In this document: positions 1 through 64,000 of the stretch, piece after piece | Layout: each line of letters begins with the position of its first letter | Position numbering within the stretch: the stretch's first letter is position 1 | DNA from: Mizuhopecten yessoensis | Lineage: Eukaryota | Direction of reading: 5' to 3' | Assembly: GCF_002113885.1 (NCBI RefSeq) | Contig: NW_018408484.1 | Location: forward strand, 40,799 to 104,798 | Length of the DNA stretch: 64,000 bases | The notes under the pieces: model-generated | Databases searched by the model: none | What the model saw: the letters and a program-made list of their open reading frames with translations, nothing else | Told to the model about the DNA's origin: nothing | Translations under genes and position numbers: made by a program

Positions 1-3000
1 TAAAGTATAGACTGCACTTGGGTTAGAAACTATCCAATAAAGCAGGTACTGCGCTAGATTAGAACGACTCGTTTTATCGAGGGAGACAGTAAATACCAAG
101 ATTTCGTCATGAATCGAAGTGTTTGAAATAAGTCAATGTCAAATAACAAGACATATTTTTATCGTAGCCTTTCTTACTGATATAGCTCCACGTAATTAAA
201 AAAGTATATTCTTATCATGGTACAACAATTGAAAAATTATTTTCCGTTTTGAAGTTTGTATTTAAGAAATATTAGCGTATACTTATTTTGTCCCCTTTTA
301 ATATACTTCTTATACGATCTTTCATGGAACATCCTGTCAGGAAACTGTGTCGGTAACCAACTATATAAGGGCGGTGAAATACACTGAATTATGTAAGACA
401 TTGAAAGTTTTGTTGGAACTAAGGCCGTGATGATGAGCTAACTATAGTGGTAGAAAATCTTGTAATTAATCACGTCATTAATGTATCCAGGAAACCCTGG
501 TGTGGGGAACAGCCACTAGAGTAGAGAAGTACAGCCTGTAAACCACGTCAATATATTGGTAGTATTATCGTAAACTTTCCCACACCTGTTATTGTTATAC
601 GTAAGATAAATGACACGACGAACTGAGTAAGTTATTTAACCGGTTACAGTTCTAAATAAATCAACACAAATACATGTTCCTCTTTCTTGCTGTGTACGCG
701 CTGGCGTTTATTGAGCAAGGGATTATTTTTGCTACGAAAAACAATATATCAATTAAAACTTTTCATGAGGTTTAACGCAATCCTGAGAGCCTCTTGACAT
801 CTATTTATTGCACACGTGTACTGCACGTGAGCATTACTGCCATGTTTTCGTCAACATTCCGCGCAGGCGTACTCGGACCAAACTAATACAGTTTGACACC
901 CAGTGTGACTCGGGGACCTGAATGAAATCATTCATAGTGCAGCGTTTAGTGATGTAGTGCAAACATGTGCTTCTGTTTTTCTCACAGTGGATGTGTCCTA
1001 CATGTGTACGACTCTAGCATATTCCACGGGGAATTCAAATAAGTCTATTTTTGGATGATGTTTTGCATATATGTTGTACCTAAAATCGAGTAGCGTTCTA
1101 TCCAGGTCACAGATTGTTTAAGGCTTGCAGTGTTCACATGTCGTGATGTTGTGTCAAATGTCTTTGAAACTCACAGATGTATACAAAGATAAAGCATCAG
1201 GCGAGAAATTGAACGTAAACAGATTTCCATAAAACGCTCATCTACTTTGTAACTGGATCAATAACGAAAACAATTTACTACTATTGCACTTACACAAACT
1301 CTTAAATCTTATATATAAGCACCAAAGTGCGATCAGTGTTGTAAATAAGATGGGTTCAACTATAGTTTCACATGACAGATTAAAAAAGGGACGGAAGTAA
1401 TGTCAGTTTTATTTTGTGAATATTTATTTTATTTTTGTTATACATGCTATAAAACGTATGTAAATATAACAGATAGTTACAATAACTGACTTTTTCAAGA
1501 TGTTAGGACACATATTAGCTTCGCTTATGATATGTATCGGGTATCAATCGCACATTTATTACATGTCTTATTTCTAAGACTATTTAATGCTGAAACAATT
1601 ATAAGATTTTCAAACTATATTTATTGACCTGATTTTGATACCTGATATTAAAATCGTATAAAAAACTGTTAATAAGAGTATACTTATTTGAGCTACCCCT
1701 AGATTACGTGAGACAAAGCTGTAGCGACAATACAATTTGTGTTTCCCCCTTACATGCGTCTAGGTAGCCAAGGTCTTTACCGGCGATGCTTCATTCAACT
1801 CTAAGGATATGTTACCGTCGCTTATAAACGAATTTCCAATGTCAGTATCGAGCAGGTTCACCATTTGTTCACTCTGTCGTTTGTATCTAGCGTCATTTTC
1901 GGGATTTCACCTTTGCCATCACGAGGTTGATGGTACTTTTAAATCCTGAATTTACATTGCTTTCCCTTCCAGGTCTTTTGTGGGAAATCACAGTGCATTT
2001 CCTACGATTGTTGGTTATTTTTAGGTACCGGAAGTTGTATTTTCGTTTTGATTTTAACCTGCGATGCACTTGCATGTTAACGCTATGGTATATAACGGTT
2101 GCTCAACAACAGTTATCAAGCATTAGCTGTTAAGTTAGACTGAGTTGATGCAACTATATTAAGTTACAGGTTTATCCCTTACATCATACCCTACTAATTG
2201 ACAGTAGAGTACAAGGTTACTGCCGTCTCAATGATTTATACGTTTTCATTATTTGATATAAATGTCATTACAGTAGTTGTTTTTCATATTGGTTGCGGTG
2301 TAGACTATTACATTAAAGTGGGGATTTACAATTATTAAGAGATATCACAGTTTGTTCAATCCTACTAATGACCTCAATTTACAGTTGATATACTCCAATC
2401 ATAACACCCAGTTTTGCTAATTATTTGCCTTGACGATATCACAACGTATTAAGTTAGGGCAATTGGCAAAGAACACCAAATCGCCGAAGCAACATTAACA
2501 TGATAACATTGGAATGGATAGCAAAAAAACAAAAAAACAAAACCATAAAAATTAGAAATTCCAGAAATATTTAGGTTCAAGAAATCAATATATAAGATAA
2601 TATATTTTTACTCGCTTCTTCAGAAGAGGAGAGTAATGGCCGATTTGGACCTATGTGATTTTACCACATAGTATTTGATATCTTAGTGTATAAAGATGTG
2701 ATGTGTAATCCAGAAGGAAAATAGGAAATCTCATAGAAATAGTTTCGCCGCGGGCAACTCGCTAGGAGTGTAGCGCACTTTATTACACATTTTATATATA
2801 AATAGTTAATTGGCCCCATAAATAGAGTATCTGAAATATGCGTCCTTGTAAAACCCTGTCAGTCAAACACGCTGACTAGAGTACGCTTACTATGGCAGCC
2901 TTGTACACTCTTTGGTTTATTCACTTAATTATCCTAGTATTGAAAAAAACAAAAACATTCCACCATTAAATAGTGGTTCAGCTATAAGTTGAAATCATCA

Positions 3001-5140
3001 CTGAAAGCTAACCGGGCATTATATCGGGACTGACATGTGTGAAAGATTACGGAATGGGAGAGACGGTTAATGATATATACAATACATTGATAGAATAACC
3101 TTTATACAATATAATGGTGATACTGTCGTTCAATTCTTCACTTTTCCCCACATTATTTTAGGGTCTCTGTCCCGCTGCAGGCAAAACACTAGATAGCTCC
3201 ACTGTAAATTTTCGTACATGCATTTACCTCCCCAGCATTTGAAATTCTTACGTTAACCAGGTTGGTTACATCGACAGTAATGATCTGAGGTAAAGGGTTC
3301 GTACACCCAACACACTGCTGATGTTGTTTTTTGTTTATTTCATCTTTTTGCCTTTTTTTCATCTAAAGTCCCGTAAAGTATATGCTTTTTTATCATGACA
3401 TGTTAACATTCTAAACTTTTGTTTATTATTGACTTAACAAATATCTTTCTTATACTTTCGATATGGAATTGTCTGTGTCGTCATTGTAAACGAGAGTCCT
3501 GGAATAGCCTAGCTTCACCAAAATGTTTGCTTCTAACGGTTGTCTCGTGTTAATCAAGGCAGAAGGAATAACTTCAAAATGACGCTGATCCATGGTAATG
3601 CTTATGGAGGAACTAGCAGTGGACATGTACATGTATATGAGGTACACCTTTTCGTATGAGGGATACAGCATGGGAAACGTCAGCAAATATATCAAGTATA
3701 AAGATTGAAAGCGTAATTTAATTCTAGGTACACTCCTATTGCCAAATCTGTCTATAAATGTGACGTCAGGTAAAGCAAGAGAAAACTATTTACAATATTA
3801 CATCAGGTATTACATACATGTGTAAGTAATGTCATTAACATATTATACAAATAGCTATGCCCATCAGCTATTTATTCGTTATTTGATTTGAAGTGATTAC
3901 TTTTTGGTGGTTTGTAATGAAGTTAGTGGTCACTATTGTGGAATGAAGTGTGATCAATAAACGGTCATAACTTTATCATACAACCAAGTATCGTCAAGGT
4001 AACGGTTAACGTCATCCGTACCGCGACAATGTGTAAGTCGTACTGAAAACGTTCAAATCGGCAGGACTGAGTAGATAGCTAGTATACGCTAGCATAGGCA
4101 AAGTTATTACAAACTGTCCATTAAGAATATTTTACTGACAAGAGAATCATGAAAATTACGTATTAAGGCAGGTTTTGTGCATTAGCAATGCAGAACATCG
4201 GCAATAATCGTGACGCCTAGAGAGTCAAATGACTTGATATGATCTATAATTCATGATAACACCGTCGTTATAATTTCCGGAATGTAGAATGATACCTGGA
4301 GTCTAAGCTTTGAGGTTGACTAATTGTTATAGGTTTTTGTACTTTGGTGAATCGGTTTACTACAGAATACTGAAGAAAAAAGAAAAATACAAAAATGCTG
4401 TAAATGGTTATAATTGACAGATTGAATGTCGTGGAAACATAAAAATTATTTATAAGTTAAAAGTTATCATTACATCACACTTGAAATATTGGTTCATATC
4501 TAGTATGCATATGTATACCCAAAATATAGCTTCGAACTCGTATTCAAATGTTTACTCAAAATATTTATTCAAATTCATGTTTTACCTACATTAACGTTAT
4601 ACCCAAAACATTGGTTCACATCGCTCCGCAGTCGCCTCACATTTATAAGAGTATAGACAGCTGTCGTGATGGTCTCGAGTTTGTCATGCATTATAATATC
4701 ACATGGACCTCAAATCTTCAAAGAACATCACATTATACTCGTCTTCAATCTCTCAGATAGATTACGCCGTATTTGTCTTCATTCTGTCCGACACTATCAT
4801 ATAAGGTTCATATCCATTCATATACCTCATTTACGACATCAATCTGTTATGTACATGTCAAAAATGTGTCCGATTGGCAGGAAAACATTACTTCCAGATT
4901 GTATATAAAATTATTTGACCTTAAAACGTTAGGTTTGCTTCAAATCTGTTGTTAAAATCACGTGATTGGTATGTATGAAACTTATTGGTACACTGTAATA
5001 TATCATACTAGTATCAAAGCCAGTATGTTGGATAACGTTGCTTTATGTTTATAGACAATTTGACCCCGTAATATCATGTCATGTTTGTCTCCAAATAGTC
5101 AGATAATGAATGCCTCGAACATGTCGGATAACTAATCTCA

Positions 5141-5832
5141 ATGTCATGATAGGAATCCTAGATGAGCGAACTCACCGCTGCCACCCAATATCGGGGGATG
5201 TTATGGTAGGAATCCTAGATTAGCTATCACACCGCTGCCACTCAATATCGGGGGATGTTATGGTAGGAAGCCTAGAGGATCGATCTCACCGCTGCCACCC
5301 AATATCGGGTTATGTTATGGTAGGAATCCTAGAGTAGCTATCTCACCGCTGCCACTCAATATCGGGGGATGTTATGGTAGGAAGCCTAGAGGATCGATCT
5401 CACCGCTGCCACCCAATATCGGGTTATGTTATGGTAGGAATCCTAGATGAGCTATGTCACCGCTGCCACCCAATATCGGGGGATGTTATGGTAAGAATCC
5501 TAGAGGATCGATCTCACCGCTGCCACTCAATATCGGGGGATGTTATGGTAGGAATCCTAGATTAGCTATCACACCGCTGCCACTCAATATCGGGGGATGT
5601 TATGGTAGGAAGCCTAGAGGATCGATCTCACCGCTGCCACCCAATATCGGGTTATGTTATGGTAGGAATCCTAGATTAGCTATCTCACCGCTGCCACTCA
5701 ATATCGGGGGATGTTATGGTAGGAATCCTAGAGGATCGATCTCACCGCTGCTACCCAATATCGGGGGATGTTATGGTAGGAATCTTAGATGATCAATCTC
5801 ACCGCTGCCACCCAATATCGGGTTATGTTATG
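5141..5832. repeat. 57-bp minisatellite, ~12 copies, two largely alternating variants
   Basis: Unit GATGTTATGGTAGGAATCCTAGA(TTAGCT/GGATCG)ATCTCACCGCTGCCAC(C/T)CAATATCGGGG; 19-aa periodicity in ORFs 5374 and 5454. Confidence 0.95.
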
Positions 5833-7984
5833 TCAAAAGCATAACTTGTAATGCCACATGGAGATCGTAAGACACTTGGACCATTAGCCGTGAGTAGAAC
5901 GCCACATGTATATGTTAACTCCAACAGTTAACTTGTGGTTTTGATGTAGTGCAAACAATTTTGACATGGTGAGTTGGAAAATCACGAATGGCTGTTTATT
6001 GATAATAAAAAATATGATTTTAGCTGCATTTGTATAGTGACAAGTTACAGTGAAAACTATCTTTAATGTTCCAATTAATATGAAGACAAAAAATATAATG
6101 GTTAATCCTCGCAATCCTTCCGTTGGCTGGTCTATAGGAACTTGGGAAAGAGTTCTATGTATATTAACAACCCACATCTACCAAACTTCGGTTCGGACTG
6201 ATGCACAAATTTTTACTGACAATGTTTCCGAGAATATAGATTATCCTTACATGCTATATCTGTCTAATTAGACTGGAAGTGTTTGTCAGTGTGACAACCT
6301 TTTTCTTGTCTCCTTGTGATGGGTTCGGTTGTTATCCGACTCTCAATTGGTTCTTTTCTCATATCACTGACATTCTTTGTTGGTTTGAGATAATATATTT
6401 TGACCTTATCCCGATCCTTCTTTCGAGGTCTCTGTATACAGTATAGTTGAAGCATGGCCATATCTCTAAATTAACAGTTGCAGAAACATTTATAATGTCC
6501 AGCATTTCATTGTGTTGCAAGGATAAGTTCATACGTTTCCTGTACTCTGTCATCATCTTATGTGTTTCGTAGTCTTTGTCCTTACCCTTCGCAGCCCGGA
6601 TATGGACCGTATTTCAGATAAGGTTGACATACAACTTCTGAAAATGGCCCTTGGTCCCAGGATTACCGAAGTTGCTAATTTATTCTTCTGACAAATATCG
6701 GGTATGATGGCTGAGTGAAACGTTACTGTTCAATCGCGTTATAGAGGGAAAATATAATGGAAAAGTACCACAAAGACAAAAGCCAGGAAATATTTATTTT
6801 TTTCAATTTGAAAAAGGCTTATTGAGTAAATGAATATAAATTCGTTATGAAAACAAAGTCGTATCCACTTACATAGCACCGGTGTGACCGCTAGGTGTCG
6901 TCAGTCACAGCTATTGCTGCACCGCCATCCCGAACATCCACACTGTCAGCAAAGGGCATGGCCCACGACTTACCGAGGGAGGGCTACTAATTGGATTGGC
7001 TATTATGATGAAAAAATTCCACAAAGGGCAAACATATACTTTGCAAAACACAATACCTCTTTCACGAAAGCGTTTGTCGTTTACCATTTCTAGCGTCGTA
7101 TTGAAGAGCGATCTTGCATGTTTTTGATAATGCAGTTCAACTTTGAGATGAGACCCTTTCAGGAGAGCTAAGCTATCAGTTGCCATTACATAAACGATTG
7201 CCATCGTTAGGTGGTATACATTCGCCGTCAGAAGTTGGCAGAACACTTGACTTTAACCAACAGTCAGACAGAGTTGATGAGAACTTGATTAATGCTTCAT
7301 TGTTTTTCTGCTTTGGAAATATTACTTTTGTACAAGTATCTGACATCTCTCGTTGAAATGCATGCAAGCACGTTCATTTTTTCAATTAGCCCTTTACATG
7401 TCTAATGGGCTTGCCATTGGTAGGCCCCGACACCTTACTTACTTCTCTTCGCACGTCTTAGAATACACATCATTTGCATAGCTTGTGGAAGTGAAGATGC
7501 GTGCCCTTCTATTGGATATTTTGAAACACTTTAGAACATGTCATGTTTCTATTATATCCATACCGTCCCGTTATAGGAGGGAAGAGGGATAACACGAGTA
7601 TTCACACGGAGTCATGTACTGTAGAACTTAGTCTGATGAGCAGGGGATTCTAACGTTTGCCATATATATGAACATCTCTGAAATACATGTACTTGTTACT
7701 TTTTATGGAAACTATTCCGATACTAGTTAAACATTGATAGATTCTTGTTATGTTGTGACATAGTTAAGGTAACGTCACTACACTAAAGGATGGTTCTATC
7801 TGGCGTAAAAGGTATTTTGTAGACACAGTTAATCCCCTTTAGCATTCTAGAAGTCTATCAGTGTCTGTGTTGGGTTGTTTGATTGAGTTGTTGATGATGA
7901 ATATGATCAAAGTCTGGTACTTTATTATTGTAAATGTATATAAGGATTTAGAAGAAACAGTTCAACGTTGGTCATTTATATATG

Positions 7985-8440
7985 TCGCTCGCTCAACCAA
8001 TATTAACTCGCTCACCACGTGCACCCTGTTGTTGTGCATTTATTGCTCGCTTAGTTTCTTTACTCACTGGCCATTCGCTCGCCGACGTTTTGTAAACGGT
8101 TGCTTGGTTACCTAATTCAGCTGTACATTTAATCGTCCACTCCTTTTTAGATTTATTACTCGCACATTCCACTTCAATTTACTCGTCATTTGCTCTTCTG
8201 TCTAATTTGTATACCCTTAGCTCGTTGACCCACTTCAATCTTATATTTGTTGCTCGCTTACTCACTCGTAATTTGCTCGTATACCTATTTTTCCATAGTG
8301 TTCCTTATTGACCCACTTCAATCTGATATTTGTTACCCGCTAACTCGCTCGTTTTTTGCTCGTATACCTTTTTTTAATAACTATTTCTCGTAGGCCCACT
8401 TCGATAACTTATGTATTTGTAAACATATGTTGCTCGCTCA
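7985..8440. repeat. decayed low-complexity repeat rich in TTGCTCGCTCA / GACCCACTTCAAT motifs
   Basis: Recurrent GCTCGCTC, TTGCTCGT and GACCCACTTC words without strict period. Confidence 0.5.
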
Positions 8441-9877
8441 AATGTTTTTATTTTTATTTTTCCACATTTCTGCACTATAAAATATTCTACTCATTTGCGG
8501 CCAACTGATCACTGCATACATGCACGACTACGCGAAGTGAGGGTATTACCCATCACGTCTCCTTCCACGACTCGTAACGCTATTTAAAATCTTACATTGG
8601 TATGGGTAAACTACACAAGCTGTTGGCGCCTAGGTCAGATCATACCGACGCAATATCACCGGGGCAATGTTAAAGAGAGTTAGCTGATGATTGGCCTCTG
8701 AGTAAATAATGACTCCTTCTCAGTTATAGACACTTTGAACTATAATTGAAACGTTGAAAATGACTAAACATTGATCTTCTTACATGGTTCCCACAACACA
8801 CCAACACCTGCTGCTTGTGTGCAGTGATACAATTATATGTGACGTCTTTACAAAGCGTAACACTGTCGGGCAAGTGTCGGCATGTCAAGGCCAGAGTATC
8901 AAAATCATAGCATTTCGTCCCGGCTGTGAAAAAACACAGCTTTGAAAATAAATGCAACGTTTTAATATACATATAATACTTATGGAAATGCGTACACATC
9001 TCTTCTGGAGTAAGACACAAACTAAATAGTAACGAGTTGAGGACAGTTATACATCAGCAACAATTGATTTCTTGTAAACTCACATATTAAATAAGATAAT
9101 AAAAGTGGCCATGAGTTGCACAGGCGAGTAAACAAATATCAATGCTGTGATTTGTCTGAAAACATAGTTTGCAATATATGTATTTTTTTACAAAGAAATA
9201 AATGAACAAAAATCACACACAAGCTAACAACGTACGTTATAGGCGACGAGTCCAATTTTGTTTACAGTTTCTGTAACAATTTCTACCAAAATCACCTCAA
9301 TTGATGTGTTCGTTACGACGCTGAAGTGTAGGACTGGTAGGTTCTGTTCGTTGTGTGTTTCCGTCTGTTTCCATGTTTGTTGATGTTGTTATATAAAAAT
9401 GAACAGTACCAATATTTGAAATACACATATTTCCGTTTATGCATTTATGCTATCATTGAGGAATAAGTATGTGGCTACCAAATAAGGACGTCCAGGAAAC
9501 AAAATATGAAAACTATCATTAAAACAGGGCACTGGCCTCATTTGTAGTTTATAAACAAGTTTATTTTCTATGAGTAACCTTACCGTAACCTGTGCGCAGT
9601 TTTAACCTTTCCAGAGAACAGCCGCTTTACGTACATACATACATAACGACATCCTCGGTTGAGAGGTATACTGAAATATTCATGACAATCTCTACAGGTC
9701 TCGTAAAGCCGGGTATATGTAGTATAGTCGTACTATTTACGATGCAACATGACTCATACTGAAAACGCAAAGGGAACGATGTGATATGAGTGTCTGTTCT
9801 CAACGTGATGACTAATACCGGGTGTATACGGCAAATGCACTGCGACATCCACACGCGGGGTGTTTATATCATTTATA

Positions 9878-12800
9878 GTATTGTTACATCATCATATCGG
9901 GTGTGTAACTATTGGTAGTACTGTTACATCATCATATCGGGTATGTAACCATTGGTAGTACTGTTACATCATCATATCAGGTGTATCACTATTGGTAGTA
10001 CTGTTACATCATCATATCAGGTGTATCACTATTGGTAGTACTGTTACATCATCATATCGGGTATATAACTATTGGTAGTACTGTAACATCATCATATCGG
10101 GTGTATAAATATTGGTAGTACTGTTACATCATCATACCGGGTGTGTAACTTTTGGTAGTACTATTACATCATCATATCGGGTGTGTAACTATTGATGGTA
10201 CTGTTACATCATCATATCGGGTGTGTAACTATTGGTATTACTGTTACATCATCATATCGGGTGTGTAACTATTGGTAGTACTGTTACATCATCATATCAG
10301 GTGTGTAACTATTGGTAGAACTGTTACATCATCATACCGGGTGTGGAACTATTGGTGGCACTGTTACATCATCATATCGGGTGTGTAACTATTGATGGTA
10401 CTGTTACATCATCAGTGTAACTATTGGTGGCACTGTAACATCATCACATCAGGTGTGTAACTATAGGTGGCACTGTTACATCATCATGTCGGGTATATAA
10501 CTATTGTTATTACTGTTACATCATCATACCGGGGGTGGAACTATTGGTGGCACTGTAACATCATCATATCAGTTGTGTAACTATTGGTAGGACTGTTACA
10601 TCATCATAGCGGGTGTGTAACTATTGCTAGTACTGCTACATCATCATATCAGGGGTGTAACTATTGGTAGTACTGTAACACCATCGTATCGGGTGTGTAA
10701 CTATTGGTAGTACTGTTACATCATCATATCGGGTATGTAACCATTGGTAGTACTGTTACATCATCATATCAGGTGTGTAACTATTGGTGGCACTGTAACA
10801 TCATCATATCAGGTGTGTAACTATTGGTAGTACTGTAACATCATCGTATCGGGTGTGTTACTATTGGTAGTACTGTTAAATCATCGTATCGGGTGTGTAA
10901 CTATTGGTACTGTTACATCATCATATCGGGTGTGTTACTATTGGTAGTACTGTTACATCATCATATCAGGTGTGTAACTTTTGGTAGGACTGTAACATCA
11001 TCATATCAGGTGTGTAACTATTGGTAGTACTGTAACATCATCGTATCGGGTGTGTTACTATTGGTAGTACTGTTAAATCATCGTATCGGGTGTGTAACTA
11101 TTGGTAGTACTGTTACATCATCGTATCAGGTGTGTAACTATTGGTACTGTTACATCATCATATCGGGTGTGTAACTATTGGTAGTACTGTTACATCGTCG
11201 TATCGGGTGTGTAACTATTGGTAGTACTGTAACATCATCGTATCGGGTGTGTAACTATTGCTAGTACTGTTACATCATCATATCGGGTATATAACTATTG
11301 GTAGTACTGTGACATCATCATACCGGGTGTGTAACTATTGGTAGTACAGTTACATCATCGTATCGGGTGTGTAACTATTGGTAGTACTGTAACATCATCA
11401 TATCAGGTGTGTAACTATTGGTGGCATTGTAACATCATCATATCAGGTGTGTAACTATTGGTAGTACTGTAACATCATCATATCAGGTGTGTAACTATTG
11501 GTAGTACTGTTACATCATCATATCGGGTATATATCTATTGGTAGTACTGTTACATCACCATACCGGGTGTGTAACTATTGGTAGTACTGTAACATCATCG
11601 TATCGGGTGCGTAACTATTGCTAGTACTGTTACATCATCATATCGGGTATATATCTATTGGTAGTACTGTTACATCACCATACCGGGTGTGTAACTATTG
11701 GTAGTACTCTAACATCATCGTATCGGGTGTGTAACTATTGGTAGTACTTTTACATCATCATATCGGGTATATATCTATTGGTAGTACTGTTACAACACCA
11801 TACCGGGTGTGTAACTATTGGTAGTACTGTAACATCATCGTATCGGGTGTGTAACTATTGGTAGTACTTTTACATCATCATATCGGGTATATATCTATTG
11901 GTAGTACTGTTACATCACCATACCGGGTGTGTAACTATTGGTAGTACTCTAACATCATCGTATCGGGTGTGTAACTATTGGTAGTTCTGTTACATCATAC
12001 CGGGTGTGTAACTATTGGTAGTACTGTTACATAATCATATCAGGTGTGTAACTATTGGTAGTACTGTAACATCATCATATCGGGTGTGTTACTATTGATA
12101 GTACTGTTACATCATCATACCGGGTGTGTAACTATTTTACATCATCATATCGGGTGTATAACTATTGGTAGTGCTGTTACATCATCATATCGGGTGTGTA
12201 ACTATTGGTAGTGCTGTTAAATCAGCGTATCGGGTGTGTAACTATTGGTAATACTGTTACATCATCACATCGGGTGTATAACTACTGGTAGTACTGTTAC
12301 ATCATCATATCGGGTGTATAACTATTGGTAGTGCTGTTACATCATCATATCGGGTGTGTAACTATTGGTAGTGCTGTTACATCATCGTATCGGGTGTGTA
12401 ACTATTGGTAATACTGTTACATCATCATAATCATATCAGGTGTGTAACTATTGGTAGTACTGTTAAATCATCGTATCGGGTGTGTAACTATTGGCAATAC
12501 TGTTACATCATCATATCGGGTGTATAACTATTGGTAGTGCTGTTACATCATCATATCGGGTGTGTAACTATTGGTAGTGCTGTTACATCATCGTATCGGG
12601 TGTGTAACTATTGGTAGTTCTGTTACATCATACCGGGTGTGTAACTATTGGTAGTACTGTAACAACATCGTATCGGATGTGTAACTATTGGTAGTACTGT
12701 AACATCATCGTATCGGATGTGTAACTATTGGTAGTACTGTAACATCATCGTATCGGGTGTGTTACTATTGGTAGTACTGTTAAATCATCGTATCGGGTGT

Positions 12801-13545
12801 GTAACTATTGGTGGCACTGTTTCATCATCATATCGGGTGTATAACTATTGGTAGTACTGTTACATCATCATATCGGGTGTGTAACTATTGGTAGTGCTGT
12901 TAAATCATCGTATCGGGTGTGTAACTATTGGTAATACTGTTACATCATCATATCGGGTGTATAACTACTGGTAGTACTGTTACATCATCATATCGGGTGT
13001 ATAACTATTGGTAGCACTGTTACATCATCATAATCATATCAGGTGTGTAAGTATTGGTAGTACTGTTAAATCATCGTATCGGGCGTGTAACTATTGGTAG
13101 TGCTGTTAAATCATCGTATCGGGGGTGTAACTATTGGTAGCACTGTTACATCATCATAATCATATCAGGTGTGTAAGTATTGGTAGTACTGTTACACCAT
13201 CATATCGGGTGTGTAACTATTGGAAGTACTGTTACATCATCATATCCGGTGTGTAACTATTGGTGGCACTGGTTCATCATCATACCGGATGTATAACTAT
13301 TTGTGTAGTATATTGTTACATCACCATATCGGGTGTGTAACTACTGGTAGTACTGTTAAATCATCGTATAGGGTGTGTAACTATTGGCGGCACTGTTACA
13401 TCATCATATCAGGTGTGTAACTTTTGGTAGTACTGTTACATCATCATATCGGGGGTGTAACTATTGGTGGCACTGTTTCATCATCATACCGGATGTATAA
13501 CTATTTGTGTAGTATATTGTTACATCACCATATCGGGTTTATAAC
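9878..13545. repeat. 40-bp minisatellite, ~90 copies
   Basis: Unit TACTGTTACATCATCATATCGGGTGTGTAACTATTGGTAG; local 120-bp higher-order blocks around 11500-11990. Confidence 0.97.
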
Positions 13546-13989
13546 ATTTTAAATAAATATTGTTGTCTGGGTATCCAGGAGCCTTCAATTGAAACACTGT
13601 TTTCTAAAAATATTTCAGAAACATTTTTCCTTTCACTTCGTTACTGATAATCACGTTGATTTCGGTTTTAATTTACCTTCCTCTCTTTCAAACCTTTGGC
13701 TGGATGACGTCACATGGACAGCTGCACGCGCTGCATGGATGTGTTTGTGGAGAAGTAAATAGACTATTGATTAACTATCAGGAAGTCAGATTTGGGTCAA
13801 CTATGAACAGTGAAAATAACATAACGTTTTTGTACATTACAGATGATGTATTTACTTAATATTCCATTAAAATGCTGGTCTCGTTTGCACTTAAACTTTA
13901 TTGTGTGGTTTCATGAATGATATTTGAACTGGAATTTTATCTTGATCATTTAAACCAAAAATAAACTCTAATGCTGTTGGATTTGGAAA

Positions 13990-14310
13990 TTTTCTCCTTT
14001 AGATAATATAGACAAAACAGACCACAATTTTTCTCCTTCAGATAATATAGACAAAACATACCACAAGTTTTCTACTTTAGATAATATAGACAAAACATAC
14101 CACAAGTTTTCTCCTTTAGATAATTTAGATAAAACATACCACAAGTTTTCTACTTTAGATAATTCAGACAAAACATACCACAAGTTTTCTACTTTAGATA
14201 ATATTGGCAAATATATCACAACTTTTCTTCTATAGATAATATAGACGAAACTGACCACAAGTTTTCTACTTTAGATAATATAGAGAAAACATACCACAAG
14301 TTTTCTACTT
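13990..14310. repeat. 39-bp minisatellite, ~8 copies
   Basis: Unit TTTAGATAATATAGACAAAACATACCACAAGTTTTCTAC; 13-aa period in minus ORF 13968-14258. Confidence 0.93.
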
Positions 14311-14736
14311 GACATGGTTAGTAGTGTACACAAAAAAATAGAAAAAAACACCCATGTAAAATACAGTGATTGTCAGATGTATTTTGGTAATACGAAAGTA
14401 CAATGAATAGTGACTATTATTAAATCGTTCATGTCCGGATAACAAATATTCGCTATCAATGTTTATTGTGTACACAACGGACATCATCGGTATATATTTT
14501 CAATTACTTATCTATACAATCTGAATAATGATTTGGTCTCAAATTCAAGTGACAAGTTATTATCTGTAACATCCTCAAAAAGAATTAAAGTTGATTTAAA
14601 GAGAACAACTATTTGATGTAATGCGGGCTTATTCAGTAATACCTTAGCAATTATGGTTCCACCTCGAGTTTCGGACAGCTTATGAGCTTACCTACAATCC
14701 TACGGCCAACATTCACTGATCGTTTTCGTTGAACAG

Positions 14737-14901
14737 GAAGTTGGTTGACCAGTGAGGAGATCAGGAAGGCACGAGCGAGGTGGAAAGCGGCGATGATGAT
14801 GAAGACGACGGACGACGAGGATCTTGTCCTTCCGAACGATAACGGGAGTGGATGGATGATGCAGAAGGATGGAGAGGTTCAACATTTTACACGTTATACG
14901 G
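14737..14901 (+). CDS. internal coding exon (phase 1-1, 165 nt) of a putative secreted anaphylatoxin-like cationic protein; pro-like segment
   Basis: Acceptor TTTTCGTTGAACAG|GA and donor ACGG|GTAGGT; purine/GC-rich codon-like island in AT-rich DNA; reads GSWLTSEEIRKARARWKAAMMMKTTDDEDLVLPNDNGSGWMMQKDGEVQHFTRYT(G); phase matches the 21750 exon. Confidence 0.7.
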
Positions 14902-17505
14902 GTAGGTATCTTAGAAGTTTACACACTATACGGGTGGGTATCTTAGAAGTTTACACGTTATACGGGTGGGTACCTTAGAAGTTTACACGCTATACGGGTG
15001 GGTATCTTAGAAGTTTACACGTTATACGGGTAGGTATCTTAGAAGTTTGCACGCTATACGGGTGGGTATCTTAGAAGTTTACACGTTATACGGGTAGGTA
15101 TCTTAGAAGTGTACACGTTATACGGGTGGTTATCTTAGAAGTTTACACGTTATACGGGTGGGTATCTTAGAAGTTTACACGTTATACGGGTAGGTATCTT
15201 AGAAGTTTACACGTTATACGGGTAGGTATCTTAGAAGTTAACATGTTATACGGGTGGGTATCTTAGAAGTTTACACGTTATATGGGTAGGTATCTTAGAC
15301 GTTTACACGTTATACGGGCAGGTATCTTAAACGTTTACACGTTATACGGCTGGGTATCTTAGAAGTTTACACGTTATACGGCTGGGTATCTTAGAAGTTA
15401 ACACGTTATACGGGCAGGTATCTTAAACGTTTACACGTTATACGGGTAGGTATCTTCGAAGCTAACATGTAATACGGGTAGGTATCTTAGAAGTTAGCAC
15501 ATTATACGGGTAGGTATCGTAGAATTTAACACGTTATACGGGTAGGTATCATAGAAGTTAACACGTTATACGTTTAGGTATCTTCGAAGCTAACATGTTA
15601 TACGGGTGGTTATCTTAGAAGTGTATACGTTATATGGATAGATATCGTAGAATTTAACACGTTATACGGGTAGGTATCTTAGAAGTTTACACGTTAAACG
15701 GGTAGGTATCTTCGAAGTTAACATTGTATACGGGTAGTTATCTTAGAAGTTAACATGTTATACGGGTGGGTATCTTAGAAGTTAACATGGTATACGTGTA
15801 AGTATCTTAGAAGTTTACATGTTGTACGGGTGGGTATCTTAGAAGTTAACACGTTATACGGGTGGGTATCTTAGAAGTTTACACCTTACACGGGTAGGTA
15901 TCTTCGAAGCTAACATGTTATACTGGTAGGTATCTTAGAAGTTAGCACATTATACGGGTAGGTATCGTAGAATTTAACACGTGATACGGGTAGTTATCTG
16001 AGAAGTTAACATGTTATACGGGTAGGTATCTTCGAAGCTAACATGTTATACGGGTAGGTACATTAGAAGTTAATATGTTATACCTGTATGTATCTTAAAA
16101 GTCAACATGTTGTACGGGTATGTATCTTAGAAGTTAACACGTTATACGGGTAGGTATCTGAGAAGTTAACTCGTTATACGGGTGGGTATCTTAGAAGGTA
16201 ACATGCTGTACGGGTAGGTATCTTAGAAGTTTACACGTTATACGGGTGGGTATCTTAGAAGTTTACACGTTATACCGGTAGGTATCCTAGAAGTTTACAC
16301 GTTAAACGGGTGGGTATTTTAGAAGTTAACACGTTATACGGGTGGTTATCTTAGAAGTGTATACGTTATACGGATAGGTATCTTAGAAGTTAACACGCAA
16401 TACGGGTAGGTATCTTAGACGTTTACACGTTATACGGGCAGGTATCTTAAACGTTTACACGTTATACGGGCAGGTATCTTAAACGTTTACACGTTATACG
16501 GCTGGGTATCTTAGAAGTTTATATTTTATACGGGTTGGTATCTTAGAAGTTTACAGGTTATACGGGTGGGTATCTCAGAAGTTTACACGTTATACCGGTA
16601 GGGATCCTAGAAGTTTACACGTTAAACGGGTGGGGATTTTAGAAGTTAACACGTTATACGGGTAGGTATCTGAGAAGTTTACACGTTATACCGGTAGGTA
16701 TCCTAGAAGTTTACACGTTAAATGGGTGGGTATTTTAGAAGTTAACACGTTATACGGGTAGGTATCTGAGAAGTTTACACGTTATACCGGTAGGTGTCCT
16801 AGAAGTTTACACGTTAAACGGGTTGGTATTTTAGAAGTTAACCCCTTATACGGGTGGTTATCTTAGGAGTGTATACGTTATATGGATAGATATCTTAGAA
16901 GGTAACATGTTATACGGGTAGGGATCTTAGAAGTTTATATTTTATACGGGTTGGTATCTTAGAAGTTTACATGTTATACGGGTAGGTATCTGAGAAGTTA
17001 ACTCGTTATACGGGTGGGTATCTTATAAGTTTAAACGTTATACGGGTAGGTATCTGAGAAGTTAACTCGTGATACGGGTGGGTATCTTAGACGTTTACAC
17101 GTTATACGGCTGGGTATCTTAGAAGTTTACACTGTATACGGGTAGGTATCTTAGAAGCGTACATGTTGTTCGGGTAGGTATCTTAGAAGTTAACATGTTA
17201 CACGGGTAGGTATCTTAGAAGTTTAGACTTTATACGGTTAGGTATCTTAGAAGTTAACATGTTATACGGGTAGGTATCTTAGAAGTTTATATTTTATACG
17301 GGTTGGTATCTTAGAAGTTAACATGGTATACGGGTAGGTATCTGAGAAGTTAACATGTTATACAGGTAGGTATCTTAGAAGTTTATACTTCATACGGATA
17401 GGTATAGTAGAAGTTAACACGTTATACAGGTAGGTATCTTAGAAGCTTACACGTTATACGGATAGGTATAGTAGAAGTTAACATTTTATACAGGTAGGTA
17501 TCTTA
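14886..17505 (+). repeat. 32-bp minisatellite, ~80 copies, each copy containing the exon end and splice donor
   Basis: Unit TTTACACGTTATACGG|GTAGGTATCTTAGAAG; the first copy overlaps the last 16 nt of exon 14737-14901. Confidence 0.95.
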
Positions 17506-18084
17506 ACATCCGTTCGGTACATCGCGTTATATCGGTAAAAGTTCGTATTTACTGTCCAAATACTGTAATAAGGGGCAGGCATGGATGCGGGTTGGCAATT
17601 GTGTAAGGCTTTCAGGGATTAACGTCGCACACATAGTCCAGCCATAACTCTATAGGTAATAACACTGTTTCTCTGTTGGTACCTAAAATATCAAGCTAGT
17701 GCATGTCACATGAAATAATTAGGAAAATGACATGTTGCATATAAACACTTAATACCGTATCTCTTTTTCCCTTGATTAACTAAAATAGCTGAAAAGCTAT
17801 CGTATGCAATTTGGACACAAGTCGGTAAGGAGAAAGGGAAATTATTTTACATGTATATTGCTGTATACATAAAATTCTAAGGATTTAAACATCGTCATAT
17901 GTCATTTTCATTCTGATTGATGAGGAGCCAAGCTTACTATCACTGGTTTTACACAAAACTTTACAGAAAACACCAAAAAAAATACCAAAATGTAAACAAA
18001 ACAATAATTCGAACTAAAAATCAATAAAACTAAGGGAAAATATTAACAACGAAAAAAAAAGACCCTTGACAAAATACAAGGAGA

Positions 18085-19110
18085 ATAAGACAAGGGGTTC
18101 CGGAAGGGAAGGCGTCTTGTGCTTCATCACCGACACCCGCTATGTAAGTCTAGGTCAAATCGAAGTAATGTCAGGTCATCATATCGAGAGTTTGGATAGT
18201 GGCAAGAAAATCACAAGGCACACTAATATACCCACAAGGAAATAGCCTAAACTACATATCTGGAAACCCAGTGTTGTAAGATTATCCGTCAGCAGTCGAC
18301 CTCTATCATGGAATCCTGATATTCGAAGCAAGATCTTGAATGTCCAATCAACTGCGACATGTAAACACCGTAACAATCGGGGGCAGGATGTTACTATCAG
18401 GAAAGGGAAAGTTTACGATCGGAAAACCGAAATCGCCTCGCCTATTTTGAAGTAAAGATCGAGGAAAACGGCAGATGTAGAAAAAGTTTCTCGTGTCGTT
18501 AACATCAAGCTTAGTAGGGTATATACGATGAACGTTTTCAATCAATTTCTAGTTATTTAAAGACAGCATATCGGAGATATATATGAACTGAAATCGAAGG
18601 ACTTGGCTAGATTTTGGTTACCAGTCCTGATAAGCTCATTAATAAAATCAGCTCCATATGAAAACAAAACAAAATCGGCTAGAATATGTGCACTGTTTGT
18701 TCTGATAGGAGTGTGGCAAGCTTGCCACTGAGCTCAACAAGGATGTGGTCAACCTTGAACTCTCAGTATATTTCAATTTGGCCTCTGTCGTACTTTTTTA
18801 CAAAATTTGCTGGAAAAGTTTTCCAACCATATATTGATGTCTTCGTTCGCCTTTTTTTTTGCAAAAGAAATTTATGCAACTTTTTTAGTTTGTAGCGTCA
18901 CAATGCGACTGTTCCCCTTATGTAATAGTGAACGGATGGAAAAAACTAGCATGTCTTTTTTACTGGCATATGTCTCTTGTATACGAAATGCTATGTCGCT
19001 AAATAAAGGTCGTTTTCACAAGATTACTCAAGGAATGTAACAAAACTATACATCTTACTTTCACGAAGCAAACCTCAAAGAGTTGGACAAATTACAATGC
19101 CTTTTTGTCG
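18085..19110 (-). mobile_element. decayed Penelope-like retroelement (RT C-terminal region and 3' tail)
   Basis: Minus-strand remnants FSYGADFINELI, RRGDFGFPIVNFPFPDSNI, GVYMSQLI..SR.C and FHDRGRLLTDNL match the invertebrate PLE RT motifs YDKRDDFNFPIVNFPFLSSNIP..YGVYISQLIRY; many stops and frameshifts. Confidence 0.8.
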
Positions 19111-19330
19111 TTTTTCATGAAACTCGAAGGATTGAAATGAGATGTCATCAACACCTACCAGATAAAGACATGTCCAGAACTAACAAAATGTCATCACCAT
19201 GCCCTCAAGTCCACACATCTGAAAGTTCAAACCAAATGTCGCCCTCATGTCCCCTTTTCCATAATTAAATCTATCAGATCAAATGAAACGTCACCATCAT
19301 GCACTCCATTTAATAAATAAATCTACCAGA

Positions 19331-19907
19331 CCATCACACCCTCAAGTCCATAAATGAGTCTATCAGGCCATACAAACTTCACCATCACTCCCTCAAGTCC
19401 ATAAATGAGTCTATCAGGCCATACAAACTTCACCATCACTCCCTCAAGTCCATAAATGTGTCTATCAGACCATACAAACTTAACCATCACACCCTCAAGT
19501 CCATGAATGAGTCTATCAGATCATACAAACTTCACCATCACGCCCTCAAGTCCATAAATGTGTCTATCAGACCATACAAACTGCACCATCACACCCTCAA
19601 GTGCATAAATGAGTCTATCAGATCATACAAACTTCACCATCACCCCCTCAAGTCCATAAACGACTCTATCAGACCATACAAACTCCCCCATCACACCCTC
19701 AAGTCAATAAATGAGTCTATCAGGCCATACAAACTTCACCATCACGCCCTCAAGTCCATAAATGTGTCTATCAGACCATACAAACTGCACCATCACACCC
19801 TCAAGTACATAAATGAGTCTATCAGCCCATACAAACTTCACCATCACCCCCTCAAGTCCATAAACGACTCTATCAGACCATACAAACTTCACCATCACAC
19901 CCTCAAG
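19331..19907. repeat. 51-bp minisatellite, ~11 copies, with decayed precursor copies at 19140-19330
   Basis: Unit CCATCACACCCTCAAGTCCATAAATGAGTCTATCAGACCATACAAACTTCA; 17-aa period in ORF 19458. Confidence 0.95.
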
Positions 19908-20619
19908 TTCTCGTTGAGATCTGATAGACTCATGTATGGACTTTGAGGCACAGTGTGATGCAATGTATATTCGGAAAGATGGCGACATGTTTGCATTCGT
20001 TACGGCAAGTAGGTCAACTGTCAAAGCTAGTAATACCATTCAGAAATTAAAATAAATAATGACAACTTACTAATTACTTTGTGAGACGTCCTTTCAGTCG
20101 AATGTCACTCAACAATCTCGGGGGAATAGATCGGTACAGGCATTTAACATAGTCTATATTTAAGAGTGTTTAGGTTTTCTAACGGAAGGATAATTCGACA
20201 ATTACATACGTAGTTACATTGTTATACGTACACTGTTAAAACACAAGTGAACGTTTTGAGTCATCGCAATATTGAGCCAACTTTGTTTTGAGATTTTTTA
20301 CATTCTTAATTTTGAGAGTCCAGACTGTTTGTAAAAAGTTAATGAGACGGGTAGGTTGGCGCTACGGTTACGCGGTATTAAACGTACTAGTGTATAGTGA
20401 ACGCGCCGGTCCCGGTATCACCTGTACTGTGGGTGGGAAATATTGTTAGTCTTCTACCTTACTAATTGGTTTATAATTGCAGTTTCCTTGCCTCGCTATC
20501 TTACTGGTTAATGAAAAAAAATCTTGATTCGACCTAATATACAACATCGTGATTTGAAAATGGCATCACACCTCCGTCACAATTAGGTCATTATTCCTTG
20601 TAACAGTCTTTGGCTATGA

Positions 20620-21380
20620 CCAGTAGACTAGATACATCGCAGCGCTGCCACGCTATATACCAGCAGGCTATGCTTTAGAGGTACTATTATCACTGAGAAT
20701 TGAGATAGGCAATACTGTCAGGCTGTGATCAGGAGTACATATTATCGCCACAGAACTACCACAGGTAGCATTGTCAGGCTATTGGTACATGTTCTGTCAC
20801 CATTTTTAGGTCACCTGAGCTTTAGCTCAAGTGACCTATTGCTATCCGTTTTCGTCCGTCGTCGTCCGTCGTCCGTCGTCCGTCGTCCGTNATTATTCCT
20901 GAGGGAGGCATAGAAGGTATCATTAGGCGAAGTTCTGTAGTAATATCAACAAGCTACGAACACTATTACTAGACTATGGGCATAGTATTAATGCAATATC
21001 ATCGAACTAGGTGTGATAAGGTCGGGAACTGTAACAAGATGATGATGAAGTCGGCACTATGGTTAACCTATAGCATCACCTCGTTATACGTAACATAACT
21101 AGGTTATGGGTACAATCAATGTTTTATATTACCAGTCGGAGGGTTTTATTATCAAAGCTTTGTGTATTTTAACCACGGAATGAGTGATATCCCCCGCCGA
21201 AAGGTACTATCAACAAGCTAGGGGTACTTGAACCAAGTTATGGGTGATTCCAACAACCATAGCGTACTATCATCAAGCTATGAGTTCTGTAACTAACATA
21301 GAGTAATGTTATAAGGTTATTGAAACCGCCAGCACGTTATGTGTAAATTAAACATCCTATGCTTGCTGTCATCATGCTAT
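20620..21380. repeat. highly decayed ~21-bp minisatellite
   Basis: Recurring degenerate GGTACTATCA(A/T)CAAGCTATG motif, interrupted by the MITE end at 20803. Confidence 0.5.
20803..20890 (+). mobile_element. terminus of a non-autonomous Helentron-associated (HINE/pearl-like) element, cut at a contig join
   Basis: TTTTTAGGTCACCTGAGC-TTTA-GCTCAAGTGACCTA hairpin followed by a CGTC-type microsatellite ending at a single N. Confidence 0.8.
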
Positions 21381-21749
21381 GAATGACGTCATCTGTGTTG
21401 TCACCCAACAGTACCCCGTGTCATATATATTTACATTGGTTATAACATGTAACCTTACGTTTGACAGACTATATAAGGATATAAGTTATTAGGCTTACAT
21501 TTAACACTGCTCTTTCTCTATGTGTTATGACGATTTTAACAATTTTACTTCTAAGGTAAGATTTGAAGAGGGATATGATGATTTTTTTAGCAAAAGTGTT
21601 ATATTCTAGATTAGGTATTCATTCTTAATGTTTTTGCTATTTTAGACATTTCTATCCAAAACAAAAGCATCTAGTGTCATTATCCGTATCAGCATATTAT
21701 TTAAAACCTAAACTGCCTTTGGAAATATAATTATTCTATTTGTTTACAG

Positions 21750-22099
21750 GTTCAGCATCGAGATTACATACGTCGACGTGCTGCCGACTGGGCAGAGTCT
21801 CGGCTACACGAGGGAAGCCGTGTCACAGCGGCTACTACAGCAACCAGTTAAATGTGAAGCTCCGACGATACCGTTTATATCGCTATAAACAGAGATTAAA
21901 GCTGTTACGGAGTCGTTATGGTATCAATTACAGACAAAATAGCATGGATAAGTACCAAAAGTGTGCTCTTCGTCGCCAGAGTCAATTCCAAAAATGTTGT
22001 AATGCTGTGTATTACCATAAGAAACGACGACATCGAAACTGGCGCATGTATGCTAGATACCGGAACTCTCTCTCTAAACGGAAGGGCCGTCGACACTGA
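21750..22099 (+). CDS. terminal exon: Arg/Lys/Tyr-rich anaphylatoxin-like (six-Cys) domain
   Basis: Acceptor TTCTATTTGTTTACAG|GT (phase 1); 116-codon intact ORF with CC-x2-G-x9-C-x46-C-x7-F-x2-CC; about 34 R+K versus one D by hand count; TGA followed by AATAAA. Confidence 0.8.
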
Positions 22100-22159
22100 G
22101 GATTATGGGTAATAACATTTTTAAATGCAATTTAATTGTTCTCATTCAGGAGTCAGTAA

Positions 22160-22165
22160 AATAAA
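22160..22165 (+). promoter_or_regulatory. candidate polyadenylation signal
   Basis: AATAAA about 60 nt after the stop, followed by a GT-rich tract (TGTCTCGTTGTTGTT). Confidence 0.55.
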
Positions 22166-22319
22166 TGTCTCGTTGTTGTTATTTCATAAAAGGCGTCATG
22201 TTATTTGTTCTTAAATACTCGTCATCATCAATACAACTAATACAATATTTATGTTTACACCTTACTTGTTCAAGGTTGATAAGTATGCACCCAACTTGAA
22301 TAGCAAATATACAAGCAAT

Positions 22320-22570
22320 AACGAACACAAAGATGTCTAACTGACAGCCATCTTGTTTTTTCTGATCAGTTTCAAACTGATACATGCACAACTATGTACC
22401 AAGGAAATCCAACATATGAAATACGAGAAAGATCTGTAAAATACCCATTGAGAAATACCGATAACGTACTGTCGAAATCAAAGATGGCTGTCAGGCGACG
22501 GTCTTTAACTTTCCCAGTCTCAAAATGAAACATGCACAATAATAGACCAAGATAAACCAACATATGAAAG
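22320..22570. mobile_element. two decayed ~160-bp internal repeat units of a Helentron-type non-autonomous element
   Basis: AAGATG..GACAGCCATCTTG palindromic core and repeated CATGCACAA..ACCAAG..CCAACATATGAAA. Confidence 0.45.
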
Positions 22571-22926
22571 AGGTATGGCGGAAAACTGCCCGTATTTCCC
22601 TAAATCGGCATTTATGAAAACGGGAGAAAAAAAACTATGGAGTAAAACATTTCGTGTAGCAAAAATGTATACAAAAGATACAAAACCAATTGAATATGAA
22701 TTTTTAAACTGCTTAGAAATTAGGTATTGCTAATATGATACTGCAAATATAGCCATATACACTATATCTATGAAAGTGATGGGGTTTCCCGGAGTTAAAA
22801 AAAATACTTTCAACATGGAAAAGAAATGAAGAATGTATGATCGATATCTATATAGTAATACTAGATGGTATCTAGGGATTGGGTCTGACGGTTGTTTTGG
22901 TATGTGTATATAATCGAATACGTTTA

Positions 22927-23762
22927 ATGTCCTACGTGGAGAAACTCTGTCAGATCACATCAGCTTTACCTCGGTTAATAATTACTGATGTCCTAAGGGG
23001 AGAAACTCTGTCAGATCACATCTGCTTTACCTCTGTTTTTATAACTGATGTCCTATGTGGAGAAACTCTGTCAGATCACAGCAGCTTTACCTCTGTTAAT
23101 AATAACTGATGTCCTAAGGGGGGAAACTCTGTCAGATCACAGCAGCTTTACCTCTGTTAATAATAACTGATGTCCTAAGTGGAGAAACTCTGTCAGATCC
23201 CATCTGCTTTACCTCTGTTTTTATAACTGATGTCCTACGTGGAGAAGCTCTGTCAGATCACATCTGCTTTCCCTCTGTTATTATAACTGATGACCTAAGG
23301 GGAGAAACTCTGTCAGATAACATCAGCTTTACCTCTGTTTTTATAACTGATGTCCTACGTGGAGAAACTCTGGCAGATCACATCAGCTTTCCCTCTGTTA
23401 TTATAACTGATGTACTAAGGGGGGAAACTCTGTCAGATCACATCTGCTTTCCCTCTGTTATTATAACTGATGTCCTCAGGGGAGAAACTCTGTCAGATAA
23501 CATCAGCTTTACCTCTGTTTTTATAACTGATGTCCTACGTGGAGAAACTCTGGCAGATCACATCAGCTTTAGCTCTGTTATTATAACTGATGACCTAAGG
23601 GGAGAAACTCTGTCAGATAACATCAGCTTTACCTCTCTTATTATAACTGATGTCCTCAGGGGAGAAACTCTGTCAGATAACATCAGCTTTACCTCTGTTT
23701 TTATAACTAAAGTCCTAAGGGGAGAAACTCTGTCAGATCACATCAGCTTTACCTCTGTTTTT
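22927..23762. repeat. 60-bp minisatellite, ~14 copies
   Basis: Unit TTATAACTGATGTCCTAAGGGGAGAAACTCTGTCAGATCACATCAGCTTTACCTCTGTT(A/T). Confidence 0.96.
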
Positions 23763-24616
23763 GTTCACAATTGGCAGTTTTTTAATTATAACGAATGTTT
23801 GTTTGGCGTTCTGCAACAGCAGATGTACATCTAACACAACATAAAAATAGAAATAGAGTTATGCTTAAAAAATATGTCATCATATTAGAAAATGAAGCTA
23901 ATAAAAGTAACTAAAGATCGAGGAGGGCAGCTGATGTAATAGTTTCAATTAAAATAGTTAATAATTAAATTCACTTCGATTTCTTTTTCCATTCATATTC
24001 CAATTCTATCATATACCTAGAAAAACAATGTTTGCCTCGCTAATGGTTTAATTAAATCAATAACTAATTAGTATACATACTTTAGAGGCCATACATGTAA
24101 AATTTAGGGTAAGGGTACAAAATTTTAGATATTTTATTTTGATGATAATAACATATTTGTTTTGTTTTTGTTAATTCATCTATGGACATACAGCATGCAA
24201 AGCTTTCTTAATCAAATTTGCTTTAATTTCTCATATCGCACCAAAGTAGTTCTAGATTTCCAGAGTGTAATATTTTTTTACAATCCCACTTTCTTTCACT
24301 TCTTACATCACTGATAGCTTACATCACTCATGAACTGAGTCAGTATAAATGAGCAGTAAATCTAGGTGATTAATGGGAGATAAAAGTCTAGTAAACGTCA
24401 CCTCTTACACGAACACGAAATATGACCCCTACAGCATACCCAGACATATAATAATTATGATCATGTATGATTCTCCTATAATATTTTTGATTCAATTGAT
24501 ATTTTTCCTGTTTAAAGCAAATATATTTTGAGGATACTGCTGCTGATCGTGTTATGAGAGGAAATCCAAGACAGATACAATCCTTTCTCATTGTGATAAA
24601 CTAACAGGTAGCACGG

Positions 24617-24829
24617 AAACAGTGACTATATATAGCTAAACAGTGACTATATATAGCTAAACAGTGACTATATATAGCTAAACAGTGACTATATATAGCT
24701 AAACAGTGACTATATATAGCTAAACAGTGACTATATATAGCTAAACAGTGACTATATATAGCTAAACAGTGACTATATATAGCTAAACAGTGACTATATA
24801 TAGCTAAACAGTGACTATATATAGCTAAA
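24617..24829. repeat. perfect 21-bp minisatellite, 10 copies
   Basis: AAACAGTGACTATATATAGCT repeated without visible mismatch. Confidence 0.97.
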
Positions 24830-25078
24830 GACGTGAACGTATAACACTATAAAACCAACTCATTATACACTGCAGTTGTATTTCTACATAAAGCAATATT
24901 AATTTCGTTGAAATTATTGTATCAATAGGTTTCCACGACTGAGAACATGTAAAGTCTTCGTATCCAAATTTTATGTTGTATTAATGGAAATTACAGAAAA
25001 TGAAACAACAGCACACCAAAACTGTCGTAAACAGTGGTGTATTGAGAGGCCACACACAGGGAACTAGTCTACACAAAA

Positions 25079-28000
25079 TACTATATATGTCACTGTCTAA
25101 ACCCGATACTATATATGTCACTGTCTAAACCCGATACTATATATGTCACTGTCTAAACCCGATACTATATATGTGACTGTCTAAACCCGATACTATATAT
25201 GTCACTGTCTAAACCAAAAACTATCAATTTAAATGTCTATATGTCACTGTCTAAACCCGATACTATATATGTCACTGTCTAAACCCGATACTATATATGT
25301 CACTGTATAAACCCTATACTATTTATGTCACTGTCTAAACCCGATACTATATATGTCACTACCTAAACCCGATACTATATATGTCACTGTATAATCCCTA
25401 TACTATTTATGTCACTGTCTAAACCCGATTCTATATATGTCACTGTTTAAACCCGACACTATACATGTCACTGTCTAAACCCGATACTATGTATGTCACT
25501 GTCTCAACCCGATACTCTATATGTCACTGTCTAAACCAGATACTATGTCACTGTCTAAACCCGATACTATATATATCACTGTCTAAACCCGATACTATTT
25601 ATGTCACTGTCTAAACCCGATACTCTATATGTAACTGTCTAAACCCGATACTATATATGTGACTGTCTCAACCCGATACTATATATGTCACTGTCTACAC
25701 CCGATACTATATATGTCACTGTCTACACCCGATACTATATATGTCACTGTCTACACCCGATACTATATATGTCACTGTCTACACCCGATACTATATATGT
25801 CACTGTCTACACCCGATACTATATATGTCACTGTCTACACCCGATACTATATATGTCACTGTCTACACCCGATACTATATATGTCACTGTCTAACCCCGA
25901 TACTATGTATGTCACTGTCTAAACCCAATACTCTATATGTCACTGTCTAAACCCGACACTATATATATCACTGTCTAAACCCGTTCCTATATATGTCACT
26001 GTTTAAACCCGATACTATATATGTCACTGTTTAAACCCGATACTATATATGTCACTGTTTAAACCCGACACTATACATGTCACTGTCTAAACCCGATACT
26101 ATGTATGTCACTGTCTCAACCCGATACTATATATGTCACTGTCTGAACCCGATACTATATATGTCACTGTCTCAACCCGATAATATATATGTCACTGTCT
26201 AAACTCGATACTATATATGTCACTGATACTATATATGTGACTGTCTAAACCCGATACTATATATGTTACTGTCTAAACCCGATACTATATATGTAACTGT
26301 CTAAACCCGATACTATATATGCCACTGTCTAAACCCGATACTATATATGTAACTGTCTAAACCCGATACTATATATGTAACTGTCTAAACCCGATACTAT
26401 ATATGCCACTGTCTAAACCCGATACTATATATGCCACTGTCTAAACCCGATACTATATATGCCACTGTCTAAACCCGATACTATTTATGTCACTGTCTAA
26501 ACCCGATTCTATATATGTCACTGTCTAAACCCGATGCTTTATGTGTCACTGTCTAAGCCCGATACTATATATGTCACTGTCTAATCCCGATACTATATAT
26601 GTCACTTTCTAAACCCGATACTATATATGTCACTTTCTAAACCCGATACTATATATGTCACTGTATAAACTCGATACTATATATGTCACTGTCTCAACCC
26701 GACACTATATATATCACTGTCTAAACCCGTTCCTATATATGTCACTGTTTAAACCCGATACTATATATGTCACTGTATAAACTCGATACTATATATGTCA
26801 CTGTCTCAACCCGACACTATATATATCACTGTCTAAACCCGTTCCTATATATGTCACTGTTTAAACCCGATACTATATATGTCACTGTCTACACCCGATA
26901 CTATATATGTCACTGTCTAACCCTGATCCTATATATGTCACTGTCTAAACCCGATATTATATATGTCACTGTCTAAACTTAATACTATATATGTCACGGT
27001 CTAAACCCGATACTATGTATGTCACTGTCTCAACCCGATACTCTATATGTCACTGTCTAAATCCGACACTATATATATCACTGTCTAAACCCGATACTTT
27101 ATATGTCACTGTCTAACCCCGATACTATGTATGTCACTGTCTAACCCCGATACTATGTATGTCACTGTCTAAACCCGATAATATATATGTCACTATCTAA
27201 ACCCGATACTATAAATGTCACTTTCTAACCCCGATACTCTATATGTCACTGTCTAAACCAGATACTATGTCACTGTCTAAACCCGATACTATGTATGTCA
27301 CTGTCTAACCCCGATACTATGTATGTCACTGTCTAACCCCGATACTATGTATGTCACTGTCTAAACCCGATACTATTTATGTCACTGTCTAAACCCGATA
27401 CTATATATATCACTGTCTAAACCCGATACTTTATATGTCACTGTCTAACCCCGATACTATGTATGTCACTGTCTAACCCCGATACTATATATGTCTCTGT
27501 CTAAACCCGATACTATATATGTCCCTGTCTAAACCCGATAATATATATGTCACTATCTAAACCCGATACTATATATGTCACTTTCTAAACCCGATACTAT
27601 ATATGTCACTATCTAAACCCGATACTATTTATGTCACTGTCTAAACCCGATACTATGTATGTCACTGTCTAACCCCGATACTATATATGTCACTGTATAA
27701 ACCCGATACTATATATGTCACTGTTTAAACCCGACACTATACATGTCACTGTCTAAACCCGATCATATATATGTCACTGTCTAAACCCGATACCATGTAT
27801 GTCACTGTCTCAACCCGATACTATATATGTCACTGTCTCAACCCGATAATATATATGTCACTGTCTAAACCCGATACCATGTATGTCACTGTCTCAACCC
27901 GATACTATATATGTCACTGTCTTAACCCGATACTTTATATGTCACTGTCTAACCCCGATACTATGTATGTCACTGTCTAAACCCGATACTATTTATGTCA

Positions 28001-29408
28001 CTGTCTAAACCCGATACTCTATATGTAACTGTCTAAACCCGATACTATATATGTTACTGTCTCAACCCGATACTATATATGTCACTGTCTTAACCCGATA
28101 CTTTATATGTCACTGTCTAAACCCGATACTAGATATGTCACTGTCTAAACCCGATACTAGATATGTCACTGTCTAAACCCGATACTAGATATGTCACTGT
28201 CTAAACCCGATACTATGTATGTCACTGTCTAACCCCGATACTATGTATGTCACTGTCTAAACCCAATACTCTATATGTCACTGTCTAAACCCGACACTAT
28301 ATATATCACTGTCTAAACCCGATACTTTATATGTCACTGTCTAAACCCGATACTCTATATGTCACTGTCTAAACTTAATACTATATATGTCACGGTCTAA
28401 ACCCGATACTATGTATGTCACTGTCTCAACCCGATACTATATATGTCACTGTCTGAACCCGAGACTATATATGTAACTGTCTAAACCCGATACTATATAT
28501 GCCACTGTCTAAACCCGATACTATTTATGTCACTGTCTAAACCCGATACTCTATATGTCACTGTCTAAACCCGATACTATATATATCACTGTCTAAACCC
28601 GATACTATATATGTGACTGTCTAAACCCGATACTATATATGTTACTGTCTCAACCCGATACTATATATGTCACTGTCTACACCCGATACTATATATGTCA
28701 CTGTCTACACCCGATACTATATATGTCACTGTCTACACCCGATACTATATATGTCACTGTCTAATCCCGATACTATGTATGTCACTGTCTAACCCCGATA
28801 CTATGTATGTCACTGTCTAACCCCGATACTATATATGTCACTATCTAACCCCGATACTATAAATGTCACTGTCTAAACCCGATACTATATATGTTACTGT
28901 CTCAACCCGATACTATATATGTCACTGTCTCAACCCGACACTATATATGTCACTGTCTAAACTTAATACTATATATGTCACTGTCTAAACCCGATACTAT
29001 ATATGTCACTATCTAAACCCGATACTATAAATGTCACTGTCTAAACCCGATACTCTATATGTCACTGTCTAAACTTAATACTATATATGTCACTGTCTAA
29101 ACCCGATACTATATATGTCACTGTCTAAACTCGATACTATATATGTCACTGTCTAAACCTGATACTATATATGTCACTGTCTAAACCCGACACTATATAT
29201 ATCACTGTCTAAACCCGATACTATATATGTCACTGTTTAAACCCGACACTATACATGTCACTGTCTAAACCCGATAATATATATGTCACTGTCTAAACTC
29301 GATACTATATATGTCACTGTCTAAACCCGACACTATATATATCACTGTCTAAACCCGATACTATATATGTCCCTGTCTATACCCGATACTATATATGTTA
29401 CTGTCTAA
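25079..29408. repeat. 28-bp minisatellite, ~150 copies
   Basis: Unit TACTATATATGTCACTGTCTAAACCCGA. Confidence 0.97.
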
Positions 29409-30565
29409 GTGTTCTCCTGAAGTGGACGCAGCTCAACCCGATCACTACATATCGATAGTTTAGTCAGATGTCCTGGGTTCAGGTTCCTGGCGGACGCATT
29501 TTCCTCCTGCTCATTAATTTCAGTATTAAAGAGTTTCAACGGATAAATTTAAAACAATTGTGCAGGACGAAGTCGACGTATAGGACGAGGGAAAATATCA
29601 CTTCTGGTATGTCCCTATTTTTGAGCAGATGCATAGATTTACATCAATATGTCATGATGATGTTTATGTTGTTGTACAAGTATTTCAAGGAAAAGTAAGG
29701 ATATAGCGTAAAAGGTTGAGAGAAAAAAAATCGCATTTAAAATTTATATCATTATAACCGGCACGGGAAACCTCTTTTTTTCGGGAATAACGTCAGAGAA
29801 AAAACATTTGTTAGAAAAATCAAATACTGTAGTGTTGTGTTGAAACATCCTGTTCTATAATTATAATTATAATTTACTCATATACGTCAATATGCCTAGA
29901 ATAATAAATGATGTTTTTGATAGACCCCATGTTGAATTATGCATTTACTATTATTTCGGAGCAACACTTTAATATAAAGCAATATATACAAACAGGACTA
30001 CAACGTCATTCTGATATTGGAATTGCTAAAGAAAAACAAGAAAAAGAACATAGAATAATCTATATCAGATCTATTCAATAACTCATTTCCGCTCTACCAG
30101 TGGTTCAAGAAACGGGGTTTCCCTCCTTGGGCCCCACTCAGTTTCATAAAGAGAAAAGGAACGCGTTTCTATTTATAGTTTTGTATTTCAGTACTAGACT
30201 AACGTCATCAATACTATAATCCTGGGTGTTTGGAATTCAGATTTATTAATCAAAATTAGTCTCCTCCTCCTTCTCCTTATGTCAGAAACACATAAAGTAA
30301 TAATATCATGTCATAATTTGGAGGATCTGGTGGAAATATCATTAGAAACTGTCATGTAACGATCACTAATTGGAAAACCTTGATAATCACATAACCATTA
30401 CACGACATCCCATTTTTTTCAATTACAATTGTTTAAAATCGTTATAAAAGAGTATCGGGAGAAACTGGTCTCATTTCAGAGAAGATTGTTGACCTGTAAC
30501 CACCAATATGAATTCTGTACCTCTGGCTTAATGTTTTAACCAGCAAAATGAGAAAATGTTACTAA

Positions 30566-30671
30566 AGCCCCTATCTAAGATACACGATTTAAGAAACTGC
30601 GAACACGATTTAAGAAAAGTTGAAAAATTGTGTTGATTCGTGTTCAGATTCGTGAATGTGAGATCGGGGCT
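30566..30671. mobile_element. ~106-bp MITE (PIF/Harbinger-like) inserted in the GPCR pseudo-exon
   Basis: Terminal inverted repeats AGCCCCTATCTAAGATACACGA / TCGTGAATGTGAGATCGGGGCT flanked by TAA and TTA. Confidence 0.65.
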
Positions 30672-32302
30672 TTAACCTCGAAACGTGCAAGTCCTAGTTT
30701 TACTCCTGCAGCAGTAGGTCATCAAATGTTTTCCGTAGATGTGATAGTTTGTGTAAATATAACGATGATTATTGTCACGATACAGAAACAAAAATCGTTG
30801 AAAAAGACAAGTCGGAAAAGCATTCATTTCTGGAGAGAACGACATTTAATTTTACATCTCCTAAGAAGATTGATTCATGCTAGGAGCATTCATGTTGTCT
30901 GTGTGTGAGGCCAGTTAGAATGATGACGACACGAACCGGTAGTGTGTAGAGACCAGCACTAACAACATAAGGGATAGTGTGCCTGTGTCTGATGTAAAAA
31001 CAAATATCACATACAAAAAAAGGAATTGTGCAAAATGCAACAACGTTCGTGAAATGATTCCCTGGAAATTGACGTTTTCCTGTTGAACTCATTACTATGA
31101 CTTATTTTAACAAAATGCTCACTAATACAATCAGGGACAAAGTCAACTCTCCGCTTTGCAGTCATAATTTCGTCCCTACCGATGAGTTCAGGGAACGCTA
31201 TTGATCACCATTATTGAAATGCCTACTTACCCCATCTGCGTCACAGGCTAGCTACAATTTCCGTGAAGACCGTACCATGGCACCAGCTGTTCTACGGTAT
31301 ATACTTGATAATAAAACGTATCCATTCAGGAATGTTCAATGTACTGTTGAGGAAAATGATTCAGAAATCGCTGAGGTATTTTGTTTCCCGATAATATCAA
31401 TATATACGCCTTCAATAACAATATTGAAATTTAAGCAGTCTGGTAGACGTTTCCGCGTTGTAAAAACAAAATTGAAGATATGCTGACGTGCAATGAAACA
31501 GAAATATACCTTTCAGAAACAGTGTAACGATTATGTTCATCAACATAGTTTATTTAGATGAAACACATTACAGCACAACCAGAAATAACACATATATAAC
31601 ACAATACAACATGACCAGAATTGACGCTTAATATCATATTCAGAAATATGCATAGATGTGTTTGTTTGCTTGTTTTTCTTCAACGGCCCATCGCCAACTG
31701 TAGTCATTTAGGGCTTGGATAAGTTTGCTCTTTACAGAAAAAAACCCAATCAGAGTAAATAGCAAATTATATGTAAAAAGCAAGGAGATAGAATAACAAA
31801 ATTTGATTCAATAGAACGTATGGCTAAAATAGTAAGTTTGAATGTATATTTACCGCTGGCTGGAATGGGCATGTCGGTTACAATTATCACGTCTTTTACA
31901 ATATATCAATGTCCTTTGGTAGCAGAGTACAGTAGAAATGGCTTGATCCTAAAAATAAAGGGCATGTCTCAGATAAACATGGATAGCGGATGTATCCTGC
32001 ACAACACACCTACATATATATACATATTTATAAACTACATTTTGAATACATTTATTTTAGAAGATTTTTTTTCTTTTCAAAAAGTGATTTCCCCAGATTT
32101 GGGACTTGTGAAAACCATGGTTACTACATCAAAAAACTCCAATAAATGCAAAAAACACATGATTTTTGACCCAAAATTTGACCCAAAAAAAATATTTTTC
32201 TTCTTNCTACATGAAAATCTAGCGTTTCTTGTGTAGACACAGATTTGTAAATGGCCATAAATGTAGTCTCAAACCAAATTCGATTTTTTTTAAATGTGAA
32301 GC

Positions 32303-32450
32303 CCACATAGTCCTATTCATCATGTATATGCCAATTTTAGTGTTGATTTTTTTTTTAACTTTGATACATGTAATATATTACATGTGTTATTCACTGTACA
32401 AAAATATCACCCATGGCCACCGTACGCTACTGTACACTGCTACCTTTACA
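32303..32450 (+). mobile_element. end of a dispersed non-autonomous DNA element; second copy at ~46418-46562
   Basis: Both copies share CACATAGTCC..TTCAT.ATGTATATG..AATATCACCCATGGCC..CGTACGCTACTGTACACTGCTACCTTTA. Confidence 0.75.
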
Positions 32451-35400
32451 GTGTTTCAAAAGGGTCATATTTTACGGACTAGACAACTGTTTTCATATCC
32501 AGGACTTATTTATTGAAAATGCATCTAAAATCCGAATATTGTCTTCAAAATTGCTCCACTGTAAATGGCGAGTGATATTCTTTGCATATAGGTGGATTTC
32601 ATCGTTAAAATTATACGAATTAATGGGGTAACAGTACACGTATGCCCAGTATGGAGCTGATAGGGCGAAAATCTCATCGATCTTTTCGACTGGGCGTACA
32701 AGTTTGAAGTTTTGGATGCACTTAAACAAAAATATTACTGTATATTAAATTTTACATTTTTAATGGTAGAATTTCCAATGGCAGATAAAAAAACACTGGA
32801 TTTCTCTTGGTCATGTATTGTCAATGAGCGAACATCGGGTATGTTGTAATCAGCTATATTAGCAGTTTTGTTGGGCAGGACGGGAACTTTGTTTGGATAA
32901 CCAAATGTCGGTGATGGTTCATTCGCTTCCACGTAAACATTTTTTCACTTATGTTATTGTAAACGGTCCAAATGCAAGACACTGTTTTTGGTTAAGGATT
33001 CAATAAATCTAGACCTTAAAACGATATTATTATTTTTTTTTATCGGATAAAAAGTAATCAGCATAGACTCAAAAGCGTTTAGCACGCCTAAATTTAAAAT
33101 GAAATCGAAGGACTTGACCAGGTAAGGTTTTGGTACATGTCCTGGTAATAAGTCTCATATGGAGAAAAAAAATCGAGCGAAAGAAGAACAGAGTTTGTCC
33201 CATTGTATGCCAACGAACGCAATACGAAATCGTCAAATAGGGATTCAGTCATTTTCATGATTTCATCCTCAGTATAATTCATCTCGGTCCTTTTCTTAAT
33301 TTTACGAAATATATTCTGCCTTTCTAAGAAAGTAAAACTCTTATGATGAATGAGTTTTGAGAAACATCAACTATTCAGTCGTTATAGAACGTGTGCTCCA
33401 CTAACTTCTATAACACCAGAAAGAGCTCACTTTACACGATAGACAACTTTGGGAATTTAACAGTTCAGGCATTCAAAGTTCCTGGTTCATTTTTAAAGAA
33501 TATATCGTAAGTCATGTCTGCAACTTTAATTCCGTATTTAAAAATAAACGATACATTCCATGATGGTCAGATATCATGAATGTATATAATTAGATGTCAT
33601 GGTATGGTATCAAGAATAAATATAATAACACAGCATGACCTGATACTACGCATATATAGTGAACCATATCCGATTCAACACAGTAAGATAATGATCAAAC
33701 ATCATGCACTAATCAGAATAAAGCAGATACCACCAATGAATACACCATGACTACATACCAAGCTTAAAATAAGTATCAGAATACAACATGAACATTGTTT
33801 TCAATAGCGTATGTATACGAATGCAAAGTGTTATATTAAGTCCGTTGGACATTTATATGTATGGCGGACCAACATCAGTATTAAAAGTTATAGAATTCAT
33901 ACATTGTGCATCATATTAACTCGTTGTTATGAGATTTTACTTAGGTTGTTAAATAAAAGATACATTCTTTGACCCATTTCTATAATACATAAACAATTAG
34001 ACATCGTCAATATATGATACATTTATATTTTTAATATGTTTGATATTTAATCATTCAACGCTTGTCAACGAATTTTGAAAGAAAAAGTGGTGTGAAAAAT
34101 AACTATTTAAACTCTTCAACAAAAACCAAAACAGTTTTTGAACCAAGACACCCTGCAAATCCTAGATCTGCACACGTAACAAAACGCAGCATGCTAGTGA
34201 CGTCATCATCGTATTCTTAACTTATTAATTTCTTTTGCAGGTTGGCTGTCATCGACTTTACTGTCCATACCCTTTTCAGCAATATCATGGAGAAGGTGTA
34301 GACTTGAAGCAAAGCTCTATTCAGATGCTTGATTTTTTATTTCAAGTTAACAAAACAAGTGATAAAATCATTATAATAAACATTAATGACGTAATTGATG
34401 ATGTATTGGTGAAGCAGTCCTACATCGAACGTGTAGTACATATGCCACTATATTCTGAGCCGAACGTGGCTATTATAGGAAATTATGCTATATCGGGTAA
34501 GCATTGTTCCCTTATCAAAACCCAATTTCCTCCGAATCGAGAAAAAATCTCAGAACTGCTTTTGAATTATTCTGATATTTGGCAAACTGATGGATAGGTT
34601 ATATAGACGACGTCGAAAAAGCCTCAAGTAGAAGCAACATCTCTGTCCAGAATCCTAAGTATATCCCCAGTGTGTATCCTGTCGAGACCGACATCCTTAT
34701 TGCTGCAGTAAGAGTAGTAATCCTCCTCCTCGAGACATGTGCTCGACAGTGACTTCAATCCAGGGAGAACAGTCTCTACCTCAGCGAGGTGTCAATCAAG
34801 CCGGCTGATACTATACAACACCATGGCCATCATTTTATTTGTGTTGAAACATTTTTAACAAATTATCTGCAGAAGAGCACCAACTACTTGTCGGAATATA
34901 ATAGATCGATCCTTCATGCGACTTGTGCATGTATTTCCATCATTTGTTTGATGTGTAGTATTATTCAGTAGTGTTTCATTCCATTTTTGAAAAATGAAAA
35001 GTCACACCTGACGATCGAACTGATCTTTTTCCTTTTATTGGCCCAAGTCTGTCTCCTCCTTACCTACCTGTTTTCATTTGGTGACGAATTTTGTAAGTGG
35101 TTTGGCATAATACACCATTTTGCATGGCTTGATTCTTATGATGCTACAGTTTCTTTATTCCTTTCGCTTGAATTACTACCTTTATATATTATACATTGAC
35201 AGAAGAAAACCTTCATTACAGTAAAATATTGTTTGATTGCCACCATATTCACGTTTTTAATTGTGTTTGGCACACAACTGACCTATATAACTGCAGACCC
35301 TGATAAGCAATGGTACGGCGGCAGAGTCTGCTTTATTTCACACACATTGGCTTCACTGTTTGCGCTCGTCGTTCCCGTATGTTTGATATTGTGAGGGAAC

Positions 35401-36298
35401 CTCGTCACATTCTTTATGCTGATACGTCTGATCTCCTCAACATCAATCGTAAAGGCTAACAGATATAATAAATCCAACGTTCTCGTATTTGCTAAAATAT
35501 CCTCAAGCATGGGGTGGAGTTCGATTGTAGGATTAGTTGGTGTCATGGCGGACGTTGAAGTGCTATTTGTGACTTTTAAAGTACTGGTCAGTCTAAAAGG
35601 AGTATTGCTAATGCTCAGTGTCGTCTGCAATGGTCGTGTAAAGAGCTTCTACAAAGGCCTCATAAAGCAAAGACAACTACAACATCTGGGCAGATCAACA
35701 AATACGACCAATGTGAATACGGTTTCACACACGCCTATGCCAGATATGTGTACATCACTCCACTAAAAAGTTATGATTTTTATATTTTGTTTCATTCTAG
35801 ATAAGTTTAAGTCGACGTACGATAAAGGATATGAATATTTGCGTAATGTTCAGTATTACACCAAATAAGTTTAGAGGGAAATGCGAGAGGAAAGTTAAAT
35901 ATTGTACATTGATGAATAATATATTTTGATTTGATTGAAACTGTACACAGTTATTGTTATTACATGCGTGCCCAACACACACTACAGGCTTAGTGTACTA
36001 GCTTTATTGTATACAATGTAGATATGATATCAGGATTTCTTTGTGATCTGTAGGGCCTTTAAAGTACACTAGCAAAATCCTAAACTTCAAATGTCACTAA
36101 AACAGTTATGTTTTTATGATTTTGTCAAAACAGTGAATGGTTATTGTGCGTTCATATGAATCGAAAACTAGTGTTACAGTTATACGAACGTTTGTTAAAA
36201 CCTTTGTCGTGACTGCGATGTTCTTGACCCCGGAAAAAAATGTTACCTTTTAGGAATATTTGATTTTGTGTTTGATTTGTGTAGAACGACAGAAGATG

Positions 36299-36432
36299 GC
36301 TGTTATTGTGTCTCCTATACAGTTGTTATCGTTGCCTTGAGATTGCTGTTATTGTGTCTCCTATACAGTTGTTATCGTTGCCTTGAGATTGCTGTTATTG
36401 TGTCTCCTATACAGTTGCTATCGTTGCCTTGA
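36299..36432. repeat. 46-bp tandem repeat, ~3 copies
   Basis: GCTGTTATTGTGTCTCCTATACAGTTGTTATCGTTGCCTTGAGATT. Confidence 0.92.
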
Positions 36433-37800
36433 TATAATGTTTTCATTCTGCCCGTTTCTTTTTATGTTGATTTCGCGTGAAATCGACTTCAGTTATACGT
36501 CCAGTCAATATCAATAATGTCTGGTATTTAAGAGCAACATGGATTTTAATTGTTACTAAGTTACCAAGGAGATATTTAATTACATTGTGTGTAAGAAGAT
36601 TGTGTTTTATAAGAGGGATATGGTGTTCAGAATTAACAATGCACATTTTTAACATGTAGACATTTCAACCAATATGATAGAACTAATTCAACAGTTACAC
36701 TTTAGTTTGCTATATCCCTACAGAGACCATACAATAAGAATTTGAAAAAAATACGATTAGTGTCAAAAGGTTGTTTGTTGTTATCGTATTGAATAAACAT
36801 ATGAAAATATAAAACATGAAGTCTACATAGGATTTTTTTCAATATGCTGTGACTCATTAACGGAGACGCTGACCTGTGCTTTAATGAAAAATATAACTAA
36901 TGTTTACTGATATTTATACCACATTGCCGAGTCGAATGAATGGCTGGTCGATCAGATGATGTCGTGTGAGGATGTAGAGCTAACCGACATTCCGTTGGAT
37001 GCGAACTGAACTAAGAGTAAGTGCAATCTTTTATGACATCTTATATGGTCAGTAGTCCCATGGATATATGGGAATTATCTCCCTTGACACATGTAGTCAG
37101 TATAATAGAATTGCTGCAGGTTTTGCAATGAAAATATATTTTGTTGTAAAGAAATTAAAATGTCTACAAGCGTGATAGCATATGTGTATTATATTTATGT
37201 TAATGAATAGGGAATTCAATAAAAAAAACATTTTGTGTAGCAAGTCTATGGTTTAATATACTAATCACAAATATTCATATGGGTGATTACATTCATTTCC
37301 CAACCCTCGTGTAACTTGATATTTCGCATGTTCCTTTTTAGTTGGAAACAAAATCTTAACAATCTATAACACCACTTGTTTGGTATTTTATGGTCTGAAT
37401 TTAGCCAATATTTCATCCATGCTTTGTGGCTTTTAACAATAGTTTGACCACCAGCTCGAACAACCCCGTCAGTAATTGTATAACATAGTTTGCTTTTTTT
37501 GCGAACGGAATTTCATAGCGGTAATTGTATTCTTTAATCTGGGAAATCGTGAACGGTAATCCATGAACCTTATTAAAACTGTTCCCTTCCAGAAATTCAG
37601 TCTAGATTTTTAACGTTAAACACAGGATTTCTGAACAGATGTTCAGACACGTCTAAATGACCACGAGCTCATCCTTAACAACACTTTTCCCCGATTTATT
37701 TGTCTTTGAAGCCTCGGAAAGGACATGCCTCCAGGTAGCAGGAGTGTATTTCATATCTGTGTATTTGATTTTGTTATTTTACAATCGAGTCAGTATTGCA

Positions 37801-38135
37801 TTATTAAACATACATAATGCGGCTGTGTAGATGATGTCCACTTTCATTTTACATTAAACATACATAGTACCGTTGTATCGATGATGTACACTTTCATTTT
37901 ACATTAAACATACATAATGCCGCTGTGTCGATGATGTACACTTTCATTTTACATTAAACATACATAGTACCGTTGTGTCGATGATGTACACTTTCATTTT
38001 AAATTAAAAATACAAAATGCCGCTGTGTCGATGATGTACACTTTCAGTTTACATTAAATATACATAGTACCGCTGTGTCGATGATGTACACTTTCATTTT
38101 ACATTAAACATACAAAATGCCGCTGTGTCGATGAC
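37801..38135. repeat. 50-bp minisatellite, ~6.5 copies, alternating variants
   Basis: ACATTAAACATACA(TAGTAC/TAATGC/AAATGC)CGCTGTGTCGATGATGTACACTTTCATTTT. Confidence 0.93.
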
Positions 38136-38649
38136 ATCCCATTTCAATATAATATACATTGTAGTACTGGTATATGTGTGATGCCACGGTAGAACACACA
38201 TTTTGAGATGCGTTGTTCAGTTAAAACCTGGCCATCTCATTTGTCTGATGGGTTTCTTAATGAACTACAGCAGCATTCAAAAAATGGAACATGTATATCA
38301 CTTTAAAATGTTATAATGAAAGTCCTTAGATTTGTTACGATATACAGAAATACATGTTGTAAATTCAAGTAAACGATTACGCAAATAACACTTTAAACTG
38401 AAAAGAAAGATAAAAACAAGAAGACATTTAAACAAATAATAGCACTTTCAAACCAAAGAAGTTCCGGAAGGGTGCTATAAAATCAATAAGATAAACTTAC
38501 AAAAAAATCTTTCCGTGTCAAACAATGTATAAACCTTTACATTATTCATTTATTTTAATCCAAAGTGGATTACTTTTAAGACGGAAATAAAATTATATGG
38601 TTAAAAATCATAGTAAGTCTTCCTTTCGACCATACCACAGGTGAGTACC

Positions 38650-39240
38650 GTCATCACAGAAGCGGCCAAGAAATTATCACTGTTGACTATGTCCATTTCA
38701 GGGTCACTCGGCTGGAATAACAGGAACAGAAAAGTATTTGTAATTCCAGCATCACAATGAATCAAACACACTCCTGGTTTTGTCTCCACGTCAAGATTTA
38801 ACAACCCTTGCTTCAATATCAACAAATAACAGGACAGTGAAGGATTGGGATTCCTGTGTCAGGGGAGGCAACTCTTATATAGAACTAACATTTGCCACGG
38901 ATTCCCCTTTGCAGCTGTTATTTAATATAAATATATATATCCATGAAATACTATGTTATCGTAACATATTTGCTATTATTTAGATACTACTTTTTTTGAA
39001 AATGATTTTAATTTTATGGATAGCAACAGTTTTCATAAGATGTTTCTGAAACGGCTCATGCGCAGTGAACCTTTATGAGACAGCCATCTTTTAACCAAAT
39101 TGCTTCCCTTATTTTAAATATATATGAAATTGCAACTTCAGTCATCATTTTTAAGTCGAATGGGTTACAAAATGACACGGAAACAATGATAATGGAAGTC
39201 ATGGTGTACGCTGAGGGATCACTAGACATATGTAGTAAGG
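38650..39240 (+). pseudogene. possible decayed cadherin-repeat exons
   Basis: Frameshifted motifs FNIN, DWDS..YIELTFATDS..INIYIHE, then QPSFNQIASLILNIYE and DNGSHG resemble the cadherin motifs LDRE-YxLxVxATD, PxFxxxxYxxxVxE and DxDxGxNG. Confidence 0.33.
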
Positions 39241-40435
39241 AAGCATTGTTTAGTATACAATTATTTAGTTTGTCGAAGTAGAAAGCCAACCAAGTAAGTC
39301 TCTTACTGCACAATATGACCGTTTGCATTTATTTAGGACACATCAGTGGTAGTAGGTGTCAAAAGAATAACAAAACATGTCTAAGAGTTCTCAAACAAGA
39401 TTGTAGAATACAGTAAAAAAAAAAGGCTGCCTAAAACCTGTATAAGATAGTAATGTATTTACAGTTTTTGGCTAAAAAAAGATATTTGCAGAAAGATTCC
39501 ATTCATCTGAAGATATAAAGGCCTTCTCGAAACTGTGTGCCTCATCAACGAAGGGAAAGTACTTTTATCTAAGAATGGATTTACTTCTCCCACTGTTTTT
39601 CTCCCTAAATACCTTTACTATTTACTGTGACAGCGTTTAATGTTGATGTTGGTTTCAGTCAAGAAAACGGACTGCCAGCAATGACATCAGTGTTAAAGTA
39701 AATTGAAGAGTTGTATTTAGCTCAAAATTAAATCATACATGTATACGTTAGCCGCTTTGAGTGCAACTATCAACTTGAAAGAATATTTATGTACAGGTAT
39801 TTCGTGACTATTAGAAACACCTCAGAATCTCCGATTCAACCACTATTGTATGTACTATTTCCTCGATCTTAATTATTTTGCATGCCGAGTTCGTTCACTC
39901 CAACTCTAGTTTTGTGATTTGTTATTGTGTGCGTTTCATATCTTGGTTATACTTTGTTTTGCAATATATATATAAACGCTATTGGAATATATCACGCTAT
40001 ATTATATTCGATTCGGAAAATGTGAATTACTATTTGAGAGATACTAATATACAGAAGTCCATATCTATTATGTTTGTTATATATATATAAATGACATAGA
40101 GCCACTAATAACGAAGGAAGACATATCATCCGGCCTCGAATTCACGGCCTACGGTGTTAATCGCCTAGCCTAGAAATATCCGTAGCTCAAAGAAGGAGCT
40201 CGTCTTGATAATCAGTGGTAAGGAAAAAATAAACATATTTGTGTTCATTATTGTAGAATATAAAATGTTGGAAAACAAATTTAACGAAGGTCTCTACGGC
40301 CTGAATTTAACATTTCACCAACATTTTCTGATCCCACGTTATATATCCCATCCTAATATACAAAATATACCCTGAAGTATGTACCAGGAAGTAAGGCAAT
40401 TTATCAAGGACATTCCCAAAGCGGATGTTAAACGC

Positions 40436-40567
40436 GAGTCAGACACTATTTTATTTTGAGTCAGACACTATCTTATTTTGAGTCAGACACTATCTTATTT
40501 TGAGTCAGACTCTATCTTATTTTGAGTCAGACACTATTTTATTTTGAGTCAGACACTATTTTATTTT
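40436..40567. repeat. 22-bp minisatellite, 6 copies, containing TGAGTCA
   Basis: GAGTCAGACACTAT(T/C)TTATTTT. Confidence 0.93.
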
Positions 40568-40619
40568 TTAGATAGCTCTATGCCATATCCTGACTACAGA
40601 ATGATCAACATTAATGATT

Positions 40620-41230
40620 TAACGATTGGTGGATACTTTGAACGGACCCGTTATTTTGAAAGTTAAACAGAAGGCGTGGATATAGCAAGTGAAAGTCTTA
40701 GAGTCAGACCAAGATACCTGGGATTCTGTGGATTTCAAGCGATACGTGTGATAACAAACATGGGCGATATACACCTTCAGTGATGCTAGCTATTCCGTCG
40801 AGGACATTCTGACGATTTTCAGATTCCTTTGTAATGTGTTAGACAGGCTTGTCCAACACGATTTATAAGTCAAAGCATTAAAATGAAGGTTTCTCAACAC
40901 GTCATTAACATACCTTGGACATGTAGTATCGGAAGACGGGATTGCCACCTATCCAAACATAGGATCGGATATGAAAAAATTGCATTCAGTTGCAACAAAA
41001 GGTGGTTTGTCAATGACTTCGTCAAAACAGCACAACGCAGAAATAAACTAGACTTTCCACGGGAAAGGAACGGTCTTTACAGTCCAAGAGGAGCGCCGAG
41101 TAAAACGTGGGTTATATTCTACAAGATGTATTTGATATAAAACACTGATTAGTGCTCTCGTACTTAATCATGCTGATTACCATCCATTGTGCTTGCATGC
41201 TAATGCTTTCAAAGCTCGTGGTACGAGGCT
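40620..41230 (+). mobile_element. decayed Ty3/Gypsy pol fragment (RT to RNase H linker)
   Basis: NVLDRLVQHDL*VKA, YLGHVVSEDGIATYP and IKTLISALVLNHADYHPLCLHANA resemble the Gypsy motifs VLxRLxxxGL, YLGHxVSxxGIxxDP and LKxxLxSAPVLxxPDxxxPFxLxTDAS. Confidence 0.75.
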
Positions 41231-41536
41231 GCTAAACATTCCATTTACAACAGGTCAAAGTCAAATCTGAAAATCTGTCACCACGTGTTGAACATGTTCG
41301 GTAATGGTATAACGTTGTATGAAGAACACGTGGAGGCGGGCAGAATTTTTAACACTACCACCAACCAAGGCAGGCAATCATTTATCAAATATATCTCTTT
41401 AAATACAATTTTGTTAGTCATAACAAACTAAAAGTAGATTTCTTATGTAATTTTTAAAATGTAAATTTATTGATTATACAAAGTATCATAAAATGTAGTT
41501 AGAATAATCAATTATAATTTCTATATGAAAATGTAC

Positions 41537-42070
41537 CTTTCAGAATCAATGGCATCGGAAGGGCCAACCACAACAAATTGACTTATTGAAATGTACATTG
41601 TAAAAATCGAAAATATCGCGCACCTTTTAACCAACACTGATGTAAACAGAAAGATCAGTTGGAGAGACTTTCAGTTATGGTTGGGTGTTCTTTCTTTCTG
41701 TGCCGAGGAGACTCAAGGCCATTTAGCAGAATAGTTTGTAATGTTTACCCCCTAGCTTTAAAACATACCATTTGATAAGGGCATCGCACTGGAAATATAC
41801 TTTCAAAAATAACACACAAAAGAAATACAAAGAAAAAGAAAAGCATTCGTTTTCATCACATTTAAGTTAAACTTGTATCAAGCAATAAAACTACTTATTT
41901 CACCATTCACAGACAGAGCGGGGCTAGGCGATTATGATGCAGGTCATTCTTACATAGACACTGACCTTTAAAATGAAATATGGCAAATTTCGGGACATTA
42001 CATTTCAAAAAGGGTTACCATCCTATTTGCATTCTTCAGATGTTGGAAGGAGTTGATTAACAAAAGACAA
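41537..42070 (-). pseudogene. decayed exon, Cys-rich plus WSC-like; paralog of 42939-43500
   Basis: Minus-strand CPEICH..GQCLCKND, LLNG, PTITES and FCLHQCWLKGARYF; ends at donor AAG|GTACAT; stops and frameshifts. Confidence 0.5.
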
Positions 42071-42381
42071 AATGTATCCATGCAGCATCAACACAAATAA
42101 TAGCACGTGTTCCATCAAGTCTTCTCTCATTAATAAAACAAAATACTTGTAATACAGTAGCAAAGGAGACACTTAATTCTATTTTCTGAGTTCATTGGTT
42201 CTGTAAATGTACTAGCAAACGAATTGCTAGTCGTATGTTGAGCCGTTTGTACAACATCAAATGTTTCAAAGTGCCAGAGAAAGCACACCAATCCCTGAAA
42301 CATTTGTATCTGGTTTTCATTCCTTGGAAGAGATCACAGCAGATCACACCTCATATGCCAACTTGCTTATGCTTCAAAGTT

Positions 42382-42432
42382 GCTGGTACAGAGGCTGGTA
42401 CAGAGGCCGGTACAGAGGCTGGTACAGAGGCC
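42382..42432. repeat. 12-bp tandem repeat, 4 copies
   Basis: GCTGGTACAGAG. Confidence 0.85.
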
Positions 42433-42938
42433 GCACCTCCTTGACCTCTACCCGATAACTTGACGTAACTCGATCCACCTGTTAACATCGCGACCGGTTA
42501 ATGCGTGATGTTAACTACCCACACAAAGACGTCAGGTGGACAATGGTGATGCATGTGACCCTCACACCTTAACCACACTGCCAGTTCGATTTTTAATCTG
42601 CTTTGTATGTAGTGATTCATCACATATCAAATCGTCGAACTGTTTGATAAATGAAAAGAGCTCATTTTTCCACAGGTCAAAGAACTTATCCAGTATCCAG
42701 TTCGTGAACAGGTAAAATATATAACTAATAACACAAAGGACGATGCCATCAATTGTTATTTAAAAGTGTTTTACTCTGGAGTAAAATGTTATTCTTCGAA
42801 GATATTTATGGTCTTTAACATAAGACCAAGGGTACCAAATGGCTTTCCTTTCCCCCAGAATATGAACGTTTTTGTTATATATGTTGACTATGCAAAATAC
42901 CGAAAAATTACCGAATTTAATATCAATTTAAAAATGTA

Positions 42939-43500
42939 CCTTGTTGGCACAATTTCAAAACGTGCTGGCCTCTTTGATGGAAACCGAAGTGTCTGATACT
43001 ACAATAGTGTTTGCTTGTCAAAATGCATATTGATAAAGTAGAAAATATCGCCCAGCTTAAACCAACACTGATCTAAACAAAACGCTAACTCTCTGCCATA
43101 GATTCAGTTATAGTTGGATGATTTAGCTCTCTGTGCTGATGACACTCGTCGGCCGTTTAACAGAAGAGTTGAGCATGTACTCTGACAAGCTAAAAACCAC
43201 ACCCTTTTTATATAAATATCACTGGAAATGTTCGTTCCCAAGCAAAAATAACCATACATGCATGGATTGTTTGTTCCACAAGTAAGTGGAATATCCATCA
43301 AACATCCAAAAATGTTCACCCGTTCACGGACAACTGGCTAGAGATTTGGGCTGTTGTGTTCTATTACGCAGACGTCGTACATGTTTTTATAGCAGTGGCC
43401 ATTCACACGTGAAAATGGCATGTTTCAGGACATTACATTTTTAGAAATACTTGCATTCTTTATTCTTTGGAAAGAGTGTTGCATTACAAAAGACGACCAA
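42939..43500 (-). pseudogene. decayed exon, paralog of 41537-42070
   Basis: CPETCH..NGHCYKN, LLNG, PTITES and FCLDQCWLK.GRYF; same donor AAG|GTACAT. Confidence 0.5.
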
Positions 43501-46321
43501 CAGCAACTTTTCAATCAGGGGTCTGCAACCTAAAAAACGTTATCCACTTACCACACTAATTTCAACGCCTTCCAAATATTTAGGCAACAACTTGAGATAA
43601 AAATGAATGGCTTTCAACAGCCAGTTATTTGAGCCTATTTCAAAATGGATTCTCCTCCCTCAATAGCAAAGTGTTGCCTTTCAGCCTTTAGATTCCAATG
43701 ATGTTGAATCGGTACGTTGGTAGTACCGATAATGTTCAACATTGAATATAAAAATGTGAAGAGAGTGTAGCCTGACTTGCATGACTGGAAAATGAAACGC
43801 ACAAATCCCAATCACACTCGTGTGATAGGAACAAATATGGTGGCAAACAATTCAAATCAAGGGTAAACTCTTTCTGCTGCTTGTGTTATTGACTCTGACT
43901 AAGCAGAGAAAGTTCAAGTCTTCAGAGACGAAAGAAAGCTTTCACTTGAATTGTACTTAATATCCGTGGAGAGCAGTCATGGAAAGATTACAAAATCTGA
44001 GGCACTGAAAACCACAATAACAAAGCAATAAACAGTTAATGTTCATGCTAACACCTCGTGTATGAAACGTGTAAGGACAGAGATATGCGATCCTTTGATG
44101 GGTCACCATTGAGGAGAAACCAATTTGCATCCGTTTTGTGTTTACATTTTATATATTCTGTACCAGTAACTCAAAATTTGAGTGGTATTGAGAAGTTGAT
44201 CTCCTGTTCGGTGACTTTGTTTCATCGACATAATAATTAAACACACCCCTGCAAACCGGCTTTTTGGATGTATGCCTTGCTTTCAATCTGTCAGATTTCC
44301 TCGGTATTAGTTTATCTATAAATGTTCTTTATTGTGTGAGGTTATTCAAGTGATCCCAAGGAAGTTTCGCAGAATTTAATTGATAATTGACTGATATTTT
44401 TGAATCAATGTCACTGTGAGCCCGGTACATCCAAAGAATATGCCTCATCCTTCAATTGACCTTTATGAAATGTTTATATCAGAAGAAAAATTCCCAATGT
44501 AAACCAAAATGCAAATATAACTGGGCAAAATAATAAGAAAGGAAAGATTAAGAGGGAAATCTTTGAGAACGTACAAGTTAAATAAGTTGTTTTAACTTCT
44601 GTTTTTATATACGACACCTGTTTTGTGTATGGAGAATAAAAGCCAGGTTATCAAAGTCTGAACTGGTGAAGTGACAATAAAAACACAGAGCATACTAGTA
44701 AGCATAATGGAAATTTTTGTCCGGTTTTATTGACATGATTTCCTGTTTATACGTCACTAGCATTGTCCACTAGAAAAGCTTTCGCCTATCTTAAATAGGA
44801 ATAAACAAGTACGTGAGAAGTTTGTGTCAGAATTTCAAGTTTTAGAGACAAAATAGAAACAAACACTGAGGTACATGCAACAATTACTTGAGACGTGATT
44901 TAAGTAATTTACATCGGTAAATGACTATGTATAATTTATCTGAAATAAGTATTTCAGATAAATTATACATAGTCATTTGCAAATAATGAAACAAAAACAT
45001 GTTTACGAGTGTCTAAGTAGATCAATTCACGATGGGCATGTTAACTCATTTCCATTATTGGCCAGTCTAATGTATTTTTTGGACAATTTCAATGCACTTG
45101 GGACCGTATGGATCCATGTCTCCGAAGACAGTGCCGTGCGTGATATATTGTACTGTTATGAATATGCTGTTCCTTCTTGCCCATGGGAATGTTAGATTGT
45201 AATGGGAATCTACAAAAGCTCGTCAAGAAATGAGCCGATCTCTGTACATTTTACACGGCTATGACACATTACGCGTGTTTGGGGACCCTTTGACGAGATG
45301 TGCCACGATAGACCCATTCTACACGAGCCCAAGGCCATTTAGTGGACAATGGTTTCCTGATTAACCTGCCAATGAACCCAATCAGGCTGATGAAATGAAA
45401 AACAAAAAGCGACTTGTGGTCTTTAATCTAATCACAGTGATGAGGAATATGATAGTTGAACTGTTGTCGTTTCGTAGGCTACCGTCGACCTTCACCTGAA
45501 CATGTGACCCATACAATCATTGTTTTCTTATTTTCTTGTCGATAATATGTCATAAATGTCATTTCACCTTCAATGAAGCTAATTACTTAATGGTGAACGA
45601 CAAACATAATAAACGCTACGACGGAGACCTGTATAATCACATACCTTACAAGTGGTAGACAGTTGTAGAAATTATCCTGATTAACGACGTGCCATAGCAA
45701 CGAAAACAATAATTAGTTCCGGTCGCTGCAGACGGTGTCACAAAGAGTGCGCCAGGTCGAGAAATGCTTTACGTATCTTATTCCAAACATGACCTGGATA
45801 AACTCTTTTCTTAGAAATCGGTGTCGTTGTGTCAGTATTCATGCCTCATATATTACGATTTATGTGGCAGACTTACAGATAAAGAACCTATCTGTCCTCG
45901 GCGGGACAAACGTTACTATGTGTAACCGATTGTTTGATAAGTAGATAAACAGTAACGATAACAGCGTAATAAGGAGCTCGCATTAGTCAGGTTATCGATA
46001 CATGTTTTGTTTGGTATAGATTTTACCACGGCGCCAAAATGTTCTGACGTCAACTGTTTCTTCGATATTAAAATGGGTCCAGTCTTCGTATTACCCTGGA
46101 GGTTGCGAGGACATTAAACCACTTACAAGCAAGATTAGAAAGGAAGAAATTAAAGGTTAATTGCTGAGTTGAGGAGCACTGAACAGGTTAATGAATTAAA
46201 CGTTTAGAAGTGTGTGTAATGGGGAACCACTGTTGTTAATGAGGGCAAAGAGGAAATGATCTGGTGATAATTTGCTGCCAAATCCAACCTTAACTTTGGT
46301 TACTATGCTAAAATAATGTAT

Positions 46322-47276
46322 ACAAGAGGCCCAGAGGGCTTGTATTGCTCACCAGGATATCTAAGCAATCATGACAAAATATTCTCCAATTAAGATCCAA
46401 GGGAATGGGCCAGACGTCCACATAGTCCACTTCATAATGTATATGACAATATTAGTGCTGATCTTTTTATTAAACTTTGAAACATGTAATATTACAGGGG
46501 TTATTCATTGTATAAAAATATCACCCATGGCCTTCGTACGCTACTGTACACTGCTACCTTTATGCCCAGCGTTTGAATATACAGTTTTTATCATGACAGC
46601 ATTCATCTCTTTATGCCAAACAATTTGTACAATTTTGATTCACTGACTCCAATGAATGCTTCCGACCAAATATGATTGATATCCAGTGCAAAGTTCTACA
46701 GAAGAAGTCGTTTATAGCAATATAGCCAAATTACCCCCTTTCGGCCCCACCCCTCAGCCCATTGGGGGTCAGCCCCACCATTTGTTCAATTTTGAATCCC
46801 CACTACCTAGGGATACTTCCAGTAAAATATGGTTGGTATCCATCTCTCAGTTCCGGAGAATAAGTTGCTTAAAACAATATGGCCAAATAACCATTTTTGG
46901 CCCCGCCTCTCAGCAGCCTAGGGGGTCAGCCCCACCATTTGTACAATTTTGAATCCCCACTACTACCTAGGGATGCTTCCAGTCAAATATGGTTGATATC
47001 CAGCACTTAGTTCCAGAGAAGTCGTTTAAAGCAATATAGCCAAATTGCTCCCTTTTGGCACCGCCCCTGAGCCCCCTGGAGGGTCAGCCCCATCATTTTT
47101 ACAATTTTGAATCCCCACCACTTATAGATACTTCCAGTCAAAATTAGTTAAATTCCAATCAGTGGTTAGGAAGAAGAAGTCGTTTGAAGAAATTGTTGAC
47201 GTACGGACGACGGACGGACGACGGACGCCACGGTATGACATAAGCTCACCTTGGTCCTTCGGACCCGGTGAGATAA
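46322..47276 (-). mobile_element. complete non-autonomous Helentron-associated element (HINE/pearl-type) with three ~157-bp internal tandem units
   Basis: ACAAGAGGCCCAGAGGGC..GCTCACC at one end; GACG/GACGG microsatellite and AGCTCACC-TTGGTCCTTCGGACCC-GGTGAG hairpin at the other; units begin near 46720, 46878 and 47035; carries the inserted 46418-46562 fragment. Confidence 0.85.
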
Positions 47277-48559
47277 CAAGGAAACGGGTCAATCTTCGGA
47301 AATACCCTGAATGTTTCGAGCTTGATGTTTTTTGGACATTCAGTTTTCTCCAGTCCATCAGTTTACTGAAAGTTAATTTAATTATCTTGTTAGAGCATAT
47401 CCATCTGGTATCGAAACTCTAATTAAAATATATGAGCCTCCTTAGACATAGGTGATTACTGTGACGATAAACCAGATATAGAGGAAAAGCGGAGAGCAGC
47501 TGGTAAAGGACGAAAATACCCTTCCACCAGCAGACGTAATACATTTTAAATGGTCGATTGGCTGTTGAGGCATATCTCTAAGATATAATAGTACCTGGTA
47601 CCTAGCGGTATTGCTAATAGAAACCATTAGTCAGTAATCAAAGAGAGAGACAATGACGACGCACGAAATTAATCATTCAGCAGCAGCTGTTAAGAGAACA
47701 ATGTTGGCTTGGTGCATGCATATCACTATACGACAAATTATTACTCAGAAGCAGAAACAGCTTTCTAGGCTCACCGAGAATGGTAAGGTCAGAAAGATGC
47801 AATCCTCATACATAGCTGTACATTTGACAAAAGACTTGTCCAAAAAGTGCTTATCGATTACCCCCTGACCAATAGTATTATAATAAATCAAAATATTGGT
47901 GTGGCAAAATCTACTGCTGACAACTTTTTCTCTGTCATAACTGCTGACCTCCAATTAAGGTCAATATAGCAAGTATAAGCTCGCAGTCAAAGCCCCGATA
48001 GCTGTTCTGCTCTAAACAGTTCTACGTAAACAATAGTTTAAGGTACTGCTTCAATTGATGATTCAATTGTATTTACTAAGATTTACATGATGGGTTTAAA
48101 GACGCCAATACCACTGGATACATGGTCTTATTTTCCCTGACGATTTCAAGGGTCCCCATATAAATCTTTTTGTTCCGCTCTATTTTCATCGCTTTGAGTT
48201 AAAATTACAGTTTTTGTTACACATTTTCAAAAGGAATCTTTGCAATTGAAGCACATTATCTTGATATACCCTGGTGCTCACTTGTGTTGATATAAGTCAA
48301 TACAAGTAAAGGTCTACTAAGAATCCTTGGGAACAGCGGCCACTAGAATTATCTAACACAACAAAGAACAATGAGCTAAAAAATGTACCACTACTGAATT
48401 ACCAAAGGTAAACTTTTACCGAAGGAAACCTGACACGATTTATAACTTATTCATTCATCTGCAAAAATGGTAGGTTAATGCATTTAGCCTCGATCCAAGG
48501 TCATCCGACAGGAGAAATACGTATCAATGACGCGGAGTGTTTCTATCTCTAGAGATGAC

Positions 48560-48603
48560 AGGTGTACAGACGGAGAAGACGCTTACCCTTCCGGAACACC
48601 TGG
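48560..48603 (+). mobile_element. isolated 3'-tail motif of the Penelope-like family
   Basis: GGTGT..AAGACGCTTACCCTTCCGGAACACCTG resembles the reverse complement of 18090-18140. Confidence 0.55.
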
Positions 48604-48879
48604 AATTATACTTTTTGTATTGTAGTTTTATCATAGATTTCAATATTTGTCACACCATTTCTGTATCCATATATGGCATTAACAGTTGTTTTGGCTGAGA
48701 CAATGTTCCTTTTAGTTAGGATCTAAAAATGACTTTTTATGACAAATAGAATGAATGGCAATAGAGTTTCATTACCATTTTTGGTCCCGGCCTGACAAGA
48801 TTTATATATATATATATCATCAGAAAAACCTCCAAAGTCCTTGTGATGGTTAAACATAAAAATAAAAATTAAAAAAAAT

Positions 48880-49027
48880 GACAAGAGCGTCTTCGTACCT
48901 TCCTAGCGCTTTGACCTCTTTAGAGGTTCATCAGGGAAACTGTTAATTTATGTTGACAGGACAACCTGAGGAACACCTAAAGAGGTGTGCGCGCTACGGA
49001 GGTACTACGAAACACGTTGTATTTGTC
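48880..49027. mobile_element. ~150-bp imperfect palindrome (MITE-like)
   Basis: Left arm TTCGTACCT.CCTAGCGC..ACCTCTTTAG.GGTTC.TCAGG pairs with right arm CCTGAGGAACACCTAAAGAGGT..GCGCTACGGAGGTAC..CGAA. Confidence 0.75.
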
Positions 49028-49109
49028 TTTTATAATATATTTATATATATAGTCATTGCACCTTAAAGTAAAAATAAGCTGTAAGTACATTGATGTAATT
49101 ATTTGATCT

Positions 49110-49350
49110 GATTTCACAATTTCTGTGAACTGTGAACACAATCACAAATGAACAATCCAATGATCCTCTGTCCACATCTGGCACGAATATGAACCTTAGT
49201 TGATAGATGTGGATAGATGTGGTGATTGACAAGCTGATCTGTGATGAGAATGATATCACCTGTAAATGTACCAACTACAGACGCCGTGGATAAATAAATA
49301 ATAGGGTCTTTAAGGCCACACGATAAATACAACGTAATAATGTTCACAAG
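49110..49350 (-). pseudogene. possible decayed cadherin-repeat exon
   Basis: TFTGDIILITDQL (one frame) then IYQLRFIFVPDVDRGSLDCSFVIVFTVHRN (shifted frame) fit TGxIxL..YxLxVxAxDxG..VxVxRN. Confidence 0.35.
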
Positions 49351-50334
49351 TAACGAACGACAAGTAGAATTGGGTCAGTAAAACCTCGTCAAGTTTCCGT
49401 GTACTTCATATGATCATAACGAGACGCGATTATTTGACCAGAGTGCTCTTGGCAAAACAAGCAGCCGACTTAGCAGACTGTCTGACAGACCACTAATGGC
49501 GACGCTGATCCAGTGCTCTATTTACCCAGATCTGCAAGTGCTAACCTACTTGTTAGACAGATTATCACCATGTATGGCTTCTAAATCTTGTTACATAAAT
49601 GTCCGCTTGCTCTTTTCTATTCTTTTAATGTCATTTTGTATATAGGACTTCTTTCAATTACAGCAACGCGAGGTTTCAACCAGGACAATCTAACATCCGT
49701 CGGTATTTTTTCTCTCGGAAAAGCCCTGCCCTAGCTGAGTTCCACAAAGAAGCCAATATAAATGCATCGACATTTCATATCAATGACAGCTATCCGATTT
49801 CCCAGAAACAAAGACGGTGTTGATTTGAAGTTTGTTAAATTGATATTCGCCATTATATGAACAACTGATAAAACGTTTATATACTTCATGATGGCACGTC
49901 CAAGGTATGAGAACGGCGACAATGTGATCAAAAGACACTTGAATATCACAAGAGATGTCTTACTTAAAATTAGTCAGCCCGTCACAGGATACCCGATATC
50001 TGCAATTAACACGTATCTATTTCAATTACCATTTTTTTCTGTGACGTACATGCAGGTAAACGTGCACGTTCACGTGCAGCACCTCAATAGATATGAGTGA
50101 AATAAATACGGCCAATGTGCGAGTAATAGACTAATGATTTTTTATGATTAAATACAGAACAGTGATACAGGTATAGGTTCTGTACCAATCACGCGATACG
50201 TAAACCGTGTAGTCATGAAACGCATGCGGCGAGACATTCTGACACAAGGAGTGAAGAATTTTAGCTGTACAATACAACAACATAGGTTTCTATTTCCTGA
50301 CCGATTGAAGCCTAAAATAGAATTGATGCATATG

Positions 50335-50730
50335 GTTGGTTTTGTTGTACATGGTTCAACGTCCTACCAACAGCTAAGGTCATTTAAGAACGTACCTCCA
50401 TGTGTGTTGTGTATGCGTGCATGTGTGTATGTGTACTAGTGGTATGCTGGTGTAATTGCCTCCTTGTGAAAGCGCGGATCTCATGCCGGCTATATAATGC
50501 TATCTCACTTAAATACCATATCCAAGGCACCCAGAGCAGCATTTCGCCCGGTCACATTATACTTACAACGGGTGAACCAGTTGTTGTCATTAACCTAAAT
50601 ACTGAACGTTAAACCACCATTTAAGGACTTTGGTGTGTCCCGGCCTGGGGACAGAATCCATTGCCTATCTCACCTGTGCGAACGTTCATTAAAGCCAAAA
50701 GTGAGATATTGCCGAGCAAGGCCGTAGGAA
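50335..50730 (-). mobile_element. SINE (V-domain-like mollusc family), reverse orientation
   Basis: Reversed tail GGTTCAACGTCCTACCAACAGCTAAGGTCATTTAAG, TG-rich tract, central CCCGGTCACATTATACT.ACAACGGG.GAACCAG and TTTGGTGTGTCCCGGCC; a short related tail at ~31665-31712. Confidence 0.65.
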
Positions 50731-51720
50731 ACATAGGCAGCTTAAAGCAGATAGTATGGACTATAAATGTCTGTCATCCATTGAATGTTAAACGACCTAT
50801 AGTAGCATCACCGGGCTCCACATTGACCGTCATTAGTTTGGATCACGACCAATTTATAATTTATTGTTTCAGACCATTTGTGCCGACATTTTTTTCTAAT
50901 GATATCATGATTACGACAATAACACTTTGCAATAACCTTTATCAACCTACATCTCTCGTAAACTTGTATTTTAAGTTGTTTTCCGTCAGCCGTCATAAAG
51001 CGTATCCCCTTGCAGATGCCTGGCTGCCTTTACGCTAGTACGCAGGTTAGTCCACTAAATCTGGGAAAATTCTGCTTGTGGACCCCTTGTGCACCTAACA
51101 AGGTCCTGTCCTAGACCCGCTCCTTTCGAAATGAACCCATACCGAACAAGGGCTAGATACGTCCCTGTCAAATACAGCGCAAGCCCTTGACTACCGATTC
51201 AAATTAAATGAGATATGCAGACATCGCAGGTTTAGTAATCCGGTGTGTTACTATCAAGAGAGGGGTAGTTTACGCTTGGAAAGTTGAAATCGTCACACTT
51301 TTCGTACAGCTTAATAGTAAGCCGTCCCGTTAGGGCGTGTTTTTTAGGTAGGCAGCTGCGTAGACGAATCTTTAGTGTCCGTGATTCAGGAGGGTATCAT
51401 CTATCTATATGTTATACTTCACAGAGACAAAGATGGTTTAATGCGAAGAATAAACAAGTGATAATAGATAACCCGTTTCGGTGTATAAACGTCTGGCCCT
51501 ACTCTGTCACTCGTAGCTCAATTTTGTAACTAATTCTCTTAATGCCCTGTGTATCTAAGTGCAGTTGCTGCATACCCATTTATACTTAAAGTGAGGCTCT
51601 TCAAAAAACATTTCCAGATACATTTAAATGCATACCACTTAATACCACAGCAAAGAAACCGCAATACTGACATAATTGTCATACCAACCAAATAAATGAA
51701 CCATAACATAGAAAACTCAG

Positions 51721-52250
51721 TACCGTACACAGTCTTATACCTCTTAAATACCGCAGGAAACAAATCGGTATACCGTACACAGTCTTATACCTCTAAAATA
51801 CCACAGGAAACAAACCGTAATACCGAACACAGTGTCATACCACTTAAATACCACAGGAAACAAATCGGTATACCGTACACAGTCTTATACCTCTAAAATA
51901 CCACAGGAAACAAACCGTAATACCGTACACAGTGTCATACCACTTAAATACCACAGGAAACAAATCGTTATACCGTACATAGTGTCATACCACTTAAATA
52001 CCACAAGAAACAAACCTTTATACCGTACATAGTGTCATACCACTCAAATACCACAGGAAACAAATCGTTATACCGTACATAGTGTCATACCACTTAAATA
52101 CCACAGGAAACAAACCGTTATACCTTACACAGTCTTATACCTCTTAAATACCAGAGGAAACAAACCGTTATACCGTACACAGTGTCATACCACTCAAATA
52201 CCACAGGAAACAAACCGTTATACCGTACACAGTATCACACCACTTAAATA
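51721..52250. repeat. 50-bp minisatellite, ~10.5 copies with decayed flanking units
   Basis: TACCGTACACAGTGTCATACCACTTAAATACCACAGGAAACAAACCGTTA. Confidence 0.95.
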
Positions 52251-52317
52251 ATTACAATAAAATCACAGCAAAGGAACCTCAATACCGTACATAACACTCA
52301 TGCTTCACTCCAGGCAG

Positions 52318-52425
52318 GTAAGTGGTTTACTCAAGGACACAGACATAGCCCGCTGTCTGGGGACTGCACCGACATCTTTGTGGTCAATATTCCGGCGCAC
52401 TATCAGCTGTGCTGTTCGGTCCCCC
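52318..52425 (-). mobile_element. decayed tRNA-derived SINE head, reverse orientation
   Basis: AAGTGGTTTACTCAAGGACACA..GGGGACTGCACC resembles the reverse-SINE pattern AAGTGTCTTGCCCAAGGACACA..GGGNTCGAACC. Confidence 0.45.
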
Positions 52426-54264
52426 TAATAACATAATACTAGTGCTGTTGCTAGAGGATTTTTCGTCATCTTGTAAACAGGTCTTTTGATTTTCAAAACA
52501 TTAAACAAATCAGAACAAAAACAGAATATTTTGAATCGTATAGCATATAATCATGCTATTTGTCCATATACCCATTCTCACAATATTATATTTAAGGAAT
52601 GATTTTTATTTTTTCAACATTTATGACCTCATAAATGTTGAAAAAATAAATATCATTCCTTATATTTACATTGACGAATCCTTTCAGTGGATCGATATAA
52701 CAACGAATAAAACAAATAAACAGGGTTTGTTCCTGCTTATACACGGGTGCAACGCAGTGGCGAGAACAGTGTTTTTTCGCGGGGAAATGTGACACTATCG
52801 TGAGAGATCTTAGCAACCGTCAACAACAATAACACAACAAAATGTAGTTCCATATTCAATGTTTATTTGTAGCACAGGACACGTGAATACGTGGATATTT
52901 CACAAAAGCACAGTTCAATAATATTTCAAGATGTAAGAATAAAGCATCTAGGTCGGTCGTTCCGAGTGAGTAGTTTTTGTAGTGTATTACTACGCAGTGT
53001 GATCAGGTTACTATCAGTTCCCACGTGCTGAGATTCTATGAACACCTGTGTTATGCATTTATGAATGTAATTTTTTTTCAATGGGTCTAAGCATACAAAA
53101 TGTAAATATTTTGTAATGTTACATTTCGGCATTAGGAAAGAAGAGTGACAGTTAATGTTATAAACATATTGTCCCATTCGGTATATGAATCAATTATAAC
53201 GGATACTTCAAATATTCTATTAGATGTTTCAATCAGTCGAGAATATGAAACGTAATTTATGTTTAATTATATATTTGAAATCTTCCAACAACTGTTTATG
53301 TCAGAAAGGTCCTTTGCACGCGCTTTATGACTAACACGTTTCAGGTCCCCCCTACTACTGCCTGAACCTGTAACTGGTAACGTTTTACTGACATGACAAA
53401 AGCTTTGATCAATAATTTCTGAATAGAAACCCATACCTTGTGGAACTTTTATGAAAAATTATTAAGACGAAATGAACGAAAAGGAGTTTAACAACAGGGT
53501 TCTAAGAGTAAACAGATCATATGTACCGGGCCAGGGTGTGAACTCTTTTGTCTGCAGTGACACAGGGATCCTCACTACATCTTGTGATGAGTACATCATG
53601 ATATGTACATTTCTATTTGACATTTATTTAATCTGCCATGACAATTGTGTTGATCAATAACATCCCGTCTGTCTCTCGGTGTCATGTAAAGACATTACGG
53701 CCTGTATGTCCCAGCCTTAGTGTCGTAATTACTTTCCGAGGGTTCTAGAAATAGAGTGGAACTGTGGTCTTAGAAATCGTCACCCAAACTACAAGGGAAC
53801 AATCCAAGTCCAAGTCCTGTCCCATTTGAAGTTCGTATTTTCAAACATCCGTTAGCTTTTTAGTATCTGATTATAAATATAAGCTTTTTGTTATTGGAAA
53901 ACCTTGCAAATCCTATAAACATCGTCTACAAAAGGTAACATGTAGCCGTATTTGGTTTCAAAAGGTGAAGCTAACATATAATGTGTATAACGTAAAAAAT
54001 AATTTAAAAAAGTAAAGCCTTCAAAATTTATTATTGATATTATTAACTTGTATATAACCTCCTTAAGTTTAAAAGTAGGAATGGGATTATATCCACTTGA
54101 CACAGTGTTACAAAGCTCTATTGTTTATGAATTGTTGCATCTTGAAGCCATCAATCGACTTAGATTATATACTCTAGTAATTTTTATTTTTGGTTTAATT
54201 TGAAACCGAAGGCGACCAACTTTGTCTCTGGTTGGATAAGACATTTTCGAGTTCATTTCAATCT

Positions 54265-54338
54265 TTGATCTGCTTCAAGGTACAAGTTTTGATCTGCTTC
54301 AAGGTACAAGTTTTGATCTGCTTCAAGGTACAAGTTTT
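54265..54338. repeat. 24-bp tandem repeat, 3 copies
   Basis: TTTGATCTGCTTCAAGGTACAAGT. Confidence 0.92.
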
Positions 54339-54993
54339 AAACCGAATCATGCTGAATCATGTATGATGTAAGAAGAACCTGGTATTAAACGTGACAAGAT
54401 GGATGATCTGGTCAGGATGATGTTACAGACACAATCCGTTAATATCTAAGGAGATATATATAATGATCAGTGCACTCGCTTCCCTTGTTTTTCGCGCATT
54501 TGTCACATAATGTCGTCTGCTTGCTTAAGTTTCGTTTGTCATTGTTAAATGTAACTATCAGAACAGCTTTTCCGTTACACAAGTGTTGTTAGTGACCGGT
54601 GCTGACCTTCACTTCTAAGTAATGTTCGAATATACGTGATAAATCCGTGAACTGCCAGGTTCCATCGAGTGGAATCCCACACATCACCCCATCGACTTCT
54701 GTCAGCTTGTGTGCAGCTATAATTATTGGAATCAATAGATGACCTCACTCCTCTATTTATCAGTAGCTAGTTATTTTCAGTTGCAGATGTTTGGGGGAAC
54801 GTATTTGTTTGCACGTACATGAACAAGTAAATAAGCTGTCCTTGAGGTTGGCCATGACCTTGTAGCTGGAATTTATTTTAGCAAAGTTTACATAAAACAC
54901 TTGTTTAAGAATAAAGGGGCTGTCGTAGCCAAACGTTGTGTATGTAACGTAATAAAGGGTTTTAAGACATTTCCACTGTTTTCTATACTTTGT

Positions 54994-55208
54994 CCACATC
55001 TGTTTCGGAACACTTTAGTTCGGAACACATAAGTCATGGATTTCCACATCTGTTTCGGAACACTCTAGTTCGGAACACTTAAGTCATGGATTTCTACATC
55101 TGTTTCGTAACACTTTAGTTTGAACACTTAAGACATGGATTTCTACATCTGTTTCGGAACATGTTAGTTAGGAACACTTAAGACATGGATTTGTACATCT
55201 GTTTCGAA
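54994..55208. repeat. ~50-bp tandem repeat, ~4 copies, with internal TTCGGAACAC subrepeat
   Basis: CCACATCTGTTTCGGAACACTTTAGTTCGGAACACTTAAGTCATGGATTT. Confidence 0.88.
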
Positions 55209-57703
55209 ACAAGGGAACCTTGAACATGTTCGGAAAAGAGTAAAAAAGGGTGAAATCGCAAAAACCCAATGAATTTTAGGAATTTTAACGTTTGGCTTCC
55301 AATATTTTACAAAAATAGTAATAAAATAATGCTTTCACAGATGTTTTGTTTTAACACTTTTAAGATTATGTTTTTTACAATAGAATATTAAAAATACACC
55401 GTATCGCTACGACAAATATAAGCCCCGCTTAATGAGAAATAAAGCACTGTACACAACGTTAAAATGAGGAAAATGGCGTTTGATCTAGTTTGTGGCTAGT
55501 GATCGTTGGAAGAGAAGTGGGCTACTCGGTTGTTCTAGGGCAGCCTTATCCATGGATGAATTGGCGGTTGGAGTAAAATTATGCAACTCATTCGGTTGTA
55601 TTGGAATAATGACCATTGGAGCAAGATTTTATCAAGCATACAACACTAGATGTTAAAGACAACATATAAGGTGGTTATACTTATAATACTGGTTTTCTTC
55701 GGGTCACCGACACTGTATTGAATTATTGTGTAGAATCTGTAACATAAGATGTATTCCCAAGTCGAGCCAATGACCGCTCATCTAGACAACCGCCGACTCG
55801 TTTATATATTCTATCTATTGTCCATCGCCCTACATTATAACAAACAGCATAGCTACTTGATGTTTCCCTCGGTTGTTTCGACATGATATTAACATTTGCA
55901 TTCTTGATAAGAACATGTGAACAATGGACAGTCTGTTGAAAGTCAGAGACCACAAGACGTTGACCTGGATCTGTACTGTGTCAAAGTGAATGAGGCAAGG
56001 CAATAATGGTGACCGCCGTAACAGCCGTCGAACAATGAATATGTACGTTGAAACAGCACAAAATAAAGATAAAAATTGTTGATAACTTGCAGTAAAATCA
56101 GAGAGCATATGTATATAACCCTTGCAGATTCGGAGAAATGTAAATAGGCAGCAGCTAGTTTGGGTCCCTACAAAATTGGGTTTTATTCGACAGTGACTTC
56201 AGTTAACTAACGGGACTTTGAAGAAACCTAAGAGTATCTATACTGTCCTCATAGCACCTCTAAGGACTTCTGTAATTTCTTTTCTATCAAGCATATGACC
56301 CTAGCTGTTATAGTATTCAGAACCCTCAACAAGACATAATCAGGTAAAAGTACTGATGCTGAAGCGCATTTATGATTATAATGACAGCTGGCACTCAGGT
56401 AAGTGGAATAATGAAGGCCAATGACATTTCTCATATTGTGATAACCGGCGACTTTAATGCAAATGCCCTAGTAGACCACCATTCGTCCCACTTACGCGAT
56501 ATACTTGTTTCCTTTAATCTAACTCAGATTGTTGAATCAACTTTTTATACATCTGTATAGTCTGTACTAATATTAATGCGCGTGACCTTTTCACCTCCTG
56601 GCCCACAACCCCCTCCACTGTTTACAAACATTGCGTAGGGACTATTTATATACTGAACACATAACATCAAGTGAATCAATCAATAACCGCATGTATAAAA
56701 TTTATTAAAATTGTATTTTAATTGTTTATTATACATGACTTCAGACAGGGCAAGCTTGTTGGAACATACTGAACATAAATAACCAAACACATGATTGAAT
56801 TGAAATTGGCCGTTTTATTTGTATAAACGACAATTGAAAATATTTCCAAAACATAAACCAATATGGAACATGTACATAAAATAGTTTGGTCCTAGGTGGG
56901 GATAAAACCGCCACTATGGTATCTGATAAATGTCACATTTTGTACATGCTCAGAAACCATCCCCCACCCGCAGCCCTGACTGAACATATTAAAATTTAAA
57001 GTAAAATTTAAAATAAAATAAAACAACATTTTGGCAAAATGTATCACACATGTATGATAGCATCAAAATATAAAACACTTTCAACAAAAACTAATCGTTG
57101 TTATAACGTGAGTTCTCCAATCACGTAGAACATATAAGTCAGTATTTATTCCAATGATGCTGGCTTTGAACCAGCCATAGAGATTTGAATGTCCTTAAAC
57201 TGTAAAACATGTGCTTTTGATTTGTTTAGGGCGATGTCCCCTACCCGTAAAAAAGCATGAAAGGCAAGTAGGTACATGGCTTTTAGCATACAGGCTTGAT
57301 AGTGGGAAACAGCTGTATGAGGTAATGACTGAACAAGTTTTTGTAAAATTGATGGTGTAATAGGTAACCTGGAGTCTGGACGGTATGAACCCCTTTGGAT
57401 TGCAGTTACCAACTTACCAAATGGTTGACGTAGCAAATTGTTGCTGGTGTAGATGTGCAATAAAATACACTAATGTGCCTACTGTGGTAGGCAAACATGT
57501 TTGGAGATGTGATGTGCTGACTACANTTATCCCCCACCCGCAGCCCTGACTGAACATATTAAAATTTAAAATAAAATAAAACAACATTTTGGCAAAATGT
57601 ATCACACATGTATGATAGCATCAAAATATAAAACACTTTCAACAAAAACTAATCGTTGTTATAACGTGAGTTCTCCAATCACGTAGAACATATAAGTCAG
57701 TAT

Positions 57704-58047
57704 TTATTCCAATGATGCTGGCTTTGAACCAGCCATAGAGATTTGAATGTCCTTAAACTGTAAAACATGTGCTTTTGATTTGTTTAGGGCGATGTCCCCT
57801 ACCCGTAAAAAAGCATGAAAGGCAAGTAGGTACATGGCTTTTAGCATACAGGCTTGATAGTGGGAAACAGCTGTATGAGGTAATGACTGAACAAGTTTTT
57901 GTAAAATTGATGGTGTAATAGGTAACCTGGAGTCTGGACGGTATGAACCCCTTTGGATTGCAGTTACCAACTTTTTAACCACAAAAGATTGGGTAGGGTC
58001 AGTGTGACCAGCCAGGCGGTTGATATAACCAATGGCTGCAATGTACG
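57704..58047 (-). pseudogene. tyrosine recombinase N-terminal half (truncated); near-duplicate at 57146-57525
   Basis: YIAAIGYINRLAGHTDPTQSFVVKKL..RLPIT..AFHAFLRVGD has the first catalytic Arg; stops before the HxxR and Tyr motifs. Confidence 0.85.
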
Positions 58048-58824
58048 NNNNNNNNNNNNNNNNNNNNNNNNNNNNNNNNNNNNNNNNNNNNNNNNNNNNN
58101 NNNNNNNNNNNNNNNNNNNNNNNNNNNNNNNNNNNNNNNNNNNNNNNNNNNNNNNNNNNNNNNNNNNNNNNNNNNNNNNNNNNNNNNNNNNNNNNNNNNN
58201 NNNNNNNNNNNNNNNNNNNNNNNNNNNNNNNNNNNNNNNNNNNNNNNNNNNNNNNNNNNNNNNNNNNNNNNNNNNNNNNNNNNNNNNNNNNNNNNNNNNN
58301 NNNNNNNNNNNNNNNNNNNNNNNNNNNNNNNNNNNNNNNNNNNNNNNNNNNNNNNNNNNNNNNNNNNNNNNNNNNNNNNNNNNNNNNNNNNNNNNNNNNN
58401 NNNNNNNNNNNNNNNNNNNNNNNNNNNNNNNNNNNNNNNNNNNNNNNNNNNNNNNNNNNNNNNNNNNNNNNNNNNNNNNNNNNNNNNNNNNNNNNNNNNN
58501 NNNNNNNNNNNNNNNNNNNNNNNNNNNNNNNNNNNNNNNNNNNNNNNNNNNNNNNNNNNNNNNNNNNNNNNNNNNNNNNNNNNNNNNNNNNNNNNNNNNN
58601 NNNNNNNNNNNNNNNNNNNNNNNNNNNNNNNNNNNNNNNNNNNNNNNNNNNNNNNNNNNNNNNNNNNNNNNNNNNNNNNNNNNNNNNNNNNNNNNNNNNN
58701 NNNNNNNNNNNNNNNNNNNNNNNNNNNNNNNNNNNNNNNNNNNNNNNNNNNNNNNNNNNNNNNNNNNNNNNNNNNNNNNNNNNNNNNNNNNNNNNNNNNN
58801 NNNNNNNNNNNNNNNNNNNNNNNN
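58048..58824. other. assembly gap (N run)
   Basis: About 777 N. Confidence 0.99.
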
Positions 58825-60801
58825 TTGGAGAACTCACGTTTTAACAACGATTAGTTTTTGTTGAAAGTGTTTTATATTTTGATGCTATCATACATGTGTG
58901 ATACATTTTGCCAAAATGTTGTTTTATTTTATTTTAGATTTTAATTTTAATTTTAATATGTTCAGTCAGGGCTGCGGGTGGGGGATGGTTTCTGAGCATG
59001 TACAAAATGTGACATTTATCAGATACCATAGTGGCGGTTTTATCCCCACCTAGGACCAAACTATTTTATGTACATGTTCCATATTGGTTTATGTTTTGGA
59101 AATATTTTCAATTGTCGTTTATACAAATTAAACGGCCAATTTCAATTCAATCATGTGTTTGGTTATTTATGTTCAGTTTGGTCCAACAAGCTTGCCCTGT
59201 CTGAAGTCATGTATAATAAACAATTAAAATACAATTTTAATAAATTTTATACATGCGGTTATTGATTGATTCACTTGATGTTATGTGTTCAGTATATAAA
59301 TAGTCCCTACGCAATGTTTGTAAACAGTGGAGGGGGTTGTGGGTCAGGAGGTGAAAAGGTCACGCGCATTGATCTGGTTATATAAACTGCTTACGCAGCA
59401 TCAGCTTACTACAGCCGCTGCAGACACCGCCTACAACCACAAAGATGGACACTGGTCAAGGTCAGTTTTGTTGTTTAAAGTACAATCATTTTTGACCCGC
59501 CTCCTCCCCATCTTCCTCCATCTGGTATTGCGGTACTTACCTGTTAATTATTATCCAGGTGGCGGTTTTATCCCCACCTAGGACCAAACTATTTTATGTA
59601 CATGTTCCATATTGGTTTATGTTTTGGAAACATTTTCAATTGTCGTTTATACAAATTAAACGGCCAATTTCAATTCAATCATATGTTTGGTTATTTATGT
59701 TCAGTTTGGTCCAACAAGCTTGCCCTGTCTGAAGTCATGTATAATAAAAAAAATGTAACCTTATCAATAAATGTTTTGTTGGAGAAAGCTTCCTTGACCA
59801 ACCGGTTAGATACCATTGTCAAATATACTGTTCTTTTAATATTTCAAAGCCAGTGCAGCAGGTGTTTAAGCGAAACGTTTGGCTTTTTGACCTAGGAAAT
59901 TACGATTTATTTAGGGAAAAACTAAGCTCAGTTAACTGGAATTTATTGAGTGATTTTGATGATATTAATGATGCTGTCAAAAAATTCTTATATATTTTAC
60001 TTACTATTGCTAAATCTTGCATTCCGAATAAAAAAATAACCATCAGATCTAATGAACCCCCTTGGCTATCAAACGAAATAAGGAGATTAATTCGTAAACG
60101 CAAGCGCGCTCATAAAAAAAGCCAAGCGTTCCCTTACTGAACCTCACTGGGCAAAGTTTCGTCGACTTCGTAACAAATGTGTTAACACAATCAAGCACGC
60201 CAAATTAACATATTTTTCACCATTGCTTCATAATAATAGCGCTGTCTCAGATGACTTTGAGAAAGCTTGCTTATTTAATGACTTCGTTTTTGCCCAGTCT
60301 ACAGTTGTTGACTACAATGTAAATCTCCCTAACATTAACGACGAATGGAATCATTCCTTATCTGATATTAACATCACAGCTAATGATGTCAGAGATGCTA
60401 TTCTTACCACTGATTGTTCTAAGGCCATTGGTCCTGACCTGGTAAATCCTCGTCTTCTTAAAGAATCGGTAAATATCATATAAAATCTGAACCCACATCA
60501 TAAATGTAATTAAATTAACTTTGTATTTAATTGTTGTTGTTTTTAAACATCAATTTTTATATGCAACTTCTCAAAAAAAGGATCAAACTAGTCTTCTTGT
60601 ATCATCCACAAGAGATCATGAGATATGCCAAGGGGTTCGGAGATTAAGAAATATTTTTAACAGGTCAATTAGATCTGGGGTATTCCCATCTGAATGGAAG
60701 TTTGCTAACGTCACCCCTGTGCATAAAAAAGATAACAAGTCTATATTAACTAATTACAGACCTATATCACTGCTATTGATCGTTGGTAAATTAATGGAAA
60801 A

Positions 60802-62058
60802 ATGTGTCTTCAAATATGTCTACATTCTTTTGCACACTCACACCCTCCATCTGGTTTTAACCACGGTGACTCACCAACAAATCAACTTCTTGCGATCATT
60901 CATGATATATATTTAGCCTTAGACAATGGTAAGGAAATACGTATGGTCTTTTGTGATATTAGTAAAGCTTTCGATCGTGTTTGGCATAAAGGCTTTCTTT
61001 GTAAATTATCCAGCTATGGGATTCGTAATTCGCTATCAGTTTGGTTTGAAAATTATCCTTCCGATCGAAAGCAGAGAGTTGTCATCAATGGTAAAAATTC
61101 AAATTGGTTAAATGTTAAGGCTGGTGTTCCACCGGGCTCAATTCTTGGACCTCTTTTATTTCTGATATATATAAATGACATTGTTAAAGATATACAAGCT
61201 AAAATAAAGTTATTCGCTGATGACACCTCTCTTTACGTAACTGTTGATATTCCTAGAGTCAAGGCAGATATTCTTAATAGTGACCTTAATACAGTTCATA
61301 ACTGGTCGCAAAGATGGTTAGTAAATTTTAACCCTTCCAAAACAGAAACCCTGCTCATTAGTAGAAAAACCATTAAACCTTTTCATCCTCCCTTAAATAT
61401 AGATAATAATAACATCTCTGAAGTTAATACAAACAAGCATTTAGGTATTTTTCCCTCTGGAAATGGTCATTGGAATGAACACATAAGTTATTTGATATCT
61501 AAGATTTCACTTAAAATGAATATCTTACGTAAAATTAAATTCTCTTTGGACAGGTATAGTCTCCAAACTATGTACTACACTCTTATTCGACCTGTATTAG
61601 ACTATGGAGATATCTTATGGGACTGCCTTACTAAAGCTCAATCTGAATTATTAGAAAATCTTCAATTAGAAGCAGCACGCATAGTCACTGGCGACACTAG
61701 ACTCACAAGTAGAATTAAACTGTATATTGAAACAGGTTGGCTTCCCCTCGAGGAAAGACGTAAACAGCACAAGCTTATTCTTTTCCACAAAATGGTTCAT
61801 GGTCTGGCTCCTCAATATCTTCTAGATATTCTACCTCAGCGTAACCGTAATTACCAAAACCATGATACTCGCACGGGAAATAATTTCCGTCCACTAGTTA
61901 GTCATACTAGTCTCTATAATAAATCTTTTTTGCCATCTGTCATCAGTATCTGGAACTCCTTGCCTGACTATGTCAAGAACGACCCTTCGATTTATAAACT
62001 TAAAACCTATCTACGCAAGCCCGCTCACAAAATTCAAATTTTCTACACTGTACTTTAA
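60802..62058 (+). CDS. LINE reverse transcriptase ORF fragment (non-functional)
   Basis: 418-aa open frame with RT motifs including FADD; frameshifted relative to the flanking ORF2 pieces. Confidence 0.9.
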   Translation: MCLQICLHSFAHSHPPSGFNHGDSPTNQLLAIIHDIYLALDNGKEIRMVFCDISKAFDRVWHKGFLCKLSSYGIRNSLSVWFENYPSDRKQRVVINGKNSNWLNVKAGVPPGSILGPLLFLIYINDIVKDIQAKIKLFADDTSLYVTVDIPRVKADILNSDLNTVHNWSQRWLVNFNPSKTETLLISRKTIKPFHPPLNIDNNNISEVNTNKHLGIFPSGNGHWNEHISYLISKISLKMNILRKIKFSLDRYSLQTMYYTLIRPVLDYGDILWDCLTKAQSELLENLQLEAARIVTGDTRLTSRIKLYIETGWLPLEERRKQHKLILFHKMVHGLAPQYLLDILPQRNRNYQNHDTRTGNNFRPLVSHTSLYNKSFLPSVISIWNSLPDYVKNDPSIYKLKTYLRKPAHKIQIFYTVL

Positions 62059-63722
62059 TGGTACCAGACTGGGACAGATACATCATGCTAGATTAAGAAT
62101 GGAGTGTAGTTCCCTTAAGTTTTATCTATACCAGAGAAATTTAATTGATAGTCCTCTGTGTTCTTGCATGCAAGCAAATGAAACCAATGTACATTATATA
62201 TTACATTGTTGTCTTTTTTCTCAACTACGTTTACGTACAATTAACGAAATCAACCATCCACTCTCAACTGATTTACTTTTGTTCGGGAATGATGAGCTTA
62301 CAGATGACGAAAGTACTTTAATTTTTTCATCTGTACAAAACTCCATCATCCATTCTAAAAGATTTGACGAAGTTCTATTAATTATACAACGATCCTTTGT
62401 TTCACATCACTTATTTCCTCTCCTTCTATTCTTATTGGCACGGGCATCTATAATTCCCTCCCCCTTACTATGCCATCATGCCTTAAATTAATGAAATAAA
62501 TTCTCGGAAACGGATTTATATAAGTTATTTCAACTTGTTTCCGGATCCCATTCCTCTGTACTTTGTATGGTATGTGATGTAATGCAACTTAATTTGGAAT
62601 GAATAACGTTTATATTAATGACGGTGATTGTAGACACTCTTGTAACAATGGGAACACCAGACTGGTGTCATAACCATTAGAACTGCTAATATCGCCGTCA
62701 ATGAGCTCAATGGGTGTCACTTTGGTAATTAATGTCATCGTCTGACAGTCAAAGATGGTGACAGTGGAACTATGTCGGTTTCAGGGAAGCCAAGATGGTG
62801 TCTGTTTCAGTGTTACGATCGGAGAGCGCGAGGGCAATGACTGTTGGAACTTATGTCACAGTCCTAGAGGGCATAGTCAATCTGATGGTAAGGATCACAG
62901 ACATTATAATACTCTGTGTATGTGACCTAGTCAGCCAGTGTATCATTTTCCACTTCACGTTAGATCGCGATATACGCTGACAATTGTGATTATGGGAGTA
63001 ACGAACAGCCTTTGACAACATGTATATAATCTTGAAATCAATTTCCCTGATAACAATGTGTATTACATGAGTTGTAATTAACTGTCCAATGACTATGATT
63101 CACATACAAATTAGTATGGTTGCTTCGGTACATTTGGCTCATCGCAGTAACCCCATCTGAAACATGCAATCCTCATCTAAAAAAGGAAGAAACAATTAAG
63201 CAAAGCCTTATAGCGGATCGTTAATTCAAGAGATCCGTCCGTCTGCCTGACGTTCGCTCGACACAGCACAGCAGTCGTATAGGGTTTCTGCTTAGTGTAT
63301 AGAAGCCTGCTAATGTTCACACTTAGCATGTGTAAGACTCGTGGACTAGCAGTAGGTTACGACTGGGGAAAAGGTCAACGTCTCCAAGTACTGGTCAAGT
63401 TTTATCGGAGCGACACAAATCAATTACACGGATAAGATGTAGACAATCTGACATTTAAAAGTTGTTTGTGAAACTCAAAAGTGTAGCCTTGTTTTCTGTG
63501 ATTAAGTTACTGGCCGCCGCCGAGCGAAGCAGTGTGACTGGTGGCCAGCCTCGACTGGAGCGCCCCATAATTGAACATCATCAGCACAACTTCGGTCCAT
63601 CCATTACCATCTCTATGAGAGGTGAGAGCAGGCACAGAATATTACGCAGTGCCTAGTCAATAATAGAATATGCTGAATCGACAAAAAAATATTTCTACAC
63701 CGAGATATCCCTTGGTATGGAT

Positions 63723-63953
63723 GGTCGGGTGGCGCAGTAGTGCATAACAAAGGCCAAGGCGGCCGGGGTTCGATTCCCCGATCGGATGTGAAAAGGTATG
63801 GGGTCACCTGCCCGAACACGTCGGTTTTCTCCGGGTACTCCAGTTTCCTCCCTCATTAACACTCGTGTGCTAATATTCGGGCATGAGAGAGTAATCAATA
63901 TAAGCTGAAATAACTTGTTTCATAATTATTTAAAAAAACAACTAAATATTAAA
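63723..63953 (+). mobile_element. tRNA-derived SINE with Meta-type central domain and CR1-like tail
   Basis: A-box GTGGCGCAGTAG, B-box GGTTCGATTCC, central GGTTTTCTCCGGGTACTCCAGTTTCCTCCC, tail ATATAAGCTGAAATAACTTGTTTC and an A-rich end. Confidence 0.85.
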
Positions 63954-64000
63954 AAGATATCGCCGGGTAAGCAAGAAATCAATCATTCCATTTCATACTT

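Follow-up and report, generated by a model that had tools for sequence, protein, structure and literature searches.

The question raised by this locus is whether two exons that lie almost 7 kb apart in the genome of the scallop Mizuhopecten yessoensis encode a free-standing relative of the anaphylatoxins. The ANATO module (PF01821) is the module of C3a, C4a, C5a and fibulin-1/2, and a preliminary description of the window (the whole stretch of 64,000 nucleotides analysed here) had proposed a spliced gene for a stand-alone, highly cationic protein of this type, preceded by an acidic pro-segment and acting as an antimicrobial or as a receptor ligand, or else as an adhesive or shell-matrix protein. 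The gene is the uncharacterized NCBI locus LOC110460066, and its last exon is 100% identical to residues 62-176 of XP_021368449.1 (P0001). Both exons were placed correctly in that description and have canonical splice sites. The features of the gene inside the window that concern this part are:

14737 to 14901, forward strand: coding exon 2, 165 nt, phase 1 to phase 1, encoding (G)SWLTSEEIRKARARWKAAMMMKTTDDEDLVLPNDNGSGWMMQKDGEVQHFTRYT(G) with the acidic DDEDL...GSG stretch included
14902 to 21749, forward strand: intron 2, 6,848 nt, GT...AG, starting at its 5' end with a minisatellite
21750 to 22099, forward strand: coding part of the last exon, encoding the six-cysteine domain and the polybasic tail, with 115 full codons at 21752-22096 followed by TGA
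22100 to 22191, forward strand: 3' UTR, with AATAAA at 22160-22165 and transcript contig ends at 22162-22191

Exon 2 is preceded by ...ttgaacag and ends in ...TATACGG/GTAGGT (the slash marks the splice site), while the last exon is preceded by ...tttacag and closes with the stop codon TGA at 22097-22099; the sole AATAAA in the nearest region begins at 22160. The splice phases are 1 at both ends and the reading frame is open across 14901/21750. The same join is exact in transcript-like contigs from runs X1, X2 and X7, which come from three studies, and is identical in XP_021368449.1. The proposed spliced gene, with its phase 1-1 junction, TGA and AATAAA, is confirmed. These contigs span 21745 to 22162 or 22191, and 5' of that they carry a 30-letter string found at a single place in the window (14867-14896), followed by TACGG up to 14901. 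The word depth of the contigs on the last exon is low (6-27), and the raw RNA run X24 contained zero reads on the exon. No RNA-like contig depth was seen in the intron (14902-21749), except over a repeat at 20801-20890. The donor of exon 2 lies inside copy 1 of the minisatellite (14886-17505; 32-bp unit, 82 copies), the unit of which repeats the exon-intron junction, and 41 donor-like ACGGGT(A/G)GGTA sites are found across the array.

The 5' end of the gene is where the public model and its relatives part ways. Two first exons have to be considered:

13739 to 13754, forward strand: opening coding exon in the NCBI model, with the codons for MCLWR and one further base, donor A/GTAAAT, a single pattern match
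2706 to 2811 of contig C76061 in genome assembly G000: candidate real exon 1, on an unplaced 6-kb contig outside the window

The exon on C76061 is 92% identical to the first exon of the orthologues, has the donor G/GTAAGC in phase 1, and encodes a hydrophobic core (mean Kyte-Doolittle 2.1) with a predicted signal peptide. XP_021368449.1 represents the same gene, with identical exons 2 and 3, but starts with a first exon of 5 residues and has no signal peptide, unlike both C76061 and the orthologues in Argopecten irradians and Ylistrum balloti (LOC132551292), in which the leader exon has 35 residues. The two orthologous proteins (P0002 and P0007) are 205 aa long with an N-terminal hydrophobic leader, and a leader is present in every full-length relative. 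Joined to exon 2 at GAAGTTGG, the C76061 exon, which ends in ...AAAG, would give a secreted isoform. The M. yessoensis product is thereby predicted to be a secreted protein of about 205 aa from three exons, with the exons in the window as exons 2 and 3. We take the protein to be secreted because the signal-peptide exon was found on another contig; with that first exon left on an unplaced contig, the NCBI model does not show the secretory nature of the protein. The probable explanation of the exon at 13739-13754 is either a stop-gap introduced by the annotation or use of an alternative 5' exon.

If the NCBI model were correct, the protein would start with MCLWRR, lack a signal peptide and be an intracellular or nuclear polybasic protein, such as a nucleic-acid binder. 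The annotated protein does lack a hydrophobic segment, its pI is 10.8, a canonical donor follows directly 3' of 13754, and the contigs from X1 and X7 run 300-456 nt past exon 2. However, the same genome holds an intact and conserved signal-peptide exon with the correct phase-1 donor, the leader is shared by all full-length relatives, the ATG at 13739 is in a weak context with an out-of-frame overlapping ATG 4 nt upstream, and six invariant cysteines suggest disulfides. We consider the intracellular reading very unlikely. A protamine-like nuclear protein was likewise dropped as a candidate after the signal-peptide exon turned up, and a literature search on scallop sperm basic proteins yielded nothing useful. 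Two further candidates were discarded: the reading RPTFTDRFR*TGSW just 5' of 14737 is not a decayed ancestral exon, given that the orthologous loci have an intron exactly there, and a tblastn match to the leader at 4826-4882 was attributed to chance.

About 24 unnamed proteins from scallops, gastropods, a chiton, annelids and one nemertean form one family, although the search relied on word sharing and length filters, so the taxonomic range may be wider. The family profile gives E-values of 1e-12 to 1e-74. Its layout consists of a signal peptide, a variable acidic region, the six-cysteine frame and a basic tail. In 23 of the 24 members the frame reads CC-x2-G-x9-C, a loop of 40-47 residues, and C-x7/8-F-x2-CC; the remaining one, P0013, is N-terminally truncated. 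In an alignment of 23 rows, the glycine, the phenylalanine and four of the cysteines are invariant, and the first CC pair is absent only from the truncated P0013. Three coding exons separated by phase-1 introns are found in Mizuhopecten, Ylistrum, Argopecten, the chiton and Littorina, with one of these introns placed a few codons upstream of the first CC, and exon 2 in Ylistrum and Argopecten is homologous with the same phases.

The genome search identified no paralogs, and the last exon is single-copy. Among the scallops, dN/dS is 0.05-0.09 for exon 2 and 0.04-0.08 for the last exon. The conservation of the cysteine frame in homologs, which had been named as a check on the gene, was found, and it extends to the Gly and the Phe. 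No named homolog was found. Nothing relevant came up in literature searches on LOC110460066, XP_021368449, CAPTEDRAFT_224946 or mollusc proteins that resemble a stand-alone anaphylatoxin.

The composition of the protein agrees with what had been read from the two exons. The 115 residues of the last exon have cysteines at positions 10, 11, 24, 71, 82 and 83, in the frame CC-x2-G-x9-C-x46-C-x7-F-x2-CC, together with 23 Arg, 11 Lys, 12 Tyr and a single Asp, and the acidic patch TTDDEDLVLPNDN is located upstream in exon 2; the counts given earlier for cysteines, Arg/Lys, Tyr and Asp all match. A stand-alone, small and very cationic six-cysteine protein from a spliced gene is hence supported by the sequence, and is predicted to be secreted by way of the C76061 exon. 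In the scallops, the domain and tail together have a net charge of about +32 to +37 and a pI above 11. The cysteine domain is basic throughout the family, with +3 to +14 in most members and +19 to +23 in scallops, so that the charge of the scallop members is two- to threefold that of the others. This excess could mark a new role specific to the lineage, for example a microbicidal one. AlphaFold2 with the family alignment predicted four helices with a mean pLDDT of 77.5 (a model from the single sequence was poor, pLDDT 49), in which the first CC pair would lie on a helix, the third cysteine at a helix start, and the fourth cysteine and the second CC pair in C-terminal helices.

Is this, then, an anaphylatoxin? 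Membership in the ANATO family is not supported. At E <= 10, PF01821 (gathering threshold 21.4 bits) had no match in the protein, in 12 relatives or in eight fragments of half a domain each. The positive control, a canonical ANATO module of the scallop (L008), scored 24.5 bits (E 5e-5), and the window was not among the hits when PF01821 was run against the whole genome. A comparison with ANATO in hhalign gave a probability of 3.3% over 16 columns only. Sequence and profile searches against PDB chains were blank, Atlas feature searches returned nothing, and the fold searches (Foldseek PDB, VIA-wide, a second look in VIA, and Atlas) gave only generic helical matches; C3a, C5a and fibulin chains were not among the fold-search matches listed. 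ANATO modules have a compact four-helix fold with disulfides C1-C4, C2-C5 and C3-C6. The canonical module of the scallop itself has the frame CC-x2-G-x9-C-x12-C-x3-F-x2-CC. Its N-terminal half, CC-x2-G-x9-C, is present with the same spacing in 23 of the 24 family proteins, whereas its C-terminal half, with about 12 residues before C-x3-F-x2-CC, is replaced in the family by the loop of 40-47 residues and C-x7/8-F-x2-CC. What had been described as a long basic loop insertion occurs family-wide and is therefore a family trait rather than an insertion. Nor is the protein cut by proteolysis out of a thioester-containing complement protein: in each of four species other than M. yessoensis the gene is stand-alone, with three exons and about 205 codons.

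A divergent ANATO fold could nevertheless be imagined, in which the segment between the third and fourth cysteines has lengthened into a helical hairpin, with the protein acting on a GPCR resembling C3aR or C5aR, independently of complement. The first half-frame has exact spacing, the second retains F-x2-CC, hhalign places the CC-x2-G-x9-C half in exact register (P = 0.013), and the predicted helix positions of the CC pairs, the third and the fourth cysteine would fit. Furthermore, the first-listed neighbor of a low-confidence Atlas model of the annelid protein P0011 is chordate fibulin-1 (TM 0.41 over 64 residues), which carries ANATO modules. Set against the blank PF01821 result next to a 24.5-bit control, the 16-column alignment, the empty PDB searches, and spacings of 40-47 against about 12 between the third and fourth cysteines and of x7/8 against x3 before the phenylalanine, we regard this reading as unlikely, and the proposal of a free anaphylatoxin is not supported. 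Also unlikely is a scenario that sees in the family an ancient branch of the ANATO fold, standing on its own and serving lophotrochozoans as a secreted, disulfide-locked helical cytokine that acts on a GPCR without any complement cascade; in molluscs, the conserved DDEDL...GSG stretch may then also carry a glycosaminoglycan chain that turns the protein into a self-neutralising proteoglycan ligand. We conclude that the cysteine framework resembles that of the ANATO module, but that demonstrable family membership is absent.

The charge of the protein raises the possibility of an antimicrobial in which an anionic N-terminal piece would shield an amphipathic, polycationic helical domain; once processed, the mature domain would disrupt microbial membranes. 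A domain and tail with a charge of +32 to +37, a pI above 11 and long predicted helices, preceded by an acidic stretch in a protein predicted to be secreted, would fit this reading. In invertebrates, the genes for antimicrobial peptides usually exist in several copies, are restricted to a lineage and evolve fast. This gene, however, is single-copy with a dN/dS of 0.04-0.09 and members in three phyla, the contig depth is low, a dibasic site is lacking from the stretch that leads from the acidic part to the cysteine domain in the scallop proteins (...FTRYTGSASRLHTSTCC), and the acidic part is constrained as much as the domain. We find an antimicrobial function improbable, and the label of an acidic pro-segment is not supported, as the segment is strongly constrained and in scallops no dibasic cleavage site lies ahead of the cysteine domain.

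Byssus and shell are made by scallops, and 12 Tyr and 34 Arg plus Lys per 115 residues could also suggest a structural protein, either an adhesive of the DOPA type in the byssus or part of the shell matrix. Yet internal sequence repeats are absent from the protein, orthologs come from animals without a shell (annelids and a nemertean), the richness in tyrosine is confined to scallops and the chiton, and the gene is strongly constrained, single-copy and low in depth. A structural role of this kind thus seems highly improbable. Both the antimicrobial and the adhesive role that had been suggested are a poor fit to a single-copy gene with low depth, a dN/dS of 0.04-0.09 and orthologs in worms without shells.

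We therefore favor, as reasonably probable, the hypothesis that this single-copy gene with three exons encodes a secreted, polycationic six-cysteine factor of an unnamed family, with a putative role as a ligand or in association with the matrix. The mature protein would consist of a conserved acidic N-terminal part (DDEDL...GSG) and a helical six-cysteine C-terminal domain followed by a polybasic tail, the latter two together carrying about +32. It may be a disulfide-stabilised helical extracellular factor, the basic helices of which would bind polyanions such as sulfated glycans, and its action would then be that of a conserved signalling ligand, or of a factor bound to the matrix, and not that of a fast-evolving effector. 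The ligand or matrix role is suggested because of the deep conservation, the single copy, the strong constraint, the low depth and the charge.

Our findings point to a conserved secreted family in molluscs, annelids and a nemertean that is new in lacking both a Pfam model and a name and in going unmentioned in the literature searched. They also call for a correction of the public gene model, the current version of which conceals the predicted secretion. Deep conservation, a single copy, a fixed frame of six cysteines and strong purifying selection are features of an important extracellular factor. If the resemblance to ANATO reflects homology, the family bears on the origin of anaphylatoxin-type ligands; if it does not, it provides a clear case of convergent cysteine frameworks.

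Three known systems offer themselves for comparison. The cathelicidin-like layout of cationic host-defence peptides with an anionic propiece is similar in combining a signal peptide, an acidic segment and a highly cationic C-terminal part, but the scallop protein has no dibasic site, is single-copy, deeply conserved and under strong purifying selection, and its cationic part is much larger (106 aa). Likewise, the mussel-type DOPA adhesives share the high content of Tyr and Lys/Arg with the scallop and chiton members, whereas the family has no tandem peptide repeats, has a six-cysteine helical domain and includes non-adhesive taxa without shells. With the ANATO module, the family has in common six cysteines arranged as CC...C...C...CC, the CC-x2-G-x9-C and F-x2-CC elements, helicity and basicity. 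It differs in a spacing of 40-47 residues between the third and fourth cysteines, compared to 12 in the canonical scallop module, and of x7/8 instead of x3 from the fourth cysteine to the phenylalanine, and in being encoded by a stand-alone gene, whereas ANATO is a module of a thioester protein or a fibulin.

Exon 2 and the last exon of LOC110460066, which lie in a eukaryotic window of 36.7% G+C, have the following splice sites.

Exons of LOC110460066 in the window
14737-14901, plus strand, exon 2; acceptor side ...ttgaacag, donor side ...TATACGG before GTAGGT
from 21750, plus strand, last exon; acceptor side ...tttacag

The splice phase is 1 at both junctions. The joined frame, ...DDEDLVLPNDNGSGWMMQKDGEVQHFTRYT-(G)-SASRLHTSTCC..., is open to the TGA at 22097-22099, and a single AATAAA lies nearby, at 22160, so the sequence bears out the phase 1-1 splice sites and open frame of the preliminary description. 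Its account of the last exon was likewise matched exactly by the 115-aa translation, with Cys at 10, 11, 24, 71, 82 and 83 and a composition of 23 Arg, 11 Lys, 12 Tyr and 1 Asp.

The junction was also seen in transcripts. When reads and contigs were aligned to window positions 16401-22400, one contig in each of three transcript-sized sequencing sets from three studies (X1, X2 and X7) spanned 21745 to 22162-22191, and all carried the identical 30 letters upstream of the last exon. The window contains this 30-letter string a single time, at 14867-14896, followed by TACGG to 14901 and then GT; therefore, the RNA-derived assemblies join 14901 to 21750, as had been predicted. The kind of run is listed only as a guess, but the three are probably RNA because the remainder of intron 2 is nearly depthless in them, except for a repeat at 20801-20890. 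Contig word depth on the last exon is low (6-27); the exon is present in 14 RNA-like runs (five studies), absent from three sister runs, and received zero reads from the raw RNA run X24.

The exon 2 donor sits in unit 1 of a minisatellite (32 bp x 82) with 41 further donor-like sites, and the transcript contigs show that the first donor of the array is the one in use. This array (14886-17505) begins within the last 16 nt of the exon and repeats the splice-donor context in every unit. In Ylistrum balloti this exon end likewise carries an array, of 28 bp x 19 and sharing the core GTTATACGGGTA (25661-26188 of locus L003), and Argopecten has no array at the corresponding position. Four other arrays surround and interrupt the gene, making the locus unusually rich in tandem repeats.

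Other repeats and mobile elements in the window
13002-13545, minisatellite, 40-bp period
13990-14310, minisatellite, 39-bp period
19330-19908, minisatellite, 51-bp period
22927-23498, minisatellite, 60-bp period
59853-62491, open frames of a non-LTR retrotransposon; reverse transcriptase match (RVT_1, E 5e-20) at 60802-62058

The roughly 90 bp of intron 2 at 20801-20890, a hairpin-like GGTCACCTGAGC...TCAAGTGACC and then a (CGTCGTC/CGTCCGT)n tract up to a single N, are covered very deeply in every RNA run (up to 23,000). Almost all of these reads fit partly and run on into many different sequences, and the segment resembles a dispersed repeat present in numerous transcripts. At 57146-58837, near-duplicate ORF pieces (…VTAIQRGSYRPDSRLPITPSILQKLV…) on either side of a 777-N run (58048-58824) suggest a repeated mobile-element fragment flanking the gap.

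The gene is already annotated, but the 5' end of the model appears to be wrong. The translation of exon 3 matches XP_021368449.1 ([quoted passage not shown], 176 aa) with 100% identity; the start of that model, MCLWR, comes from a coding exon of 16 nt at 13739-13754, and no hydrophobic segment was found in it. Exhaustive searching with HMMER, together with two profile searches, recovered 205-aa orthologues from Argopecten irradians and from Ylistrum balloti, each opening with the signal peptide M..DTWLMCVCWL..LA.LRMVNTSRP.... This leader has one strong match in the M. yessoensis genome (92% identical, E 5e-17), at 2706-2813 of a separate contig of 6,003 bp, C76061. The exon there consists of MLYDTWLMCVCWLYVLASLRMVNTSRPAYHDSGSK plus one G before GTAAGC; its donor is the phase-1 donor seen in the orthologues, and its hydrophobic core has a mean Kyte-Doolittle value of 2.1. 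Joining its G to the two opening bases of exon 2 would give GGA (Gly). C76061 may belong just upstream of the window, because scaffold C5157 is N for nearly 10 kb directly upstream and mostly N farther up, and intron 1 spans 7.2 kb (Argopecten) and 15.4 kb (Ylistrum). The 3' third of C76061 (3881-6003) is a satellite about 80% identical to that at the start of C5157 (799-2335), which is consistent with both pieces lying in one region but is no proof of it. A perfect CRE-like palindrome, TGACGTCA, at 13705-13712, 27 nt upstream of the NCBI-model ATG, might mark an alternative promoter serving the leaderless isoform.

The protein belongs to a family of about 24 members, all "uncharacterized" and none with a precomputed Pfam domain. 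The named ones come from three scallops, the gastropods Littorina, Babylonia and Batillaria, the chiton Liolophura, the annelids Capitella, Owenia, Paralvinella and Ridgeia, and the nemertean Tubulanus; unnamed contigs from transcripts or metagenomes supply several more. In a 23-row alignment the G, the F and four Cys are invariant, and the first CC pair is absent in just one, N-truncated row. The six-Cys frame, CC-x2-G-x9-C, a loop of 40-47 residues and C-x7/8-F-x2-CC, is kept in 23 of the 24 proteins. By this comparison, the long loop, which the preliminary description had called an insertion, is ancestral to the family and not a scallop insertion. The gene structure is also conserved: Ylistrum, Argopecten, Liolophura and Littorina all have three coding exons, with a phase-1 intron lying a few codons ahead of the first CC. 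Pfam does not describe the family, and a literature search for it found nothing.

The Cys domain is basic everywhere, with a net charge of +3 to +14 for most of the family and +19 to +23 for scallops (+32 to +37 with the tail). An acidic motif, (T/S)DDEDL(T/V)...GSG, is common to the scallops, the gastropods, the chiton and one unnamed member. Glycosaminoglycans are usually attached where an acidic cluster is followed by Ser-Gly, and the motif offers only a lead toward such attachment. The acidic segment had been read as a pro-segment, a reading disfavored because the scallop proteins lack a dibasic cleavage site and because the segment is as strongly constrained as the Cys domain: among the three scallops, dN/dS is 0.05-0.09 for exon 2, 0.04-0.08 for exon 3 and 0.08-0.29 for the leader exon.

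Taken together, the protein is predicted to be secreted and helical, and it is conserved, constrained, single-copy in the M. yessoensis genome, six-Cys, polybasic and of low transcript-contig depth. We suggest an extracellular factor whose basic helices would bind polyanions and which may act as a signaling ligand or a matrix-associated protein. The antimicrobial and the adhesive or shell-protein roles proposed in the preliminary description fit less well. Invertebrate proteins of these kinds are typically abundant and fast-evolving, restricted to particular lineages and encoded by several gene copies, and none of these traits is seen here, given the single copy, low dN/dS and low contig depth, although a two- to three-fold increase in charge at the scallop base leaves room for an added lineage-specific role.

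The claimed anaphylatoxin-like (ANATO) identity was not upheld. Remote homology would account for the first half-frame, which has the spacing of the scallop's own canonical ANATO and which hhalign placed in register with ANATO over 16 columns (P = 0.013), and for chordate fibulin-1 being the first-listed neighbor (TM 0.41) of the Atlas's low-confidence model of an annelid member (P0011). We nevertheless consider it unlikely: the hhalign probability is 3.3%, PF01821 has no match in the family, in whole proteins or halves, and PDB chains gave no match by sequence or by profile. The positive control, at 24.5 bits in hmmscan and 23.7 bits in the genome search, was the canonical ANATO at 42361-42465 of contig C404 (1501-1605 of the L008 stretch), the only six-frame Pfam ANATO match reported in that search. 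The AlphaFold2 model of residues 50-176 of XP_021368449.1, built on the family alignment (mean pLDDT 77.5), has helices at 21-31, 38-63, 72-86 and 88-126 of that segment. "New anaphylatoxin" was rejected as a label. The family is best filed as a new secreted cysteine-framework protein family with an ANATO-like frame, a resemblance of framework that does not support membership in the ANATO family. The canonical scallop domain, CC-x2-G-x9-C-x12-C-x3-F-x2-CC, has the same CC-x2-G-x9-C and F-x2-CC, whereas its third and fourth Cys are separated by 12 residues instead of 40-47, and its fourth Cys and the F by three instead of seven or eight.
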